Virus record (IMG/VR): IMGVR_UViG_3300017917_001112
Location: 64,001 to 128,000 of that record
Reading direction: 5' to 3' (one strand)
Source: a virus
Length of the DNA stretch: 64,000 nt
In this document: piece by piece, positions 1 to 64,000 of the stretch
Layout of the letters: each line of letters opens with the position of its first letter
How positions within the stretch are numbered: the first letter of the stretch is position 1
The notes under the pieces: generated by a model
What the model was told of the DNA's origin: nothing
Databases searched by the model: none
What the model saw: the letters and a program-made list of their open reading frames with translations, nothing else
Translations under genes and position numbers: made by a program

Positions 1-1
1 A

Positions 2-145
2 TTAAGATATTTCGATACACCAAATACTGTTTTGCCAGTAACTTACAAACTCCAATATTTCAATCACGCAGGGTCAGGAACAAACTATCTTGTGCATCAA
101 TATATGGAGTATGGTTGGGTTTTACGAGAGATATCGCAACCATAA
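2..145 (+). CDS. 3' end of a tail-fibre-associated/virion protein (partial)
   Basis: Open frame from the window edge, LRYFDTPNTVLPVTYKLQYF...LREISQP*; DTPNT..VTYKLQ..EI resembles fibre-associated domains of T4-like phages. Confidence 0.5.
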   Translation, partial: LRYFDTPNTVLPVTYKLQYFNHAGSGTNYLVHQYMEYGWVLREISQP

Positions 146-153
146 TATAAATA
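146..153 (+). promoter_or_regulatory. T4-type late promoter TATAAATA
   Basis: Exact gp55 consensus 30 nt upstream of the ATG at 184. Confidence 0.8.
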
Positions 154-183
154 ACATAGAAGATTAAATACGGAGCGTCTTAA

Positions 184-3100
184 ATGGCCAAAAAAGTCCT
201 AACTGAACAGTATTATACATTTACCCCTGCAACTCGCATAGTAATAATTCCTAAAGCGATTCAGAGAGAAAATCTTGTTCTTATTACAAACGTAACACAA
301 AATAAAGTTATCTACAACTTTAGTGATCCAAACTTAACAGCTACTTCTTATACTGTTAACAATGGTGTAACAACAATTACGTTAAATTATAACACAACAA
401 CGATGTCTTCATCAGACTCGTTACAATTCGTTTATGACGATAGTGTTCAAGAAATTATTCCTGCAGAAACATATCAAGATCCTGTGCAGAAAATGCGCAT
501 GTCAACACCACAGTCGTTGATTGATACTGACTTTGAATACGGAACACAACCAACCAAATGGGAAAATATTTCTCTATTGAATGGACGTCCTTCGTTCTAT
601 GTTGATTTGCAATCACCAATTGCTATTTCAGATATTCAAGCAACAAATGGTTCTAAAAATATTATTGTATATGCTAATTATAACTCTGGAACTGGTAACG
701 CAACAACAAGTACAACTTCTACAATTGTTACTGGAGCAGGAACCAATTTCTTATCTACAATTTTTCCAGGATATGCGCTTTATAACTCTTCTGATACATT
801 AATTGGTATTGTTTCAACAGTTGAAACAGATACTTCTTTAACATTGCAATCGAACGCAGCAGTCAATCAAGTTACTTCAGCTTTCCGTTTTGCTCCGCAA
901 AGAATTCCTGATGTTGGTTCTCCTATTCAGATTCAAGAGTCATTATTTACTGCAGCCAATGGTGGTTATCTAATTGAGTTAACAACTCCAGTAATCGCAT
1001 CTTCACGTTGGGAAATTCGTTATCGTGCCTCTGCTAACTTCCCAGGAACAACAGGATCTATTTTTAACACAGGTATTACAACAACATATGCTGGTTCTTT
1101 CTATACTAATTCACAAATCGCAATTAGTAGCGCAGCAGCATTCTCTGCTACTGCAGCTGGATCGCCAGCTAATGACATTGTTGTCGTTATCACAACAACA
1201 CGTGACCATGGTTTGACACTTGGTAATCTTGTTTATCTAACAGGTGCTGCAACAATTTCAACTGGAACAAATCCAGGAGGTACCTCTTACACAGTTATGG
1301 CTGTATACAGCCCACGTAAGTTTGGTGTGTTGATGGCAGCTGGATCAAACGTGCCAACTATTACTGCTGTTGGTACATTAAGTTGTTATGTTCGTAATGA
1401 GTCAACATTTGCTCATAGACCATTCGATGGTGGTGTTCGTTTCTCAACCAACACACAAAGTCATAACTATCAAGCGTTGCGTCAAACAAGACGTTACTTC
1501 CGCTATCAATCTGGTAAAGGTATTCAATTCTCAACAGGTTCTGTTCTCCGTCCAAATTTCACATTAGATACTATTTCTTCTGTTGGTAATATTGCGACAG
1601 CAACATCAAAAGAGCCACACAATTTACAACCAGGAATCTCTATCAATATTTCTGGAGCAACAGAGCCAGGACTGTCAACAAGTGCTTATAATGGCAACTT
1701 TACTGTTTTAGACGTTAATAATGAATTTGATTTTACATATCAAATGGCAAGCACACCATCAGTAACAACTGCTTTTGGTTTCCCAATCGTTGGCGCAACT
1801 GGTTGGTATGGTGCTGGTATTCGTGTTGGTATGTTTGATCAAAACAACGGATTTTATTTTGAATATGATGGTCAAAATTTAACAGCAGTTAGAAGAAACT
1901 CAACAACTCAGTTGTCTGGTTTAGTATCAGTGACTAATGGATCAGATGAAGTAAACTCAGTAACTTCTTTAGGAACTGGCAAACAAACTAAATTTTTAAA
2001 ACAATTGGCTCCAGGTGATTGGATATCAATCAAAGGAATGTCTTATCGTGTTATGGAAGTCATTAATGATTTAAGAATACGTATAAATCCAGAATATCGT
2101 GGTGCTACAATTTCTGGTGGTGTTGTTAACAAAATTAATGAAGTTCGTATTCCGCAATCTCAATGGAACATTGATCGTTGTGATGGTTATGGACCATCTG
2201 GTTTTACACTAGATTTAAACAAAATGCAGATGATTTATTGCGACTACGCTTGGTATGGTGCTGGCGCAATTCGTTTTGGTTTTAAAGATCAAGAAGGTAG
2301 AATTATCTATTGTCACAGAATTGTAAACTCTAACGTAAATGCTGAAGCATACATGCGTTCTGGTAACTTGCCAGCTCGCTACGAAACACATACATTCGCA
2401 CCGTATACTTACATCACTCAAACATTTACTTCTGGAGCATCAACATTGACTGTTAATAGCACAGAAGGATTTCCAAATTCTGGTGTATTGTTAATTGCAG
2501 ATCCAGGAAGAACATCAGCAGATGCTGCTTTAACAGGTGGTTCTCCAGGTGGTGCTGATTATTACGAATATGTTCAATATAGTAGTAAAACAGCAACAAC
2601 ATTTACAGTAACACAACGTGGTGCTGGTCTTGGTATGAATGGCGCAACTATCGCTGGTTATCGTTCTGATTATTTTAATACTGGTGGTGGAACTGTTGCA
2701 ACTGTTAACGGAAGTAACACTGTTACAACTTCAAAAGGATTTGCGCAAAACTCAATCGGTAATGCGTTAAACATGGCTCCGATTGGAGCGTTCGTAACTG
2801 GTACAAACATTCCAGAAAACACATACATTACTGGTTTTAATTCTTCAGCCTCAACTATTGAATTGAGCCAAGCATGTACTGGTACTGGTAATATTACCAA
2901 TTTTAACGTATACGCAGCATCTTCAAACGCAAACGGAACAAACAACTCTGGTACTACACATACATATGATACTGATGGTCCAGTTATTCCAGTATTTCTA
3001 CATACTAATCAATTTGCTCCAACTGCAAATCACTGGGGTACATCTGTTATTATGGACGGTCGTTACGATGACGATAAATCTCTGGTGTTTACTGCTGGTA

Positions 3101-3861
3101 ACCCTTCATATGTTACGAACTACACATCAACAATCAACGCAGTATTAAGTTTGCGTGTTGCGCCATCAGTCGATAATGGTGCTTCTGGTGTTCTTGGATT
3201 AAAAGAAATTGTTAATCGCATGCAGTTGACACTACGTTCTATTGGTGTTACATCGAATGGTGCGTTTTTCGTTCGTATTATTTTAAATCCAAGATTTATT
3301 ACAAATGCACCAACATTCCAAAACGTAGGTGGTTCTTCATTATCACAAGTCGTTTACCATCCAAATGGAACACAAATTACTGGTGGTGAAACAATTTTTG
3401 CGTTCTATACTGACCAAGGTGGTGGTGGATTAAACTACACAGTTACAACTGCTGAACTTGATAAAGTTCGCGATCTTGGAAACTCAGTTCTTGGTGGTGG
3501 TTTGACAAACACATTAACATTGAACTCAAACGTGAATATCTATCCAGATGGTCCAGATATTCTTACAATTTGTTGTTCTAACGTACTACAACCAATTACT
3601 GTTTCACCAACAACAACAACTTCTGGTTCTCCAATTGTAGTTATTAATGATGTAACTGGTTTTGAGCAAGGTTGGGTTGTTTCGTCATCTACAGGTGGTA
3701 CTGCTACTGGTGGTATTGTCAAAACCATTACTGCTAGATCTGGTGGTGGCTATGATGTGGCGTTTTCTAAAAATGCTACCTCTGGTACGAATGGTACTGT
3801 TGTTCTATCCCCTCCAGGAAATCTTGCTGCTCGTATTTCATGGACAGAAGCACAGGCATAA
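184..3861 (+). CDS. Large virion structural protein (tail/baseplate/fibre-associated)
   Basis: 1225 aa, Thr/Gly/Ser-rich, late promoter, directly upstream of gp13; shares a domain with 61233..62459. Confidence 0.65.
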   Translation: MAKKVLTEQYYTFTPATRIVIIPKAIQRENLVLITNVTQNKVIYNFSDPNLTATSYTVNNGVTTITLNYNTTTMSSSDSLQFVYDDSVQEIIPAETYQDPVQKMRMSTPQSLIDTDFEYGTQPTKWENISLLNGRPSFYVDLQSPIAISDIQATNGSKNIIVYANYNSGTGNATTSTTSTIVTGAGTNFLSTIFPGYALYNSSDTLIGIVSTVETDTSLTLQSNAAVNQVTSAFRFAPQRIPDVGSPIQIQESLFTAANGGYLIELTTPVIASSRWEIRYRASANFPGTTGSIFNTGITTTYAGSFYTNSQIAISSAAAFSATAAGSPANDIVVVITTTRDHGLTLGNLVYLTGAATISTGTNPGGTSYTVMAVYSPRKFGVLMAAGSNVPTITAVGTLSCYVRNESTFAHRPFDGGVRFSTNTQSHNYQALRQTRRYFRYQSGKGIQFSTGSVLRPNFTLDTISSVGNIATATSKEPHNLQPGISINISGATEPGLSTSAYNGNFTVLDVNNEFDFTYQMASTPSVTTAFGFPIVGATGWYGAGIRVGMFDQNNGFYFEYDGQNLTAVRRNSTTQLSGLVSVTNGSDEVNSVTSLGTGKQTKFLKQLAPGDWISIKGMSYRVMEVINDLRIRINPEYRGATISGGVVNKINEVRIPQSQWNIDRCDGYGPSGFTLDLNKMQMIYCDYAWYGAGAIRFGFKDQEGRIIYCHRIVNSNVNAEAYMRSGNLPARYETHTFAPYTYITQTFTSGASTLTVNSTEGFPNSGVLLIADPGRTSADAALTGGSPGGADYYEYVQYSSKTATTFTVTQRGAGLGMNGATIAGYRSDYFNTGGGTVATVNGSNTVTTSKGFAQNSIGNALNMAPIGAFVTGTNIPENTYITGFNSSASTIELSQACTGTGNITNFNVYAASSNANGTNNSGTTHTYDTDGPVIPVFLHTNQFAPTANHWGTSVIMDGRYDDDKSLVFTAGNPSYVTNYTSTINAVLSLRVAPSVDNGASGVLGLKEIVNRMQLTLRSIGVTSNGAFFVRIILNPRFITNAPTFQNVGGSSLSQVVYHPNGTQITGGETIFAFYTDQGGGGLNYTVTTAELDKVRDLGNSVLGGGLTNTLTLNSNVNIYPDGPDILTICCSNVLQPITVSPTTTTSGSPIVVINDVTGFEQGWVVSSSTGGTATGGIVKTITARSGGGYDVAFSKNATSGTNGTVVLSPPGNLAARISWTEAQA

Positions 3862-3864
3862 ACT

Positions 3865-4617
3865 ATGGCTGCTCCAACAACAAGAGATACATTTACAGAC
3901 TACTGTCTGAGAAAACTTGGTCATCCAGTTGTCGAAATTAACGTAGACGATGACCAAGTTTCCGATCGTATTGATGAAGCATTGCAATTTTATCAAGAGT
4001 TTCACTACGATGGTGTTGAAAGAATATATCTAAAACATCAAGTTACTTCCTCAGACATAAGCAATGGTTACATACCACTTACAGATTTAATTATTGGTGT
4101 TCGAAATATTTTTCCTTTTTCTGGAACAACAACCAGTGGTACAGCCGATGGATTGTTTAATCTTCAATATCAGTTGCGCCTAAATGACTTATATGATTTA
4201 ACAAACACATCTTTAGTTTACTATAATACTGTTCGTGATTATATTGCAATGTTAGATTTGTTATTAAATGGAGCAAAACCATTACGCTTTAATAAACACC
4301 AAAATCGTTTATACATTGATATGAAGTGGGCTGATGAAGATATTGAAGGTAAATGGATTATCGTTGACTGTTATCGTGCTATGGATCCAGCTACATGGGC
4401 TGATGTTTGGAATGACATGTGGTTAAAAAGATATGCTACTGCTTTAATCAAAAAACAATGGGCAACCAACATTAAGAAGTTCTCAGGTCTTCAACTTCCA
4501 GGTGGTGTTACTTTAGATGGCGACAAACTATACGAAGAAGCAAGCTCTGAGATAGAAGAATTAGAAAAACAAGCACAAGATACATTCTCTCTGCCACCAG
4601 ATTTTATGATGGGTTAA
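3865..4617 (+). CDS. gp13: Neck protein gp13
   Basis: YCLRKLGHPVVEINVDDDQ, WLKRYATALIKKQW, LPGGVTLDG; synteny. Confidence 0.95.
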   Translation: MAAPTTRDTFTDYCLRKLGHPVVEINVDDDQVSDRIDEALQFYQEFHYDGVERIYLKHQVTSSDISNGYIPLTDLIIGVRNIFPFSGTTTSGTADGLFNLQYQLRLNDLYDLTNTSLVYYNTVRDYIAMLDLLLNGAKPLRFNKHQNRLYIDMKWADEDIEGKWIIVDCYRAMDPATWADVWNDMWLKRYATALIKKQWATNIKKFSGLQLPGGVTLDGDKLYEEASSEIEELEKQAQDTFSLPPDFMMG

Positions 4618-4618
4618 G

Positions 4619-5344
4619 ATGCCAAAAAATGTTTACTTTACACAGGGAACAAAAAGCGAACAGTATCTTTTAGAAGACTTGATTGTTGAGTCGCTAAAGA
4701 TATATGGACAAGATGTTTATTATATTCCCAGAACACTGGTCAATAAAGATCCAGTGTTAGGAGAAGATGTTCTATCTAAATTTGAAGCAGCATATGACAT
4801 CGAGATGTATTTCGAAGATGTCGATGACTTTCAAGGACAGGGCACATTTTTACAAAAGTTTGGTATTGAAATTGAAAAATCAGCTACTCTTGTTGTTGCT
4901 CGTAGACGTTGGGAGCAGCTAATTGGTCGTCATGGTGTAACAAGAATACCTTCTCGTCCAGCAGAAGGCGATCTAATTTATTTCCCCCTAACAAAGAAAC
5001 TTTTTGAAGTTCGTTTCGTTGAACATGAGGATCCATTTTATCAAATCGGTAAATTGTATGTGTTCAAATTAAGAATTGAAACATTCCAGTATGCTAGTGA
5101 GCGTATTGATACAGGAATCGCTGAGATTGATACTGTTGAGGACACATACTCTTACGATCAAGATATGATTCGTGCAGAAGATGGTGAATTTATTGAAGGT
5201 GAACAAACTGATGAAGAATATGCACTTGAAACTGAATCTGATCCAACTAAAGATGTCGGCGATAATTCAAGATATGACACTGAGGGAACTGGTCTTGTTG
5301 ACTTCGATGAATCAAATCCATTTGGTGAGGTAAAGAATGCTTAA
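4619..5344 (+). CDS. gp14: Neck protein gp14
   Basis: ESLKIYGQDVYYIPR, RPAEGDLIYFPL, FEVRFVEHEDPFYQIGK, FDESNPFG. Confidence 0.95.
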   Translation: MPKNVYFTQGTKSEQYLLEDLIVESLKIYGQDVYYIPRTLVNKDPVLGEDVLSKFEAAYDIEMYFEDVDDFQGQGTFLQKFGIEIEKSATLVVARRRWEQLIGRHGVTRIPSRPAEGDLIYFPLTKKLFEVRFVEHEDPFYQIGKLYVFKLRIETFQYASERIDTGIAEIDTVEDTYSYDQDMIRAEDGEFIEGEQTDEEYALETESDPTKDVGDNSRYDTEGTGLVDFDESNPFGEVKNA

Positions 5345-6116
5345 TCATAGTCATTTCTATCATGCGACAGTAAGAAATAGCATTATCGTTTTTGGTAAAC
5401 TGTTTAACAGTGTGTTTATCAAAAGAGACAATGCAGATGGTACACCCAATCAGTTAGTAAAAGTGCCAATCACATATGGTCCAAAAGAGAAATGGCTGGT
5501 TCGTTCTGAGAATGATCCAGACTTAGATAGACCAGTAGAAATTGTTCTCCCAAGGATGACATTCGAAATTACAGATTTTCAATACGATGCTTCTAGGAAA
5601 GTCAATTCTCTAAATCAACTTATCATTGAAGATGAAATAAATGGTGAAAAGCGTAGATCTCAGTATGTTCCTGTCCCATACAATCTTGGAATTACCATGT
5701 ATATAATTTCCAAGACACAAGAAGATGCCTTACAAATTGTAGAACAGATACTACCATTTTTTACACCACATTATAATCTCACAGTAAATTTAAATACTCA
5801 AATGGGATATAAGTTTGATGTTCCTACAGTTTTAAATGGTATTAATCTTCAAGATGATTATGATGGTCCATTTGAACAAAGACGTGTTGTTATTTACACG
5901 CTAACATTTACGATGAAGACTCAAATGTTTGGACCAGTAACTGAATCTGAAGTTATTAGAACTGTTCAAACAAATATTAAAGAAACTAAAAAAGATGAAC
6001 TTGGTAATGAAGTTGTAGCAAGACGTAGAGAATATACAGCATCTGTAGATCCAATAACAACTTCAATCAGCACAACCCCAATACCTGTTGATGAAGAATG
6101 GAATTTTGATTTTTAA
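5337..6116 (+). CDS. gp15: Tail sheath stabiliser/terminator gp15
   Basis: KVPITYGPKEKW, LPRMTFEI, PVPYNL, QIVEQILPFFTP. Confidence 0.95.
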   Translation: MLNHSHFYHATVRNSIIVFGKLFNSVFIKRDNADGTPNQLVKVPITYGPKEKWLVRSENDPDLDRPVEIVLPRMTFEITDFQYDASRKVNSLNQLIIEDEINGEKRRSQYVPVPYNLGITMYIISKTQEDALQIVEQILPFFTPHYNLTVNLNTQMGYKFDVPTVLNGINLQDDYDGPFEQRRVVIYTLTFTMKTQMFGPVTESEVIRTVQTNIKETKKDELGNEVVARRREYTASVDPITTSISTTPIPVDEEWNFDF

Positions 6117-7705
6117 TGACAACAAAAAATTATAACTCCAATGCTAACTTAAAGGCAATTGGAGTTGAAATACCTTTTACTCAAGAGGACATTAAAGAAT
6201 ATATTAAATGTTCTCAGGATCCAGTGTATTTTGTAGATAACTACTGTTATATTGTTACATTAGATCATGGCATTCAGCAGTTTAAATTATATGATTGTCA
6301 AAAAGAAAAAATTCAAACTATACATGAAAATCGTAAAGTAATTATTATGGAGGGTAGACAGCAAGGAAAAACAACAACTGCTGCTGCATACATTCTCTGG
6401 TACACAATATTTCAGGCAAACAAACAAGTTGCCATTTTAGCAAACAAAGCATCCACATCACGCGAAATCTTATCACGTTATCAATTGATGTACGAGAACT
6501 TGCCATTATGGATGCAACAGGGTGTGAAGACATGGAACAAAGGTGATATTGAACTTGAGAATGGATCAAAAGTTTTTACTGCTGCAACCACAGCATCTGG
6601 TATTCGTTCCAAATCAGTAAACTTTTTGTATATTGACGAAGCATCTATTATTCCCAACAATATTGCTGATGCGTTTTTTACTTCCGTTTATCCAACAATT
6701 TCTGCTGGTACAACTACAAAAATTTTAATTACATCAACTCCACTTGGTTATAATCATTTCTGGAAATTTTGGAATGATGCAGAAAATGATAGAAATGACT
6801 TCGTTCCATTGTTTATTCCTTATTGGAAAATTCCTGGACGTGATGAGAAGTGGGCTGAAGAGCAACGCAGACAACTTGGTGATCTTAAATATAATCAAGA
6901 GGTTCTGTGTAAGTTCCTCGGTTCTGCATTAACATTGATTGATGCAAACACAATATCGCAACTTTCTGCTGATAAAGTCATTCACAGTAAAGATGGGTTA
7001 GATTTAACTTCTTATCCACAAAAGGGTCATCAGTATATTATTGTTGCTGACGTAGCAAAAGGTGTTGGTGGCGATTACTCTGCATTTACAATTATTGATA
7101 TGACGGATGTGCCATATCGTATGGTCGGTAAATATAGAAGCAACAAGATAAATCCAGTGTTGTATCCTAATATTATACATAAAGTTGCAAAAGATTATAA
7201 TGATGCTTATGTGCTGGTGGAAATAAACATAAGCGAACAAGTAGCCTATATTTTGCATGATGAATTGATGTATGAAAATATAATTTTTGTTAACAGAACC
7301 ACAAACGGACAAGTTGTTTCTGGTGGTTTCGGTGGTGGTAAAGTTCAGTTTGGCGTAAACACAGACAAGCGTGTTAAGCGTGTTGGATGTCATAATTTTA
7401 AAGCCATGCTTGAAGAGAAAAAACTAATTGTAAATGATGTAGATACGATCTCTGAAATTTCGACTTTTATTGAAACAAGAGGTTCTTATGCTGCAGATGA
7501 AGGTTACCATGACGACTTAGTTATGCCATTAGTACTTTTTGGTTGGTTGACAACAAACTCATATTTCAAAGACTTGAGTCTAAAAGACATTAACCTAAGA
7601 AAAGCCATGTATGAAAAACAAATGCTTGCCATCGAAGAGGAATTAACTCCCTTTGGATTCATTGATGATGGCATTCAGATTGAAAACGACCACCAAAACT
7701 TCTGA
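6116..7705 (+). CDS. gp17: Terminase large subunit gp17
   Basis: Walker A GRQQGKTT, Walker B LYIDE, ITSTPLG, nuclease motifs DVAKGVGGDYS and HDDLVM. Confidence 0.97.
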   Translation: MTTKNYNSNANLKAIGVEIPFTQEDIKEYIKCSQDPVYFVDNYCYIVTLDHGIQQFKLYDCQKEKIQTIHENRKVIIMEGRQQGKTTTAAAYILWYTIFQANKQVAILANKASTSREILSRYQLMYENLPLWMQQGVKTWNKGDIELENGSKVFTAATTASGIRSKSVNFLYIDEASIIPNNIADAFFTSVYPTISAGTTTKILITSTPLGYNHFWKFWNDAENDRNDFVPLFIPYWKIPGRDEKWAEEQRRQLGDLKYNQEVLCKFLGSALTLIDANTISQLSADKVIHSKDGLDLTSYPQKGHQYIIVADVAKGVGGDYSAFTIIDMTDVPYRMVGKYRSNKINPVLYPNIIHKVAKDYNDAYVLVEINISEQVAYILHDELMYENIIFVNRTTNGQVVSGGFGGGKVQFGVNTDKRVKRVGCHNFKAMLEEKKLIVNDVDTISEISTFIETRGSYAADEGYHDDLVMPLVLFGWLTTNSYFKDLSLKDINLRKAMYEKQMLAIEEELTPFGFIDDGIQIENDHQNF

Positions 7706-7717
7706 AATCATCGAAAT

Positions 7718-7725
7718 ACTAAATA
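7718..7725 (+). promoter_or_regulatory. Late promoter variant ACTAAATA
   Basis: Intergenic before gp18; the same TACTAAATA occurs before gp19. Confidence 0.6.
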
Positions 7726-7787
7726 AAAAAGATGAAACAAAGGGTTGTTACAACAACGACAAATAATCGTATCAAGGAGACATAGCC

Positions 7788-9866
7788 ATGCCATTTCAAG
7801 TTTCTCCAGGAGTAGCAGTTGTAGAGAAAGATCTTTCTCTTGTTATTCCTCAAATCGCTGCTTCTGTTGGAGCCACAGCTGGATTTTTCCGCTGGGGTCC
7901 AGTTGAACAGCCAATTACAATCGCAAGCGAAGCAGAACTAGCAACTACATTCGGTAAACCAGTCGGTGTAAACGACTTTATCGCTCGTTCGTTTTTTACA
8001 GCTGCGAACTTCCTGTCATATTCAAATAATATGGTCGTTGTTCGTGCTGTTCCAACAACAGCTGGTACTTCTGATTCTAAAAGTGCACAATCTGAAGACG
8101 TTACAGCGATCGTAATTAAAAGCGCACAAGACTACGTAGATAACTACGCATCTGCATCTTCACCAAACTCAACTTGGGTTGCTAAGTATCCAGGATCTCT
8201 TGGAAATACACTAAGAGTTTCTGTTGCTGATGCTGATTCATTCCGTACAGTTGCTACTGGTACTATTGCTGCTACTCAGAACTCAACAACATTGTCAATC
8301 ACTGGTGGTGCTATTGCTACACAAGCGACTGTTGGTTCTATTGCTAAATTCTACAGTGGTGCTGCTGGTACTGGAACATTACTTGGTTCAGTAGCAATTA
8401 CTGCTATTGCCAGCGCAACATCAGCTACATTAGCATCAAATCCAGGAATCACTTCTGGTATTACATCGATCGTATTTGAGTGGGAATATGCTGATCAGTT
8501 CGTTGCTGCTCCAGGTACATCTTCTTACGCTACTGCGCAAGGTTATGCTGCTGCTAAAGATGAAATGCACATTATTGTTATTGATCGTCTTGGTCAATTT
8601 ACAGGTGTTGCTGGTACAGTTCTTGAAAAATTCGAGAACGTATCTAAAGCATCTGATGCAGTCCTTTCAGATGGATCAAACAACTATTACAAAACAGTAA
8701 TTAATCGTAGTTCTGATTATATTTGGAACTTGCGTGACATTGACGATATCGTTTCAGTAACATATCAAAATACATCAAGCGCAACTGCTTTTGCTGCTTC
8801 AATTGCAACTGGTGGTATGTCAACAAATACTGTGTTTATTACATTAAAGCGTCCATATACTGCTAATATGGGATACAACGTAACAGAAGCGACTGGTGCT
8901 GTTGCTATTATGACTAATGGTAAAGGTACTGATGGTTACACAACTTCTTCTAAAGCACATGATGCAGCAATTAAATCTGGTTTACAATTCGCTTTTGATA
9001 AATTCAACAATACTGAAGAGATTGATGTTGGTTTAATCGCTGTAGGCGAGGTTGAATCAGTTGTTGCTAAGTATGTTATCGCAATTGCTGAAACTCGTAA
9101 AGATTGTTTGGTATTCGTTTCTGCTGCTAAAGATGATGGTTCAACATTAACACCAGTAACAAAGACAAGTGACTTTACTTCTCTAGTTTCTTACAGAACT
9201 GCAGCAAGTAACTCTGTTAACACATCAACATCATATGCTTCGATGGACTCTGGTTACAAATATCAGTATGACAAATACAACGACAAGTATATCTATGTTC
9301 CATTAAATGGTGATATTGCTGGTCTGTGTGCAAGAACAGACTATACAGCTGACCCATGGTATTCTCCAGGTGGTTACAGTCGTGGCGTAATTAAAAACGT
9401 AGTTAAGTTGGCATACAATCCAACTCAAACAGAACGTGATACACTTTATAAAAATGGTATTAACCCAGTTGTTACATTCCCAGGACAAGGTACTGTGTTG
9501 TTCGGCGATAAGACAATGTTGACTAAGCCAAGCGCATTCGATCGCATTAACGTGCGTCGTCTGTTTATCATCCTTGAGAAATCAATCTCAACAGCTGCTA
9601 AATTCCAGTTGTTTGAATTCAACGATGGCTTCACTCGCGCACAGTTCCGTAACTTGGTAGAACCATACCTACGTGATGTGCAAGGTCGTCGTGGTATTTT
9701 TGATTTCCGTGTAGTTTGCGATGAAACAAACAATACTGCGCAAATTATCGACACTAATCAATTTGTGGCTGATATTTTTGTTAAACCTGCTCGCTCTATC
9801 AACTTCATTACTCTCAACTTTGTTGCTGCTAGAACAAATGTGAACTTTGAAGAGATTGGTGCTTAA
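7788..9866 (+). CDS. gp18: Tail sheath protein gp18
   Basis: MPFQVSPGVAVVEKD, FRWGP, SAFDRINVRRLF, KPARSINFITLNF. Confidence 0.97.
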   Translation: MPFQVSPGVAVVEKDLSLVIPQIAASVGATAGFFRWGPVEQPITIASEAELATTFGKPVGVNDFIARSFFTAANFLSYSNNMVVVRAVPTTAGTSDSKSAQSEDVTAIVIKSAQDYVDNYASASSPNSTWVAKYPGSLGNTLRVSVADADSFRTVATGTIAATQNSTTLSITGGAIATQATVGSIAKFYSGAAGTGTLLGSVAITAIASATSATLASNPGITSGITSIVFEWEYADQFVAAPGTSSYATAQGYAAAKDEMHIIVIDRLGQFTGVAGTVLEKFENVSKASDAVLSDGSNNYYKTVINRSSDYIWNLRDIDDIVSVTYQNTSSATAFAASIATGGMSTNTVFITLKRPYTANMGYNVTEATGAVAIMTNGKGTDGYTTSSKAHDAAIKSGLQFAFDKFNNTEEIDVGLIAVGEVESVVAKYVIAIAETRKDCLVFVSAAKDDGSTLTPVTKTSDFTSLVSYRTAASNSVNTSTSYASMDSGYKYQYDKYNDKYIYVPLNGDIAGLCARTDYTADPWYSPGGYSRGVIKNVVKLAYNPTQTERDTLYKNGINPVVTFPGQGTVLFGDKTMLTKPSAFDRINVRRLFIILEKSISTAAKFQLFEFNDGFTRAQFRNLVEPYLRDVQGRRGIFDFRVVCDETNNTAQIIDTNQFVADIFVKPARSINFITLNFVAARTNVNFEEIGA

Positions 9867-9867
9867 T

Positions 9868-9875
9868 ACTAAATA
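9868..9875 (+). promoter_or_regulatory. Late promoter variant ACTAAATA
   Basis: Between the gp18 stop and the gp19 SD. Confidence 0.6.
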
Positions 9876-9899
9876 AAGAAAAAGACAGGAGAAATAACA

Positions 9900-10502
9900 A
9901 TGGCAAATATCGACTCATTTAAAGCCAATATGATTGGTGGTGGTGCTCGTGCCAACCAGTTCTACGTAAGTTTGACATTCCCGTCATTCGTATCGGCTGG
10001 TACACTAGCATCAGCAAAGGGTCAATTCGTTTGTAAAGGTGCTCAATTACCAGCATCAACAATCGATAACACACCAGTGAATTATCGTGGTCGTCAAGTA
10101 AATTTTGCTGGCGAGCGCACATTCGCACCTTGGACTGTTACTGTTCTAAACGACAATGACTTCTTGATTCGCAATGCGATGGAAGCATGGATGAATGGAA
10201 TTAACAACAATGTGTCTAACACTGGTTTGGTCAACCCAGCGCAATATCAAGTTGACATGGAAGTGTTCCAACTTGACCGTAATGGTAATCCAATTAAAGC
10301 GTACAAATTCGTTGATGCTTATCCAACCGAAGTAGGTGCGATTGAATTGAATTTCGATACGAACAATCAGATTGAAGAATTTACAGTAACATTCCAGTAC
10401 AACTACTGGACATCTACTTCTTCAACATCAGCTGGTTCGTTAATTTCTGGTGGCGTTAATGTTAATATAGGTGGGTTCCAGCTTCCAGGTATTTCGATTT
10501 AA
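9900..10502 (+). CDS. gp19: Tail tube protein gp19
   Basis: GGARANQF, YRGRQVNFAGERTFAPWTVTV, IEEFTVTFQYNYW. Confidence 0.96.
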   Translation: MANIDSFKANMIGGGARANQFYVSLTFPSFVSAGTLASAKGQFVCKGAQLPASTIDNTPVNYRGRQVNFAGERTFAPWTVTVLNDNDFLIRNAMEAWMNGINNNVSNTGLVNPAQYQVDMEVFQLDRNGNPIKAYKFVDAYPTEVGAIELNFDTNNQIEEFTVTFQYNYWTSTSSTSAGSLISGGVNVNIGGFQLPGISI

Positions 10503-10528
10503 TTTTTTAATGTTTCCGTGGAGATAGT

Positions 10529-12115
10529 ATGGATTTTTTTGGTTTTGAGATAAAGCGTAAAAAAGATGATGTCATCGATTCTGTGGTTCCACCACCAATC
10601 GATGACGGATCAACACTTGTAGCAAGTCAAGCTGGTTATTATGCGCAAACGCTAAACACCGACACTCAGATTACAACTGAGAATGATCTTCTTAAAAAAT
10701 ATAGAGATATTTCTAGTTATACTGAGGTTGATGCAGCGATTGAAGACATCGTAAACGAAGCAATTGTTTCTGATGATACTGAAAAGACAGTCTCTTTAAA
10801 TCTTGATGATTTAAAACTGTCAGAATCAATCAAGAAAAAATTTAATGATGAGTTTGATAGTGTTCTTTCATTGTTGGGATTCAATGTAAAAGGACACGAT
10901 ATCTTTAGATCTTGGTATGTTGATGGTAAAATATATTATCAAGTTCTAATTGATGAGGCGAATACTAAACAAGGTATTCAAGAACTTCGATATATTGATG
11001 CGACAAAAATTCGCAAAGTAAAAGAAGTTAAAAAAGAACGAAATAAAAAAAGTGGTGTTGAAGTAATTACGGATGTACAAGAATATTACATCTATAACGA
11101 AAAGGGCATCAACAACAATGCGACTCAAGGTGTAAAACTTGGCGTTGACAGCGTTGTGTCATGTAATTCTGGATTGGTTGATCAAGGCAAGAACATGGTT
11201 CTTAGTCATCTTCATAAAGCAATCAAACCAGTAAATCAATTAAAAATGATTGAAGATTCTTTGGTCATTTACCGTGTAAGTCGTGCGCCAGAGCGTCGCA
11301 TTTTCTACATCGATGTAGGTAACTTACCAAAGATTAAAGCAGAACAGTATATTCGCGACATTATGAACAAGTATCGTAATAAACTTGTTTATGATGCTTC
11401 AACAGGCGAGATTAAAGACGATCGCAAGCACATGTCAATGCTTGAAGATTTTTGGATGCCACGTCGAGAGGGTGGAAAAGGAACAGAGATTACAACACTA
11501 CAGGGTGGTGCTAATCTTGGACAGTTAGAGGATGTTGACTATTTTAAGCAAAAATTATTACAGTCACTTAATGTTCCTATGTCTCGTTTGACACAAGATG
11601 GTGGTGTGTTTAATGTAGGAAAATCTGCTGAGATTTCACGTGATGAGGTTAAATTTTCCAAATTTATTGGCAGACTACGCACTCGTTTCTCTATGTTGTT
11701 TTTGGAAATATTACGTGTACAACTAATTTTAAAAGGTGTTATTCGTGCTGATGAGTGGGATAGTATTAGTCAGTTTATTAAGTTTGATTACAATAAAGAT
11801 AACTACTACGCAGAATTAAAAGAGAATGAAATACTAGCAGGTCGTGTTGCAATGCTACAACAATTAGATCCATTCGTTGGTAAATATTATTCTAAGACAT
11901 ATGTACAACAAGATATTCTTCGTCTGACTGAGCAACAAATTGCAGAAATGCAGAGTCAGATAGAAGTTGAGAAAGATCAAGACTACCTAGACGCAGACCA
12001 TAAGGGAACTGTTTCTGGTGTAACACAAACAGCACAACAGAATTACTTGCAGCAATTTGCGCCAGCGGAAACGCAGGAGGCACCTACAAGTAACAAACCA
12101 CAAGGAGAGCAATAA
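10529..12115 (+). CDS. gp20: Portal protein gp20
   Basis: YRVSRAPERRIFYIDVGNLPK, EDFWMPRREGGKGTEITTL. Confidence 0.97.
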   Translation: MDFFGFEIKRKKDDVIDSVVPPPIDDGSTLVASQAGYYAQTLNTDTQITTENDLLKKYRDISSYTEVDAAIEDIVNEAIVSDDTEKTVSLNLDDLKLSESIKKKFNDEFDSVLSLLGFNVKGHDIFRSWYVDGKIYYQVLIDEANTKQGIQELRYIDATKIRKVKEVKKERNKKSGVEVITDVQEYYIYNEKGINNNATQGVKLGVDSVVSCNSGLVDQGKNMVLSHLHKAIKPVNQLKMIEDSLVIYRVSRAPERRIFYIDVGNLPKIKAEQYIRDIMNKYRNKLVYDASTGEIKDDRKHMSMLEDFWMPRREGGKGTEITTLQGGANLGQLEDVDYFKQKLLQSLNVPMSRLTQDGGVFNVGKSAEISRDEVKFSKFIGRLRTRFSMLFLEILRVQLILKGVIRADEWDSISQFIKFDYNKDNYYAELKENEILAGRVAMLQQLDPFVGKYYSKTYVQQDILRLTEQQIAEMQSQIEVEKDQDYLDADHKGTVSGVTQTAQQNYLQQFAPAETQEAPTSNKPQGEQ

Positions 12116-12116
12116 C

Positions 12117-12428
12117 ATGACAGAGCAAATTCGTGACTTAATTGATTCTATTGTTGATGAGAATCCAGTTCAAGCAGAAAAAACTTTTACAGATATTATG
12201 AGCGATAAAATCGCTGATAAAATTGATGATTATCGTAGAACAATTGCCAATAGTTTTTTCAATCCTGAACCTGTTTCTGAAGAAAATTACAGCAACGAAG
12301 GCGATGGTGGTGGTGAACACGGAGACGGACAATATCCATACAATCAAATGGACATGTGGACAAATGAAGAAGAAACACCAGCAGAAGATCCACCAGCAGA
12401 AGATCCACCAGCAGAAGAAACACCTTAA
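12117..12428 (+). CDS. Prohead core protein (gp67-like)
   Basis: Small acidic protein directly after gp20; start moved to the SD-led ATG at 12117. Confidence 0.65.
   Translation: MTEQIRDLIDSIVDENPVQAEKTFTDIMSDKIADKIDDYRRTIANSFFNPEPVSEENYSNEGDGGGEHGDGQYPYNQMDMWTNEEETPAEDPPAEDPPAEETP
12378..12422 (+). repeat. 3 x 15-bp coding tandem repeat (PAEDP/PAEET)
   Basis: CCAGCAGAAGATCCA twice, then CCAGCAGAAGAAACA. Confidence 0.85.
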
Positions 12429-12979
12429 TGAGACTAAATGATTTTGTTAAGAATTTATACAACAGAAAAGGAAACTACGGAAATGTAGTTTCCGTCTCAA
12501 CACATTATGAGCATCAAATTATTGAAAATGATAAAGGCAAATATTTTGTAGATGGTGTGTTGTTGGAAGCAGAATATAGCGACTTAGAGGAAGTCAAAAG
12601 ACATATTGAATTAGAAGAATCAGCAAAAGTAAGTTTATACGAAGATATTTCGGACATTAAAATTGCTAACATAATTAAAAAACATAACGATAATACTAAA
12701 ATTACAACAACATTAATTGAATCATATACAACTCGTGCTTCCTCTAAGGCATTTGATATAGATCCAGTTCTTATAGAAATGAGGACAACCTACAGGGGTC
12801 AAAATTTAATACAAAATAAGTTGGATTTTAGATTAAAAGATGGAAAATACATAGCAATCGATGAAGAAACTGTAGAGAAAATTGCGAATTTACTAAATAA
12901 TAGTAAACATAAAGAAGAAATTCTAAACTATATGAAGGAATGCGTTGAAAACTTCCTTTATGTAGTAAGAAAATTATAA
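12428..12979 (+). CDS. Hypothetical protein in the head module (gp68 position)
   Basis: Position between gp67-like and gp21; no motif recognised. Confidence 0.5.
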   Translation: MRLNDFVKNLYNRKGNYGNVVSVSTHYEHQIIENDKGKYFVDGVLLEAEYSDLEEVKRHIELEESAKVSLYEDISDIKIANIIKKHNDNTKITTTLIESYTTRASSKAFDIDPVLIEMRTTYRGQNLIQNKLDFRLKDGKYIAIDEETVEKIANLLNNSKHKEEILNYMKECVENFLYVVRKL

Positions 12980-12989
12980 GGAAACTAAA

Positions 12990-13406
12990 ATGGCAGTCAC
13001 AAAAACAGTTGTTCGAAACAACATTAATAAGTGTCTAATCCGTCTTGTTGGAACGGCAAGTAGTGACACCGCAACAGTGACTCTCAATACAGATTGTCTT
13101 GGTGATTTTGAAGCATTAACTACAGGTGGAACAGTAAGAGTTAACATCGCAAAGGTTAAGGCAAGCACCGCAAACAGCATTACTCTCGTACGCAATAGTG
13201 TGACTGTTGGTGCATTTTATGGATCTGACATTATCGATGAATCTGATTGGGTGTTGACTGATCAAAATACACATGATATCGTTGTTACATTTGTTGGTGG
13301 TGCAGGAATGGTGTTATTAGAACTTACAAAAGTAAGTGGCTTCTCACCAGAATTTGAATCCGCACAGTTTGGTGGTGGTGACAACATTAACGCAGTGGGG
13401 TCATAA
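12990..13406 (+). CDS. Putative virion structural protein
   Basis: Good SD, beta-rich composition, directly before gp21. Confidence 0.5.
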   Translation: MAVTKTVVRNNINKCLIRLVGTASSDTATVTLNTDCLGDFEALTTGGTVRVNIAKVKASTANSITLVRNSVTVGAFYGSDIIDESDWVLTDQNTHDIVVTFVGGAGMVLLELTKVSGFSPEFESAQFGGGDNINAVGS

Positions 13407-13409
13407 TCC

Positions 13410-14060
13410 ATGAAACTTATTAGAGAACAAGTAACAGAAACCAAATTTTTCGTTGAAGAAAAACTTGGTAAGGGAAAACAATATTTTATTGAGGGAGTGT
13501 TCCTTCAATCAGAATTAAAAAACCGCAATGGTCGTATGTATCCAGAGGGTGTGATGGACAAAGAAGTCGGTCGCTACATGGAGCAATACGTAAAGAACAA
13601 TCGTGCTTACGGTGAGTTGGGTCATCCAGACACACCTACTATCAATTTAGATCGTGTGTCGCATTTGATCGTTGACCTTCGTAAAGAAGGCAAAAACTAT
13701 ATTGGTAAAGCAAAGATTCTAGAAACACCTATGGGTAATATTGCACGTGGTCTATTGGACGGTGGAGCAAACCTTGGAGTTTCAAGTCGAGCACTAGGTT
13801 CTCTAAAAGAGAACAAAGATGGTGTTCAGATTGTACAGGACGACTTTATGCTGTCAACTGCAGCTGACATCGTCGCCGACCCATCGGCTCCAGATGCTTT
13901 CGTTCGTGGCATTATGGAAGGTGTAGAGTGGGTATATGTTGATGGAAAATACGTGCAAAGAGACATCGAAGAAGCAAGAAAAAACATTAGAGCAACTTCC
14001 TCTAAAAAACTATCAGAGCAATCACTCATTGAATTTGCTCGTTTTTTGAAGAAACTCTAA
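13410..14060 (+). CDS. gp21: Prohead protease gp21
   Basis: NRNGRMYP, GELGHP, GVSSRALGS, DIVADPSAPDAFV. Confidence 0.97.
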   Translation: MKLIREQVTETKFFVEEKLGKGKQYFIEGVFLQSELKNRNGRMYPEGVMDKEVGRYMEQYVKNNRAYGELGHPDTPTINLDRVSHLIVDLRKEGKNYIGKAKILETPMGNIARGLLDGGANLGVSSRALGSLKENKDGVQIVQDDFMLSTAADIVADPSAPDAFVRGIMEGVEWVYVDGKYVQRDIEEARKNIRATSSKKLSEQSLIEFARFLKKL

Positions 14061-14064
14061 GTTT

Positions 14065-14072
14065 TATAAATA
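14065..14072 (+). promoter_or_regulatory. Late promoter TATAAATA
   Basis: Exact consensus upstream of gp22/gp23. Confidence 0.8.
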
Positions 14073-14122
14073 GAATTTATCGAAACTAATCGGACATAAC
14101 CTACTAAAAACAGGAGACTATA

Positions 14123-15121
14123 ATGTCAGTTGAAAAGAAAATTGCGGAATTATTGGCTGAATCTAAAAAACTTCAGGAACAAGACGAGACTATCGTTGAA
14201 GAGTCTGAAGAGCTAGAGGAAGGTGCTGCTGAAACTATCAAAGCAAAAGGTAGCGCAGGTGGCGAAGGTGACAACGCTGATAACAAGCGCAACCAAGGCA
14301 CAGACAAGCCAGAAGTAAAAACAAATAAAGACAGTTCTAAAGCTGGTTCAGGTGGAGCAGCTGCTCAAGCATCTGAAATTGCAGGAATGAAGAAAGAGGA
14401 AATTAAGTATGATTCTTCAGAAGACGTTGCTGCTCTAGTAGAGGGTGAAGAACTATCAGAAGAATTCAAAACAAAGGCTGCAACAATTTTTGAAGCAGCA
14501 GTTGTAACAAGAGTCAAAGAAGAAATTTCTAAGATTCAAGAACAGTATGACGCACAACTCGTAGAAGAGTTTGTGAAGATTAAAGAGGAACTCGTTGAAA
14601 AGGTAGATGGATATCTCGGCTACGTTGCTGAGCAGTGGATTAAACAGAATGAAATTGCCCTCGAAAGCGGAATCAAAGCAGAACTTGCTGAATCTTTCAT
14701 TGAAGGTATGAAGCGTGTGTTCGAAGAACATTACGTTGATGTGCCAGCTGAGAAGTATGATATTCTCGGAGACTTAGAGTCTAAGGTGGAAGAATTAGAA
14801 GGTAAACTAAATGAGACCGTAAATGCAAATATTGAAATGACAAAGCAAATTGCAGAAATGCAGCGTGCTGGTATCGTAGCAGAAATGACTGAAGGTCTAA
14901 CAGACACTGAAGCAGAAAAGTTTGCTACATTGGCTTCTGAAATTGTTTGCGAAGATGTAGATTCTTATACTAAGAAACTACAAACAATTCGTGAATCATA
15001 TTTTAAAGAAGCAAAACCAGTTGCTAAAGACAGCGTCGAGTCTGGAACAGCAAAAGAGCAAGTGATTACAGAATCAGTTGCCCAATATGCTCAAGCAATT
15101 GCTAAACTAAACAAAAAGTAA
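14123..15121 (+). CDS. gp22: Prohead scaffolding protein gp22
   Basis: LSEEFKTKAATIFEAAV, VDGYLGYVAEQW; acidic coiled coil. Confidence 0.93.
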   Translation: MSVEKKIAELLAESKKLQEQDETIVEESEELEEGAAETIKAKGSAGGEGDNADNKRNQGTDKPEVKTNKDSSKAGSGGAAAQASEIAGMKKEEIKYDSSEDVAALVEGEELSEEFKTKAATIFEAAVVTRVKEEISKIQEQYDAQLVEEFVKIKEELVEKVDGYLGYVAEQWIKQNEIALESGIKAELAESFIEGMKRVFEEHYVDVPAEKYDILGDLESKVEELEGKLNETVNANIEMTKQIAEMQRAGIVAEMTEGLTDTEAEKFATLASEIVCEDVDSYTKKLQTIRESYFKEAKPVAKDSVESGTAKEQVITESVAQYAQAIAKLNKK

Positions 15122-15147
15122 AATAACCTTTTCAGGAGAAAAATAAC

Positions 15148-16506
15148 ATGACAATGTTAAGAGAAGATCTAGTTAAAAAATGGTCACCAATTCTCGAGAA
15201 CGAGAATTTGCCAGAAATCAAAGACCAGTATCGTAAAGAAGTTACTGCTGTTCTTTTAGAGAACCAAGAGCGTTCATTGCAAGAAGAGCGTGCTGCTCTA
15301 TTCGAAGCAGTTCCAAGTAATGCGAACTACAATGGTTCATCAACAAACCCAGACACAGGTGGTGTCGCTAAGTACGATCCAATTTTGATCAACTTGGTAC
15401 GTCGTGCTGCTCCACAAATGATCGCTTATGATCTTTGCGGTGTTCAGCCAATGACAGGTCCAACAGGATTGGTATTCGCAATGAAGAGCCGTTATGGCAA
15501 TCAAAGTGGTGGCGAAGCACTTTACAACGAAGCAAATGCTGAGTTTGCAGGTGGCGACTTGGGTTCTAACACAAATCAATCAACTATCTCTGGTTCTAAC
15601 TGGTTCTCATCAGTTAACAATCCAGGTGGTATGACAACTGCTCAAGCTGAAGGTGGATATTCTTCATCATCTACTGGCGCAGCACCAGCATCAGATCCAG
15701 GTCCTGGTTCTACAACTTTCAATGAGATGGCATTCACAATCGAGAAGACAAGCGTAACTGCTAAATCTCGTGCATTGAAAGCTGAATACTCAATCGAATT
15801 AGCACAAGATATGAAGGCAATTCATGGTCTTGATGCTGAGAGCGAGTTAAGCAATATTCTTTCAACAGAAATTCTTGCTGAGATCAATCGCGAAGTTATC
15901 CGCACAATCTATTACACAGCTAAATCTGGTGCTGCTTCTGGCACAGTTACAACAGCTGGCGTATTTGATTTGGATACAGATGCTAATGGTCGTTGGTCAG
16001 TTGAGAAGTTCAAAGGTCTATTGTTCCAAATCGAACGTGATGCTAACGTAATCGCACAAGAAACACGTCGTGGTAAAGGTAACTTCATCCTTTGCTCTTC
16101 AGATGTTGCATCTGCATTAGCAATGGCTGGTGTTCTTGACTACGCTCCTGCTCTTTCAACAAATCTAACAGTTGACGACGCAGGTAATACATTCGCTGGT
16201 GTTCTAAATGGTCGCTATCGTGTCTATATTGATCCATATGCATCGAATGGTGGTGCTAATGATCAATTCTACGTAGTTGGTTACAAAGGTTCTAGCGCAT
16301 TCGACGCTGGTATTTTCTACTGCCCATACGTTCCTCTACAAATGGTTCGTGCTGTAGATCCAAATACATTCCAGCCAAAGATTGGTTTCAAGACACGCTA
16401 CGGCATGCTTGCTAACCCATTCGCAACTGGAACATCATTGGCTACATCAATCGGTTCTAACAACAACGTCTACTATCGTAGAGTTCGTGTTCAGAACATT
16501 ATGTAA
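15148..16506 (+). CDS. gp23: Major capsid protein gp23
   Basis: GVQPMTGPTGLVFAMKSRY, AKSRALKAEYSIELAQD, FQPKIGFKTRYG. Confidence 0.98.
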   Translation: MTMLREDLVKKWSPILENENLPEIKDQYRKEVTAVLLENQERSLQEERAALFEAVPSNANYNGSSTNPDTGGVAKYDPILINLVRRAAPQMIAYDLCGVQPMTGPTGLVFAMKSRYGNQSGGEALYNEANAEFAGGDLGSNTNQSTISGSNWFSSVNNPGGMTTAQAEGGYSSSSTGAAPASDPGPGSTTFNEMAFTIEKTSVTAKSRALKAEYSIELAQDMKAIHGLDAESELSNILSTEILAEINREVIRTIYYTAKSGAASGTVTTAGVFDLDTDANGRWSVEKFKGLLFQIERDANVIAQETRRGKGNFILCSSDVASALAMAGVLDYAPALSTNLTVDDAGNTFAGVLNGRYRVYIDPYASNGGANDQFYVVGYKGSSAFDAGIFYCPYVPLQMVRAVDPNTFQPKIGFKTRYGMLANPFATGTSLATSIGSNNNVYYRRVRVQNIM

Positions 16507-16538
16507 TTGATGAAGCTACCGTAAGAGTAGTGTTTGAC

Positions 16539-16564
16539 AAGGGGAGCTTCGGCTCCCCTTTTTT
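16539..16564 (+). terminator. Intrinsic terminator after gp23
   Basis: AAGGGGAGC-TTCG-GCTCCCCTT followed by a T-tract. Confidence 0.92.
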
Positions 16565-16581
16565 GTTGAATAAATATATGC

Positions 16582-16797
16582 ATGCAAGATAAGAATGTTA
16601 AAGTTATTGTCCTTTCAGAACTTCTCGAATCTCGTGCTAGAAAAGAGAAGGAGCTACAGTATTACTGCGAACAACTCAAAGAGTTACAAGTAAGAATGAA
16701 CTGGATACAGGCAGAAATAAATTTAACAACTAGAATCATAGACATGATTGAAAAGGAAAAACTTTTTGACATGGAAAAATATTTAAGAGAGAAATAA
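16582..16797 (+). CDS. Hypothetical coiled-coil protein
   Basis: 71 aa, preceded by late-like AATAAATA, coupled to gp3. Confidence 0.6.
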   Translation: MQDKNVKVIVLSELLESRARKEKELQYYCEQLKELQVRMNWIQAEINLTTRIIDMIEKEKLFDMEKYLREK

Positions 16798-17348
16798 TGG
16801 CAAACATTCCAGCACAATGGTCTACTAAAATACCAGAAAACATGAACCCACTGGCTCCAACTGGGTTTAGATTTCTTATTACCAAATTACCAAAGATGCA
16901 GTTTTATTGTCAAACTGTTAATCTTCCAAGCATCACACTTGGTGAACCTGAATTCAGCACACCATATTCAACTATTCCAATTCCAGGCGAAAAACTAGCA
17001 TTCGGAGATTTAAGTCTTCAGTTTCTTGTTGACGAAACTCTAGAAAATTACAAAGCAATCAATGGATGGCTAATGGGATTGGGTTTCCCAATAGATAACA
17101 AACAATATACAGATTTCTTAGCACAAGATCAAGTATCAGCATCAAGTGGTTCCGAATATGTTCGTAATACTTCGGATGCATCTCTTTTTATTTTGACAAA
17201 TAATAACACTGAGAGTAAAATAGTTACATTCAAGAACATGTTTCCAACATCACTCGAAAGTTTAACATTCACAGCTGTTGATTCGGATGTGAATTATTTG
17301 ATAGGAAATGCAACTTTCAGGTATAATTATTACGTGTTCGAAAATTAA
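16797..17348 (+). CDS. gp3: Tail completion/tube terminator gp3
   Basis: PTGFRFLITKLP, FYCQTVNLPSITLG, FLVDETLENY, ATFRYNYY; gp23-gp3-uvsY-uvsW synteny. Confidence 0.9.
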   Translation: MANIPAQWSTKIPENMNPLAPTGFRFLITKLPKMQFYCQTVNLPSITLGEPEFSTPYSTIPIPGEKLAFGDLSLQFLVDETLENYKAINGWLMGLGFPIDNKQYTDFLAQDQVSASSGSEYVRNTSDASLFILTNNNTESKIVTFKNMFPTSLESLTFTAVDSDVNYLIGNATFRYNYYVFEN

Positions 17349-17368
17349 ATTTTATTTTTGGAGTTGTT

Positions 17369-17806
17369 ATGAATCTTGAGCAGTTAATGTCAATGTGGGA
17401 GAACGATTGTAAAATTGATGACGATCATTTGGGTGAAGCGTCAACAGATACACCTAATTTACATTCAAAATATATCAATCATTTGGTATCATACAAACTG
17501 AAACTTGCTAAAATCAAAGGCGACTATAATCTCCTACGCAAAAACAAATTTAGATATTATCGTGGCGAACTAACACGTCAAGAGTTAGAAGATCTTGGAT
17601 GGATGCAATGGCAGGGTGTCAAGCCACTTAAAAATGAGATGGATGAATTTCTACAAGGTGATACAGACTTAGTTCAAATGGAACAAAAAGTTGAATATCT
17701 AAACACAATCGTATACTTCTTAGAATCTGTTTTGAGTCAGATTCGTTCACGTGACTTTCAAATTAAAAATGGAATTCAGTGGAAACAATTTCTAGTCGGA
17801 ATGTAA
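17369..17806 (+). CDS. uvsY: Recombination mediator UvsY
   Basis: TPNLHSKY, RYYRGE, IRSRDFQIKNGIQWKQF. Confidence 0.9.
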   Translation: MNLEQLMSMWENDCKIDDDHLGEASTDTPNLHSKYINHLVSYKLKLAKIKGDYNLLRKNKFRYYRGELTRQELEDLGWMQWQGVKPLKNEMDEFLQGDTDLVQMEQKVEYLNTIVYFLESVLSQIRSRDFQIKNGIQWKQFLVGM

Positions 17807-19296
17807 TGGATAAAATAGTAGTTGAAAATTTTGATAATGTGAATATCCGTGTGTTTTCGGATATAAACATTGAGCATGAACTGAGTAATTTTTTTACATT
17901 TGAGGTTCCTGGTGCTAAATTCATGCCAGCATATAAAGCGAGGATGTGGGATGGTAAAATTAGACTCTACGATTTACAAAGAAAAACACTGTATGCTGGA
18001 CTCAAATACTATGTTAAAGAGTTTGCGGACAGAAATGGATACAAATATCACGAGTTGGCAGCAGAACATTATCGACCTGTGCCTACTGTCGAATATACAT
18101 ATGAACAAGTATCAGAATATGCCCACGCTCTCAATCTCACTGCTAGAGGGGAACCGATTGAAATTCGAGATTATCAAATAGATGCTATTCGCAACTGTTT
18201 AAATAATAATAGGCAACTACTACTCTCTCCTACTGCATCAGGTAAGTCACTAATTATATACACACTGATGCGTCATTATGTTACTGAAGGTAAGAAATGC
18301 ATTCTTATCGTACCAACAACATCTTTAGTTGAACAGATGTACACTGATTTTGTTGACTATTCGCATGTGAATGGTTGGCGTGTTGACAGACACTGTCAAA
18401 AATTATACAGTGGTTTTACTAAAGATATTTCCTCAGATGTGTTGATTACAACATGGCAATCTATTTACAAACAACCAAAGGGATGGTTTGACAAATTTCA
18501 GGTTGTGTTTGGTGATGAGGCACATCAATTCAAAGCAAAATCTCTAGCAACAGTTATGGAAAAAATGACTGGCATTCCATATCGTATAGGAACAACAGGC
18601 ACTCTTGATAACAAACAAGTGCATCGTCTTGTGCTCGAGGGATTATTTGGTCCAGTATATAAAGTTACTACTACCAAGAAATTGATGGAAACACAAAGAG
18701 TAGCAAAACTAAATATAAAATGTGTTCTACTGAAATACGATGAGGAAACCAGAAAGAAGCGCAAGAATAATTTATACCAAGAAGAGATGGATTTTCTAGT
18801 CTCTTACCAGAAGCGTAATCGCTTCATTAAGAATCTTGCCCAAACTTTAACTGGAAATACTCTAATCCTGTTTCAATATGTTGAGAAACATGGAAAAGTA
18901 TTACATGATTTGTTTGGTAACATTAAAGATAAAAACGTGGCTATCGTTCACGGAGATATTGATGTTGCTGAAAGAGAACGCATCAGACATATGGCAGAAC
19001 AACGTGATGATATGTTGATTCTCGCATCATACGGAACATTCTCTACAGGCATTAACATTCCTTCAATTGAGAATATTATTTTCGCATCACCAAGCAAGTC
19101 AAGAATTAGAAATTTACAATCAATCGGTCGTGGTTTACGATTGAAAGATGGTAAAGAAAGTTGTACTCTCTATGACATTGCTGACGATTTATCATATAAA
19201 TCTTGGAAAAATCATACACTAAATCATTTTATGGAGAGAGTAAAACTATATGCTGAAGAGCAGTTTTCTGTCAAAATAAATGAAGTGGAACTATGA
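17806..19296 (+). CDS. uvsW: SF2 helicase UvsW
   Basis: WDGKIRL, SPTASGKS, DEAH, QSIGRGLR; start moved to the ATG overlapping the uvsY stop. Confidence 0.95.
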   Translation: MDKIVVENFDNVNIRVFSDINIEHELSNFFTFEVPGAKFMPAYKARMWDGKIRLYDLQRKTLYAGLKYYVKEFADRNGYKYHELAAEHYRPVPTVEYTYEQVSEYAHALNLTARGEPIEIRDYQIDAIRNCLNNNRQLLLSPTASGKSLIIYTLMRHYVTEGKKCILIVPTTSLVEQMYTDFVDYSHVNGWRVDRHCQKLYSGFTKDISSDVLITTWQSIYKQPKGWFDKFQVVFGDEAHQFKAKSLATVMEKMTGIPYRIGTTGTLDNKQVHRLVLEGLFGPVYKVTTTKKLMETQRVAKLNIKCVLLKYDEETRKKRKNNLYQEEMDFLVSYQKRNRFIKNLAQTLTGNTLILFQYVEKHGKVLHDLFGNIKDKNVAIVHGDIDVAERERIRHMAEQRDDMLILASYGTFSTGINIPSIENIIFASPSKSRIRNLQSIGRGLRLKDGKESCTLYDIADDLSYKSWKNHTLNHFMERVKLYAEEQFSVKINEVEL

Positions 19297-19748
19297 TAGA
19301 TTTCAGAGTTATGCGTATGGCAACAGGAGAAAGTTTCTTGTGTATTGTTAAGCAAGAAACTGAAAAAGATATCACAGTACTGTTTCCATTACTAATCACC
19401 AAACAAACATTTCAAGTAGCTCAAAATGTTATGAGAGAAGTGCATTCAACTTCTTCATTTTGCCCATTTACTGATGACAAAGAATTTACCTTTTCAAAGA
19501 AAGAATTGACATTCATTAAACCAATGAATAAAGACGCTGTTCCTTACTATGTTGATATGTTAAACAAACAAGAAGAACCAGAAGCATTACAAAATTATGA
19601 TCTCGGAGAGTTGGTTAAACCAGAGAATTTTATTGACATGAAAGAAATTATTGATGAAAAAATGGAACAGTTAATGCAAAAGATGGAAGAAATACAAGAT
19701 GAGACAGAGGACATGGTAACACGTGATCCAAACAAAACATTACATTAA
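19293..19748 (+). CDS. Hypothetical protein between uvsW and gp55
   Basis: Coupled start; position occupied by a small conserved gene in T4-like phages. Confidence 0.6.
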   Translation: MIDFRVMRMATGESFLCIVKQETEKDITVLFPLLITKQTFQVAQNVMREVHSTSSFCPFTDDKEFTFSKKELTFIKPMNKDAVPYYVDMLNKQEEPEALQNYDLGELVKPENFIDMKEIIDEKMEQLMQKMEEIQDETEDMVTRDPNKTLH

Positions 19749-19754
19749 ATAAAT

Positions 19755-19783
19755 TTGACAATTTATTGATTATGTAGTATAAT
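19755..19783 (+). promoter_or_regulatory. sigma70 promoter for gp55-gp47-gp46
   Basis: TTGACA-N17-TATAAT. Confidence 0.85.
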
Positions 19784-19813
19784 GTCTTTAGTATTATATT
19801 AAGTGGGGCGACA

Positions 19814-20374
19814 ATGACGGAAACAACAACAAAAGAAAAAGCGCATTATGTGAATAATGCCGATTTCTTAGCAGCAATAAAAATATACAGACAGAGTGTA
19901 CTAGATGCTGAGGCATCTGGTGATGAGAAACCTCGTGTTCCCGAATATATTGGGGAATGCTTGATGAAAATAGCAACACACCTGTCTTATAAATCCAATT
20001 TTATCAATTATACATACAGAGAAGATATGATTCTTGATGGAGTCGAGAACTGTCTTCAGTACATTGACAACTTTGATCCAACAAAATCTAGTAATCCATT
20101 TGCTTATTTTACGCAAATTATTTACTACGCATTTATCCGAAAAATCCAAAAAGAAAAGAAACAAACTTATGTCAAAAACAAGATGATTCTTGAAATGCCA
20201 TTTGAGATGTTTGATCTACAAGAACAAGACGAAGATGGTGAGTGGACGAATCAAATGATGGAATATTTGCGTAGTAATAATGATTCAGATTATAATATGC
20301 CAAAGAAGAAACCAGCAAAGAAAAAAACCAAAAACAATCTCGAGAGTTTTTTGGGAGATGAGAATGGAAGTTGA
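19814..20374 (+). CDS. gp55: Late-transcription sigma factor gp55
   Basis: HYVNNADFL, NPFAYFTQIIYYAFIRKIQKEKKQ; C-terminal NLESFLG. Confidence 0.96.
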   Translation: MTETTTKEKAHYVNNADFLAAIKIYRQSVLDAEASGDEKPRVPEYIGECLMKIATHLSYKSNFINYTYREDMILDGVENCLQYIDNFDPTKSSNPFAYFTQIIYYAFIRKIQKEKKQTYVKNKMILEMPFEMFDLQEQDEDGEWTNQMMEYLRSNNDSDYNMPKKKPAKKKTKNNLESFLGDENGS

Positions 20375-20561
20375 AAAACAAAAATGGATGGTCAAATATT
20401 ATAGCACAATTTCTACTTCTGAACAAAGTATGATGTATAAAATGTTTGAAGAACAAAAAGATGCTTATGAATTTATAACAAAATTGGGAGACAGATTTGT
20501 TGAGATGACGGAGATAAGAAAACCAAAAGGATACCCTGATGCGGAGTTGGATTTATTATGA
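20364..20561 (+). CDS. Small hypothetical protein
   Basis: Fills the gp55-gp47 gap with overlapping start and stop. Confidence 0.55.
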   Translation: MEVEKQKWMVKYYSTISTSEQSMMYKMFEEQKDAYEFITKLGDRFVEMTEIRKPKGYPDAELDLL

Positions 20562-21631
20562 AAGTTGCGATTATTACAGACCAGCACTTCGGTGCTCGCA
20601 ATGACAGCATAATATTTCTTGATTTCTTTCAGAAGTTTTATGATAATGTGTTCTTTCCTACTATTGATGAACATGGAATTAAGACAGTTCTAATTTTAGG
20701 AGACACATTTGATAGAAGGAAATATGTAAATTTTTATGCACTGAAACGTGCTAAACAAATGTTTTTTGATAAACTGGCAGAGCGTAATATTGATGTTATC
20801 ATGATTGCTGGTAATCATGACACATATTACAAAAATACCAATGATGTTAATTCACCAGAGTTGTTGCTTCAAGAATACGATAACATAACAATAATCAGCA
20901 ATCCACAAACAATTCATCTAGATTACGAAAACCCATCATGTGATGTTTTAATGTTGCCTTGGATTTGTGCTGATAATTATGCACAGACTATGCAAGAACT
21001 AACAAATACATCAGCTACTATATGTATGGGTCATTTAGAAATTTCTGGATTCGCAATGCACAAAGGGATGGAAAGCCATGAAGGTCTGGATAAGAAAACA
21101 TTTGATAAATTTGATTTGGTTTTTAGTGGGCATTATCATCACCGCAGCAATGATGGTCAGATCTACTACCTCGGAAACCCATATGAACTCACTTGGCAGG
21201 ATTACAGAGATCCCAGAGGATTTCACCTGTTTAGCGTACACGACAGACAACTCGAATTTATCGTCAATCCTTATAGTATGTTTGTTAGACTCGAATATGA
21301 CGACAGTACCGAAACAGAGAAGAGAATCGATTTAGATGAACTAGATTTGAAAGATTGTTTTGTAAAACTTGTTGTTGTAAACAAAACAGATTTATATAAA
21401 TTTGACAAATTTACTGCTAAGTTATATACTAAGGGATGTGCTGAAATTAAAATCATTGAGAACTTTTCAGAATACGAAGAGGGAACAATTGATGGTGACA
21501 TCAATCTAGAGGACACTATGTCTGTGCTAGATAATTACATTGATTCTATACAAACAGATGCTGATAAAGAACGCATCAAACAATATATGAAATCACTTTA
21601 TACTGAAGCAATCAATATGGAGGTTTCTTGA
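20558..21631 (+). CDS. gp47: Recombination nuclease gp47 (Mre11-like)
   Basis: TDQHFG, LGDTFD, GNHD, GHYH metallophosphoesterase motifs. Confidence 0.96.
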   Translation: MKVAIITDQHFGARNDSIIFLDFFQKFYDNVFFPTIDEHGIKTVLILGDTFDRRKYVNFYALKRAKQMFFDKLAERNIDVIMIAGNHDTYYKNTNDVNSPELLLQEYDNITIISNPQTIHLDYENPSCDVLMLPWICADNYAQTMQELTNTSATICMGHLEISGFAMHKGMESHEGLDKKTFDKFDLVFSGHYHHRSNDGQIYYLGNPYELTWQDYRDPRGFHLFSVHDRQLEFIVNPYSMFVRLEYDDSTETEKRIDLDELDLKDCFVKLVVVNKTDLYKFDKFTAKLYTKGCAEIKIIENFSEYEEGTIDGDINLEDTMSVLDNYIDSIQTDADKERIKQYMKSLYTEAINMEVS

Positions 21632-23340
21632 TTAAATTTAAATCGATCGAATGGAAAAACTTTCTATCGACTGGAAATTCAGCCAATAAAGTTTTGTTGA
21701 ACAAATCAACAACAACACTTATCGTAGGTAAAAATGGAGAAGGCAAAAGCACAATCTTAGATGCATTGTGCTTTTCATTGTTTGGTAAACCATTTAGAAA
21801 CATCAACAAGCCACAACTGATTAACAGCATCAATCAAAAGAACTGTGTAACAACAGTTGAGTTTTCATCATCAGGTAAAGAATATAAAATTGTTCGTGGT
21901 ATAAAACCAAATGTGTTTGAGATTTGGTGTGATGGTGTACTGCTCAACCAAGAAGCAGCATCACGTGACTATCAAAAGATTTTAGAACAACAAATTCTTA
22001 AAATCAACTATAAAACATTTACGCAGGTTGTTATTCTTGGTAGTGCATCTTTTGTTCCATTTATGCAATTACCATCAGCACAGCGTAGAGAAGTTATTGA
22101 AGACATTTTGGACATACGTGTGTTTAGCGTAATGAATAATGTGTTGAAAGAAAGAATGCAGGAGACAAAAGATGAAATCACAGCAACTGAATCTGCGCTC
22201 ACAATGGCACGTGAGAGGGTTGACAATCAACAGAAAACCATTAAAATCTTGCTCGACTCGAGAAAAGATGCTGTGGCAGCAGTACAGAAAAAGATTGCGG
22301 ATAATGATGTATCTATTCAAACCACGAATGAAAATATTGATGTTCTTGTTTCAGGGATTAATCAACTTAAACAGAGCATCGAGGACAGGACAGATGTTCT
22401 ATCGCAGATCGAGAAAGCGAAAACCCTTACCAATAAGAAAAGCAGTAAGATCGCAGATCTCACTACAACAATAGATTTCTTCAAAGACAACGAGACTTGC
22501 CCTCAGTGTGAACAAGGCATCCCACATGACCACAAATCGCGAATAATTGAGCAAATTCAGAAGGATTTTGAGGAAAATCAGAAGAATATTGACGACCTTA
22601 CAGCAGCACTAGGGAAACTAGAGGAAAGACTAGAAAAGATCAATGAAATACAGAATTTAATCTCTGATAAGAATATCGAGGTATCAACAGCCAACCAGAC
22701 TATTACTATGTTGAATAAAATAAACAGAGAGTTACAAGAAGAGATTGATAAAACCAAGAGTGATACAACCAATGTTGATGAGGAGAAAGCAAAACTCAAG
22801 ACAATGGCTGAAGAAGCAGTATCACATGTAAACAGAAAAACAGAACTAGTAGAACATAAGCAGTATCAGGAACTAGCATCTAGTTTGTTGCGTGACACTG
22901 GTATTAAAACAACAATCATTCGCGAATATCTACCAGTAATGAACAAACTAATTAACAAGTATTTGTCTGCTATGGATTTCTATGTTCACTTTGAACTTGA
23001 TGAGACATTTACTGAGAAAATAAAAGCAAGGTATCGTGACGAATTTACATATGAGTCATTCTCTGAGGGTGAGAAAATGCGTATTGATTTGGCTATATTA
23101 TTCACATGGCGTCAGATTGCTAAGATGAAAAACAGCGTCAATACCAATTTGTTAATACTTGACGAGATTTTTGATAGTTCTCTAGATGTAGCAGGTACAG
23201 ATTATTTCTTAACTCTGATGAACACATTCGATGATAAGACAAATGTATTTGTTATATCACACAAAGGCGATCAGTTGTTTGATAAATTCCGCAGTGTGAT
23301 TAAGTTTGAAAAACAAAATGATTTTTCGGTGATTGTATGA
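21628..23340 (+). CDS. gp46: Recombination ATPase gp46 (Rad50-like)
   Basis: GKNGEGKST, CPQC hook, FSEGEKMRIDLA, LDEIFD, ISH. Confidence 0.96.
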   Translation: MIKFKSIEWKNFLSTGNSANKVLLNKSTTTLIVGKNGEGKSTILDALCFSLFGKPFRNINKPQLINSINQKNCVTTVEFSSSGKEYKIVRGIKPNVFEIWCDGVLLNQEAASRDYQKILEQQILKINYKTFTQVVILGSASFVPFMQLPSAQRREVIEDILDIRVFSVMNNVLKERMQETKDEITATESALTMARERVDNQQKTIKILLDSRKDAVAAVQKKIADNDVSIQTTNENIDVLVSGINQLKQSIEDRTDVLSQIEKAKTLTNKKSSKIADLTTTIDFFKDNETCPQCEQGIPHDHKSRIIEQIQKDFEENQKNIDDLTAALGKLEERLEKINEIQNLISDKNIEVSTANQTITMLNKINRELQEEIDKTKSDTTNVDEEKAKLKTMAEEAVSHVNRKTELVEHKQYQELASSLLRDTGIKTTIIREYLPVMNKLINKYLSAMDFYVHFELDETFTEKIKARYRDEFTYESFSEGEKMRIDLAILFTWRQIAKMKNSVNTNLLILDEIFDSSLDVAGTDYFLTLMNTFDDKTNVFVISHKGDQLFDKFRSVIKFEKQNDFSVIV

Positions 23341-23383
23341 TGCGTAATGTAAGTATGTTAGATGATATATAGAAAGGATTAAT

Positions 23384-23845
23384 ATGTCAGAATTAGTGAA
23401 CTATGCGAAAAACGAATTAGATATTATCGGTATGAAAGAAGGCGATGATCTGAATGGTGCAATGAGAAAACACTTACTACACATGATAGAACAGTTTAGT
23501 GAAGAAGGTCATTCTGGATTCTCTGCAAATTATGCGATTAGTTGTTTGGAGAAACTGATGAGGTATCAACCATTATCTCCTCTCACTGGTAATGATGATG
23601 AATGGACTGAGGTCGCAGAAGATAAACTAATTGGTGGTAAAATCTGGCAAAATAACAGATGCTATCGTGTGTTTAAAGATGAAAATGGAGCATATGATAG
23701 TGAGGGGATTGTTTTCTACACAATGGAAATTGATGATGAGGGCAAGCCATTTAAATCATACTTCACATCATCTGATAGTAGAGTATCAATTACTTTTCCA
23801 TATGTGCCAGAGCGAATCTATAAAGAAAAACCAAAAGAAGAATGA
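23384..23845 (+). CDS. Hypothetical protein
   Basis: SD-led; contains GHSGFS and PLSPLTG..DEW. Confidence 0.65.
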   Translation: MSELVNYAKNELDIIGMKEGDDLNGAMRKHLLHMIEQFSEEGHSGFSANYAISCLEKLMRYQPLSPLTGNDDEWTEVAEDKLIGGKIWQNNRCYRVFKDENGAYDSEGIVFYTMEIDDEGKPFKSYFTSSDSRVSITFPYVPERIYKEKPKEE

Positions 23846-23979
23846 CAGAGCAAGAGATTCTAAATTTCTATAAACAACTTGAAGAGTATTATGGTGATAA
23901 ATTGGCAAACTTCGAGCACTACCCACGCATATTTGCTCATCAAGTAAAATTATACAAATATTATAAAGGTATGTTATGA
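23842..23979 (+). CDS. Small hypothetical protein (45 aa, not in ORF track)
   Basis: MTEQEILNFYKQLEEYYGDKLANFEHYPRIFAHQVKLYKYYKGML; ATGA overlaps at both ends. Confidence 0.6.
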   Translation: MTEQEILNFYKQLEEYYGDKLANFEHYPRIFAHQVKLYKYYKGML

Positions 23980-24599
23980 TTGATCCAGTAATTCAACCAA
24001 TATTTCCTATTCCTGTTGTGTTATCACAATTAGATAGAGATTGGACTGCTGAGGAAAAACAGTTCTTTGCCAAACAGAACAGCAAACAAATGCGTAATGT
24101 GGGCAACACCATGAGCAAGAACACCTATATCTTAAATGAACCAGAACTCGCTGGTTTGAAAGCAGAGATTGATGATGTGCTCAAACAATATGTTGATAAC
24201 ATTATCGCACCACAGAATGATGATGTTGAGATATACATTACTCAGTCGTGGATGAACTGGACAAGGAAGGGTGAGTGGCATCACAAACACACACATAGCA
24301 ACAGCTACTTGTCTGGTGTTGTATACATAAATGCAGATGAGAAAGTTGATAAGATTGTGTTCATTAATGATGTGTACAGAACTATCAAATTTACTCATAA
24401 AGAAGTAAATCATTTTAACACAGAGACATGGGATTTCACATCTCGTCCTGGAATGTTGGTACTATTTCCTTCGTGGTTACAACACATGGTTGAAATGAAA
24501 GGCGAAGGACATTCTAACACAAGAATCAGTTTAGCATTTAACACATTTGTTCGTGGCACATTGGGTGCCAGCAATGCACTAACGGAGTTGAAACTATGA
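23976..24599 (+). CDS. 2OG-Fe(II) oxygenase-like protein (TIGR02466-type)
   Basis: QSWMN, HHKHTH, SGVVY, FPSWLQHMV, RISLAFN. Confidence 0.8.
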   Translation: MIDPVIQPIFPIPVVLSQLDRDWTAEEKQFFAKQNSKQMRNVGNTMSKNTYILNEPELAGLKAEIDDVLKQYVDNIIAPQNDDVEIYITQSWMNWTRKGEWHHKHTHSNSYLSGVVYINADEKVDKIVFINDVYRTIKFTHKEVNHFNTETWDFTSRPGMLVLFPSWLQHMVEMKGEGHSNTRISLAFNTFVRGTLGASNALTELKL

Positions 24600-24805
24600 G
24601 CGACACACCTGTATACATTGACCCACTCACACGTTTGAAACAAGAACGTGAACTACGCAAGGCAAAGAAAAAAGTACGCAAGGAAATTGAGCCAAAGATA
24701 GGTAAAAAAGCAGCAAAACATTTTGTTAAGAAAGCAGCAAACAAAGTGATGGCTGACAGAGCAATTGAACAGAAAGTTATGAAACATGCTGCGAGAGGTG
24801 GATGA
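24596..24805 (+). CDS. Small basic hypothetical protein
   Basis: Coupled, Lys-rich. Confidence 0.55.
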   Translation: MSDTPVYIDPLTRLKQERELRKAKKKVRKEIEPKIGKKAAKHFVKKAANKVMADRAIEQKVMKHAARGG

Positions 24806-24942
24806 TGAAACGCTACTGTTGCGATAACCTATGTCAACAAGGCAGACACTGCCCAAACCGAAAAGAAAGAGAAATGCCCTATGGGATGTTGGCTACATTT
24901 GCCATCACTGTATTCCTACTTTGCTTAGTTAGTATCCACTAA
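24802..24942 (+). CDS. Small Cys-rich membrane protein (not in ORF track)
   Basis: MMKRYCCDNLCQQGRHCPNRK followed by a C-terminal hydrophobic helix. Confidence 0.55.
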   Translation: MMKRYCCDNLCQQGRHCPNRKEREMPYGMLATFAITVFLLCLVSIH

Positions 24943-24947
24943 CTTAT

Positions 24948-25012
24948 TAACCCTACGACCTGTAGGGTTATTTCCGAAAATGCTTGACATTTATTCGGTT
25001 TTCAGATAGAAT
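24948..25012 (+). promoter_or_regulatory. Palindrome + sigma70 early promoter cassette 1
   Basis: TAACCCTAC-gacct-GTAGGGTTA (24948-70), TTGACA at 24984, TAGAAT at 25007. Confidence 0.85.
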
Positions 25013-25018
25013 TAAGGT

Positions 25019-25237
25019 ATGAAAATTGAATTGAACGATGTCTTAAAGTGGGTTGCCTGTGCTGTAACCCTTGCAGGTGCTCTCTGCACCAGTCTCCGTA
25101 TAGATCCCCTGAACATTTATTTGCTCAACGCAGGTGCCCTGTTGTACCTCGTCTGGAGCATCCGTATCCGTGAGTGGAATCTCTCAGCTGTGAACGCTGG
25201 TCTATTGACCATATATGTGGTAGGGTTATTCGCTTGA
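25019..25237 (+). CDS. Small membrane protein (about 3 TM), probably leaderless
   Basis: Hydrophobic; ATG 6 nt after the -10 box. Confidence 0.7.
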   Translation: MKIELNDVLKWVACAVTLAGALCTSLRIDPLNIYLLNAGALLYLVWSIRIREWNLSAVNAGLLTIYVVGLFA

Positions 25238-25262
25238 CGAAAATTCGGTTTTCAGATAGAAT
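25206..25262 (+). promoter_or_regulatory. Palindrome + sigma70 promoter cassette 2
   Basis: tgACCaTAt-atgtg-GTAGGGTTA, then TTGACG-N17-TAGAAT. Confidence 0.75.
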
Positions 25263-25295
25263 TATACTATGATGAATAGAAAAGGAAATGAAATG
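25232..25295 (+). repeat. 64-bp direct repeat, copy 1 (promoter + RBS + ATG)
   Basis: 63/64 identical to 26020-26083. Confidence 0.9.
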
Positions 25296-25565
25296 TTAAA
25301 TGTGAATGTTGGTGATGTGATTCGTGCTTATGACTTCAAACCGATGGTTGGTCGTGAAGACTGCTTCGTTGAAGGTGTTGTTGAGCAAGTTAAAAACAAT
25401 GAGCAAGGATATACTGCTTTCAAGATTACTGCTACCAAAGATGTGTTTGGTGGTGAGACCCAACCGAAAGGCAAACACTCTCGTGTTGGTAAAATCGTGT
25501 TCGTACCGCATGAAGTTTCCTTCATGGAATATGCTGGTCGTGTGATTAACCTGTCGAGGATTTAA
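25293..25565 (+). CDS. Early hypothetical protein
   Basis: SD AAAGGA; VGDVIRAYDF. Confidence 0.7.
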   Translation: MLNVNVGDVIRAYDFKPMVGREDCFVEGVVEQVKNNEQGYTAFKITATKDVFGGETQPKGKHSRVGKIVFVPHEVSFMEYAGRVINLSRI

Positions 25566-25566
25566 T

Positions 25567-25815
25567 ATGAGAATGAAACGAATTGTTGCTGGTCTTAACA
25601 ATACACAAAAGATCCGTGTGATCATCGATGGTGTGGGTTTCGTGACTGATGTGTATGGAATGTCAGAAATGCCCATCGTGAGTCAGCGTGCCAGCGTGTG
25701 GCAGGTGTTAGAGCAGATGGCTATGCGTGGTGACAAAGGCATGGCTACACGGATAACCTACTACGACAATGCCATGAAGGCAGGAACGCATGACATTCAG
25801 GTCGACCTGCTTTGA
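25567..25815 (+). CDS. Early hypothetical protein
   Basis: Tightly packed ORF in early operon. Confidence 0.6.
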   Translation: MRMKRIVAGLNNTQKIRVIIDGVGFVTDVYGMSEMPIVSQRASVWQVLEQMAMRGDKGMATRITYYDNAMKAGTHDIQVDLL

Positions 25816-25839
25816 AAATGAAATGAAGGAAACTGTATA

Positions 25840-26025
25840 ATGTTGAATGATGTAATTTTTAATGGTCTGACTCGCCATCAAATGGTCTGTCAGATTCACC
25901 TAGAAACTGATACGTCCAGCTGGTGCTATCGTGCTACGAATGAGCAGTTGATCAAGGGTTACAAAGAAATCTTTGGTCTAACGGATACCCCTACAGACTG
26001 TAAGGTTATTCCCGAAAGTGCTTGA
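25840..26025 (+). CDS. Early hypothetical protein
   Basis: SD-led ORF whose 3' end runs into cassette 3. Confidence 0.55.
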   Translation: MLNDVIFNGLTRHQMVCQIHLETDTSSWCYRATNEQLIKGYKEIFGLTDTPTDCKVIPESA

Positions 26026-26050
26026 CGAAAATTCGGTTTTCAGATAGAAT
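25986..26050 (+). promoter_or_regulatory. Palindrome + sigma70 promoter cassette 3
   Basis: TACCCCTAC-agact-GTAAGGTTA, TTGACG at 26022, TAGAAT at 26045. Confidence 0.85.
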
Positions 26051-26083
26051 TATACTATGATGAATAAAAAAGGAAATGAAATG
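26020..26083 (+). repeat. 64-bp direct repeat, copy 2
   Basis: 63/64 identical to 25232-25295. Confidence 0.9.
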
Positions 26084-26236
26084 AAAGGTTCTATCCGTTT
26101 GATCGTTGGTATCCTAGTCGTGTTTGGTGCTGTTGGTGGTATCGATGCAGGAAATGATTTGTTGCCTTGTGTTGCTCTCGCAGTGCTTGGTTTGTTTGTA
26201 ATGAGTAGTGGCGTTCGTGCCATGGAGAAAGTTTGA
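26081..26236 (+). CDS. Small 2-TM membrane protein (51 aa, not in ORF track)
   Basis: MKGSIRLIVGILVVFGAVGGIDAGNDLLPCVALAVLGLFVMSSGVRAMEKV after the cassette SD. Confidence 0.7.
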   Translation: MKGSIRLIVGILVVFGAVGGIDAGNDLLPCVALAVLGLFVMSSGVRAMEKV

Positions 26237-26520
26237 TGTTGAAGTGTGTTTGTCCTGTTTGTAATGGTTCTGGTCGTAGACCTGCTGGCGATTATGCCTA
26301 TAAAAATGTGATCGCTGGCTACGACAAAGAAACCGATACGCTACCCTGCAGAAACTGTGGTGGTCAGTATATGTATGGTTCACCGACTGGTGAGGTTCGT
26401 GCTCGTCCTGACGGAACTCCGTGTGTTCACGAATACACCAGCAGAACTGTTGGTCGTTGTCTGACTCAGTATACCTGCAAACACTGTGGTGACACATATC
26501 AAATTGATAGTGGAGATTGA
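26236..26520 (+). CDS. Zn-finger protein
   Basis: CPVCNGSG, CRNCGG, CVH, CKHCG. Confidence 0.7.
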   Translation: MLKCVCPVCNGSGRRPAGDYAYKNVIAGYDKETDTLPCRNCGGQYMYGSPTGEVRARPDGTPCVHEYTSRTVGRCLTQYTCKHCGDTYQIDSGD

Positions 26521-26522
26521 TT

Positions 26523-26699
26523 ATGAATGATTATGATTTGGTAAAAACAGTTGTAAATAAATTGCACGAAAAGTATGACACCTATGCTCATGCTGCTGGA
26601 TATCTTGAGTCGACAGTTGTTGGACTGCTACAAGGCGAATCACCTGATGATGTCCGTCGTCGCTTGAATAACATGTTGAAAGAAATGGAGAATGTATAA
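26523..26699 (+). CDS. Early hypothetical protein
   Basis: Packed ORF. Confidence 0.55.
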   Translation: MNDYDLVKTVVNKLHEKYDTYAHAAGYLESTVVGLLQGESPDDVRRRLNNMLKEMENV

Positions 26700-26935
26700 T
26701 GGGTTACTTTAGCAATCTTTCAGTTGATATTGTTGAGTTGTTTGAGAATGGATATTCCATCGAGGACATTGCTTCGAAGGTAAACCAACCCTTTGAGGCA
26801 GTAAAAGAAATCGTGGAAGCATATGTAAATGATGAGTACGATTGCGATCCAGGTGAAATGGACGGAGACTTTGATTCTGCCATGGCATCTGCTGGTTATG
26901 GTACTGATGAAGACTATGGTTTTTATGGAGAATAA
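26699..26935 (+). CDS. Acidic hypothetical protein with HTH-like segment
   Basis: GYSIEDIASKV; acidic tail ASAGYGTDEDYG. Confidence 0.6.
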   Translation: MGYFSNLSVDIVELFENGYSIEDIASKVNQPFEAVKEIVEAYVNDEYDCDPGEMDGDFDSAMASAGYGTDEDYGFYGE

Positions 26936-26936
26936 A

Positions 26937-27170
26937 ATGCAAACAAGAGAATTTCGTGGACAAGTTTTTGACGCTACCCATGGTAGTCCCTTTGATCGTG
27001 GCTCAGCTGACAGCTGGTATAGTCGTCCGCAAGAACCACACTGGTATCCTGAGGGAACTGGGTTTGGTCAGCGAGTTGAGTCAAAAGACATGAGCATGGC
27101 AGAGTTGCGTGCTTACTTCGCTGGTTATGAATACAATGAACAGTTTGGTGGCAAGAAAGATTATACATAA
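26937..27170 (+). CDS. Early hypothetical protein
   Basis: HGSPFDRGSADSWY motif; start reassigned to the SD-led ATG. Confidence 0.65.
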   Translation: MQTREFRGQVFDATHGSPFDRGSADSWYSRPQEPHWYPEGTGFGQRVESKDMSMAELRAYFAGYEYNEQFGGKKDYT

Positions 27171-27391
27171 TGCCAATTCGAACAAGACAGGTAGTTGTTG
27201 TGAACAAATGCCAGTGTCGCAAGTGTGGTGACATCATTGAAAGCAAACATCGCCATGATTTTGTGCAATGTAAATGTGGTGCCATCTTTACTGATGGTGG
27301 TAAATCTTATATTCGTAGGGGTGCAAAAGACTTTGATGACATCATCGACATGAGCGAGTCTTACGAAGAGGAGTATGAAAGCCAATGGTAG
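27170..27391 (+). CDS. Small Zn-binding protein
   Basis: CRKCGDIIESKHRHDFVQCKCGAIFTDGG. Confidence 0.7.
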   Translation: MPIRTRQVVVVNKCQCRKCGDIIESKHRHDFVQCKCGAIFTDGGKSYIRRGAKDFDDIIDMSESYEEEYESQW

Positions 27392-27606
27392 TAGAAATGA
27401 ATGTTGAATTTGTTTATGTCCTACAAATGATGTGTGACGGAGAACAAGAAATCATTGACATTTTCCGTCATGAGACAGATGCCGTTGACCGAGCAAGAGA
27501 CATCGCAGAGTACGCAGATCTACCTGAGGATGAAGACAGTGGTGGCAACAGCTGGTCAAATGATTTTGGCACATGCATTTGGATTGAAAGAAAAGAACTG
27601 GTATGA
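27385..27606 (+). CDS. Early hypothetical protein
   Basis: Packed acidic ORF. Confidence 0.55.
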   Translation: MVVEMNVEFVYVLQMMCDGEQEIIDIFRHETDAVDRARDIAEYADLPEDEDSGGNSWSNDFGTCIWIERKELV

Positions 27607-28022
27607 TACGCTGGATTGAAAATTGTAGCATGAGTGATATTCATCTTGGTCATCACAGCGACCTTGGGAATAACACCATGCTCATTCGCATTCAAGACCC
27701 TGCTACAGAATTTATGCCAACCAAGCATTTATTCAAAGAGGTCTACTGTTTTGAGTTTCTGGATGCAGAGGATGAGGATGGTTTTGATGAAGACTTCAAA
27801 ATCAATGACAGCCAAGCCAATGAACTTGTCATGCTACTGAGTCATGCAATGGAGAAAAGCATGAACGTGCTGGTTCACTGCCATGCTGGTATCTGCCGTA
27901 GTGGTGCTGTTGTTGAGGTAGGAACCATGATGGGTTTCACTGCCACTGAACGCTACCGTCAGCCAAACCTGCGTGTAAAACAAAAGATGATGAAGATTCT
28001 TGGAGCTACCTATGATTCGTAA
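27603..28022 (+). CDS. Cys-based phosphatase (PTP/DSP fold)
   Basis: VHCHAGICRS matches the HCxxGxxRS signature. Confidence 0.8.
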   Translation: MIRWIENCSMSDIHLGHHSDLGNNTMLIRIQDPATEFMPTKHLFKEVYCFEFLDAEDEDGFDEDFKINDSQANELVMLLSHAMEKSMNVLVHCHAGICRSGAVVEVGTMMGFTATERYRQPNLRVKQKMMKILGATYDS

Positions 28023-28227
28023 GAAACAATTCCGTGATGCACTGATAATTGACCTGACTGGACCAGATGGCAATGCATTTTCTCTGCTTGCCTTTGCGAG
28101 TAAGTTTGCTCAGCGATTGGGTATGGACAGTAAGGCAATTACAGATGAGATGCGCTCAGGTGACTATGAAAACCTAATCGCTACCTTTGATAAATACTTT
28201 GGCGATTATGTAATTTTGGAGAGATGA
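28012..28227 (+). CDS. Early hypothetical protein
   Basis: IDLTGPDGNAF...MRSGDYENLI. Confidence 0.65.
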   Translation: MIRKKQFRDALIIDLTGPDGNAFSLLAFASKFAQRLGMDSKAITDEMRSGDYENLIATFDKYFGDYVILER

Positions 28228-28449
28228 ATGTCAATCACAATCCCACAAGAGGTAGCTGATGGTATCACAGTTGCCAATCTAAAAGACTGGCGTGACTATC
28301 TGCAGTCAGAACTAAATGCATGGTATGAAAATCCAAAGACAGAGGACAATCCCAATGGCAACTGGATTCATCCTGAGGACATTGCTTCCAATCACAATTA
28401 TATTCGTGCTTGCAATCTGTTAATTAAAGCATTTGGAGGATCAGAATGA
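28228..28449 (+). CDS. Early hypothetical protein
   Basis: Packed ORF with SD. Confidence 0.6.
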   Translation: MSITIPQEVADGITVANLKDWRDYLQSELNAWYENPKTEDNPNGNWIHPEDIASNHNYIRACNLLIKAFGGSE

Positions 28450-28512
28450 TTTATCTAATAGCAATTGTAGTTGCCCTACTCATTTGGTTACTTGTATGGG
28501 TAGGAGATAACA

Positions 28513-28806
28513 ATGACAATGAATAGATGTCTCGAGTGTGGTAAGCCAGCAGACTGGATAAGACACACACAATTCTCAGGCGACCATCCCTACTGCGAAG
28601 AGCATGCAAAGGCAGAATCAGACTTCGGTCAGGAAGACAGTTACACCTACTGGGAAAACATTGCCCAGACAGCATTCTTCGACTGGTTTCATGCTCCACT
28701 GGAATCAGGCAAACTACGCAGTGAAGTCTTTTACAATGAACTAAACCCAGAGAAGGCAACAACATGGTTACAACAAGCATTCGACGCAGGACGCAACCAA
28801 TCTTGA
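28513..28806 (+). CDS. Zn-finger-containing hypothetical protein
   Basis: CLECGKPA...YCEEH; SD AGGAG. Confidence 0.6.
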   Translation: MTMNRCLECGKPADWIRHTQFSGDHPYCEEHAKAESDFGQEDSYTYWENIAQTAFFDWFHAPLESGKLRSEVFYNELNPEKATTWLQQAFDAGRNQS

Positions 28807-28842
28807 GGGAGATCCTAAAGGAATTTTTTTACGGAGTCTATT

Positions 28843-29040
28843 ATGGCTATCATAACACTTACAAAGACAGAACTAGAGAAAATACTTACATTAATGAGCA
28901 AGCACGGAAATACAACAGTTACAATAAACAGTGACAATTCCAGTGGCATAGGTCCAATCGTTACTGCTGAGTTGGATCTAATCATCAGTGGAACAGAGGG
29001 AAAGTTTACCGTTGAGATTACAGGTGTAGATTCATGGTAA
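28843..29040 (+). CDS. Early hypothetical protein
   Basis: SSGIG motif; SD GGAG. Confidence 0.6.
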   Translation: MAIITLTKTELEKILTLMSKHGNTTVTINSDNSSGIGPIVTAELDLIISGTEGKFTVEITGVDSW

Positions 29041-29189
29041 ACAATAGGGTTTATGTTCTCCCTTGTGGAAATGAAGCAGTCATCGTTGGAATCAGTGATG
29101 ATGATAAGAAATACATTGTAGAATATGACGATGGTAAGATGGCAGAGGTGAATAAGTGGCAGTGTAAACCAATAGATGTGGATGGGTAG
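29034..29189 (+). CDS. Small hypothetical protein (51 aa, not in ORF track)
   Basis: MVNNRVYVLPCGNEAVIVGISDDDKKYIVEYDDGKMAEVNKWQCKPIDVDG. Confidence 0.45.
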   Translation: MVNNRVYVLPCGNEAVIVGISDDDKKYIVEYDDGKMAEVNKWQCKPIDVDG

Positions 29190-29259
29190 CGTGTGTATGT
29201 GCTGTATTTAGTGGTCGATGTGTTCGAAGGGTTGGATTAATTATTTTTGAAAGAAAAGA

Positions 29260-29589
29260 ATGCCAGGAGTTTATCGCTTAAAAGAGTGTCCTACTTGCGG
29301 TGTTGAGCATCGCAGACGTGGACCACATTGCTCTCGCAGTTGTGGACAGAAAGCACGTGTCCTCACTGATGATCACAAGCGTAAAATTGCGGACAGTAAT
29401 CGTGAACACATGGCTAGTGATAGTCCGAGTGCTGAGAAGAGCAAGTGGATTATTACTCAGCAGAAGAAGGGACAGGGTAAGACAGAGCAGCAGCTGGAAC
29501 AGGAGATGGATGGCTGGAGTATTGTGCCTCCACATGGACTGGACAGACAGTATGAGAAGGATGCAGACGGAGATATCTGGTTTTCATAG
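29260..29589 (+). CDS. Zn-ribbon + NUMOD3-like DNA-binding protein
   Basis: CPTCG...CSRSC, then TDDHKRKIADS; no nuclease domain seen. Confidence 0.55.
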   Translation: MPGVYRLKECPTCGVEHRRRGPHCSRSCGQKARVLTDDHKRKIADSNREHMASDSPSAEKSKWIITQQKKGQGKTEQQLEQEMDGWSIVPPHGLDRQYEKDADGDIWFS

Positions 29590-29607
29590 GCAAATCAAGG
29601 ACTTGTA

Positions 29608-29672
29608 TACCCCTACAGGTTGAAGGGTTATTCTGGCAGGGTATTGACAATAATTCGGATTCCAGGCATAAT
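29608..29672 (+). promoter_or_regulatory. Palindrome + sigma70 promoter cassette 4
   Basis: TACCCCTAC-aggtt-GAAGGGTTA, TTGACA at 29644, CATAAT at 29667. Confidence 0.85.
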
Positions 29673-29703
29673 TACTCTATTGATTATGAAAAAGGAACTG
29701 AAA

Positions 29704-30633
29704 ATGACCAACGCTGTGAAGACCTCTGTGAAGTTTGATAAAGTTACTGGCAAGTATACTTGCCAGATTGGTGATTCTAAACCCTTCAAAACTTCTAAGA
29801 CCTCTCACATTGAGTGGAAATTCAAACAAATCACTGGCATGACTCTGTCCTATGATGAGATCGTTGCTGGTGCGAAAGAGATCCAAGCAGCCAAGGATGC
29901 TAAGTTTAACATCAATGCTCGCTTCGGCTTCGTTGAGCAGCTGGTGTCCATGGTTGCTGATGGTGTCCAGCCCTCTGCTGTGATCACTGGTCAGGGTGGT
30001 CTCGGTAAGACTTACACTGTGACCAAGACTCTCGAGAAGAAGGGTTACAAAGACATCTCTGATCTCGCTGACTTTCAAGTCGGCAGTCTGCTGAATATGC
30101 GTAAGTGCTTTAAGATGGTCAAAGGTTTCTCGACTGCTAAGGGTCTCTATCGCACTCTGTTCGAAAACAACAAGGGCATCATCGTGTTTGATGACTGCGA
30201 TGCTGTTCTCAAAGACCCTGTTGCGCTGAACATTCTCAAGTCTGCTCTGGACAGCTACGGTAAGCGTATCATCTCCTGGAATGCTGACTTCCGTGATGAA
30301 GATCTTCCTCGCTCGTTCAACTTCGAGGGTCGTATCATCTTCATCTCCAATATGGAAGAAGGTGCAATTGACCAAGCGATTCGTAGCCGTAGCATGATGA
30401 TCGACCTGTCTATGAACTCCGAACAGAAGATCGAGCGTATGGCTACCATCGCTGACTCTGAAGAGTTTATGCCTGAGTATGACAAGACTATCGTTCGCGA
30501 TGCTCTGGCTCTGATTCGCGATCTCAAGGATGAGGCAAAGGAAATCTCCCTTCGCACTCTGATCTCCGTCAGCAAGGTTCGTGCTTCCAATGACAACTGG
30601 AAAGACCTCGCTACCTACATTCTGACTGCTTAA
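29704..30633 (+). CDS. AAA+/P-loop ATPase, early
   Basis: Walker A GQGGLGKT, Walker B VFDDCD, IIFISN, AIRSRS. Confidence 0.85.
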   Translation: MTNAVKTSVKFDKVTGKYTCQIGDSKPFKTSKTSHIEWKFKQITGMTLSYDEIVAGAKEIQAAKDAKFNINARFGFVEQLVSMVADGVQPSAVITGQGGLGKTYTVTKTLEKKGYKDISDLADFQVGSLLNMRKCFKMVKGFSTAKGLYRTLFENNKGIIVFDDCDAVLKDPVALNILKSALDSYGKRIISWNADFRDEDLPRSFNFEGRIIFISNMEEGAIDQAIRSRSMMIDLSMNSEQKIERMATIADSEEFMPEYDKTIVRDALALIRDLKDEAKEISLRTLISVSKVRASNDNWKDLATYILTA

Positions 30634-30645
30634 TGGGGGGGTATC

Positions 30646-30861
30646 ATGATAACCATCAATGGACTGACTAAGGCACAGGTGAGAATGCTCGACAAAATGT
30701 GGGCAATCGATGGATATGAGGAATACATGGAGTGGAAGAGCACTCTTTGTTATGCTCAGAAGCAACAGTGCGAATTGCTCGAACAGATGGTACTGTTGGC
30801 TGATCTTGATGAAATTGATAATGTCGATGATGCAGTAGAGGTTCTTCGGAAATACATTTGA
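30646..30861 (+). CDS. Early hypothetical protein
   Basis: ITINGLTKAQVRMLDKMW; a G8 run serves as SD. Confidence 0.6.
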   Translation: MITINGLTKAQVRMLDKMWAIDGYEEYMEWKSTLCYAQKQQCELLEQMVLLADLDEIDNVDDAVEVLRKYI

Positions 30862-30886
30862 CATATATGCTAATTACTTGTATAAT
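30858..30886 (+). promoter_or_regulatory. sigma70 promoter
   Basis: TTGACA-N17-TATAAT. Confidence 0.8.
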
Positions 30887-30905
30887 ACCAGTGTAGAGGA
30901 TGATT

Positions 30906-31049
30906 ATGAACTTCGATGAAATTAACTATAAACTGGCAATGATTGCTGAAGCAGAGAGAGAAGCAATTGTTGAAGAAGAATATGAAGAAGAACTAATGGC
31001 ATTGGAGCAAGAGAAGCAGTACTGGATGATGAGTTTAGAAGACAGCTGA
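30906..31049 (+). CDS. Small acidic protein (47 aa, not in ORF track)
   Basis: SD GAGGA; MNFDEINYKLAMIAEAEREAIVEEEYEEELM... Confidence 0.55.
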   Translation: MNFDEINYKLAMIAEAEREAIVEEEYEEELMALEQEKQYWMMSLEDS

Positions 31050-31054
31050 GATAA

Positions 31055-31129
31055 GGGGGGGGTCTAAAAAACGACTTTAAAATTCGGGTCCCTATTTTTT
31101 TCGGTCGGGTCCCTATCGGCTTGACCCCC
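31055..31129. repeat. Intergenic element: G8TC...GACCCCC flanking 2 x TCGGGTCCCTAT
   Basis: 12-mer at 31084 and 31105 (21-bp period), with A/T tracts between GC blocks. Confidence 0.7.
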
Positions 31130-31161
31130 ATCATTTTCTTTTCTTTTAACAAGGACAACAT

Positions 31162-31392
31162 ATGAACGACAAACTTACTGAGAAAATACTGCAACAAGTG
31201 GAAGATTCACTAGTGGTATCCAGGGATAAGCGTAAATCACTGACAATGCGTGGACTGGTGTATGAGCGAATTCTTTTCGCATTATCCGAAGAGGAACTGC
31301 AAGAGGACTATTCTCTCACTCCTGAAACCCTTAGACAGTTGAGCGACTTGGATATGTTTGAGTTATACGAAAGCATTTACGTCGATGCCTAG
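31162..31392 (+). CDS. Hypothetical protein
   Basis: SD AAGGA. Confidence 0.6.
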   Translation: MNDKLTEKILQQVEDSLVVSRDKRKSLTMRGLVYERILFALSEEELQEDYSLTPETLRQLSDLDMFELYESIYVDA

Positions 31393-31657
31393 TTTAGAGA
31401 AATACTTTCAAGAGAGGGATAAGAATAAACCTGCACCAAAATGGGTTTATGGCGACAGAGTCTCAGGGAAAATTGGCAAGATTCCAGTCATTGGTATGGT
31501 AGTTCGTGAGGACTATAATGACCCATCTCTTGTACTATGTCATTTAGATCTCCCAGTGAAAGAAAAGAATGGGGATTATAAATGGATTTGGAATGTACCA
31601 AGCAAGGGAATGAAACGACTAAGGAACTACAATGGAGATGAGACTGATCAAGTATAG
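31385..31657 (+). CDS. Hypothetical protein
   Basis: YGDRVSGKIGKIPVIG; start reassigned. Confidence 0.6.
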   Translation: MPSLEKYFQERDKNKPAPKWVYGDRVSGKIGKIPVIGMVVREDYNDPSLVLCHLDLPVKEKNGDYKWIWNVPSKGMKRLRNYNGDETDQV

Positions 31658-31790
31658 GGATGCAGGGATGCACACTTATACTTACTTTTGGGTGAATAAC
31701 AAGCATACTGTAATTTCGCCGTATTTTGATAGCGAATCTGAAGCATTGGAATGGAAGGAAGATTATGAGCGAGGAAAAAAAACTCCGTAG
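31638..31790 (+). CDS. Small hypothetical protein (50 aa, not in ORF track)
   Basis: MRLIKYRDAGMHTYTYFWVNNKHTVISPYFDSESEALEW... Confidence 0.45.
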   Translation: MRLIKYRDAGMHTYTYFWVNNKHTVISPYFDSESEALEWKEDYERGKKTP

Positions 31791-32130
31791 GGAGATTCGT
31801 AATGGATTGGTTGCGGTTCTGTACTCTCCAGGATATGGAGCAGGTTGGAGCACTTGGAACTATGACTATCCTGAACTGATTTATGATCCATCGATTGTGT
31901 ATATGGTTGAGGAGATGAACAAGCTGGATCATGATGACTTGTCTGGTCGCAATTCATGGGTAGATAACATTGTGGAATACTGTAAAAAAACGTATCCCTC
32001 TGCCTACTGTGGTGGTGCGGATGACCTGCGAATTGAGTGGATGCCTGAGGGCACTCTGTTCAAGATCAATGAATATGATGGCTCTGAGTCGATTGAGTAT
32101 AAAGAGAATGATACTTGGAGGGTTGCATAA
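31765..32130 (+). CDS. Hypothetical protein
   Basis: VAVLYSPGYGAGWSTW, FKINEYDGSE. Confidence 0.7.
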   Translation: MSEEKKLRREIRNGLVAVLYSPGYGAGWSTWNYDYPELIYDPSIVYMVEEMNKLDHDDLSGRNSWVDNIVEYCKKTYPSAYCGGADDLRIEWMPEGTLFKINEYDGSESIEYKENDTWRVA

Positions 32131-32699
32131 TGCGTGATGAACTGGACAAACAGCTGTGTGAAAAGTATCCTCGCATCTTTCGTAATCGCCATAAGGACAT
32201 GACTGAATCCTGTATGTTTTGGGGATTTGAGTGTGGCGATGGCTGGTATCAGATTCTGGATTCTCTGTGTGCTAACATCGATCACTATATTAAGTGGAAA
32301 CGTAATCAGCGTGTCTATGACCTGAAACTTGCTCGTGTCAAGAAGAAGGGTTATGATGCTGTTCTGAACTATCTGACTCGTGGTCGCCCTGCTACAATGT
32401 TTGATGAAGACCGTGCTCAGGAAATTATGGAGCAAGAACTTCGCCTGACACCCTATACGCATTGGGTAACTGCTGATCAAGTCAAAGAGAAGTTTGGTGG
32501 TCTCCGTTTCTACTATTCTGGTGGTGACGATCAAGTTTTTGGTATGGTTCGCATGGCAGAATCTTGGGCAGCACATACCTGCGAAACTTGCGGTGAGCGT
32601 GGTTCGCTACGACATGGTGGCTGGATTCGTACTCTGTGCGATAAGCATGAAGCGGAATATCAGGAAAAGCAAAGTAAATATCGTGATGAGGATGAATGA
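32130..32699 (+). CDS. Hypothetical protein with C-terminal Zn ribbon
   Basis: ECGDGW, QVKEKFGGLRFY, CETCG...TLCDKH. Confidence 0.7.
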   Translation: MRDELDKQLCEKYPRIFRNRHKDMTESCMFWGFECGDGWYQILDSLCANIDHYIKWKRNQRVYDLKLARVKKKGYDAVLNYLTRGRPATMFDEDRAQEIMEQELRLTPYTHWVTADQVKEKFGGLRFYYSGGDDQVFGMVRMAESWAAHTCETCGERGSLRHGGWIRTLCDKHEAEYQEKQSKYRDEDE

Positions 32700-33136
32700 T
32701 GGAAATTAATCTTGACTATGAGGGCAGTGACAAAGAGTGGTATTTGAATTACAAAGTTATCTCTGAGTCGGAATCTATCTGTCCTACCATACGACTACTT
32801 GCTATTGACCTACAAAAATCACCCTACCTTTCTGTTGGTGACTGGATTCGTAGTTTGAGTCCGAGATCCTTTGAGGAGATTAATGAGTTGGCTCAGGCTG
32901 AGGATGAAGAGTCTTTTGAGATGGAGCAAATGCTATTGCTTACACTCATGCTCTCTCATGCCGAGGGTACGAATCTGCCCAATGATGATATGGAAGGCAT
33001 GAATCGTCAGCTGGCTGTGCTTCGGCAATTGATTGTAATGTGTAGTCTTGAGAAAAAGGGATTTGTTCGTTGTCATTACGAAAACTTCACTCTTGGTGAA
33101 GACATGGGTGATCGAATAGTTGTTGAGAAAATTTAA
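32696..33136 (+). CDS. Hypothetical protein
   Basis: Coupled ORF. Confidence 0.6.
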   Translation: MMEINLDYEGSDKEWYLNYKVISESESICPTIRLLAIDLQKSPYLSVGDWIRSLSPRSFEEINELAQAEDEESFEMEQMLLLTLMLSHAEGTNLPNDDMEGMNRQLAVLRQLIVMCSLEKKGFVRCHYENFTLGEDMGDRIVVEKI

Positions 33137-34614
33137 TGCATGTTGTCCTGTTGAATGGTAGTCCAGATAAGGGTTTGATCTTCACAAGATATGTTGGTCC
33201 ATATAAGATCGCTCATTGGTTGCGTAAGAATGGATATGACTGTCAGGTTCTAGATTTCGTTACTCAGTTTACTGAGGATCAACTCTACAAGATGATAACT
33301 AAGTTTGTCAATAATGACACGCTGGTTCTTGCTCTGTCCACAACATTCATGTGTCTTGGTAAATTTGAACATAGCGATAGGGTGGTAAGAAGCATTCCTG
33401 AGAATGTGCTCAATGTTCTCAAAAAATTCAAGTCTGAATACCCACATGTAAAAATTGTAACTGGTGGATACAAGAGCGATCGATTGTCTGACTGGGGTGT
33501 TGTTGATGCGACTGTGATGTCCTATACTACAGCTTCTGAGGATATCCTGCTTGAGTATCTCAGATTCTTACAAGGCAAGAGCGAAGAACCAATGTATGTT
33601 CTTTATACCAGAGGTAAGTTTAGACGCATCTATAATGCTGCTAGAGAACCAAAGTATAATATTGAGCATGACGATTTTCGTTTTGTTCCTCAGGATTATA
33701 TCTTGCCAGGAGAAGCATTACCTTTGGATGTGTCTCGTGGATGTATTTTCGCTTGTCGTTTCTGTCAATATCCGCACTTGGGTAAGGGGAAGCTGGATTA
33801 CATTCGTGGTATGAATTATATCGAGGATGAGATGCGTTATAATCATGAGAACTTTGGCACCACTGGCTACATGATTCTTGATGACACATTTAATGACACT
33901 GAACATAAGATGAGTCAGTTTCTGAATATGTCTCAGCGACTTAACTTTAAGATTGACTACACCGCATATCTGCGAGCTGAGTTGATTCATCGTTTTCCTG
34001 ACACTGCACATATGCTCAAAGATTCAGGTTTGTTTGGTGCGTATCATGGTTTAGAAAGTTTACATCCGTATGCCAGCAAACTTGTTGGTAAGGGTTGGTC
34101 AGGCAAACACGCCAAAGAATATATCCCCAAGTTGTATCATGAAGTTTGGAATCGTGAGGTTACGATGCATACAAACTTTATTGTTGGTCTACCAAAAGAA
34201 ACAAAAGAAGATTTGATGGGGACTGTTAAGTGGCATCGCGATAACAAACTTCACACTTTATACTTCAGCGCATTGGGATTGTGGAATCCTGATGACAAGA
34301 CTCATGCTTACTCAATTCAATCAGAGTTTGATAAAAATTATTCCAAGTATGGATTTAATTTTGATGCTGATGGTTGGGTTAATGAAACATGGAAGCAACA
34401 AGAAGCCAATGAGTTTGCTGATCATCTAAACGAAATAACAAAGATAGACAAAAAATGTAGTGTGTGGTCTGCTCCGACTTTGTTGTGGTATGGTTACAGC
34501 AAGAAAAAGTTGACTGAATGGGTTGCTGGTGTCAACATGTATAACTGGATCCTTGACCGAACAGAGAAAAAGTACTTCGAATACCATGTCCGTGTAATGG
34601 AAGACTTGAAGTAG
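33136..34614 (+). CDS. Radical SAM enzyme with B12-binding-like N-terminal domain
   Basis: SRGCIFACRFC (CxxxCxxC), DDTFN, GLES, FIVGLPKET; N-terminal KIVTGG. Confidence 0.85.
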   Translation: MHVVLLNGSPDKGLIFTRYVGPYKIAHWLRKNGYDCQVLDFVTQFTEDQLYKMITKFVNNDTLVLALSTTFMCLGKFEHSDRVVRSIPENVLNVLKKFKSEYPHVKIVTGGYKSDRLSDWGVVDATVMSYTTASEDILLEYLRFLQGKSEEPMYVLYTRGKFRRIYNAAREPKYNIEHDDFRFVPQDYILPGEALPLDVSRGCIFACRFCQYPHLGKGKLDYIRGMNYIEDEMRYNHENFGTTGYMILDDTFNDTEHKMSQFLNMSQRLNFKIDYTAYLRAELIHRFPDTAHMLKDSGLFGAYHGLESLHPYASKLVGKGWSGKHAKEYIPKLYHEVWNREVTMHTNFIVGLPKETKEDLMGTVKWHRDNKLHTLYFSALGLWNPDDKTHAYSIQSEFDKNYSKYGFNFDADGWVNETWKQQEANEFADHLNEITKIDKKCSVWSAPTLLWYGYSKKKLTEWVAGVNMYNWILDRTEKKYFEYHVRVMEDLK

Positions 34615-34642
34615 TACTTTCTTATAAATCAATGACTTAGGA

Positions 34643-34699
34643 TAACCCTACTGCGAGTAGGGTTACTTGCTTGACATTTATTGCGAAATGCTGTATAAT
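34643..34699 (+). promoter_or_regulatory. Palindrome + sigma70 promoter cassette 5
   Basis: TAACCCTAC-tgcga-GTAGGGTTA, TTGACA at 34671, TATAAT at 34694. Confidence 0.9.
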
Positions 34700-34710
34700 T
34701 ATTAAATATT

Positions 34711-36975
34711 ATGACAAATGGTGGAATTATGACGGAAATTACGAACGATATTTCGACTCGCCTACTGGCTCAAGAAAATCTTCTCATTAATCGAGCACCT
34801 GTTCAGACTGCGTCCTTTGACGTAAAGTCTCGAATTCTTACTCTGCCCATGTGGAAAAACATGACGCCAGTAATTGAGGAAATGCTCAAAGCGCATGAAG
34901 TTGGTCATGCTCTCTATACCAACGAAAATCTGTTCACTGAGTTTCAATCAAACAATCCTAAGAATGTTCCATTTGGCTATCTCAATGTTCTCGAAGATGT
35001 GCGTATCGAGAAGTTGATGAAACGCAAATATCCTGGACTTCGCAAAACATTCACAGCTGGTTACTCTGAGTTAAATGAGCGCAATTTCTTTGCGATTAAA
35101 AATCGCAATATCTCCGATCTCTTATTGATCGATCGTATCAATCTTTGGTACAAAGTTGGTTTCAAATCAGGTGTAAAATTCACTGTCTCTGAGAAATATC
35201 TTGTTGACAAAATTGATAAACTTGAATCCGTAAACGATGTGATTGCTTTGGCTACATCAATCTATGATTTCGTCAAACGTGAGAATGATCGCAAACGTGC
35301 CGAGCGTGAGAACGATGTTGAGTACAAGAAACTTAAAGATGAGCAAGAGCAGGATGACCTCGAGGATCTAGAATCTGAGTTTGAAGAAGATCTTCGCAAT
35401 AATTTTGACGATGACGACTGGGCATCCGATGCAGAGTTTGACGATCCAGAAGACAACGAAAAGATTAACGATGAGGAACAACTCACGGTAAGGGGTAATG
35501 GTGGAATCAGCAAAGCGGAAGAGACTGCAGAGGAAAATCTGGAAAGTCAAACTGCCGATGCCTTTGCTCGTGCTCTTGCTGAATCCGCAGACACTTCAAC
35601 TGAATATGTCTATGTGACAATGCCATCATTCAAGAACTCAACAACAATTAAAATTGACTACAAAACTGTGTTGCGTGAGACCAGTGAAATGCTTGATCAC
35701 ATTCGTACATCCGTCAATAGTTATGGTGAGCGTGATCAATATATTGATGAAATATATCGTCGTTATGAAACATTCAAAACCGACACCAGTCGTATCGTAA
35801 ACTATCTCATCAAAGAATTTGAGATGAAGAAAGCAGCCAGTAATTACAAGCGTCAAACTATTTCTAAGACAGGTGTGCTTGATACACGCAAACTTGCTGT
35901 GTATAAAATTCGTGAAGATTTGTTTAAGCAGATCGCAATTACGAAAGATGGTTCTAAACACGGAATGGTATTTACTATTGACTGGTCTGGTTCTATGGCA
36001 GATTATCTTGAGGAGACTGTCAAACAGTTGATCTCTCTTGTCGCATTCTGCTATCGTGCTAAAATTCCATTCGAGGTGTATGCCTTTAGCGACAATGCTA
36101 ATGGTAATGACACCTCTCTATATGAGAAACGCAAAATAGAGGAAAGACTTTTGGTAAAACCGAATACTGTGTTTCTTGGTAATCATTTTCATATGATTGA
36201 GTTGTTTAACAGTAAAGCAACTCTGAGCGAGTTCCAACGCATGTGTCGCAATCTATATGTTATGAGTTGTAGTCATAACTATCGCAGTGACAGACGTGAT
36301 GGTGGTATTCATGACAAATATCAACTAAATGGTACACCTCTTAATGAAGCAATGGCATGGTTGTATGACTACATTGGAGAATTTAAATCACGCCATCAAG
36401 TCGAAAAACTGACAATGATTAAATTGACCGATGGTGATGGTGGTGGCACCTATCGTTATGTGCAAGAAAATCTCGAAACCAGTTACATCAATGGTACAGA
36501 TTATCGTGAGGTGAATGGTAAACATGTTCGTATTAAGCGAGTTGGGTTTATTCGTGATGAATATACAAAGAAAACATATTCATATGAACCTTATGAATTT
36601 ACCAACGCTGTTTGTAAAATGATTCAGGATCGTTATGATGCTGCAGTTGTTGGATATCATGTTGTTGGTCGTGGTCGTCGCGAACTTATGTACACTGTGA
36701 ATCGTTATGGTGTTGCGAGAAACTCTATTGAAGAGCAAGATATGGCTATTAAGATTCGTAAGGGTTTTAATGATCAAATGTTCTACCCAGTAAGTCTATA
36801 TGGACATACTGAACTGTTTCTTTTGCCGAACACAATTAAAGTTGATGATACTGAACTCGAAGAAGATATGTCTAAATTGACCAGCAATCAGATTGCTCGT
36901 AAATTTGGTAAATACTTGGGTGCTAAGAAAACCAGTCGAGTCCTGTTGAATCGTTTTGTGGCTGCGGTAGCCTGA
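34711..36975 (+). CDS. Metallopeptidase-like + vWA domain protein (CobT-like MoxR partner)
   Basis: HEVGHALYT, NVLEDVRIE, MIDAS DWSGSM, GTPLNEA, LTDG; alternative start at 34729. Confidence 0.85.
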   Translation: MTNGGIMTEITNDISTRLLAQENLLINRAPVQTASFDVKSRILTLPMWKNMTPVIEEMLKAHEVGHALYTNENLFTEFQSNNPKNVPFGYLNVLEDVRIEKLMKRKYPGLRKTFTAGYSELNERNFFAIKNRNISDLLLIDRINLWYKVGFKSGVKFTVSEKYLVDKIDKLESVNDVIALATSIYDFVKRENDRKRAERENDVEYKKLKDEQEQDDLEDLESEFEEDLRNNFDDDDWASDAEFDDPEDNEKINDEEQLTVRGNGGISKAEETAEENLESQTADAFARALAESADTSTEYVYVTMPSFKNSTTIKIDYKTVLRETSEMLDHIRTSVNSYGERDQYIDEIYRRYETFKTDTSRIVNYLIKEFEMKKAASNYKRQTISKTGVLDTRKLAVYKIREDLFKQIAITKDGSKHGMVFTIDWSGSMADYLEETVKQLISLVAFCYRAKIPFEVYAFSDNANGNDTSLYEKRKIEERLLVKPNTVFLGNHFHMIELFNSKATLSEFQRMCRNLYVMSCSHNYRSDRRDGGIHDKYQLNGTPLNEAMAWLYDYIGEFKSRHQVEKLTMIKLTDGDGGGTYRYVQENLETSYINGTDYREVNGKHVRIKRVGFIRDEYTKKTYSYEPYEFTNAVCKMIQDRYDAAVVGYHVVGRGRRELMYTVNRYGVARNSIEEQDMAIKIRKGFNDQMFYPVSLYGHTELFLLPNTIKVDDTELEEDMSKLTSNQIARKFGKYLGAKKTSRVLLNRFVAAVA

Positions 36976-37000
36976 AATCCTTGACTGTAGGGGTCCAAAA

Positions 37001-37066
37001 TAACCCTACAGGCTGTAGGGTTATCCCAACAAAGTGCTTGACATTTATTCGGTTTGGATGTATAAT
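37001..37066 (+). promoter_or_regulatory. Palindrome + sigma70 promoter cassette 6
   Basis: TAACCCTAC-aggct-GTAGGGTTA, TTGACA at 37038, TATAAT at 37061. Confidence 0.9.
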
Positions 37067-37096
37067 TATTGTATAAACTTGAAAAGGAACTTAATT

Positions 37097-37291
37097 ATGT
37101 CTACGAAAAAACCACGCAATGTATTGACGACTTACACTGACCCAGTGTTGAATGTTTTGGTCACTGTTTACAAACCACAACGCACTCCGAAGTCCAAAAT
37201 GTCTGGTAAGAATTCACGTGGCTTTGTGGTTGGAACTTCTGGTTTTGCCAATGGTTTTCCACGAAATGTTGCTGTGTTCAGCAGTAAATAA
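37097..37291 (+). CDS. Small basic early protein
   Basis: Cassette SD AAAAGGA, ATG at 37097. Confidence 0.6.
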   Translation: MSTKKPRNVLTTYTDPVLNVLVTVYKPQRTPKSKMSGKNSRGFVVGTSGFANGFPRNVAVFSSK

Positions 37292-37295
37292 TTGC

Positions 37296-37324
37296 TTGAC
37301 ATTTAATTGGTAATTTGGTATAAT
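37296..37324 (+). promoter_or_regulatory. sigma70 promoter
   Basis: TTGACA-N17-TATAAT. Confidence 0.8.
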
Positions 37325-37335
37325 TTAATTTTGTT

Positions 37336-38496
37336 ATGGAGAATGTGATGAATCAAGAAGTGTTTGAATCTAAATTGTTCGAGATGTTCCCCGATGTTAA
37401 ATCGTCAGGTACAGTTTCTCGTCAGCAAATTGTTTCCACCATGGAACAACTTGGCACCAACAAGTATCCCACATGGTTGATGGTAAATAAAGTTGGTCGT
37501 GGTCTTTATGCTATTGCTGGTGGCGCAAGTAATGCTGTTGCTAAACCTGCTGAAACTTTCGAGAATGATGTGCGAAAACTCAATTATGTAACTGAAGCAA
37601 CTGTTGCTGCTCCCCTCGTCGATCCGAACTATGTTGCTTGGGGTAATCACAGCGATGTCGATGCTATTCTAAAATCTAAACTGTTCCATCCGATCTATAT
37701 CACAGGTCCGACTGGTAATGGTAAGTCCACGATGGTCGAGCAGATTTGTGCTAAACATAAAATCCCTCTCATTCGTGTTAACTTGAACGCAACCGATGAC
37801 GAAGATAAACTGATTGCGTCTAAGACCCTTGTCGATGGCAATGTAGTTGTCGAAGATGGTCCAGTCGTTATCGCTATGCGTAAGGGTATTCCTATTCTGA
37901 TTGACGAAATTGATGCTGGTGGCGCAAACCTGCTCATGTGTCTTCAGGGTGTTCTAGAGGGCAAACCCCTATACATCAAAGCAAAGAACGAAATCGTGTA
38001 TCCTCAACAGGGGTTCAATGTTATTGCAACTGCCAACACCAAAGGTAAAGGCAGTGATGATGGTCGATACATTGGTACCAATGTGTTGAATGAAGCATTC
38101 CTAGAGCGTTTTGCTATCGTTTTTGAGCAAGAGTATCCTGGTGCCAAAGTCGAAGCGAAGATTGTTACTAATTTGATGAAGTCACTGAATTGTCTTGATG
38201 GCGAATTTACTTCAGTGTTAATCAAATGGGCAGATGCGATTCGTCGCACGTTCGAGGATGGTGGTGTTGACGAAACAATTACGACTCGTCGTTTGGTTCA
38301 CATCGTGAAGAACTTTGCGATCTATAAGGACAAGCGTAAATCTGTTCAGTTGGCTATCAATCGATTCGACAGCCACACCAAAGATGCATTCTTGGATTTG
38401 TTCGATAAAGTCGCAGCTGATCCGAATGTTGATTTGAACCCAGCACCGATCGAACAGCCTGTTGTGAAACAGCCTGATGAAGAAGTACCATTTTAA
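37336..38496 (+). CDS. MoxR/CobS-like AAA+ ATPase
   Basis: GPTGNGKS, LIDEID, ATANTKGKGSDDGRYIGTNVLNEAFLERF, TRRLVHI; SD-led start may be 37348. Confidence 0.9.
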   Translation: MENVMNQEVFESKLFEMFPDVKSSGTVSRQQIVSTMEQLGTNKYPTWLMVNKVGRGLYAIAGGASNAVAKPAETFENDVRKLNYVTEATVAAPLVDPNYVAWGNHSDVDAILKSKLFHPIYITGPTGNGKSTMVEQICAKHKIPLIRVNLNATDDEDKLIASKTLVDGNVVVEDGPVVIAMRKGIPILIDEIDAGGANLLMCLQGVLEGKPLYIKAKNEIVYPQQGFNVIATANTKGKGSDDGRYIGTNVLNEAFLERFAIVFEQEYPGAKVEAKIVTNLMKSLNCLDGEFTSVLIKWADAIRRTFEDGGVDETITTRRLVHIVKNFAIYKDKRKSVQLAINRFDSHTKDAFLDLFDKVAADPNVDLNPAPIEQPVVKQPDEEVPF

Positions 38497-38497
38497 T

Positions 38498-38526
38498 TTG
38501 ACAAAAAATCAAATACGAAGTATAAT
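38498..38526 (+). promoter_or_regulatory. sigma70 promoter
   Basis: TTGACA-N17-TATAAT. Confidence 0.8.
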
Positions 38527-38556
38527 TTAATTTGAAAATTGATAAGGAGTTTTACT

Positions 38557-38928
38557 ATGTTGAAATATGCAGATCTTACTAAGTCTCAAAAGCGTTTTAT
38601 TGATGCACTCGTTCGCGAGTTTCCTGCTGTTGCGAAAACAGGTCAGGTATCTCGTAAAGAACTCGAGTCTATCTATTGGACGCTGAACGAAAAGCGTACA
38701 ACTGGTGGTGAGAAAGTTGGTTTTCCCAACTGGTTGACTGCTAAGAATAAAGTTGGTCGTGGTGTTTTCGGACTACCTTTGCCTGAAGCAACTGCTGCGA
38801 AGGTTAAGAAATCCGCACTCGAGGAAAAGACTAAGTTCGAGAAAATTATCGAAGAGTCTGGTAGCGATGACTACTACGACCAAGAAGTAGAAGATATTAA
38901 GACTAGCATTGCTCAGTCCAATATCTAA
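38557..38928 (+). CDS. Stand-alone paralogue of the MoxR ATPase N-terminal domain
   Basis: FPAVAKTGQVSRKEL...PNWLTAKNKVGRGVF versus FPDVKSSGTVSRQQI...PTWLMVNKVGRGLY. Confidence 0.65.
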   Translation: MLKYADLTKSQKRFIDALVREFPAVAKTGQVSRKELESIYWTLNEKRTTGGEKVGFPNWLTAKNKVGRGVFGLPLPEATAAKVKKSALEEKTKFEKIIEESGSDDYYDQEVEDIKTSIAQSNI

Positions 38929-38940
38929 TTGTTTTGAAGA

Positions 38941-38999
38941 GAGATGCGCATGTGGTCACCAGTGCGCATTTTCTCATTTGTGTGGTGACAAAATAGGAG
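38941..38999 (+). promoter_or_regulatory. Putative pseudoknotted 5' leader
   Basis: Stem ATGCGCA/TGCGCAT; loop GTCACCA complementary to TGGTGAC next to the SD. Confidence 0.5.
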
Positions 39000-39008
39000 A
39001 TCATGTAA

Positions 39009-39272
39009 ATGACTACTACGAAGAAAGCAATGCTGTTGAAGCATTTGGAAGCTGGCAAGGAATTTACTGCAAAGCAAATTTCTGCATCTTTCGGTTATAA
39101 GAACCCTTACCGTGCAGTAGAGTATCTACGTTCTGAAGGTCATTGTGTTTATGCAAACACAAAGACACTAAGCACAGGCGAGCGTGTTGTTAAATACCGT
39201 ATTGGTAAGCCAAGCAAGCGTATGGTAGCATTGGCGAACCAGATTATGGGTGCTGCTGCTTTTACTCGCTAA
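39009..39272 (+). CDS. Winged-helix DNA-binding protein
   Basis: LLKHLEAGKEFTAKQISASFG...AVEYLRSEGHCVY...VKYRIG. Confidence 0.7.
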   Translation: MTTTKKAMLLKHLEAGKEFTAKQISASFGYKNPYRAVEYLRSEGHCVYANTKTLSTGERVVKYRIGKPSKRMVALANQIMGAAAFTR

Positions 39273-39288
39273 GTATTAAGTGAGTTGC

Positions 39289-39315
39289 GTCTGGATTCTT
39301 TTCGAGAATCCAGAC
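39289..39315 (+). terminator. Strong hairpin (terminator or mRNA stabiliser)
   Basis: GTCTGGATTCT-tttcg-AGAATCCAGAC; weak U-tract. Confidence 0.55.
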
Positions 39316-39345
39316 TCATTTGCATTTGGTAGTGAGGATAAAATA

Positions 39346-39717
39346 ATGGCGACAAGAAAAAGCAAACAAGTTAAAGATCAAATCACAGACGCAGTAACAG
39401 CATCGCAGAATGCAACAACAGGTGGGCGTAAGTTTGATGGAGGAAAACCACAGTATGGTTTGCTTCCACCATTAGCATTAAGAGCTACTGTTGATGTGTT
39501 GACTTTTGGTGCAGTAAAGTACGAACCAGACAACTGGAAATATGTTCCTGATTCTAAGCGTAGATATTTTGATGCACTTCAGAGACATCTCTGGGCATAT
39601 AAAGAGGGAGAACAAATTGATCCAGAGTCAGGTATGCATCATTTGGCGCACGCAATGTGTTGTCTAATGTTTTTATACGAACATGATGTGAAATACTCTT
39701 TAGAGGAATCTAAATAG
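39346..39717 (+). CDS. dATP/dGTP diphosphohydrolase-like protein (DUF5664-type)
   Basis: KFDGGKPQYGLLP, VLTFGAVKY..DNW, RYFDALQRH, DPESGMHHLAHA. Confidence 0.8.
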   Translation: MATRKSKQVKDQITDAVTASQNATTGGRKFDGGKPQYGLLPPLALRATVDVLTFGAVKYEPDNWKYVPDSKRRYFDALQRHLWAYKEGEQIDPESGMHHLAHAMCCLMFLYEHDVKYSLEESK

Positions 39718-39744
39718 TTATGTATAAACAAGATGGAGGTTTCT

Positions 39745-39984
39745 ATGTCAGACGAAATTCAAAAAGAACAACACTCAAAACGCATCCATCAAAGAAAAGT
39801 AAAAGAGCGAAAACAAGTAAAGATTGCTAAGTCGCATGGTATTGAAGTAGATAGTCCTCATCGTTTTTCTAAACATCATGCAATGGATTGTGGTAACCCA
39901 GAGTGTATGTTGTGTGGTAATCCTAGAAAAACTTTTGGTGAGAAAACTATTCAAGAAAAGAGATTTAATCAGATAGATGAGTAA
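39745..39984 (+). CDS. Small basic Cys/His protein
   Basis: HHAMDCGNPECMLCGNPR; SD GGAGG. Confidence 0.65.
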   Translation: MSDEIQKEQHSKRIHQRKVKERKQVKIAKSHGIEVDSPHRFSKHHAMDCGNPECMLCGNPRKTFGEKTIQEKRFNQIDE

Positions 39985-40531
39985 TTTTAGATTTATAGAA
40001 CATAATGTAGATGTAAGTAAAATCCTAAAACAATTGCAGGACAATCCTCAAGATTGGAAAGCAGTTTCTGGTTATGAAAGCACTGGTGGAGATAAAGATC
40101 CTTACGGATTTTTACCACTCACCATGGCAGTTGTAAGAAATCCTACGGATGATCCAAAAACAACAGAGATGCAAACAAACACACCAATGTTTACAAAATA
40201 TTTTGAGATGATTCGTTGGTTGCGTTCTAGAGGAATTAAAGTAACTTCTCGTGCTGCTTTTTTTAAAATGGCAGTCGGTGACGAAGTTGGTCGCCATATT
40301 GATATTGGTACATACTATTTGACAAGAGATAGATTTCATTTATCCATTTCTGGTAGATACTTGTATGAATGTGATGGCGAAGAACATATTATCGAACCAG
40401 GAACTTTCTTTTGGTTTGATAATAAAAAATATCACAGTGCTGTAAATATTGGTAATTGTGATCGACTTACTTTTGTTTTCGATGTACCACATTCACATCA
40501 CCATCCAAACAACAGTAAAAATTTTATTTGA
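39977..40531 (+). CDS. 2OG-Fe(II) oxygenase (Asp/Asn beta-hydroxylase-like)
   Basis: HID, RFHLSI, FWFDNKKYHSAVN, RLTFVFD. Confidence 0.8.
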   Translation: MSNFRFIEHNVDVSKILKQLQDNPQDWKAVSGYESTGGDKDPYGFLPLTMAVVRNPTDDPKTTEMQTNTPMFTKYFEMIRWLRSRGIKVTSRAAFFKMAVGDEVGRHIDIGTYYLTRDRFHLSISGRYLYECDGEEHIIEPGTFFWFDNKKYHSAVNIGNCDRLTFVFDVPHSHHHPNNSKNFI

Positions 40532-40556
40532 CAAAAACACACAAACACAGTATAAT
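40528..40556 (+). promoter_or_regulatory. sigma70 promoter for the gp45 operon
   Basis: TTGACA-N17-TATAAT. Confidence 0.85.
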
Positions 40557-40603
40557 GATTATACATATTAATGTACCCATTTGAATTGAAGGAGAACCAA
40601 CAA

Positions 40604-41263
40604 ATGAAACTATCTAAAGACACACAAAATTTACTTAAGAACTTTGCATCTATCAACTTGAATTTGCTTTTGCGTGAGGGAAACAAACTCTCAACTATGA
40701 GCGAAAACAAAACAATCATTTCTGAAGTTACTGTTGCTGAACAGTTTCCGCAGAATTTTGGAATCTATGATGTAAATGAATTTTTGGCTGTGTTGACATT
40801 GTTTAATGATCCCGATTTGGCATTCAGTAATGATGTTGTAACTGTCAAAGAAGGCAAGAATCAAATCGTTTACAAAGCAGCAGAAGAAAGCACTTTGAAA
40901 ACACCAAGTAAGTCTATTCAATTCCCAGAAGCAGAGATTAATTTCTCACTGTCTGCTGCGGATCTAGAACACATTATCAAATCAGCAGGTATTCTTAAAG
41001 TTTCTGACGTATCATTTATCGGCAGAGATGGTAAGTTAGTTGCTCTGGTCATCGATAAGAAAAATCCTCTAACAAATAAATTTGAAATTGATGTTGGCAC
41101 AACAGATAAAACATTCCAAGCAAACATGAAAATTGAGAATTTTAAGATGTTGCCTGGATCGTATAATGTATCCATCGCAAAAATGAAAATCTGTCGTTTC
41201 AAATCAACAACCAATGATTTAACATATTACGTAGCAGTAGAATCTGATTCAACAGCTGAGTAA
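40604..41263 (+). CDS. gp45: Sliding clamp gp45
   Basis: MKLSKDTQNLLKNFASIN, FGIYDVNEFL, YYVAVE. Confidence 0.95.
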   Translation: MKLSKDTQNLLKNFASINLNLLLREGNKLSTMSENKTIISEVTVAEQFPQNFGIYDVNEFLAVLTLFNDPDLAFSNDVVTVKEGKNQIVYKAAEESTLKTPSKSIQFPEAEINFSLSAADLEHIIKSAGILKVSDVSFIGRDGKLVALVIDKKNPLTNKFEIDVGTTDKTFQANMKIENFKMLPGSYNVSIAKMKICRFKSTTNDLTYYVAVESDSTAE

Positions 41264-41279
41264 TTGAAGGGATTATATT

Positions 41280-42221
41280 ATGAGTCGTGATGAATTTTTA
41301 TGGTGCGAGAAGTATCGCCCAAAAACTATCGATGAATGTGTTCTTCCGCAACAACTGAAGGATACTTTTAAAGAATATATAAAGAACGGACAACTTCCAA
41401 ATTTTATTTTTTCTGGAAGCGCAGGTGTTGGTAAAACAACAGTTGCACGTGCATTGTGTAATGAACTTGGAGCAGATTATCTTTTTATCAACGGATCGGA
41501 AGAGAGAGGTATCGATGTATTACGAACAAAAATTAAAAGTTTTGCCTCGTCTGTTAGTCTCACAGAGGCAGGAGCAAAAGTCGTCATCCTTGATGAAGCC
41601 GACTATCTCACGCCAGACACACAAGCAGCCCTGCGTGCTTTTATCGAAGAGTTTTCCAACAACTGTAGATTCATCCTTACCTGCAACTTCAAAAACAGAA
41701 TCATCACTCCACTCCACAGTCGATGCTCAGTAGTTGAGTTTCGTATTGAGTCGGCTGAGAAACCTAAGATTGCTGCGAATTTCTTTCGCAGGATTGTAGA
41801 TATTCTCAACGCAGAGAGTGTTGAATCTGATAATAAAGTTGTAGCGAAAGTTGTTGAGACATTCTTTCCAGACTTCCGTAGAGTTCTAAACGAACTTCAG
41901 CGTTATTCTGTTGGTGGTCGTATCGACACAGGTATCTTAGCAAATCTTTCTGATGAATCCATGAAAGAATTACTCGGTTATCTAAAATCCAAAGATTTTA
42001 TGAAAGCAAGACTGTGGGTTGCAAAGAACAATGATATTGAGACATCTGTATTGTTCCGTAGACTTTATGACACAGCAGCAGATTTTCTTGAACAATCGTC
42101 TATTCCAGTTTTAATTTTAACTCTGGCAGATTATCAGTACAAGGCAGCATTTGTGGCTGATGTCGAGGTTAATAATGTTGCTGCGTTGATGGAGATTATT
42201 GCTAATTGTAAATTCAAGTGA
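41280..42221 (+). CDS. gp44: Clamp loader large subunit gp44
   Basis: WCEKYRP, GSAGVGKTT, ILDEAD, LHSRC. Confidence 0.96.
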   Translation: MSRDEFLWCEKYRPKTIDECVLPQQLKDTFKEYIKNGQLPNFIFSGSAGVGKTTVARALCNELGADYLFINGSEERGIDVLRTKIKSFASSVSLTEAGAKVVILDEADYLTPDTQAALRAFIEEFSNNCRFILTCNFKNRIITPLHSRCSVVEFRIESAEKPKIAANFFRRIVDILNAESVESDNKVVAKVVETFFPDFRRVLNELQRYSVGGRIDTGILANLSDESMKELLGYLKSKDFMKARLWVAKNNDIETSVLFRRLYDTAADFLEQSSIPVLILTLADYQYKAAFVADVEVNNVAALMEIIANCKFK

Positions 42222-42228
42222 GGTTTAT

Positions 42229-42612
42229 ATGACACCATTTGATTTTATTAATTCCATCAATCAAACAAAAGATGCTAACATAATTAAGGAACCACAGGCT
42301 GAGAAAGACTACAAAGCATTCATTATTAACAGGGGTCTAGCATACTTCCCAGACACTGTTTTACAAGCCAACGAAATGAATCGTCGTCCATGGACTCCAA
42401 GGGACTGGCAATTTTCGTTTTTGCTAAATAGTATTACCAAGAAAAAACGATTCAGTAAATGGGCTGAAAAACTGCCCAAGAACGAAGACTTGGACTTGGT
42501 TATGCAATACTATGATTATAGTAAACAAAAAGCAATGGCTGTTCTGAACTTATTGACACCAGAGCAGTTGGCTATGATAAAACAAAAATTCGAAAAAGGT
42601 GGAAGACTATGA
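42229..42612 (+). CDS. gp62: Clamp loader small subunit gp62
   Basis: PFDFINSIN, FIINRGLAYFPD, KKRFSKW; synteny. Confidence 0.92.
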   Translation: MTPFDFINSINQTKDANIIKEPQAEKDYKAFIINRGLAYFPDTVLQANEMNRRPWTPRDWQFSFLLNSITKKKRFSKWAEKLPKNEDLDLVMQYYDYSKQKAMAVLNLLTPEQLAMIKQKFEKGGRL

Positions 42613-43034
42613 CAGTTGAAACAGTCTACTATGATTGGACTCCAGAAAGTATGCTCGAGGTGATACTCCCAGAACCAGATAACTTTCTAAAAATTAAAGA
42701 AACATTAACACGTATTGGTATTGCTTCACGCAAAGAGCATAAACTTTACCAATCGTGTCACATTTTGCACAAACAAGGCAGATATTTTATTGTGCATTTT
42801 AAAGAATTGTTCGCATTAGATGGAAAAGAATCTAACTTAACGAACAATGACATTGAGAGACGTAACACAGTTGCTGTGTTGTTGCAGGATTGGGGTTTGT
42901 TAAAAATTGCTAGTGCTGCTGCAGCAGAACCTCAAGCATCTTTATCTCAAATTAAGGTATTGTCCTTCAAAGAGAAAGATGAGTGGGAGCTTGTTCCGAA
43001 ATATAATATCGGAAAAAAAGGTAGAATCAAGTAA
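42609..43034 (+). CDS. regA: Translational repressor RegA
   Basis: FLKIKETLTRIGIAS, LYQSCHILHKQGRYFIVHFKELF. Confidence 0.96.
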   Translation: MTVETVYYDWTPESMLEVILPEPDNFLKIKETLTRIGIASRKEHKLYQSCHILHKQGRYFIVHFKELFALDGKESNLTNNDIERRNTVAVLLQDWGLLKIASAAAAEPQASLSQIKVLSFKEKDEWELVPKYNIGKKGRIK

Positions 43035-43082
43035 ACTAAGTTGCTCGTTCGAGCGTTAATGATATATGGAAGGTAAAATAAT

Positions 43083-43265
43083 ATGAGTGATAAAAATATA
43101 AAATTGGAATTGACAGCTGATGAAACGGATGTTATCCTATCTGCGCTAGGAGATCAACCTTACATTAAGGTGCATGAACTAATCAATAAAATTCGTGTAC
43201 AGGCAGTTCCACAGTGGCAAGCCATCCAGGAAGCGCAAAACCCTAAACAAAACTCCGAGGAGTAA
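43083..43265 (+). CDS. Small hypothetical protein
   Basis: ILSALGDQPY..V.ELINKI..QA. Confidence 0.6.
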   Translation: MSDKNIKLELTADETDVILSALGDQPYIKVHELINKIRVQAVPQWQAIQEAQNPKQNSEE

Positions 43266-43267
43266 TT

Positions 43268-43582
43268 ATGAAATCATTAATTGCATTAGCAGTAACAACA
43301 TTAATCTCAACTGCAGCATTTGCTCAAGCAGCAAAACAACCAGAAAATATTGGAACAAAGCCAGCTACACCAGCTGAGAAAAAAGCAGAACCTGCTAAGA
43401 AAGCAGAACCTGCTAAGAAACCAGCAGCGAAAAAAGAAGAAGGTCCAAAACACGCAAGTGACAAGGTACAAGACAAGGTGTCTGCTAATATCGAGAAAAA
43501 GGTAGAAGCAAAGAAAGAGAAAGACGCCACTAAAAGTCAACCTAAAAAGGACGATAAAAAAGCAGAACCTGCTAAGAAGTAA
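43268..43582 (+). CDS. Secreted Lys/Ala/Pro-rich low-complexity protein
   Basis: Signal peptide MKSLIALAVTTLISTAAFA; KAEPAK three times (18-bp repeats at 43382, 43400, 43559). Confidence 0.75.
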   Translation: MKSLIALAVTTLISTAAFAQAAKQPENIGTKPATPAEKKAEPAKKAEPAKKPAAKKEEGPKHASDKVQDKVSANIEKKVEAKKEKDATKSQPKKDDKKAEPAKK

Positions 43583-43769
43583 TCCTTCTTTAGTATTCAC
43601 TGATGACGAATACGAAGTCGACAGTGATGATAATTTACATAGAGGATATCGTCGTCCAGAGTTAGTCAAAAATGATAACGATGATGACGATCTTTCCGAA
43701 TATGTAAAATTAAGACTTTTTTTAGCAAGATACATCGCTTTGGCAAAGTTTCATGCTATAAATAGTTAA
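43569..43769 (+). CDS. Acidic ORF with no ATG/GTG/TTG near its 5' end (CTG start or frameshift product)
   Basis: LRSNPSLVFTDDEYEVDSDDNLHRGYRRPEL...LRLFLARYIALAKF fills the gap in the +1 frame. Confidence 0.45.
   Translation: MLRSNPSLVFTDDEYEVDSDDNLHRGYRRPELVKNDNDDDDLSEYVKLRLFLARYIALAKFHAINS
43757..43764 (+). promoter_or_regulatory. Late promoter TATAAATA
   Basis: Exact consensus ahead of the structured leader of the hsp20 operon. Confidence 0.65.
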
Positions 43770-43919
43770 TGTCCCATCGGGATGGGAACGTAAAGACTCT
43801 ACTACCTTAGGAGCGTCTAACGCTGACACTACGATAAGGTGTCCCTGTACCACAGTAAGCAGGATTGACTATGCCAAATGGGTAGTCGTTTTTATTAACT
43901 CGCTGAAAAGGAGAACAAT
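43770..43919 (+). ncRNA. Multi-hairpin 5' leader ending in a ROSE-like thermometer hairpin
   Basis: Five or six consecutive hairpins; the last is CTCGCT-GAAA-AGGAG. Confidence 0.5.
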
Positions 43920-44144
43920 ATGTTATCAGCAATCAACACATCAATCGATACAGTATCAGGTATCAAATCTAACTTCGTTAAGACATTCGTTCAAAACGAA
44001 GAAATCAAAAAACAACTCCAAACTTATATCGATGCTCAGCAATCATTTGCTAAGAATGTCGCTAAGTCATCTGTAGATTTTTTTACTGCAGTTGGCATGT
44101 CGGCATCTTCATTTGATGCTAAAAAAGCATTCGCTACTAAGTAA
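43920..44144 (+). CDS. Small amphipathic helical protein (phasin-like, tentative)
   Basis: 74 aa, helical, strong SD. Confidence 0.55.
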   Translation: MLSAINTSIDTVSGIKSNFVKTFVQNEEIKKQLQTYIDAQQSFAKNVAKSSVDFFTAVGMSASSFDAKKAFATK

Positions 44145-44153
44145 GGAGGAAAT

Positions 44154-44630
44154 ATGGGTCACGATTTCATCCCCACATTCTGGGGCACTAAAGATTTAGA
44201 CAAATTCTTTGTTGGTTTTGAAGAGCCATTCGCTCGTCTACAAAAACTACATGATGATGTAACCAAAAACATCCCAAACTATCCACCATACAACATTCGC
44301 AAGAATGATGATAACCATTATACCATTGAGATCGCTGTCGCTGGTTTCGGTCAGCAAGATATCGATATCGAAATGGCTGATGGTAAACTTATTGTTCGTG
44401 GAGAATTAAAGACTGATGAACAAAATGACTTCTTGTTCAAAGGAATCGCCAATCGTGCTTTCACTCGCTCATTCGTATTGAATGATGAAGTTGAAGTTAA
44501 GGATGCGGAGATGATCAATGGTATGCTTAAAATTTTCTTGGAGCGTTTAATTCCAGAACATAAGCAACCAAAGAAAATCGCAGTGAGATCTCGCAGCGAG
44601 AAGCAATTACTTACTGAGGATAAATCATGA
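44154..44630 (+). CDS. hsp20: Small heat-shock protein Hsp20 (IbpA-like)
   Basis: NYPPYNI, IEIAVAGF, KGIANRAFTRSF, NGMLKIFLE..IPE. Confidence 0.95.
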   Translation: MGHDFIPTFWGTKDLDKFFVGFEEPFARLQKLHDDVTKNIPNYPPYNIRKNDDNHYTIEIAVAGFGQQDIDIEMADGKLIVRGELKTDEQNDFLFKGIANRAFTRSFVLNDEVEVKDAEMINGMLKIFLERLIPEHKQPKKIAVRSRSEKQLLTEDKS

Positions 44631-44761
44631 AAGCATTTTTCCGCAAAGTTTACATTGCTTTGAAGGGACTTGGTTATGCCAAAGCTGCTGCTGATCTTGC
44701 CAGAAATGGTAAGCATAAAGAAGCACAAGCATTAATGGCGAAATATGGAGAATGTAAATGA
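44627..44761 (+). CDS. Small hypothetical protein (44 aa, not in ORF track)
   Basis: MKAFFRKVYIALKGLGYAKAAADLARNGKHKEAQALM...; ATGA overlap and SD GAGGA. Confidence 0.55.
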   Translation: MKAFFRKVYIALKGLGYAKAAADLARNGKHKEAQALMAKYGECK

Positions 44762-44844
44762 ATAACTGGATCCCAATGACAGATGATGATTGGGATTGGG
44801 TAAATGGAAAAGTTCCAGCACCAAACCCAACTAAGTGATTAAAC

Positions 44845-44872
44845 AGGGGAGGAAACTCCCCTTCATTTTTTT
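44845..44872 (+). terminator. Intrinsic terminator of the hsp20 operon
   Basis: AGGGGAG-GAAA-CTCCCCT followed by TCATTTTTTT. Confidence 0.85.
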
Positions 44873-44891
44873 GGAAAGCATAAATATATGC

Positions 44892-45158
44892 ATGGAAGAA
44901 AAAAAAGTTACCATCAAAAATCGTGTTATATCTTACAGAACTGCTGTGAGAGGGAATTGGGTAATCAAAGCATCCAATTACAACGATCAACAAGTCATTG
45001 TTATTGGTTATAACAAAGTATCTGCCCATTTTTTCACAAGAGTGTTTACCGACTTTAGAGAAGTTGTGGCTTTTATAGAGTTTGTCACGTTCAACCAGCT
45101 ACCAACTCTTGATGGCGAAGAATTTCCCGAGTTTCAGGACCCCAAAAACGAACTGTAA
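44892..45158 (+). CDS. Hypothetical protein
   Basis: MEEKKVTIKNRV...; preceded by late-like CATAAATA. Confidence 0.5.
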   Translation: MEEKKVTIKNRVISYRTAVRGNWVIKASNYNDQQVIVIGYNKVSAHFFTRVFTDFREVVAFIEFVTFNQLPTLDGEEFPEFQDPKNEL

Positions 45159-45180
45159 GCCCATTTTTTGGCTTTTCCAG

Positions 45181-45212
45181 CCCCAAACCCCTATACCAAC
45201 CCCAAAAACCCC
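45181..45212 (-). other. Potential G-quadruplex (minus strand) / i-motif (plus strand)
   Basis: CCCC-aaa-CCCC-tataccaa-CCCC-aaaaa-CCCC, intergenic. Confidence 0.55.
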
Positions 45213-45258
45213 TCCAAGGACCCAAAAATCGTCCTGTAGGGGTCTTTTTTTGACCAAA

Positions 45259-45322
45259 AACCCCTATTTTTAGTAGGTTTTTCTAAAAAACCCTTGACAT
45301 TTATTCGTTTTGGCTGTATAAT
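45259..45322 (+). promoter_or_regulatory. Degenerate palindrome + sigma70 promoter cassette 7
   Basis: AACCCCTAT-tttta-GTAGGTTTT, TTGACA at 45294, TATAAT at 45317. Confidence 0.8.
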
Positions 45323-45352
45323 TACTCTATAATGATTGAAAAAGGACTTGAT

Positions 45353-45718
45353 ATGTTAGTTTGGGAAGATATGACCGAAAAGCAGCAACTGGAATGTACC
45401 CTTTGGGATGCCTACAAAGATGCTCATGGTGTTCGTCCTCGTTTTATGAACATGGAAGTTATGTCTGTTGAAGAACTCAAACAAGAACTAGAGCGTTGTG
45501 TTGTTGTCATTGAAGAAAATGAAAAACAACGCAATGCTGATGAAGAGTGTGCTTCACATGATTTTGAGATGCGTATGTTGGGTCTCATGCAGTGTGGTGC
45601 TAAGAATCGTGAACAAGCATTGCGCTGGGTTCACGAAGCAGAAGGCAGTGATGGCGATGATGAGTATCTTTGCTTTCTGCTTGGTTTGCCGTATGGTTAT
45701 TTTCGTAAAGTCGCATAA
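45353..45718 (+). CDS. Early hypothetical protein
   Basis: WDAYKDAHGVRPR, GAKNREQALRW, GLPYGYF. Confidence 0.7.
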   Translation: MLVWEDMTEKQQLECTLWDAYKDAHGVRPRFMNMEVMSVEELKQELERCVVVIEENEKQRNADEECASHDFEMRMLGLMQCGAKNREQALRWVHEAEGSDGDDEYLCFLLGLPYGYFRKVA

Positions 45719-45729
45719 GGAGATTCGAC

Positions 45730-46194
45730 ATGGGTTTGGATATGTATCTGTCAGCCAAGAAATACATGAGTAGGTATTTCGATCCTTCTGATTCTGGCAA
45801 AATCGCCAGCATTAATGAGTTGTTTGGCGTACAAGGTGATGAGGAAAACGATTATGGAGCACAGGAAGTTATCTTTCGTGTAGCTTACTGGCGCAAAGCA
45901 AATGCGATTCACCAGTGGTTTGTTGAGAACGTGCAGGATGGTGTTGATGAATGCCAAGAAGCATATGTCTCTCGCGAGAAACTTGAAGAGCTGATGCAAC
46001 TCTGCGAAAAGATTATCGCTGAGCCAAAACAAGCAATTGAGTTGTTGCCGACTCGCAGTGGTTTCTTTTTTGGTTCGACTGAATACGATGATTGGTATAT
46101 GGGCGATGTGCAGTTTACTGCCGATCGCATCAAGAAAATATTGTCAGACCCTGCTTTTCAAAAGGCAGATTTTTACTATCAATCGAGTTGGTAA
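45730..46194 (+). CDS. Hypothetical protein
   Basis: MGLDMYL, YWRKANAIHQWF, GFFFGSTEYD, YYQSSW. Confidence 0.7.
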   Translation: MGLDMYLSAKKYMSRYFDPSDSGKIASINELFGVQGDEENDYGAQEVIFRVAYWRKANAIHQWFVENVQDGVDECQEAYVSREKLEELMQLCEKIIAEPKQAIELLPTRSGFFFGSTEYDDWYMGDVQFTADRIKKILSDPAFQKADFYYQSSW

Positions 46195-46421
46195 TGGCAA
46201 ATAATCATTTCCTTCGTAAGATGGCATCTGATGAACTTCGTGACACATTATTCTTCGCATCAGGAGAACTCGTCGCGAAAGAAAAAGGTAAAGACACTGT
46301 TACATTAAGTGTTCCGAATGTGACAGTTGTCATAAGACACAACAGAAACATAAAGATTAATGGCGCAAGTCATAATTCTATTTCTGACGCAAAGAGAACA
46401 CTACAGAGGATACTATGTTAA
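46194..46421 (+). CDS. Hypothetical protein
   Basis: TAATG-coupled start. Confidence 0.55.
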   Translation: MANNHFLRKMASDELRDTLFFASGELVAKEKGKDTVTLSVPNVTVVIRHNRNIKINGASHNSISDAKRTLQRILC

Positions 46422-46543
46422 ATTTTATTTTCGGAATCTTTGTTGGTATTACTGTGTCAACAGTAGGATTTTCGGGTCTTGCGAACTATCTCGACAAAGC
46501 AGTTGATCAAACGAAAATAGTAATAAAAGAGAATGTAAAATAA
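46415..46543 (+). CDS. Small membrane protein (not in ORF track)
   Basis: MLNFIFGIFVGITVSTVGFSGLANYLDKAV...; SD GAGGA. Confidence 0.55.
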   Translation: MLNFIFGIFVGITVSTVGFSGLANYLDKAVDQTKIVIKENVK

Positions 46544-46544
46544 T

Positions 46545-46573
46545 TTGACAAAAATAAACCTACATAGTATAAT
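46545..46573 (+). promoter_or_regulatory. sigma70 promoter (dexA-like/gp43 operon)
   Basis: TTGACA-N17-TATAAT. Confidence 0.85.
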
Positions 46574-46596
46574 GATTGTATGTTTGTGGAGGATTT

Positions 46597-46773
46597 ATGT
46601 CAGGTGCTTATATTGTAACTGCTTATTATAAGGGTGTCCGAGTAAGAACAGAATACTGTGATAACTGGTTAAGAGCAGAAACTGTTGTTTCAGAATTGAA
46701 AAACATGAGTTTTCAAATTGATGAAGTTCGAATGAAAAAGGTGGAGGATGATGATGCCGAATTGGTGCGATAA
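46597..46773 (+). CDS. Small hypothetical protein
   Basis: SD GGAGGA. Confidence 0.55.
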   Translation: MSGAYIVTAYYKGVRVRTEYCDNWLRAETVVSELKNMSFQIDEVRMKKVEDDDAELVR

Positions 46774-47260
46774 CAGTGTGCGTCTTACGCATGAAGACAA
46801 AAGTAAAATAGATGCTCTTGAAATAGAACTTAAGAAATGGAATGACAACAACTTTCAAGATGGCGCACAAGTCTTTAACCATCTTCGTCCCCGTCCAGCA
46901 GATCAAGAAGAGAATTGGTATGACTGGAACATCAACAATTGGGGGTCTAAGTGGGACGCCAGTATAATTGATTGGGATCGCGAAGATGACAACAACATTC
47001 ATGTCTATTTTGATTCTGCTTGGTCACCACCTGTCACACTCTACGAATATCTAACAGAACAGGGTTGGCAAGTAAATGCAATTTATCATGAGGGTGGCAT
47101 GGCATATATCGGTCAATACACAAGTGTAGATGGTGACGATTATTATGAATATGACATTACTGATGAAGATTCTATTGAGAATTTACCAGAAGACCTGATC
47201 GAGTTTGCTGATTTGCGAACTGCTCATCAGGAGTGGAAAGAAAGCGAAGAACAAGAATGA
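46748..47260 (+). CDS. YubB/DUF1281-like ferredoxin-fold protein
   Basis: MPNWCDN, WYDWNINNWGSKWD, FDSAWSPP. Confidence 0.7.
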   Translation: MMMPNWCDNSVRLTHEDKSKIDALEIELKKWNDNNFQDGAQVFNHLRPRPADQEENWYDWNINNWGSKWDASIIDWDREDDNNIHVYFDSAWSPPVTLYEYLTEQGWQVNAIYHEGGMAYIGQYTSVDGDDYYEYDITDEDSIENLPEDLIEFADLRTAHQEWKESEEQE

Positions 47261-47829
47261 TGTATATGTTTGATGTGGAGACTCTTGGCGTAGAGTCTAC
47301 CACTGTCATTTTGTCAGCAGCAGCAATTAAGTTTGACCCAAATGATTTATCAAAAAAATATGATGATTATTTGGCGGAAGCATTTTTTGTGAAGTTTGAT
47401 GTTCAAGATCAAGTAAAAAATTACAAACGTACTATTGATAAGTCTACTATGGAATGGTGGGCGAATCAACATGATTACGTTCGGAAAATTAGTTTCATTC
47501 CAAGCAAAAATGATGATGTTTCTGCGATTGACGGACTAAATTTATTATATGAGTACCTTGGTCCTCAAGATGGTAGTAATACTTTTTGGGCACGTGGTTC
47601 TCTCGACCAGATGTCGATCGACAGTCTTTGCAAAGCAGTAGGAAAAGAATTAATCGCACCATACAACTGTTGGCGTGATGTTCGTACCGCATTAGATTGC
47701 CTTTGTGAGACAACTAAAAATGGATATTGTCAAATGAAGATTCCTTTTGACAAAAACTCAAATGTTATCAAGCATCACCCTGTTCATGACTGCGCTTACG
47801 ACATTATGATGCTACTTCACGGAAAATGA
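47257..47829 (+). CDS. dexA: 3'-5' exonuclease (DexA-like, DEDDh)
   Basis: FDVETLG, TMEWW, WARGSLD, RDVRT, HHPVHDC. Confidence 0.75.
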   Translation: MMYMFDVETLGVESTTVILSAAAIKFDPNDLSKKYDDYLAEAFFVKFDVQDQVKNYKRTIDKSTMEWWANQHDYVRKISFIPSKNDDVSAIDGLNLLYEYLGPQDGSNTFWARGSLDQMSIDSLCKAVGKELIAPYNCWRDVRTALDCLCETTKNGYCQMKIPFDKNSNVIKHHPVHDCAYDIMMLLHGK

Positions 47830-47832
47830 TGA

Positions 47833-50340
47833 ATGGAATTTTACACAAATGTTTTTCCCATGGGCAACAAGTTATGCGTCCGTGGGTACAGCAATGGTTT
47901 GCCGTACAAAGATAAGATAGATTTTCGCCCAACCCTTTACGTCTCGTCACCAAAGAAACATTATAGTGGCGAGATTTTTCGCACATTAGATGGTCAAGTT
48001 CTTTACGAAATCCAACCTGGATCTATCAAAGACACACGTGAATTTATTGATCGATATAAGGGTGTTGAAAGTTTCCCTGTTTATGGTAACACAAATTACG
48101 CATACCAATATATCTCGGACACATATCGCTCAGAAATTAAATTTGATAAAGATTTAATTAAGTGTTTCTCCATTGATATCGAAACAGCAACAGAAAGTGG
48201 TTTCCCTGATATTGAAACTGCTAATGAAGAGGTATTGTTAATTACATTAATGGACAATAAGACAAAAGAGATTCATACTTTTGGTCGTAGTCCTTACACA
48301 GGAAACAAGGAAGTTATTTTCCATCATGTTGAAAATGAAAAACAACTTCTCGTTGAGTTTCTAACATTCTGGAAAGATAATTGTCCAGACATCGTTACTG
48401 GTTGGAATATTGGTTTCTTTGATATTCCATATCTAGTTAGACGCATCATGGTTTTGCTTGGCGAGTCACATGCAAAACAACTATCACCATGGGGTATTAT
48501 CAACGAACGTCGTATTCATGTTAAAGGTAATGAAGAGATTACGTACGACATTGCTGGTGTTTCTGCACTTGATTATATTGATTTATACAAAAAGTTTACT
48601 TACTCAATGCAAGAATCTTATCGTCTTGATCACATTGCATTTGTTGAACTTGGCGAAAACAAACTAGACTATTCTGAGTATGATTCATTTAAAGATTTTT
48701 ATACTCATGGTTGGAAGAAGTTTGTTGATTACAACATTCACGATACTGTTCTTGTTGACAAACTTGAAGACAAGATGAAATTGATTGAGTTGGCTATCGT
48801 TATGGCATATAACGCAAAGGTAAATTTCGATGATGTGTTTTCACAGGTAAGAATGTGGGATACGATTATCTACAATCACTTGCGTTCCAAAAACATTGTT
48901 ATCCCAAACAAAACTAACAATGAGAAAGACAATGTTATTGAAGGTGCTTATGTTAAAGACCCACTTACTGGATTTCACAAGTGGGTTGTCTCATTTGACT
49001 TGAACAGTCTTTATCCGCATTTAATTATGCAGTATAACATTTCACCAGAGACTTTAATCCAAGATTACAAACATATTGGTGGTGTTGGGTATTTCTTAGA
49101 ACATGAGGAGCAAGGTGGATTTAAAGATCTAGATTATGCTTGTACAGCGAATGGTTATTGCTATCGCAAAGACATCAAAGGATTTCTGCCTGAACTGATG
49201 GAAAAAATGTATGCTGACCGAAGTAAAGCAAAGAAACAAATGCTTGCGATTCAACAGCAGTATGAGAACACCAAGGACGCATCGCTAAAGAATGAGATTT
49301 CAAGATTGAACAATTTGCAGATGGCTTTGAAGATTGCTTTGAACTCTGCTTATGGTGCGTTGGCTAATCAATATTTCCGTTATTATGATAAACGCATGTC
49401 TGAGGGAATTACGACTTCTGGTCAGTTGTCTATTCGTTGGATCGCAAATAAATTTAACGAATATTTTAACAAAGTAATGGGAACTGAGAAAGAAGATTAT
49501 GTGATTGCTGTTGACACAGATTCTGTCTATCTTAGATTTGGACCATTGGTTGATTCTTTGTTTAGTCAGGAAGAACAGAAAGACAAAGATAAGATTGTTA
49601 AGTTTATTGACAAAATCTGTGAGGATAAAATACAGAAGTACATTGATAAGTGTTATTCTGAATTGGCAAAGCGTCAAAATGCTTATGATCAGAAAATGAT
49701 TATGAAGCGTGAAGTTATCGCAGACATGGGAATTTGGACTGCTAAAAAACGCTATGTTCTCAATGTGCATAACTCTGAAGGTGTGCAATATGCGCAACCC
49801 AAGATGAAGATTATGGGTCTTGAGATGGTTAAGTCTTCAACACCAATTGTTGTTCGCGACAAGTTGAAGGAAGCATTGAAGATTGTGATTGCTGGCGATC
49901 AACTAGAACTGCGTAAGTTTATCACTGATTATCGTAAACATTTCTATTCGTTGCCTGTTGAAGAAGTTGCTTTCCCAAGAAGTGTGAACAATCTTAAGGA
50001 ATATTATGACTCTACTACCATTTATCGTAAATCGACACCGATTCATGTCCGTGGTGCTTTGATGTTTAATCATATTATCAAAGAAAGAAATCTTACGAAC
50101 AAATATCAGCCAATTAAAGAGGGTGACAGAATTAAATTTATCTATCTTCGTGAGCCGAACACTATTCGTGAAGATGTAATTACATTCGCAAATGAATTAC
50201 CAAAAGAGTTTGACCTACATAAATACATAGATTATGAGAAGCAGTTTGAGAAAGTTTTCCTTGACCCATTAACCGCAATTATGGATTCTATCGGATGGAC
50301 AGTTGAAGAAAAGAACACTCTTGAAGATTTCTTCGCATAA
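47833..50340 (+). CDS. gp43: Family B DNA polymerase gp43
   Basis: DIET exonuclease motif, SFDLNSLYP, KIALNSAYG, VDTDS; C-terminal TLEDFFA. Confidence 0.98.
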   Translation: MEFYTNVFPMGNKLCVRGYSNGLPYKDKIDFRPTLYVSSPKKHYSGEIFRTLDGQVLYEIQPGSIKDTREFIDRYKGVESFPVYGNTNYAYQYISDTYRSEIKFDKDLIKCFSIDIETATESGFPDIETANEEVLLITLMDNKTKEIHTFGRSPYTGNKEVIFHHVENEKQLLVEFLTFWKDNCPDIVTGWNIGFFDIPYLVRRIMVLLGESHAKQLSPWGIINERRIHVKGNEEITYDIAGVSALDYIDLYKKFTYSMQESYRLDHIAFVELGENKLDYSEYDSFKDFYTHGWKKFVDYNIHDTVLVDKLEDKMKLIELAIVMAYNAKVNFDDVFSQVRMWDTIIYNHLRSKNIVIPNKTNNEKDNVIEGAYVKDPLTGFHKWVVSFDLNSLYPHLIMQYNISPETLIQDYKHIGGVGYFLEHEEQGGFKDLDYACTANGYCYRKDIKGFLPELMEKMYADRSKAKKQMLAIQQQYENTKDASLKNEISRLNNLQMALKIALNSAYGALANQYFRYYDKRMSEGITTSGQLSIRWIANKFNEYFNKVMGTEKEDYVIAVDTDSVYLRFGPLVDSLFSQEEQKDKDKIVKFIDKICEDKIQKYIDKCYSELAKRQNAYDQKMIMKREVIADMGIWTAKKRYVLNVHNSEGVQYAQPKMKIMGLEMVKSSTPIVVRDKLKEALKIVIAGDQLELRKFITDYRKHFYSLPVEEVAFPRSVNNLKEYYDSTTIYRKSTPIHVRGALMFNHIIKERNLTNKYQPIKEGDRIKFIYLREPNTIREDVITFANELPKEFDLHKYIDYEKQFEKVFLDPLTAIMDSIGWTVEEKNTLEDFFA

Positions 50341-50398
50341 AAACTTGCCTTTAAATACGACATATACTAAAATTATATTAGAACACTAGGAGAAAGAC

Positions 50399-50644
50399 AT
50401 GACACAAGAAAATGAATTTCCGTCAATCGAAGACGTAGAAATTAAAACAACATCATTGAACAACTTGCCCCCAAAAGTAATTTGTGAAAAACATGGAGAA
50501 CTTAATGACGCATATGTGTTTAGAGTAAACATGCCAGAGTTTGGATATGAAAAAAAAACATATTGTTTAGTATGCGCAATCGAGTATCTTTCTATGATTG
50601 CTAATGAGGTTACATTCGAAGAACGTGAGGGAGAAACAAAATGA
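50399..50644 (+). CDS. Small Zn-binding hypothetical protein
   Basis: CEKHG...YCLVC. Confidence 0.55.
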   Translation: MTQENEFPSIEDVEIKTTSLNNLPPKVICEKHGELNDAYVFRVNMPEFGYEKKTYCLVCAIEYLSMIANEVTFEEREGETK

Positions 50645-51699
50645 GTTTTCTAAAAGATATTGTAAAGGAGCTTGATAATGAATATGCGGGACTGGCTGAT
50701 GATGGTGTTGTTGGTGATACATCTAATTTTATCGACACTGGTTCTTATACCCTTAATGCTTTGCTCTCTGGTAGCATCTTTGGTGGTCTACCTGGGAACA
50801 AAGTTACAGCTTTGGCTGGTGAGTCTTCCACAGGAAAGACATTCTATGCTCTTGGGATTGCGAACAATTTTCTTCGAACTGACGACAAGGCTGGAGTCAT
50901 TTACTTTGAAACAGAAGGAGCGTTGACTAAAGATATGCTCGCTGAGCGTGGCATTGATACTAAACGATTTATGATTGTTCCTGTGTCAACTGTTCAAGAA
51001 TTTAGAACTCAAGCATCTAAGATTCTAGATGCGTATGAAAAAACATCAAAGAAAGATCGCCCACCATTGATGTTGTTTTTAGATTCTCTTGGTATGCTCT
51101 CTACTTCTAAAGAAATGGAAGATACACTTGAGGGTAAAGATACTCGTGATATGACTCGTGCTCAATTGATTCGTGGCGCATTCCGTGTTCTTTCATTGCG
51201 TCTTGCTAAACTCGATGTCGCTATGGTTGTTACGAATCACACATATGCAGTTGTTGGTGCTTATATGCCAACCAAAACTATGGGTGGTGGTGACGGATTA
51301 AAGTATGCTGCTTCAACGATTGTTTTTCTTTCTAAGTCTCAGGACAAAGATGGAACTGAAGTTGTTGGTAATATCATTAAATGTAAACTTGAGAAATCTC
51401 GTTTTACACGTGAGAAGTCTATGGTTGAAACTAAACTTTCCTTTACTAAAGGATTAGATCGTTATCATGGTCTAGCAGATTTGGCTGTTGAAGCAGGAAT
51501 CTGGAAATCGCAAGGTGGACGAATTGAAGTACATGATGGTAGAAAAGTTTTCGGTAAAAACATTGCAAACAATCCTTCTGACTTCTTCACCGAAGACATC
51601 CTAAAGCAACTTGACATTTACTGTAAATCAAAGTATAATTATGGTTCAGATGATGTTGTTCAACAAGAAGAAGTAGAGGAAGAATTTAATGAGAATTGA
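50641..51699 (+). CDS. uvsX: RecA-like recombinase UvsX
   Basis: AGESSTGKT, DSLGMLST.KE, DMTRAQ, MGGG.GLKYAAS. Confidence 0.95.
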   Translation: MSFLKDIVKELDNEYAGLADDGVVGDTSNFIDTGSYTLNALLSGSIFGGLPGNKVTALAGESSTGKTFYALGIANNFLRTDDKAGVIYFETEGALTKDMLAERGIDTKRFMIVPVSTVQEFRTQASKILDAYEKTSKKDRPPLMLFLDSLGMLSTSKEMEDTLEGKDTRDMTRAQLIRGAFRVLSLRLAKLDVAMVVTNHTYAVVGAYMPTKTMGGGDGLKYAASTIVFLSKSQDKDGTEVVGNIIKCKLEKSRFTREKSMVETKLSFTKGLDRYHGLADLAVEAGIWKSQGGRIEVHDGRKVFGKNIANNPSDFFTEDILKQLDIYCKSKYNYGSDDVVQQEEVEEEFNEN

Positions 51700-53071
51700 A
51701 AATCAAATTTTTACTAATTTGATAACTCAGGAAGCGTATGCAAGAAAGGTTATTCCTTTTTTACTTCCTGAGTATTTCATGGATCGTAGCGATCGTGTGA
51801 TTTATGAGGAATATAACAAATTCTTTTCGCAGTACAACACAACTCCAACTGTTGATGTGCTGAAGATTGAGATTAGCAACAGAAAAGATATTTCTGAAGA
51901 AGAAGTAAAAAAAGTTAACGAAACACTTGATACTCTTAGCGATGAACAAACTAATATTGATTGGATAACAGACAGCACAGAGAAATTTTGTAAAGACAAG
52001 GCAGTTTACAATGCTATCATCAACTCTATCAAAATTATTGAGGGCAGGGATAAAAATCACAACCAAGATGCGATACCTTCTCTACTTTCTAAAGCATTGG
52101 CTGTTACTTTTGATTCTCACGTGGGTCATGACTATTTGGAAGACAGTGATGCTCGCTATGATTTTTATCATAGGGTTGAAGAGAAAATTCCTTTCGATAT
52201 TGACTTGCTCAACAAAATCACGAACGGAGGACTCTCAAAGAAAACTCTAAACATTATTCTTGCAGGAACAGGTGTTGGTAAATCTTTGGCTATGTGTCAT
52301 TTCGCAGCATCATCTTTGCTTCAGGGTAAAAATGTGTTATACATAACTATGGAGATGGCTGAGGAGAGAATCGCAGAGCGTATTGATGCCAATTTGCTAG
52401 AGTTGACTATGGATTCTTTAAAGATGGTTGAGAAACGTGTTTTCGATGCTAGACTTGAAAAGATTCGCAATAAAACACATGGTAAGTTGATTGTTAAAGA
52501 ATATCCTACTGCTTCTGCCCACGCAGGACACTTCCGTGCTTTAATTGAAGAACTGCGTATGAAGCGTGATTTTACACCTGATATTATTTTTATTGATTAT
52601 CTTAATATCTGTTCTTCTCAGCGTCTTCGTATGGGAGCAAATGTAAACTCTTATACATATATTAAAGCGATTGCTGAAGAGTTGAGAGGATTGGCAGGTG
52701 AATATAAAGTGCCTTTGGTGAGCGCAACGCAAACTACTCGTTCTGGTTATGCTAACACAGATCCAGGACTTGAAGATACTTCAGAGTCATTTGGTCTGCC
52801 AGCAACAGCAGATTTGATGATTGCGTTGATTGCCACTGAAGAACTTGATCAAATGAATCAGATTATGGTTAAACAATTGAAAAATCGTTATTCTGATCCA
52901 AACTTCTATAAGCGTTTTGTTGTTGGCGTTGATAGAAAACAAATGAGATTATACAATGTTGAAATGAGTGCTCAACTACATATAGAGGGACAGGGAACTG
53001 TTTCTGATGATACGCCACTATTTGACGCAACGAAATTTGGCAAACGCATTAAGAGTGAAGCATTCGAATAA
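51689..53071 (+). CDS. gp41: Replicative helicase gp41
   Basis: LAGTGVGKS, IDYLNIC, AIAEELRGLA, SESFGLPATAD, KQLKNRY. Confidence 0.96.
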   Translation: MRIENQIFTNLITQEAYARKVIPFLLPEYFMDRSDRVIYEEYNKFFSQYNTTPTVDVLKIEISNRKDISEEEVKKVNETLDTLSDEQTNIDWITDSTEKFCKDKAVYNAIINSIKIIEGRDKNHNQDAIPSLLSKALAVTFDSHVGHDYLEDSDARYDFYHRVEEKIPFDIDLLNKITNGGLSKKTLNIILAGTGVGKSLAMCHFAASSLLQGKNVLYITMEMAEERIAERIDANLLELTMDSLKMVEKRVFDARLEKIRNKTHGKLIVKEYPTASAHAGHFRALIEELRMKRDFTPDIIFIDYLNICSSQRLRMGANVNSYTYIKAIAEELRGLAGEYKVPLVSATQTTRSGYANTDPGLEDTSESFGLPATADLMIALIATEELDQMNQIMVKQLKNRYSDPNFYKRFVVGVDRKQMRLYNVEMSAQLHIEGQGTVSDDTPLFDATKFGKRIKSEAFE

Positions 53072-53081
53072 GGAGAAAAAA

Positions 53082-54443
53082 ATGGTTCAGGTTATTGTAG
53101 CAGACAAACTTTATGATTCAGAACATCTACTTGGTATGTTCGTTGACGAATCGCATTATGATATTCTTATTGAAGAAGATACGGATTGTTATCTCCCAGC
53201 TGATTGCGATATCGCAACACAAGCGAATTGTGATAAAGATTGTTCTGCTTGTGATATTGGAGCCGATGAGCGTAGAATAGCATTTAAGTTTAGAAAGAAC
53301 TTCTTCTCAAAAGAAGAACAAGAACAAGCATATGTTGGTTTGCGTGAAGCAGCAGTTCGTACAGAAAATCGTGGATTGGCTTCAGGAATTAAAGCAGGAA
53401 CATCAGTAACAGGCGAAGGACGTGAGTGGGTTACTAATTATCAAGAAGAAATGATTAATGGAATTCTATCCTCAAGAACTGCTCAGTTGGTTGATGGGGA
53501 TATTATTTTAGAAATTCGAGAAAAATATCCAACACCAGAATCACGTTTGAAAGCATTGGGTTCTGGTAAGAACAATGTTTGGGTTATCTCACGTTTCCGT
53601 GGTAAATTTAATTTTGATGAATGGGTTGATTCAATCATTCCTTTAGATCGCGAAGCAAGAGCAAAAGCAACTGAAGAAGTTATGACAATGATTAGCGAAA
53701 CTTCTTATGGCAATCCAGTTGACTCAGGTATCGCAGGTTGGTTTGACAGATATCCACGTATTCCTTATGGTAGAGCAACAACATATACAAGAGATAATCC
53801 AGAAAAATTTGCTATGGCGTACCCATTTCTACAACATTTGGCAAAAGGATTTAAGGAGTTACTACCACAAAGATATGCTGCGCAAAAAGCAGCAACAGAT
53901 AAAATTGATCCAAGATTCGTAATTCCTGAGACACCATTTACTACTGTAACTGTTAACAAAACATTTAGAACTGCAGCGCATCGCGATGCTGGTGACTTTT
54001 CTGATGGTCTATCTAATTTGCTTACACTTTCTAATGATGGTAGATATACTGGTGGTTATTTGATTTTTCCAGAGATTCGTATAGCAGTTAATGTACGACC
54101 AGGAGATTTGCTTCTTGTGAATAACCATGAGGTAATTCATGGAAACACACCGATTGTTTGTGAAGAAGGTTCTGAGCGTGTTTCGCTGGTTGTTTATCTT
54201 CGTGAAAACATGTTAGAACTTGGTTCTTATGAATATGAAAATTCAAGATTCGAATTTGTTGAGTCACGCAGATTGAACAAAGAACATCCACTTTGGAAAA
54301 AATTGTGGAATGGTGTTTCTCCAGGAATGTGGGAAGAACAAGAATGGTACGACTTTTTAAAATCACGTCCGAATGGCGAACAAATGCTTGCGAAGTATCA
54401 CCCGAAAGCACTTGAAGCATCTCTAGATGAATTCTTTGCTTGA
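53082..54443 (+). CDS. TET/JBP-family 2OG-Fe(II) nucleobase dioxygenase
   Basis: FTTVTVN..RTAAHRDAGD (HxD), IHGNTPI (H), RVSLVVY (Rx5-aromatic); SD-led start at 53082; tail SLDEFFA. Confidence 0.8.
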   Translation: MVQVIVADKLYDSEHLLGMFVDESHYDILIEEDTDCYLPADCDIATQANCDKDCSACDIGADERRIAFKFRKNFFSKEEQEQAYVGLREAAVRTENRGLASGIKAGTSVTGEGREWVTNYQEEMINGILSSRTAQLVDGDIILEIREKYPTPESRLKALGSGKNNVWVISRFRGKFNFDEWVDSIIPLDREARAKATEEVMTMISETSYGNPVDSGIAGWFDRYPRIPYGRATTYTRDNPEKFAMAYPFLQHLAKGFKELLPQRYAAQKAATDKIDPRFVIPETPFTTVTVNKTFRTAAHRDAGDFSDGLSNLLTLSNDGRYTGGYLIFPEIRIAVNVRPGDLLLVNNHEVIHGNTPIVCEEGSERVSLVVYLRENMLELGSYEYENSRFEFVESRRLNKEHPLWKKLWNGVSPGMWEEQEWYDFLKSRPNGEQMLAKYHPKALEASLDEFFA

Positions 54444-54468
54444 CATTAATCTATATACATAGTAAAAT
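54440..54468 (+). promoter_or_regulatory. sigma70 promoter
   Basis: TTGACA-N17-TAAAAT overlapping the upstream stop codon. Confidence 0.65.
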
Positions 54469-54487
54469 ATAGTTTTGGAGATTTAAT

Positions 54488-55321
54488 ATGGCATGGCAAT
54501 CAAGTTATTGGTCTTGTTCTAAATTTGCTGATTGGCTTCGTGGAACACCGAAGCCAGAAGCAGAAACAAGTAAAGGATGGCGTCTTTGGAGAGAAGCATC
54601 TGAGAAAGAACATCCATTTCGTTTTTGGTTGGCGGAAGAAGGACTTGATCACATTCAGGACTTCGTAACTTATCCAAGCAGAAAAGTAAACGATTTAATG
54701 TATTATTTGAATAATCGGTTTGTTACTAAAACGCATGCACTAACATCTCACCCTCGTGATATTCCTCGTGGCGAATGGCGAGATGTTGGTAATCGTTTTC
54801 TCCCCTGCCTGTTCAATGAACTTGTTGATTTTGTCGAGGTCGAACAAGCATGGCATCACTGTATGTGGGATGACAAAGCACGAAAAGAATTTAAAGTGCC
54901 TTGGACACGCAGGGGTTTTTTACGTCTTAGAACTTGGCGTTGTCCAGAAGCAGGGTTGTCTTATCTGAATTGGGCAAAGGATTTGACTAATGCTGAGTTT
55001 CTTGATGAAGATAAGAAACATGAAGCAGAGTTGACACATCAAGCACTTGCTGCTCGCGAGATTCTAGAACTCTATCACTGGTGGAAAGAAGTTTATTCAA
55101 AACGTCTAGATCCATACGATTCTAGTGGTTGGTCTGCTATTTGCGAGAGAGAACGCAAAGAAGGACGTGACTTACTTGACATGGAAGACAGAAACGAAAC
55201 AGAGCGTGAAGAGAGAAATAATTCTCTAGATCTTCTACGTAAAATAGAAGAAGAATACGAAAAGGAAGACGAAGAAATGATGATTCGTCTTATCAAAATC
55301 CGTCAATCACTGTGGACTTAA
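54488..55321 (+). CDS. Trp-rich hypothetical protein
   Basis: 277 aa; ELYHWW, IKIRQSLWT; no function recognised. Confidence 0.7.
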   Translation: MAWQSSYWSCSKFADWLRGTPKPEAETSKGWRLWREASEKEHPFRFWLAEEGLDHIQDFVTYPSRKVNDLMYYLNNRFVTKTHALTSHPRDIPRGEWRDVGNRFLPCLFNELVDFVEVEQAWHHCMWDDKARKEFKVPWTRRGFLRLRTWRCPEAGLSYLNWAKDLTNAEFLDEDKKHEAELTHQALAAREILELYHWWKEVYSKRLDPYDSSGWSAICERERKEGRDLLDMEDRNETEREERNNSLDLLRKIEEEYEKEDEEMMIRLIKIRQSLWT

Positions 55322-55325
55322 ACAT

Positions 55326-56669
55326 ATGAAAATCTTAATGGTAATGCATACCTTCAATAACTTTGGAGGAATTATCAATCACTGCGAACATTTAATGGCA
55401 GGATTAAAAGAAATTGGTCACGAAGTAAATTTCGCATATCTTAAAGGCAACTCTACTGTAAGACCAGTTGAAATTCCTTCTAAACTTGCCGAAGGTTATG
55501 AGATTGGTATTGGTTCAGGTTATCCAGTGCACCAAGGTGATGGATGGATTGCGCCATACTATTCTTACAAAGTAAAAGAATCTGTTGACAAATTTGTTAA
55601 GACTGCCAATGAGCATGATATTGTGATTTGGCAGTCTATTTTTGGATTTAAAAACAAAGACACTGAGAAATACAAGGGTTGGTTGCCAATGGTTGAACAA
55701 GTCAAGGCAAAACAAGTTGTAATTATTCACGATGCTAATCTTAAAAAATTATATCCATGGATTTCTCTTTATGAAAAACATTTCGCTGGTCTTGCTTGCG
55801 TTCATCCTGCAGCATACGATTCAGCAGACTTTATGTCCACACCTCGAGCGTTAATTTTGAACCCTCAGGATATTGATGGCGTACCACCTACTCCAGAGTT
55901 TGCTGGTCGCGAAAACAAAATCTTGTCAATACAGACATTCAAACGCTGGAAGCGTGTGGACGACCTTATTCGTGCTGTTCCTTACATGAAAAATGTCAAG
56001 ACATTGGTAGGTGGTTATGGTATTGAGGCAGCATATATGATGTCGAAAGACAAGTGTAAAGACGAATACTTCGCAACAACACAATATGATCCAGACGTAA
56101 CACCTGACCGAGAAGGAAAGCGTATTTGGGAAAACGCTGAAAACTCAGGAAATTTTGAATATCTCGGTTTTATTTCTGGAGCGAAACGTGATGAGATTCT
56201 ACAAACATCTAAGTTTTTGGTTGACCCTTCTTGGAGCAATACTTTTGGTGAGCACTTCAATCGTGTTGTCGTGGATGCAATGCGGATTGGGACTGTGCCC
56301 ATTGCTGTAAATTTTGGTGTTTCCAACAACGAAGAAGGTAATGGAGTTTTGTTGAAGGCTGGTGAACACTATTGTATGCTCCGCAAGGATTTTACTCCAA
56401 AACAATATGGAGAAGCAATCGCTAACTTCTGTAATATGAGCGAATCCGACTACAAACGTATTCAGCTAAATAACTACGAACTAATCAAAAAGTTTGATCG
56501 AAAGGTAGTTGCTCAGCACTATATCGACTTGGCTATGGGTAAGGAAACAGGTTATCTAAACGAACTCAGAACCAAGACGAACCATGATCCATCTATTGTC
56601 CGAAATTCCATTAAAATGTTCGAAGAACACTTCGAACAGGCATCAGACTTGGACGAATTCTTCGCATAA
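55326..56669 (+). CDS. GT-B glycosyltransferase (probable DNA glycosyltransferase)
   Basis: MKILMV...GGIINH, KRVDDLIRA, EHFNRVVVDAMRIGTVPI; tail DLDEFFA. Confidence 0.8.
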   Translation: MKILMVMHTFNNFGGIINHCEHLMAGLKEIGHEVNFAYLKGNSTVRPVEIPSKLAEGYEIGIGSGYPVHQGDGWIAPYYSYKVKESVDKFVKTANEHDIVIWQSIFGFKNKDTEKYKGWLPMVEQVKAKQVVIIHDANLKKLYPWISLYEKHFAGLACVHPAAYDSADFMSTPRALILNPQDIDGVPPTPEFAGRENKILSIQTFKRWKRVDDLIRAVPYMKNVKTLVGGYGIEAAYMMSKDKCKDEYFATTQYDPDVTPDREGKRIWENAENSGNFEYLGFISGAKRDEILQTSKFLVDPSWSNTFGEHFNRVVVDAMRIGTVPIAVNFGVSNNEEGNGVLLKAGEHYCMLRKDFTPKQYGEAIANFCNMSESDYKRIQLNNYELIKKFDRKVVAQHYIDLAMGKETGYLNELRTKTNHDPSIVRNSIKMFEEHFEQASDLDEFFA

Positions 56670-56674
56670 ATGTC

Positions 56675-56703
56675 TTGACATCGAACACCTTTTAGGGTAT
56701 AAT
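56675..56703 (+). promoter_or_regulatory. sigma70 promoter
   Basis: TTGACA-N17-TATAAT. Confidence 0.8.
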
Positions 56704-56723
56704 TATGCTTTAAGAGGTGAACG

Positions 56724-57395
56724 ATGAATAAAGGTAAATTTTTAGCAAATTACCATGGGGATTTTGTAGATATTCTCAAGGTAGATTTACCAAGACTTGT
56801 TCCCAGTGTGTTGTGGGACAAACTAGACACATATCGAAATGACCCAGTGGGCATGAAGCGTTATTTGGCTAGACACCACAAGACTGTCCTCTATACAGAA
56901 AGATCCAAAAACAAAGAGTTTTATGTCTCTGGCGAGTTCGCCATGGACGAAGAGAAGATGCAACTGTTCACAGTTCGACCAAGATACTTTTCTGATAAGG
57001 CATGGGATGATTTCAAGTTTGAGGTAATTATTACATTGATGCATGAATATGTGCATTTCATGCAGTGGTTGTGTCATGAAGACAAATATGAGTGGATTTT
57101 AATTCACAAAGAACACTCTGATAAAAAACTACAAGAAGAGCGTGATTATTATGCAGCATGGGGAGAGATACAAGCGTATGCTCATTGCATTTTAATCGAA
57201 ATGAAAACCAGAAACATCAATAAACCAGCAGCCAAGATGTTGATGGCAAAAAGAGTTGGCTATTATTCACCAACACTGAAAACCATCAGAAAACAGTTCG
57301 ATGGATTTGATATACCAATTCGTTATCTCTACAGAGAAGTTTTGCGTTGGGAGAAGCGTTACGAACGCCATGCCGAGCACCTAAATATATCATAA
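56724..57395 (+). CDS. HExxH zincin-like protein
   Basis: MHEYVHFMQ with downstream EIQAYA. Confidence 0.65.
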   Translation: MNKGKFLANYHGDFVDILKVDLPRLVPSVLWDKLDTYRNDPVGMKRYLARHHKTVLYTERSKNKEFYVSGEFAMDEEKMQLFTVRPRYFSDKAWDDFKFEVIITLMHEYVHFMQWLCHEDKYEWILIHKEHSDKKLQEERDYYAAWGEIQAYAHCILIEMKTRNINKPAAKMLMAKRVGYYSPTLKTIRKQFDGFDIPIRYLYREVLRWEKRYERHAEHLNIS

Positions 57396-57411
57396 ATTTG
57401 GGTTCATAATA

Positions 57412-58806
57412 ATGGCAAAAAAATATTTCCAAGGCGAAAGTGGATTCAAAATACTTGCTGGCACAAATACCAAACTAAAATCACTTTTCGCCAAATTAAA
57501 AGATTACAAGTTGCTTCTGTTTTTAGAAACAGAGGACGGGAAGACCTCAGGTATCCCAAGAATGAAACTTGTTTCTGAAGACATTAAAGTTTTCCAAGCC
57601 ATCTTCAAAATCCTTTCATCAGACAAGGCTCTACAGTCTACACTAGAAAAAGCAAACAATCAAGCATTGTTTGTCTCTGGTAATCAAAAGTTTAGATTGT
57701 ATAAGTCAGGTGGTCGCTTGACTAATGTTATCGACAACGATGGCAACATGATCGGGAACAAAGTTCCTTCTACAGCACAACAAGAAGATGCGGTAAGATA
57801 TATTTTAGAAGTTGGCTCAAAAGGAATGCCTTCTAAAGAATCAATCAATAAAGCAGCAGGATTTGAATTTGGTAAAGATTGGCACGATTCGTTTGTGAAA
57901 ACATACGCAGCTGTTATTACTGTAATAACAAAAGCATCGTTGGCTCAGTATAATTTTTATCGTGACTCAAATCCAAAGAAAATTGCCTTTCTTAATCAAA
58001 TGACTGACGAGAAGTATTTACCAGATAGTAAAGATAACTGGAATCCAGCAGACGTGTGGGCAGTTAAAAAGTCTGCCGAAGGCAAACTTGGAATGGATGT
58101 TGGTAAGATATACAATAAATTAAAAGAAGGTAAGGCAGGAATTGAAGATCTAAATGGCTTTGTTCAAAAGTCATTTGATAACAAAGATTTGATTGGTATT
58201 TCTCTTAAGAAAGTTGCTGGTCCAAAAGCAAAGATTATTAAAGTTCAAGTTGATAGCAACATGGAGAAAAGCATTAAGTTCTCTGGTGTGTCATCAAAAT
58301 TTGTATATAATGTTGAAAATTCTTACTTTGATGCTTTGTTAAAATTTAAAGCATACAAAGATGATGTTTTATATCGTTTCCGTTTCCGTCCTCGTGCTGC
58401 ATCTGGTCAATTAAAAACTTATGGAGAAGGACAACCACAGGATGCTAAAGTTTGGGATGGTGCTATCTCTTCAGATTTAATCAATAAACTATTTCCAAAA
58501 ATCCAAGGTTGGACTAAATTCTGTGAATCTGAATTAAAACCAATGGACACAGTATATAATACATTGATCGGACAAACAAAAGATAAAGATTTTGCGAACT
58601 ATATTAAGAAAGGTTCGTATTCTTTAGTGACAGTTAATGGTATAAAAGATAAACAAGCAGATCCACAAAAAATACGCAGAGCATGTGTTCTGTTATATTA
58701 CATTTGGCATTTAGAAACAACAAATCAAGTTACTTCGTTTCCTCAAATGTATATGGCTGCTAAAAAGATGAATGCGTTTTCATCTGTGCACTATAAGGTA
58801 AGTTAA
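57412..58806 (+). CDS. Putative PD-(D/E)xK-like nuclease
   Basis: TAQQE, WNPADVW, IGISLKK. Confidence 0.5.
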   Translation: MAKKYFQGESGFKILAGTNTKLKSLFAKLKDYKLLLFLETEDGKTSGIPRMKLVSEDIKVFQAIFKILSSDKALQSTLEKANNQALFVSGNQKFRLYKSGGRLTNVIDNDGNMIGNKVPSTAQQEDAVRYILEVGSKGMPSKESINKAAGFEFGKDWHDSFVKTYAAVITVITKASLAQYNFYRDSNPKKIAFLNQMTDEKYLPDSKDNWNPADVWAVKKSAEGKLGMDVGKIYNKLKEGKAGIEDLNGFVQKSFDNKDLIGISLKKVAGPKAKIIKVQVDSNMEKSIKFSGVSSKFVYNVENSYFDALLKFKAYKDDVLYRFRFRPRAASGQLKTYGEGQPQDAKVWDGAISSDLINKLFPKIQGWTKFCESELKPMDTVYNTLIGQTKDKDFANYIKKGSYSLVTVNGIKDKQADPQKIRRACVLLYYIWHLETTNQVTSFPQMYMAAKKMNAFSSVHYKVS

Positions 58807-60015
58807 ATGTTTAATTTAAAAGGTTACATTGCGGAAGCAGCTAATGATACAACAAGATTAAAACACTTGTCGCATTTAGAAGATCTCATTTTTGAAGAAG
58901 GTAAACAAGGTTTACAATTTGCTATTGATAGTATTCAAATATATGTAAACGCATTATACAACAAATCTTCTGGCGCAACAATCACAACCAAATGGGATGG
59001 TTCTCCATCAATCATCGTTCATCAATCGGGAAATGATTATTGGGTCGCATCAAAATCAGCATTTAACGCAACCCCAAAACTAAACAGAACTGATTCTGAT
59101 ATTGAAGCAAATCACGGACACTCTGCTGGTTTGGTTGAGAAATTAAAATATGCACTGAAATATTGTAAAGATCTTGGTATTAATGGAACTTTGCAGGGAG
59201 ATTTCTTATATACTGATGGTGATTTAAAACCACAAACAATTGATGGAGTAAAACATGTTACTTTCAAACCCAATACTATTACTTATGCTGTCGCTGTGGA
59301 TAGCGACTTGGGGCGAAGAATCCTCGCTTCTAAGATGGGTATTATTTTTCACACTTATTATACTGGCAATGACTTTACCACTATGAAAGCAAATTTTGGT
59401 TACTCAGTTGAGAAACTAAAAAAGTCAAGAAATGTTTTTGTTGATGATGCTATTCTAAAAGATAAAACAAAAGATCTAACTCTAACACAAGCAGAACAAG
59501 AAACGATATTGAATGCGCATGCTGAATTGAAGAAATTGAACATGGCTATACCAACATCGTTTTTGTCTTGGTTGTCTACACATAAAATCGTATCTGCATT
59601 GATTGCAAAATATAACAATGCTAATGTGCGTGCTGGTAGTTACGTTGGTTCATCAAAGGCGCATGGTGTTTCGCAATTTATTCACGATGAGTTACAAAAA
59701 GAAATTGATAAAGTAAAGACAACAACAACTAAAACAAAAAAAGAAAACGAAAGACAACAGATTTTAGATTTCGTTGATTCACATAAAATGGTTCTAGAGA
59801 AAGTATATGAAGCATTCTCTCTAGTTGTTGCTTGTAAAATGATTATTGTTTCGAAATTAAATAGACTCGAGACTGGCGTATCTGGATTTGTGGAGAAAGG
59901 TAACGCATTGGTGCCAACAGCACCAGAAGGTTTCGTTGCGGTTCAAGGAGATCGTGTTGTTAAGTTGGTTGATCGACTTGAGTTTTCAAGAAATAACTTT
60001 TTGAGGCAGAGATGA
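58807..60015 (+). CDS. Ligase-like nucleotidyltransferase (DUF6267-type)
   Basis: HLSHLED, TKWDG, LQGDFLY, PEGFV, VKLVDRLEFS. Confidence 0.65.
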   Translation: MFNLKGYIAEAANDTTRLKHLSHLEDLIFEEGKQGLQFAIDSIQIYVNALYNKSSGATITTKWDGSPSIIVHQSGNDYWVASKSAFNATPKLNRTDSDIEANHGHSAGLVEKLKYALKYCKDLGINGTLQGDFLYTDGDLKPQTIDGVKHVTFKPNTITYAVAVDSDLGRRILASKMGIIFHTYYTGNDFTTMKANFGYSVEKLKKSRNVFVDDAILKDKTKDLTLTQAEQETILNAHAELKKLNMAIPTSFLSWLSTHKIVSALIAKYNNANVRAGSYVGSSKAHGVSQFIHDELQKEIDKVKTTTTKTKKENERQQILDFVDSHKMVLEKVYEAFSLVVACKMIIVSKLNRLETGVSGFVEKGNALVPTAPEGFVAVQGDRVVKLVDRLEFSRNNFLRQR

Positions 60016-60362
60016 AAACAATATTAACAGTTGTTATATTTACATTACTTACTGGCTGTTCTTTTATTATGCCAAAACCACATGACTCAGAAATGTTTGG
60101 TCGTTTGGTAGATGTTAAAATTGCAGTCGATAAGTTAGAGTGTGGTAATCCACTTATGTTTCAGAACGCAGATGAACATATTGAGCGTCTAAGAATTTAT
60201 GCTGAATTGAGAAAAGACCCACAAGCAGATTCAATACATAAGTTGCAGGATGCAATTAAAAAAGCAGGAGAATCTAAAAATAAAGTTTTCTGCGAATCAG
60301 TTGTAAAAACAAGTAAGACTAGAATTGATGTTGTGGTTGACGCATGGAAAGGAAGATTCTGA
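60012..60362 (+). CDS. Predicted lipoprotein
   Basis: Signal peptide with lipobox LTGC. Confidence 0.7.
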   Translation: MKTILTVVIFTLLTGCSFIMPKPHDSEMFGRLVDVKIAVDKLECGNPLMFQNADEHIERLRIYAELRKDPQADSIHKLQDAIKKAGESKNKVFCESVVKTSKTRIDVVVDAWKGRF

Positions 60363-60592
60363 TGTTAGAACAATTAAGAGAAGTAGCTGGTCAAGGTGGA
60401 CCAGCAGCATCACTAGCAAATGAGTTGTTAGTTATTCGTGACAATTTTGAAAAAGGAGAACTTTCTCAAGAAGAGTATCAGTTTCTTCTTAACGAAATTG
60501 CTGATATTAGAGCACAACAAGAATTAGCAAATGATGAAATCGCATGTCGCTGGATTGCTGAAGTCGCAAAGGGATTAGCAGCCGTAGTATGA
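60362..60592 (+). CDS. Small hypothetical protein
   Basis: TGATG-coupled; GELSQEEY. Confidence 0.55.
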   Translation: MLEQLREVAGQGGPAASLANELLVIRDNFEKGELSQEEYQFLLNEIADIRAQQELANDEIACRWIAEVAKGLAAVV

Positions 60593-61236
60593 GTGATTTA
60601 AAAGAACTTTTCAGCGAATTTGCTAAAGCCAAAGCAGAAGCAAAAAAACTTCAAGAAGAAACACCAAAGGGTCAAGCACTTAAAGGTGTGAAGGAGAGAC
60701 TCAAAGAAAATAATGAAATCGGAGAGTTGCTTGAGGTTTTTGTTGAAAAGAAAGCACAACCAAAACAGGTTGTTAAAAAAATTATTAAAGAAATAATTGT
60801 TGAGAAAGAAGTAACAAATAAAGATTCATTTCAGCAACCAGCACCGCAACCAGTAGATGCAAATATAGCTGGTATTATTAAAAAGATGCAGTTTCTTGAG
60901 CAAGCGATTGGTAGAATTGCTGCTCATGGTCCAGGTGGTGGTGCAGGAGATGTTGTTAATCTTGATCACCAAACAACACTGGTAACAACACCAACATATA
61001 CTGTTGGTAGAAAAGACTACTACGTTGGCATCGATTATGCTGGCACAGTAACAATAACACTACCAACCAATGTTAAAAATGGCAGATATGTCATAATTAA
61101 AGACGAATCTGGACGTTGTTCAAAATTTCCAATTATTGTTCTAGGAAATGTTGATAATGACCCAAATGGTTTTATTTTAAAAATAGACAATGGTGGTATA
61201 CAAATGATTTATAGAGATGGGTGGAGAATAGTATGA
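60589..61236 (+). CDS. Coiled-coil + fibre-like domain protein
   Basis: GPGGGAG linker, then DYYVGIDYAGTVTITLP...IIKDESG. Confidence 0.55.
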   Translation: MSDLKELFSEFAKAKAEAKKLQEETPKGQALKGVKERLKENNEIGELLEVFVEKKAQPKQVVKKIIKEIIVEKEVTNKDSFQQPAPQPVDANIAGIIKKMQFLEQAIGRIAAHGPGGGAGDVVNLDHQTTLVTTPTYTVGRKDYYVGIDYAGTVTITLPTNVKNGRYVIIKDESGRCSKFPIIVLGNVDNDPNGFILKIDNGGIQMIYRDGWRIV

Positions 61237-62459
61237 CATATTTGTTTCAAGAAAATCAAAACATTGATGCGTTCGGTCGTGGTCGCACTAGTGAACCATT
61301 TACGCTTGGAGATTACAAACATCTATATGGATTAGATCCTAATTTTATAGATTATACTGTTAATGGTGGAACTGTATCATTTCAGGAAAATAAAGCATGC
61401 GCAAGATTAACTACTACAAGTAATCCTTTATCTAGAGTTGTTCACCAAACCAAATTTTATCATCATTACATGCCTGGAAAAAGTCAGATTATTTTTTCTA
61501 GTTTTAACTTTTATACAGCAGTTGCTAATGTTACAAAAAGAACAGGCTACTACGATGATAATGATGGTATCTATTTGGAACAAACAGGAAATGGCACATT
61601 AAATTTTGTCATCAGAAGTTATGTTACTGGTGCGCCAACCGAAAGAAGAATTCCGCAGTCTCAATGGAGCGAAGATAAGTGCGATGGAACTGGAGCCAGT
61701 GCTTTTAATTTAGACATTACAAAAACGCAACTATTTTGGATTGATTTCCAATGGCTTGGTGTTGGGAGAGTTCGTTGTGGTTTTGTTCACGATGGACAAT
61801 ATGTAATTGCTCATGTGTTTAATAACAGTAATAATCTAGCAACTGTCTATATGAGTAATCCAAACCTACCAGTTCGTTGCGAACTTCTTAATACAGGAGA
61901 AACAGCTGGTGGATTTTTTGATCAAATCTGTTCTACTGTTATGTCCGAAGGTGGATATATTGAGGCAGGAATTGATTGGGGTGTTACAAATACACCAAGA
62001 TTATTAACTGCTGGAACAACTTCTCCTATTATGGCAATTCGTCTTAAGAACACCTATAAAACATACAAAAACAGAATGATTGTTCGTATGGAAAATCTTA
62101 AGATGTTTAGTGATGGCGAAAATATTAAATGGCGTCTTTTAAAATTACCAAATTCTAGTTATTTGACTTTTACAACATGGAACGATGTAGATGATGACAG
62201 TGGAGTTCAATACAACACAGATTGTACTGCCTGGACCGATGGCGATGAGTTAGATAATGGTTGGGTTGGAGCAAGCACTCAAGGTAGTCAAAAGGCTGGT
62301 GGATCTCCTGCAGCAAATTTACCTTCTGCAGCAAAGAAAAACTATATTGTTCAAAATTTTGATTCCACAGATTCAGAGATTTATCTAGTTGTGGCGACAA
62401 ATCTTGGATCACAGAATACCAACGTAGGTGTTGGATTCCAATGGAGAGAAGTTTATTGA
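61233..62459 (+). CDS. Virion-type protein, paralogue of the core of 184..3861
   Basis: RIPQSQW..D.CDG.G.S.F.LD..K.Q...D..W.G.G..R.GF shared. Confidence 0.65.
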   Translation: MTYLFQENQNIDAFGRGRTSEPFTLGDYKHLYGLDPNFIDYTVNGGTVSFQENKACARLTTTSNPLSRVVHQTKFYHHYMPGKSQIIFSSFNFYTAVANVTKRTGYYDDNDGIYLEQTGNGTLNFVIRSYVTGAPTERRIPQSQWSEDKCDGTGASAFNLDITKTQLFWIDFQWLGVGRVRCGFVHDGQYVIAHVFNNSNNLATVYMSNPNLPVRCELLNTGETAGGFFDQICSTVMSEGGYIEAGIDWGVTNTPRLLTAGTTSPIMAIRLKNTYKTYKNRMIVRMENLKMFSDGENIKWRLLKLPNSSYLTFTTWNDVDDDSGVQYNTDCTAWTDGDELDNGWVGASTQGSQKAGGSPAANLPSAAKKNYIVQNFDSTDSEIYLVVATNLGSQNTNVGVGFQWREVY

Positions 62460-62467
62460 TATAAATA
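62460..62467 (+). promoter_or_regulatory. Late promoter TATAAATA
   Basis: Exact consensus 30 nt before the ATG at 62498. Confidence 0.8.
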
Positions 62468-62497
62468 ATTGATTATTACCTCATATAGATGGATTAA

Positions 62498-64000
62498 ATG
62501 AAAGCATATACCCAATTTCTGAAGGAATTGCCTTCTAAAAAAGTAGTTTTTGCGTTTGGTCGCTTCCAGCCACCAACGACAGGACACGAGTTGCTTGTAA
62601 AGGCAGTAGAAAAACTAGCCAAAGAACAAAACGCAGCCCATGTTATATATGCTTCTCACACACAAGATAAATCCAAAAACCCTCTTTCTGTAGACCGCAA
62701 GGTTTACTATCTCAAGCGCATGTTCCCAGAAGCCAATTTTAAGGCTGCAGGTGGAACAACTCGAACATTCATCGAGGTTGCTAAAGAACTCAATAAAAAA
62801 TATAAGAACATAATCATGGTTGCTGGTAGCGATCGTGTTCCAGAGTACAAGAAACTTCTAGAAAAATATAACGGAACAGAATTTAATTTCGACACAATCA
62901 GTGTTGTCTCTGCTGGCGAACGTGATCCAGATGCAGACAATGCATCAGGAATGTCTGGAACTAAAATGCGTGAAGCTGCTAAGAAGGGCGACTTCAACAC
63001 ATTTAAGAAAGGTTTACCACATACTTTAACCACTGTTGACGGAAAGCGTTTAATGAATGAAATTCGTGAAGGCATGGGAATGGAAGTGGTGAAAGAGGAA
63101 GTTAAGTTTGCTAGAGATTGGCTTAGGGAATCTTATTTTCGTGGCGAAATCTATAAAATTGGACAATTCGTTGAATCAAACGGACAAAGATATGAAATCC
63201 TTGATCGTGGTAGTAACTATCTTACCGTTGTTGATGGTAATGGTAGCACATATCGTAAATGGATTACTGATGTAACATTAGTAGAAGATTATAATGTTCC
63301 ACACCAAGACAGACCACCAGAAGATTTTGAAGCAACACAAATATCTTACAAGGGATATAAAACAAAACATTTCGATCACGACCCAGATGTATTTGTTGCA
63401 TTCCATAGAACAACTCAATTACCAGATGTTGATCCAGTTGCAGTTTTAAATGCAATTAAAACAACTGATCAATATTTGGAGATCTTAAAACAAGTTATGA
63501 ATACTGATGAAGTTACAGAAGAACAACATCATGCATTTGATACTTACGTACAGAAAGCACAAGAATACTTGTTAAAGACTGGAGATTTACAACATCATGT
63601 TGATTACATAAACTCAGTGGTTCATATGTTTAATCAAGTAGAAGCACAATATCACATGGAAAAAGACGAACAGATGGAAGAGTCTATGAAAACATTCAAA
63701 GAACTAATGGAGATGAAGTTTACTTCGTCAGACAAAATTAAAGTAGCCAGAATTATTGCTGATGCCCTTGGCGTTCAGGATGTTGAAAAATCATCTAATG
63801 CTGAACAACTATTAAACAATGCATTGCGTAAAGTTAGAAACAAACCACTTCGTGCTGAGAATATTGCTATCATTAAGAATATGTTACAAACAGCAAAAGA
63901 AGCTGGTATTGGGTATGATGAGAAATTGGTTCCGCAAAAAGTTGATGAAGGATATGATGAGATTCAAACTTCTGATACGAAATTAGACAAACATGGTAGA
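62498..64000 (+). CDS. HxGH nucleotidyltransferase (cytidylyltransferase/NMNAT-like) with a long C-terminal extension; partial, not in ORF track
   Basis: MKAYTQFLKE...FAFGRFQPPTTGH, KNPL, VAGSDRV, SAGERDPD, MSGTKMR; frame open to the window end (501 codons). Confidence 0.85.
   Translation, partial: MKAYTQFLKELPSKKVVFAFGRFQPPTTGHELLVKAVEKLAKEQNAAHVIYASHTQDKSKNPLSVDRKVYYLKRMFPEANFKAAGGTTRTFIEVAKELNKKYKNIIMVAGSDRVPEYKKLLEKYNGTEFNFDTISVVSAGERDPDADNASGMSGTKMREAAKKGDFNTFKKGLPHTLTTVDGKRLMNEIREGMGMEVVKEEVKFARDWLRESYFRGEIYKIGQFVESNGQRYEILDRGSNYLTVVDGNGSTYRKWITDVTLVEDYNVPHQDRPPEDFEATQISYKGYKTKHFDHDPDVFVAFHRTTQLPDVDPVAVLNAIKTTDQYLEILKQVMNTDEVTEEQHHAFDTYVQKAQEYLLKTGDLQHHVDYINSVVHMFNQVEAQYHMEKDEQMEESMKTFKELMEMKFTSSDKIKVARIIADALGVQDVEKSSNAEQLLNNALRKVRNKPLRAENIAIIKNMLQTAKEAGIGYDEKLVPQKVDEGYDEIQTSDTKLDKHGR

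Follow-up and report, generated by a model that had tools for sequence, protein, structure and literature searches.

The window, i.e. the whole 64,000-nucleotide stretch that was analysed, belongs to a T4-like lake phage whose complete genome is 165,256 bp long (205 greedy gene calls). Coordinates refer to the window unless the genome is specified, and all the window features described are on the plus strand. As judged from profile matches, the phage encodes both a gp45-type sliding clamp and its loader. The clamp gene (40604..41263), the product of which is the docking platform proposed below, matches Pfam families PF09116 and PF02916 as well as phrog_223 (1.8e-67). Its start was set at M12 of ORF 40571-41263, where the phmmer alignment begins; the E values were 4e-29 for RB69 gp45 (1b77/1b8h) and 8e-29 for T4 gp45 (1czd). 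The loader genes (41280..42612) were identified from Pfam domains and comprise gp44 (41280-42221; AAA and Gp44_lid PF21328) and gp62 (42199-42612; Phage_clamp_A PF16790). The family-B DNA polymerase gp43 (PF00136, PF03104 and phrog_262) is found at 47833..50340, and the late sigma factor gp55 (phrog_234, 1e-61) at 19814..20374.

The genes of main interest are those of a TET/JBP (5mYOX) dioxygenase of 453 aa (53082..54443) and of a GT-B (GT4-like) glycosyltransferase of 447 aa (55326..56669). The dioxygenase start was placed at 53082 within ORF 53007-54443 on the basis of homologue coverage. Between the two lies a gene for a conserved 277-aa protein (54488..55321), which gave no match in Pfam or PHROG and only viral hypothetical clusters in the ESM Atlas; it is syntenic in close relatives, with 54-88% identity. 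A consensus scan also revealed a candidate sigma-70-like promoter (54440..54468), a consensus match only (11/12 positions), which overlaps the dioxygenase stop codon and has the 277-aa and glycosyltransferase genes downstream of it.

The two enzymes and their probable substrate

The Pfam match, the iron-binding residues and the fold all place the dioxygenase in the TET/JBP (5mYOX) family of Fe(II)/2OG enzymes. The PF12851 domain was detected at 1.5e-23 (83.3 bits for a cut-off of 34.9), and the residues of the HxD...H triad (H300, D302 and H353) are invariant in the homologue alignment (alignment A2). The AF2 model (pLDDT 86.6) gave TET2, NgTET1, CcTet and CMD1 as top Foldseek matches, with an E value of 2e-10 for TET2 and NgTET1. 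Similarly, the glycosyltransferase has a GT-B fold with a Glycos_transf_1 domain (PF00534, 8e-10, 38.9 bits for a cut-off of 26.4). Its AF2 model (pLDDT 87.4) resembles PimA, BshA and other GT4 enzymes, and also the T4 alpha-glucosyltransferase (1y6f, E 6e-11). The synteny with the dioxygenase, the C-terminal tail common to both proteins (see below) and the likeness in fold to the T4 enzyme suggest that its acceptor would be DNA containing 5hmU or 5hmC.

No C5-methylase (PF00145), no ThyA-type hydroxymethylase (PF00303) and no ParB (PF02195) were found in the complete genome; this favours thymine as the probable substrate, with a predicted pathway going from T to 5hmU and then to glycosyl-5hmU. 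Most phage 5mYOX enzymes occur without a C5-methylase (PMC13229309), and enzymes of the 5hmU pathway, i.e. an amino-acid:DNA transferase (ADDT) and a kinase, are present with a tail in relatives. The absence of PF02195 also sets the dioxygenase apart from the subclass of ParB-dependent T-dioxygenases.

Phage pathways combining a 5mYOX enzyme and a glycosyltransferase have been described (PMC8256090; Pyle et al. 2024, bioRxiv 10.1101/2023.12.21.572611; PMC13229309); they share the enzyme families and the gene neighbourhood seen here, act post-replicatively, and likely oxidise thymine where the C5-methylase is absent. The present dioxygenase differs from those by an additional N-terminal region of about 200 aa and by the lack of a ParB partner. 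The predicted chemistry is also that of base J synthesis in kinetoplastids, where the TET/JBP enzymes JBP1/2 oxidise thymine in DNA to 5hmU, to which the glycosyltransferase JGT then adds a sugar; there, the glycosyltransferase is of another family and, to our knowledge, no clamp tether operates.

A C-terminal peptide common to the polymerase and the two enzymes

The initial annotation had noticed that gp43, the dioxygenase and the glycosyltransferase terminate with nearly the same heptapeptide, and both translation and a genome-wide motif count bear this out. The three proteins end in EEKNTLEDFFA, EASLDEFFA and ASDLDEFFA, respectively (TLEDFFA at 50317-50337, SLDEFFA at 54420-54440 and DLDEFFA at 56646-56666); the intervening 277-aa protein is tailless. 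Over the 165,256 bp and 205 gene calls of the genome, the L[DE][DE]FF motif occurs three times, each time at one of these C-termini. The number of C-terminal L[DE][DE]FFA expected from composition is 3.5e-5. The codons used for L, D/E, F and A, as well as the stop codons, differ among the three tails, which rules out a DNA repeat and indicates that selection acts on the peptide. In both enzymes the end of the conserved domain (KYHP in the dioxygenase, HFE in the glycosyltransferase) is followed by a variable linker of 3-9 aa and then by LxxFF. The AF2 confidence falls over the tail in both models and is low for the last 13 residues of the dioxygenase.

These features have to be set against the idea that the common ending plays no part in recruitment but reflects a chance likeness in C-terminal structure, a signal for protein stability or degradation, or a side effect of overlapping regulatory DNA. 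The last of these could be invoked for the dioxygenase, the stop codon of which overlaps the -35 box of the promoter-like site, and the first has a parallel in the baseplate hub, where a terminal ...DSFF belongs to the fold of the protein. However, the promoter-like overlap concerns one tail out of three, the tails differ in codon usage and greatly exceed the chance expectation, and they stand beyond a variable linker, outside the conserved domains. In addition, the tail is common to seven protein clusters and tracks the phages encoding gp45 (see next section). We thus hold a role without recruitment to be very improbable.

With its EGIDSFF ending, the baseplate hub itself (genome positions 24723-25433, minus strand) looked like a possible fourth client. 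It was rejected as a false positive because its end is part of the folded PF12322 domain (match to position 218 of 219), an arrangement conserved in other T4-like phages. A gp33 candidate ending in ...QATLDV (genome positions 18734-19006) was set aside, its match to T4 gp33 reaching an E value of 0.0055 only. The related sequence NLESFLG attributed to gp55 in the initial annotation is indeed there, at 20336-20356 and 6 residues from the C-terminus.

The closest known system is that of the T4 and RB69 clamp clients, i.e. gp43, gp33 and gp55, plus an internal loop of the T4 DNA ligase (LDFLF; PDB 1B8H, 6DRT; PMC6212786, PMC7892883). The C-terminus of our gp43 (...GWTVEEKNTLEDFFA) aligns with that of T4 gp43 (...GMDYEEKASLDFLFG), and the EEKNTLEDFFA tail is positionally homologous to EEKASLDFLFG, the proven gp45-binding tail of T4 gp43. 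Comparison of the T4 sequences showed an [ST]LDFL[FLY] motif in gp33, gp55 and gp43; in gp55 it is SLDFLY, located 4 residues from the end. Structural work has demonstrated that motifs of this type bind a hydrophobic pocket of gp45 (PMC6212786, PMC7892883), and the T4/RB69 gp43 tail has been crystallised on the clamp (PMC6212786). The affinity of T4 peptides is about 10 uM. As in T4 and RB69, the polymerase and other proteins have in common a short hydrophobic peptide which follows a flexible linker and is C-terminal or nearly so. The sequences nevertheless differ when the gp43 tails are compared residue by residue (S-L-D-F-L-F-G in T4, T-L-E-D-F-F-A here). The core is LxxFF instead of LDFLF, with acidic residues at the x positions, and is nearer to a PIP box; a D or E takes the place of the F of T4, which leaves just three hydrophobic contacts. 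The putative clients differ too, since they are DNA base-modifying enzymes here and replication or transcription factors in T4 and RB69.

In other systems, for instance with SSB and T7 gp2.5, different replisome contacts are made through acidic tails that finish with aromatic residues. The tails described here could accordingly dock on another common partner, such as the single-strand-binding protein, the helicase or its loader, or a phage-specific scaffold. Against this stand the positional homology of the gp43 tail to the T4/RB69 tail crystallised on gp45 (PMC6212786), the NLESFLG sequence in gp55, which is a known gp45 client, and the fact that the presence of the tail follows that of the gp45 gene. 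Docking on a partner other than the clamp therefore appears improbable to us.

Distribution of the tail and of the clamp gene

When homologues were compared, the tail proved to be kept in about 115 of 120 dioxygenases, in 116 of 120 glycosyltransferases and in 28 gp43 homologues. Among 3570 ORFs from 83 loci, 138 conform to the strict tail pattern, and all of them fall within seven clusters: gp43, TET, GT-B, two TAGT clusters (PF20691), ADDT (PF18724) and one cluster of unknown function. Variants of the tail were also seen on other enzymes. A Dam-type methylase adjoining gp43 in phage C48C1 ends in STLDAFFG, and a TET-kinase fusion of related phages in DLSEMFG. Cultured relatives, namely Stenotrophomonas phage DLP6 and Caulobacter phage Cr30, likewise have tailed enzymes. 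In a few homologues the tail is degenerate, as in one TET ending in ...NLMEMDL (L032), while the gp43 and glycosyltransferase of the same phage retain theirs.

The gp45 gene was found in 16 of the 17 records with a tailed TET and in none of the 32 records with tailless short TETs, 10 of which are at least 90% complete; this is mainly a contrast between two clades, with few independent events. None of 80 short ParB-type TETs has the tail. The same association is seen in individual phages: HTVC112P, P12024L and S-CBWM1 have neither gp45 nor the tail, and both are present in Melnitz and C48C1. Within a phage, the tails tend to be present or absent together: in L218 a tailless TET stands beside a tailless ADDT and a tailless kinase, and in the PolA-type phage L220 both TET and Dam are tailless.

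The initial annotation had also raised co-variation of the tails with that of gp43. Here the signal turned out to be weak (permutation p 0.02-0.04, phylogeny ignored). Cr30 has LF in all three tails, and discordant cases are G001, with ...NMFA in TET versus ...DFFS in gp43, and L037, with FF in TET versus LF in the glycosyltransferase.

Putative docking on gp45, precedents and implications

The proposal, already present in the initial annotation, that the polymerase and the two enzymes dock on gp45 through a common tail is supported by the homology of the gp43 tail, by the conservation of the tails of both enzymes, by the other tailed enzymes and by the co-occurrence with gp45. From these sequence comparisons, we consider it quite probable that the C-terminal heptapeptide is a sliding-clamp-binding motif placing the dioxygenase and the glycosyltransferase on gp45 at newly made DNA. 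It would then probably be on the clamp, and on freshly copied DNA, that the phage genome is masked, most likely at its thymines. In such a scheme, the [S/T/D]-L-[D/E]-[D/E]-F-F-A peptide that gp43, the dioxygenase and the glycosyltransferase bear behind a short variable linker would be the clamp-binding motif, a PIP-box-like form of the T4 LDFLF with an LxxFF core. The gp44/62 loader would put gp45 trimers onto phage DNA during replication and, each trimer offering three pockets, polymerase-bound or left-behind clamps could hold both enzymes on the new duplex. The dioxygenase would probably oxidise thymine to 5-hydroxymethyluracil, and the glycosyltransferase would then attach a sugar to give a base-J-like product. 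The clamp might increase the processivity of both enzymes or activate them; a benefit of the tether in self versus non-self discrimination is purely speculative.

The initial annotation knew of no precedent, and this has to be corrected: binding of gp45 by the T4 alpha-glucosyltransferase was described by Sommer et al. 2004 (PMID 15381072), as cited in PMC13216743, which confirms it. Like the enzyme studied here, which it resembles in fold, it is a phage GT-B DNA glycosyltransferase. It differs in that it is devoid of a polymerase-like tail (it ends in ...KEQFDIITK) and in that it acts on 5hmC, which arises at the nucleotide level, without a dioxygenase. A second precedent is the tethering of DNMT1 to PCNA by a PIP box, by which a DNA-modifying enzyme is held on a sliding clamp and new DNA is preferentially modified (PMC9690074). 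In that eukaryotic case a maintenance methylase copies a mark that is already there, whereas the phage would tether the several enzymes of a hypermodification pathway. The principle of an enzyme-clamp tether is thus already known. The authors who described the phage 5mYOX pathways noted gp45 or clamp genes near such glycosyltransferases, and the searchable text of their articles contains no description of a clamp-binding tail on the enzymes (PMC8256090; 10.1101/2023.12.21.572611; PMC13229309); our literature search retrieved no paper on clamp-binding tails of such modifying enzymes. The ParB-dependent phage T-dioxygenases (PMC13229309) offer another parallel, as they are also thymine dioxygenases needing or using a DNA-associated partner, and the relatives of ParB are DNA clamps; in our case the partner would be the replication clamp, contacted via a terminal peptide.

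The T4 precedent also calls for caution: there, glucosylation levels were found to be set mainly by something other than the contact of the alpha-glucosyltransferase with gp45 (PMC13216743), and tethering may therefore matter less than expected. The tails could bind gp45 for something other than processive modification behind the fork: competition for pockets with gp43, gp33 and gp55 could time or limit the enzymes, docking could couple them to late transcription, or it could simply concentrate them locally while hardly changing how much modification is reached in the end. The share of glucosylation attributable to the T4 enzyme is mostly explained by promoter strength rather than by gp45 binding (PMC13216743), gp45 has only three pockets, which are shared with gp43 and gp55 (PMC7892883), and the weak co-variation of the tails suggests a tolerant, low-affinity contact. 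On the other hand, retention of the tail on several unrelated modifying enzymes and in hundreds of homologues argues for a strong selective benefit, and the DNMT1-PCNA tether does raise efficiency on new DNA (PMC9690074). On balance we find a non-processive role unlikely, though less so than docking on another partner.

Should docking on gp45 be real, a transferable peptide would link phage DNA hypermodification to the replisome. The logic would be that of DNMT1 on PCNA, here extended to multi-step chemistry and repeated in no fewer than five unrelated families of enzymes. This suggests how enzymes acting after replication could gain quick, and perhaps selective, access to the phage genome, with no need for modified nucleotides in the pool. 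Reconstitution of phage 5mYOX pathways in E. coli would then be predicted to need the cognate clamp and loader. A bolder reading, which we hold to be less likely than not, is that in T4-like phages all post-replicative hypermodifying enzymes of this kind need gp45 to be loaded or activated, and reach it via the portable LxxFF tail; they would include TET/JBP dioxygenases, GT-B and TAGT glycosyltransferases, amino-acid:DNA transferases, kinases and Dam methylases. Were it so, clamp loading would confine hypermodification to replicating phage DNA, and this could explain why ParB-less clade C1 phage dioxygenases showed no activity on their own in E. coli (PMC13229309, PMC8256090). In practical terms, the tail offers an easy way of spotting new DNA-modifying enzymes in the sequences of T4-like phages.

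Tailed TETs of other architectures were also encountered, on short contigs (P0145, P0162 and P0228).

The shared C-terminus, a probable gp45-binding motif

Translation confirmed the claim of the initial annotation that the polymerase, the dioxygenase and the glycosyltransferase end almost alike: the family-B polymerase gp43 (47833-50340, + strand) terminates in ...EEKNTLEDFFA, the TET/JBP dioxygenase (53082-54443, +) in ...EASLDEFFA and the GT-B glycosyltransferase (55326-56669, +) in ...ASDLDEFFA. Among the 205 gene calls of the genome, L[DE][DE]FF occurs exactly three times, always at the C-terminus of one of these proteins (3.5e-5 such ends are expected from composition). The three tails differ in codons and stop codons, so that the conservation is that of a peptide and not of a DNA repeat. 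One candidate for a fourth client, the baseplate hub (PF12322; genome 24723-25433, - strand, outside the window), was rejected because its end, EGIDSFF, belongs to a folded domain. Hub homologues in the genome G001 and in C48C1, DLP6 and Cr30 have similar ...[DN]FF ends, likewise part of the fold, a trap for tail-based screens.

The motif of this phage is L-x-x-F-F with acidic residues at the x positions, which matches the core of a PIP box. Its gp43 can be aligned with that of T4 (...EEKASLDFLFG) from the preceding EEK to the last residue. T4 gp55 and gp33 end in ...SLDFLYEAND and ...NTLDFLL, respectively; the related NLESFLG annotated near the end of the window gp55 (19814-20374) was indeed seen, six residues before the end versus four for the T4 gp55 motif. 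On gp45, the T4 LDFLF motif occupies a hydrophobic pocket; crystal structures show this for the RB69 gp43 tail and for a peptide of the ligase loop, which binds with a Kd of about 10.7 uM (PMC6212786). The pocket is described as a site common to polymerase, ligase, gp33 and gp55 (PMC7892883). On the comparative evidence as a whole, the view that the tails would tether both enzymes to the clamp is well supported. Outside the window, a 90-codon stop-to-stop frame (genome 18734-19006, +) with a weak likeness to T4 gp33 (E 0.0055) ends in ...QATLDV; the late co-activator may carry the clamp motif in shortened form.

Conservation of the tails and their occurrence on other enzymes

The dioxygenase family is large and comes from freshwater metagenomes; of the proteins scored, 2492 reached E <= 1e-10. 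The tails proved to be conserved in homologues: a [ST]L[DE]xFF end, with or without one more residue, was present in about 115 of the best 120 of these 2492 proteins, and the glycosyltransferase tail in 116/120 homologues. Both families place LxxFF behind a stretch of 3-9 variable residues, which begins after the last conserved domain element (dioxygenase KYHP, glycosyltransferase HFE). The AlphaFold2 models are of high overall confidence (pLDDT 86.6 and 87.4, respectively), which falls over the tails; Foldseek assigned the dioxygenase a TET fold (TET2, NgTET1, CcTet, CMD1) and the glycosyltransferase a GT4-type GT-B fold, with a match also to T4 alpha-glucosyltransferase. In one dioxygenase lineage (P0073; IMG/VR loci L032 and L033) the end is degenerate, ...NLMEMDL, and the L032 contig retains canonical ends on gp43 (NLEEFFG) and on the glycosyltransferase (VLDEFFG).

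Co-variation of the tails, a test that the initial annotation suggested, gave a weak signal. Both enzymes end in ...DDMFG in one lineage and in ...LFG in another, and Cr30 has LF in its polymerase, TET-associated glycosyltransferase (TAGT) and dioxygenase tails, which is suggestive; however, a permutation test on unique pairs gave only p = 0.02-0.04 for overall identity with kinship ignored, and discordant pairs occur. From these sequences, the gp45 pocket seems to tolerate F, L or M at that position.

A strict tail pattern was run on 3570 ORFs from 80 IMG/VR loci around dioxygenase homologues and three named phages. The 138 matches all fell within seven clusters: dioxygenase, gp43, GT-B, two TAGT (PF20691), an amino-acid:DNA transferase (PF18724; L080:15050-16030, ending GLEKFFT) and an unassigned protein of 346 aa encoded right after a dioxygenase (L082:8793-9833, ending IENFFDD). 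Other genomes supplied three more examples. Phage C48C1 has, directly downstream of gp43, a Dam-type N6-adenine methylase (PF02086; L100:14480-15364 = OQ984149.1 33480-34364) ending STLDAFFG, a tail that it shares with the C48C1 polymerase (TLEDFFG). A 658-aa fusion of TET/JBP and P-loop nucleotide kinase (P0228, L134:1259-3235; weak Ploopntkinase3 match) ends DLSEMFG, and in phage Melnitz the short dioxygenase ends NLNDFLGE and the polymerase TLEDFFG. Apart from gp43, all tailed proteins assignable to a family are DNA-modifying enzymes.

Tail and gp45 gene

The gp45 family was found in 16/17 records with a tailed dioxygenase, the sole exception being 44% complete. The short, ParB-associated dioxygenases (about 300 aa) had the tail in 0/80 cases, and gp45 was found in 0/32 records carrying such tailless forms, 10 of them at least 90% complete. 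Both gp45 and the tail are missing from HTVC112P, where a ParB gene adjoins the short dioxygenase, and from P12024L and S-CBWM1, whereas Melnitz and C48C1 have both. Long forms without a tail occur next to partner enzymes that also lack it (L218) or in a phage whose polymerase is of family A (L220). Because the contrast mostly separates one clade from another, the number of independent events behind it is small, and more weight falls on the recurrence of the tail in enzyme families unrelated to each other.

Known tethers, probable pathway and gene order

The initial annotation knew of no clamp-coupled TET and glycosyltransferase pair. The literature searched contained no paper reporting clamp-binding tails on either type of phage enzyme, but examples of a modifying enzyme tethered to a clamp exist. 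In T4, gp45 is bound by the alpha-glucosyltransferase (Sommer 2004, as cited and confirmed in PMC13216743), yet without the polymerase-like tail of the enzymes described here, and DNMT1 binds PCNA via a PIP box (PMC9690074). For T4 glucosylation levels, promoter strength counted more than clamp binding (PMC13216743). The chemistry of phage TET/JBP enzymes and glycosyltransferases is already published (PMC8256090, PMC13229309); the proposed clamp tether is of interest for research on phage DNA modification and on the replisome. Some ParB-less clade C1 dioxygenases were inactive in E. coli (PMC13229309), which could be due to the absent clamp.

The pathway is likely thymine -> 5hmU -> glycosyl-5hmU, because C5-cytosine methylase, ThyA-type hydroxymethylase and ParB are all absent from the complete genome, because relatives carry the same tail on 5hmU-pathway enzymes (amino-acid:DNA transferase, kinase), and because published surveys describe most phage 5mYOX enzymes as unaccompanied by a C5-methylase, with 5hmU as their probable product (PMC13229309; bioRxiv 10.1101/2023.12.21.572611).

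The genome (165,256 bp, complete, with direct terminal repeats; the window is its bases 64001-128000) is that of a T4-like phage with its replication module on the + strand: gp45 (40604-41263), the gp44 and gp62 clamp loader and RegA, gp43, UvsX (50641-51699) and a gp41-like helicase (51689-53071), after which come the dioxygenase, a 277-aa protein (54488-55321, +) and the glycosyltransferase. Consensus matching gave three sigma-70-like sites, two perfect (12/12), before the helicase gene (51611-51639) and before the gene after the glycosyltransferase (56675-56703), and one of 11/12 before the 277-aa gene (54440-54468), whose -35 box contains the dioxygenase stop codon. As consensus matches only, they would be compatible with early expression alongside the replication genes. 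The 277-aa protein has no clamp tail and no family in Pfam, PHROG or Atlas; it is conserved, and since its synteny is confined to those closer relatives in which the GT-B enzyme also occurs, it may be another member of the pathway. Two genes downstream of the glycosyltransferase, 58807-60015 encodes a DUF6267 protein (PF19782, E 1e-87).

Follow-up and report, generated by a model that had tools for sequence, protein, structure and literature searches.

Within its replication module, a T4-like lake phage encodes, downstream of gp41, a TET/JBP-family dioxygenase (TET) and a GT-B glycosyltransferase (GT), which raises the question of which DNA base these two enzymes modify. The original prediction read this pair as possible base-J-like chemistry, with either thymine or 5-methylcytosine (5mC) as the substrate. 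The window analysed is a stretch of 64,000 nucleotides of a virus record that is 165,256 bp long, carries direct terminal repeats and has a completeness rating of 100%. The replication module contains the genes for the family B DNA polymerase gp43 (47833-50340), RecA/UvsX (50641-51699) and the DnaB_C helicase gp41 (51689-53071), which the TET gene directly follows, as originally stated.

The TET gene (53082..54443, plus strand) encodes an Fe(II)/2-oxoglutarate dioxygenase (5mYOX) of 453 aa. The full open reading frame (ORF) spans 53007-54443, and the true start is assigned to the ATG at 53082, the start originally given, because the homologues all begin with MV(K/Q)VIVA. Pfam Tet_JBP (PF12851) matches residues 233-375 with an E value of 1.4e-23 and a score of 83.4 bits (gathering cut-off, 34.9 bits), and phrog_24024 matches the full length (E 1e-146). 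The expected HxD...H...Rx5Y signature is present as H300-R-D302, H353 and R366-x5-Y372. These residues are invariant in the 31 homologues aligned, and the HRD triplet aligns with H1382-R-D1384 of TET2. When the structural model is searched with Foldseek, ranks 1-26 are all TET/JBP proteins (CcTet, TET2, NgTET1, CMD1). The fold Z score is 17.1-19.1 against TET2, NgTET1, CcTet and CMD1, with 223-310 residues aligned, but only 12-14 against AlkB, ALKBH3 and FTO. These results indicate that the oxygenase is a genuine TET/JBP member by both HMM and fold. Its Cys-rich insert, C36-C57 (53187..53252, plus strand; CYLPADCDIATQANCDKDCSAC), exists as described before. However, only about half of the 31 homologues in the alignment keep it; it is missing even in one that is 94% identical (L007) and in L013, L017 and L052, and it lies in a region of low model confidence (residues 41-60). 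By this sequence comparison it is a dispensable, indel-variable loop. The label 'SNF2 DNA repair protein' carried by TET homologues of cultured phages is a mis-annotation; in the present TET, Pfam finds only Tet_JBP.

Thymine and 5mC are not told apart by the sequence of the enzyme, because the base-contacting position, three residues past the Asp of HxD, is Asp (D305) both here and in the 5mC enzyme NgTET1 (D234). Because the chemistry is predicted, the substrate and product calls rest on gene content and orthology. Profile searches of the complete 165,256-bp record detect neither a C5-methyltransferase (PF00145) nor a ThyA/gp42-type dCMP/dUMP hydroxymethylase (PF00303). The space between gp43 and uvsX contains a single 81-aa ORF. 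The predicted lack of gp42 there and of a nearby C5-methyltransferase is therefore confirmed and extends to the whole genome, and a 5mC-supplying gene outside the window, which had been suggested, is not detected by PF00145 anywhere in the record. PF01555 is likewise absent from the complete genome, and no N4/N6 methyltransferase and no ParB (PF02195) are found in it, while ThyX is encoded. PF00145 is also absent from four related TET genomes rated at least 90% complete and from the DLP6, Cr30 and C48C1 genomes, so that it is found in 0 of 8 TET-bearing genomes that are complete or nearly so, the present one included. PF02195 does not exceed the cut-off in any of five related genomes. Since the whole genome contains neither a C5-methyltransferase nor a dCMP/dUMP hydroxymethylase, thymine is the likely substrate, as the original prediction allowed, and TET is a probable DNA thymine hydroxylase that would convert T to 5-hydroxymethyluracil (5hmU).

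The neighbourhoods of the TET orthologues, which are 55-74% identical, point to the same substrate. About half of them adjoin genes for a GATase and an amino-acid:DNA transferase (AADT), which are known thymidine-hypermodification genes. Among 38 dereplicated TET loci with at least 3 kb of downstream sequence, AADT (PF18724) is present in 19, nearly all of which also contain GATase and a GNAT, an amidoligase or a protein of 290-300 aa without assigned function; one further locus contains only GATase and the 290-300-aa protein. A GT of the present type is found at 14 of the 38 loci and TAGT at two. In the TET tree the GT-linked and AADT-linked enzymes are interleaved, and the clade of the window's TET is sister to the AADT-linked L034/L038 with support of 100/99. 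Conversion of T to 5hmU and then to glycosyl-5hmU is the best reading, because orthologues that adjoin thymidine-hypermodification genes are mixed with the GT-linked enzymes in the tree. Among short-form relatives the best is HTVC112P gp18, which is 43% identical over the core and adjoins a ParB-like gene.

A 5mC route, in which TET oxidises 5mC made by a host Dcm-like or a PF00145-divergent phage methyltransferase and GT glycosylates the resulting 5hmC, is very improbable. It agrees with the shared Asp of NgTET1, with the 5mC activity of the characterised clade A/B phage TETs and of all solved TET structures, and with the gene order gp43, C5-methyltransferase, TET in the T4-like Melnitz phages. 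However, the Melnitz TET is just 28% identical to the present one, host methylation would give only sparse modified sites, and neither the lack of PF00145 in all eight genomes, the lack of an N4/N6 methyltransferase nor the linkage of orthologues to AADT and GATase fits this route. The earlier premise that characterised phage TETs act on 5mC is outdated, because phage T-dioxygenases, often encoded beside GTs and with no C5-methyltransferase, have been published (PMC8256090, PMC8989533, PMC13229309).

The GT gene (55326..56669, plus strand) is located two genes after TET, as originally noted, and encodes a GT-B, GT4-like enzyme of 447 aa. It matches Glycos_transf_1 (PF00534; E 8e-10, 38.9 bits, cut-off 26.4), and its model (pLDDT 83) has the GT-B fold. 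Foldseek matches it to PimA, BshA, MshA and HepE (E 1e-13 to 1e-11) and also to T4 alpha-glucosyltransferase (alpha-GT; 1y6f, E 1e-9), whose TMq of 0.59 is among the highest, although this fold match is no better than those to other GT-B enzymes. E309-x7-D317 is invariant and represents an EX7E-type motif with Asp as the second acid; the mechanism is probably retaining. The Pfam DNA glycosyltransferase families PF11440, PF09198 and PF20691 do not match GT, and phrog_2888 'alpha-glucosyltransferase' matches only weakly (E 0.0033). GT4-like enzymes mostly use lipids, small molecules or glycans as acceptors. It is conceivable, but quite unlikely, that TET makes 5hmU while GT acts on a protein, lipid or cell-wall precursor, so that 5hmU or a further oxidised form is the end product. 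The small-molecule and lipid enzymes PimA, BshA and MshA as the best fold matches, the unmatched DNA glycosyltransferase families and the cultured relatives DLP6 and Cr30, which have TET but not this GT, speak for such an acceptor. Against it, GT directly abuts TET in many relatives (such as L052, L066 and L078), fills the slot of the TAGT or AADT modules at other orthologous loci, has the gp45-binding T4 alpha-GT among its highest-TMq fold matches, and carries in 15 of 15 homologues a C-terminal tail of the clamp type found on gp43 and TET. GT is therefore a probable DNA 5hmU glycosyltransferase, DNA being the acceptor suggested by its tail, its neighbourhood and the modelled fold match to T4 alpha-GT.

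The Trp-rich gene between TET and GT (54488..55321, plus strand; 277 aa), which had been proposed as a third component, does not behave as one. Its product has no match in Pfam, PHROG, NCBIfam or PDB. The gene is strongly conserved, with 5,439 relatives, and at 76 of 79 viral loci that contain a relative neither TET nor GT lies within 6 kb; in L165 it follows gp41 in the absence of TET. It is a backbone gene or a passenger co-transcribed with GT and not a specific pathway component. Matches to the sigma-70 promoter consensus are located upstream of gp41 and TET (51611..51639, plus strand, 12/12) and in the gap ahead of the Trp-rich gene and GT (54440..54468, plus strand, 11/12). As consensus matches, these would place the cassette in early units shared with replication genes.

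Both enzymes end in the peptide LDEFFA (TET, 54423..54440; GT, 56649..56666; both plus strand), which resembles the reference clamp-binding peptide LEDFFA at the end of gp43 (50320..50337, plus strand). The original prediction did not mention this shared polymerase-like tail. The late sigma factor gp55 (gene at 19814-20374; phrog_234, E 1e-61) represents a second established kind of clamp client and contains NLESFLG near its C-terminus (20336..20356, plus strand), so that the tails in this phage read SLDEFFA (TET), DLDEFFA (GT), TLEDFFA (gp43) and NLESFLG (gp55). The strict pattern L[DE][DE]FFA is found in exactly 3 of 208 ORFs, namely those of gp43, TET and GT, whose tails differ at synonymous DNA sites. 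A loosened pattern matches 151 of 1,085 ORFs in 80 related loci, and 149 of these belong to six families, TET, gp43, GT, AADT, TAGT and GNAT. The consensus S/T-L-D/E-x-F-F is shared by TET and GT and, in relatives, by TAGT, GNAT and AADT, although the AADT tails (GLEALW) match the motif only loosely. The TET tail is kept among the homologues of the 80 loci, except in Cr30 and L035/L036, and is close to that of the cognate gp43; HTVC112P, P12024L and S-CBWM1, which do not belong to the T4-like group, have TETs without it. Model confidence is low ahead of both tails, and pLDDT values below 50 at GT residues 439-447 fit a flexible tail.

The C-terminal tails of gp43, gp55 and gp33 are interchangeable clamp-binding motifs (PMC2988020). 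TET and GT are probably recruited by gp45, because both end in an acidic-hydrophobic peptide of the gp43/gp55 type, and the shared tails would imply docking of TET and GT, as well as TAGT, GNAT and AADT, on the gp45 clamp. The presumed docking partner gp45 (40571..41263, plus strand; PF09116 with E 5e-10, PF02916, PF21328, PF16790) is encoded in the window and is followed by the clamp-loader genes gp44 and gp62 (41280-42612). We consider it rather unlikely, though well worth weighing, that the tail is instead a tag for degradation, localisation or oligomerisation and that the enzymes reach DNA by diffusion. Clamp binding is predicted from sequence and the AADT tails fit loosely. In addition, T4 alpha-GT has been described as binding gp45 (Sommer et al. 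2004, as cited in PMC13216743), but its share of glucosylation is explained mostly by promoter strength and not by gp45 binding (PMC13216743). A tag of this kind would, however, not be expected to coincide with the ends of gp43 and gp55, two classic gp45 clients, to be confined in 149 of 151 cases to six DNA-acting families, or to be absent from TETs outside the T4-like group.

We therefore favour, with reasonable confidence, the view that the T4-like replication module contains a cassette for the post-replicative hypermodification of thymine, whose enzymes, probably docked on the clamp, would convert T to 5hmU and 5hmU to glycosyl-5hmU. The phage would replicate with ordinary dNTPs, with dTMP supplied by its own ThyX and no hydroxymethylase involved. 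TET, with Fe(II) bound by H300/D302/H353 and 2-oxoglutarate by R366, would hydroxylate thymine in polymer DNA at its 5-methyl group, and GT would move a sugar from a nucleotide sugar onto the hydroxyl group of 5hmU. The product would be a base-J-like O-glycosyl-5hmU, probably alpha-linked. The gp45 clamp would recruit both enzymes to the fresh duplex behind the fork, and the modified DNA would presumably withstand host nucleases. What is observed is the family and fold of each enzyme, its catalytic residues, the gene content of the genome, the tails with their conservation and the thymidine-hypermodification genes beside the orthologues; substrate, product, sugar and anomer, clamp binding and biological role are inferred.

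The two-step logic on polymer DNA, oxidation of T to 5hmU followed by O-glycosylation, is that of kinetoplastid base J (JBP1/JBP2 and JGT). The predicted base-J-like outcome thus stands, but a common ancestry and probably the anomeric linkage do not. TET has neither the J-DNA-binding domain of JBP1 nor the SNF2 ATPase domain of JBP2 according to Pfam, and model residues 1-397 align to the TET core. JGT is GT-A-like and groups with GT-A phage enzymes (bioRxiv 10.1101/2023.12.21.572611), whereas the present GT is a GT-B, GT4-like enzyme, and an alpha linkage is therefore likelier than the beta-glucose of base J. T4 alpha-GT likewise has the GT-B fold, occurs in a T4-type phage and is known to bind the clamp. 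However, it lies outside PF00534 and acts on 5hmC incorporated pre-replicatively, whereas the acceptor here would be made after replication by a dioxygenase with the same tail, which explicitly copies the motif of the polymerase. Virus GT-B DNA glycosyltransferases encoded beside 5mYOX have MshA and PglH as structural neighbours, those tested act on 5hmC, and the authors note that a methyltransferase is missing from most 5mYOX/GT contigs, whose product is probably 5hmU (bioRxiv 10.1101/2023.12.21.572611). The present GT shares their fold and association with 5mYOX; clamp tails are not described there.

Among phage systems, TET_JBP genes without a C5-methyltransferase beside T-hypermodification genes have been predicted as the 5hmU source (Lee et al., Nucleic Acids Res 2021; PMC8989533), TET89 (5mYOX89) oxidises T (Burke et al. 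[quoted passage not shown] PNAS 2026; PMC13229309). In clades C1/C2, GTs are the commonest neighbours and a C5-methyltransferase is present in only 6%; the characterised T-dioxygenases are about 290-300 aa long, and some ParB-less clade C1 enzymes are inactive in E. coli (PMC13229309). Like 5mYOX89/TET89, 5mYOX97 and 5mYOX176 of these clades, the present TET combines the fold and catalytic residues of TET/JBP enzymes with a core that contains a variable insertion and with an extended C-terminus, and it adjoins a GT (in orthologues, GATase and AADT) without a C5-methyltransferase. It differs from them in its length (453 aa, with a large insert), in the gp43-type clamp peptide that ends its extension and in its position in a T4-like replication operon, and from the ParB-dependent T-dioxygenases in that the genome has no ParB. 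As in the clusters of Lee et al., TET_JBP takes the place of a dUMP hydroxymethylase as the 5hmU source, and orthologues adjoin AADT (aGPT-Pplase), GATase and amidoligase genes. Here, in contrast, the downstream module is one GT4-like GT, with no AADT in the sequence that follows TET, and the expected product is an O-glycoside instead of an adduct of an amino acid or amine.

Phage systems that turn T into 5hmU and then into a decorated base, often with a GT, have already been predicted or shown in publications, and because this chemistry is established, the present locus contributes a further member and no new principle. The member belongs to a large uniform subfamily of 430-470-aa TET/JBP enzymes of T4-like phages, whose cultured members DLP6, Cr30 and C48C1 are mis-annotated. 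We found no earlier description of a clamp-type tail on TET and the downstream transferases in the literature searched. As a tentative extension, which is possible but far from assured, this 5mYOX subclass and its downstream transferases may, in T4-like phages, have gp45 as their working partner, in the role that a ParB-like CTPase clamp plays for ParB-dependent T-dioxygenases. Oxidation and glycosylation or amino-acid transfer would then be processive and fork-coupled, because the dioxygenase would be held by its C-terminal extension on a ring that encircles the DNA. The apparent inactivity of ParB-less clade C1 enzymes expressed alone in E. coli would also be accounted for, a possible reason for such failures in heterologous assays being that the phage clamp and its loader are missing. 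Since the oxidase and four kinds of downstream transferase end in a conserved tail of the polymerase type, an entire hypermodification pathway may ride the replication clamp, in parallel with DNMT1 and PCNA in eukaryotes and with T4 alpha-GT and gp45.

The source record (165,256 bp, GC 36.9%) has direct terminal repeats and is rated 100% complete, and the window represents its bases 64001-128000. The record is that of a T4-like phage. The genes for gp43 (family-B polymerase, 47833-50340), an 81-aa ORF (50399-50644), UvsX (50641-51699), gp41 (DnaB_C helicase, 51689-53071), a 453-aa TET/JBP protein (TET, 53082-54443), a 277-aa Trp-rich protein (the middle gene, 54488-55321) and a 447-aa glycosyltransferase (GT, 55326-56669) are arranged in this order, which confirms the observation of a TET and GT pair as described in the original prediction. 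Three genes follow GT (together 56724-60015). The first (56724-57395), which is located downstream of GT in many related loci, encodes a protein of 223 aa that contains HEYVH (an HExxH motif) and matches no family, the second spans 57412-58806, and the third (58807-60015) encodes a DUF6267 protein (E 1e-87), in which KWDG is similar to the KxDG motif I of ligase-type nucleotidyltransferases. The genes for the clamp gp45 and its loader gp44/gp62 are located at 40571-42612, and that for the late sigma factor gp55 at 19814-20374. Upstream of the clamp genes are those for a radical SAM protein of 492 aa (33136-34614) and a CbbQ/MoxR-like AAA_5 ATPase (37336-38496). Three sigma-70 consensus promoters on the plus strand suggest that the TET-GT gene row would be transcribed early by the host polymerase. 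The first (12/12 match, 51611-51639) lies within the last part of uvsX, a short distance upstream of gp41, the second (11/12, 54440-54468) in an intergenic gap of the TET-GT gene row, and the third (12/12, 56675-56703) in the intergenic gap where it would serve the 56724-57395 gene. There is no enrichment of the T4 late-promoter motif TATAAATA, and no copy is present near the TET-GT locus.

TET matches Pfam Tet_JBP (PF12851) with 83.4 bits, well above the cut-off of 34.9, and PHROG 24024 is aligned to it end to end. A sequence-only PDB search gives weak matches (E 0.005-0.05). The AlphaFold2 model of TET, built from 31 homologues, has a pLDDT of 77, and its best 26 Foldseek matches are all TET/JBP proteins (CcTet, human TET2, NgTET1, CMD1). 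The VIA-align Z scores are 17-19 for these four proteins, as compared to 12-14 for AlkB and FTO. H300, D302, H353, R366 and Y372 are invariant in the alignment. According to the model, the extra length of TET is mainly due to an internal insertion and a C-terminal extension of ~55 residues, and TET has no separate N-terminal domain, because residues 1-397 span the TET/JBP core. The Cys-rich stretch (C36-C57), to which the original prediction gave weight, is real. However, one homologue with 94% identity and about half of the family lack it, and it is therefore not essential. It is a short, indel-variable loop, and its interpretation as a counterpart of the Cys-rich domain of TET enzymes is rejected. 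D305, three residues after the Asp of HxD, is uninformative as a marker of thymine versus 5mC, since it is equal to D234 of NgTET1. Full-length homologues from cultured phages (DLP6 AAY80_030, L001; Cr30 AGS81014.1, L002; S-CBWM1 gp8) are labelled 'SNF2 DNA repair protein'. In the window TET, which is 42-48% identical to the TETs of the cultured phages DLP6, Cr30 and C48C1, Tet_JBP is the only domain detectable and there is no SNF2 domain. The genome contains two more 2OG-Fe(II) oxygenase genes (23976-24599, and 22278-22871 on the minus strand of contig G000:C1), which match phrog_81 (E 8e-42) and phrog_61 (E 2e-11); neither is related to TET/JBP.

GT matches Glycos_transf_1 (E 8e-10) and gives weak matches in a sequence-only PDB search. 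A search of 50,697 deposited phage genomes gives no relative of GT at E 1e-5. The GT model (pLDDT 83) assumes a GT-B fold, and its closest structures are the retaining GT4 enzymes PimA, BshA, MshA and HepE (E 1e-13 to 1e-11). T4 alpha-glucosyltransferase (1y6f) also matches (E 1e-9), with the highest TMq of 0.59. E309 and D317 of an E-x7-D motif are invariant across the GT homologues. By analogy with the retaining GT4 relatives, the mechanism of GT is probably retaining, and its linkage would be alpha because the mechanism is taken as retaining.

The original prediction had left it open whether a C5-methyltransferase or a hydroxymethylase is encoded elsewhere in the genome. The complete genome encodes ThyX, and contains neither a C5-methyltransferase (PF00145), nor a ThyA/gp42-type enzyme (PF00303), nor an N4/N6 methyltransferase (PF01555). 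Thus, thymine is the only 5-methylpyrimidine supplied by the phage itself. PF00145 is also absent from the cultured phages DLP6, Cr30 and C48C1 and from four related genomes with a completeness rating of 90% or more. The modules linked to the TET orthologues are stronger evidence for the substrate than these gene absences. Full-length TET relatives are encoded on 127 viral contigs, of which 80, 55-94% identical, were kept as loci. Of the dereplicated loci, 38 extend 3 kb or more downstream of TET, and in 19 of these TET is followed by the modification enzyme AADT (PF18724), which is almost always accompanied by a class-II GATase; GNAT, amidoligase or an unknown protein of 290-300 aa is present as well. 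GATase and the 290-300-aa protein are present, with AADT not seen, in one locus, a window-type GT in 14, TAGT (PF20691) in two, and other genes or nothing recognised in two. The genes for AADT and GATase are established as thymidine-hypermodification genes (PMC13229309; PMC8989533). In the maximum-likelihood TET tree, in which four rows are labelled from GATase alone on contigs ending early, AADT-linked and GT-linked TETs are interleaved, and the well-supported branches require at least three changes of the GT label. The nine-member clade of the window TET is sister to the AADT-linked L034/L038 (support 100/99). The simplest reading of these results is that one conserved oxidase supplies interchangeable modules, each needing 5hmU. 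Examples of swapped modules, each after an orthologous TET, are located at L054:9320-11674, L044:9380-11781, L068:9295-10846 and L058:6547-7335; the module types are GATase+GNAT+AADT (PF18724), GATase+TAGT+amidoligase, GATase+290-300-aa unknown and TAGT alone. The TET homologue of C48C1 (OQ984149.1; L003:6938-10385) precedes an unknown protein of 344 aa and then a UDP-galactopyranose mutase (PF03275, E 6e-52), an arrangement which hints that galactofuranose may be attached to a DNA base.

The middle gene and GT are probably under a common promoter in the window phage, as judged from the promoter positions. Nevertheless, the middle gene, which the original prediction proposed as a third component, is not a specific pathway component, because neither TET nor GT is present within 6 kb in 76 of the 79 viral loci with this gene. 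It is missing from 7 of the 14 loci in which TET is linked to GT. In L165, it directly follows gp41 and TET is absent. Its neighbours in other phages are Trp-halogenase-like, radical-SAM, cytidylyltransferase and Bax-inhibitor genes. The family is highly conserved, with 5,439 metagenomic matches, all viral, and ~60-68% identity among the best 120, and its members end in IRxSLWT. The middle gene likewise gives no relative at E 1e-5 among the 50,697 phage genomes, and has no Pfam, PHROG, NCBIfam or PDB family match (weak matches in a sequence-only PDB search), and an ESM Atlas search gives only viral clusters without names.

The C-terminal ends of gp43, TET and GT are TLEDFFA, SLDEFFA and DLDEFFA respectively, and gp55 contains NLESFLG five residues from its end. 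Among 208 ORFs, there is no further credible ORF with such an ending; the baseplate-hub protein, which ends in GIDSFF, is rejected as a coincidence. There are synonymous differences between the DNA sequences that encode the three tails, and no similarity upstream of them; the tail peptide is therefore maintained by selection rather than by recent copying. All 15 GT homologues carry the S/T-L-D/E-x-F/L/M-F pattern, as do the TET homologues of the 80 loci except in two cases (Cr30; L035/L036). When the pattern is loosened, it is found in 151 of the 1,085 ORFs of these loci, 149 of which belong to six families (TET, gp43, GT, AADT, TAGT, GNAT); the AADT, GNAT and TAGT proteins of the swapped modules likewise end in L-E-x-F-[FLW]-type tails. 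The TET and GT tails remain similar to the gp43 tail of their own phage. Both TET and GT end in STLDDMFG in L052, and the TET and gp43 tails are ATLGDFFV versus ATLDSFFA in DLP6 and ISLEEFFV versus ATLEDFFG in C48C1. There is good reason to infer that the window TET and GT dock on gp45, because their tails resemble peptides known to bind gp45 (in T4, the C-terminal peptides of gp43, gp55 and gp33 can replace one another as gp45-binding motifs; PMC2988020), and because gp45 is also bound by T4 alpha-GT (Sommer 2004; PMC13216743 confirms this). The clamp-type tail is absent from the TETs of the non-T4-like phages HTVC112P, P12024L and S-CBWM1.

Thymine as the substrate, as originally proposed, is probably right, though already known. 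A base-J-like route from thymine was anticipated by Lee et al. 2021 (PMC8989533), and the thymine route was shown by TET89 in 2021 (PMC8256090) and for clades C1 and C2 of the 5-methylpyrimidine dioxygenases (5mYOX) by O'Toole et al. 2025/2026 (PMC13229309), who found GTs to be the most frequent neighbours and C5-MT to be present at only 6% of 5mYOX loci. The system is not the same as that of kinetoplastid base J, because the window TET lacks a J-binding or SNF2 domain, and because kinetoplastid JGT is GT-A-like, whereas GT is GT-B. In contrast to the window TET, the T4-like Melnitz phages encode gp43, an HhaI-type C5-MT and TET in this order, and Melnitz TET is only 28% identical to the window TET. 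Methylophilales phage Melnitz-3 (L186:1344-3528) probably uses the 5mC route, and this distant TET ends in a clamp-like tail, NLNDFLGE.

The published phage enzymes are ~300 aa long, whereas the window TET is 453 aa long, without ParB and with a clamp-type tail. The closest short-form relative is gp18 of HTVC112P, which is 43% identical over the core and adjoins a ParB-like gene. In this Pelagibacter phage (L183:1569-3791), consecutive genes encode the ParB-like protein, a TET of 302 aa, which has no clamp tail and is wrongly labelled DnaJ/SNF2, and an FkbM methyltransferase, an arrangement that represents the published ParB + 5mYOX in a cultured pelagiphage. No 5mYOX tied to a replication sliding clamp is found in the literature searched. 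The comparison hints that docking on gp45 may substitute for ParB in T4-like phages. The locus is of moderate interest, mainly because of this clamp-tail hypothesis and because it would be testable with the cultured, mis-annotated relatives.
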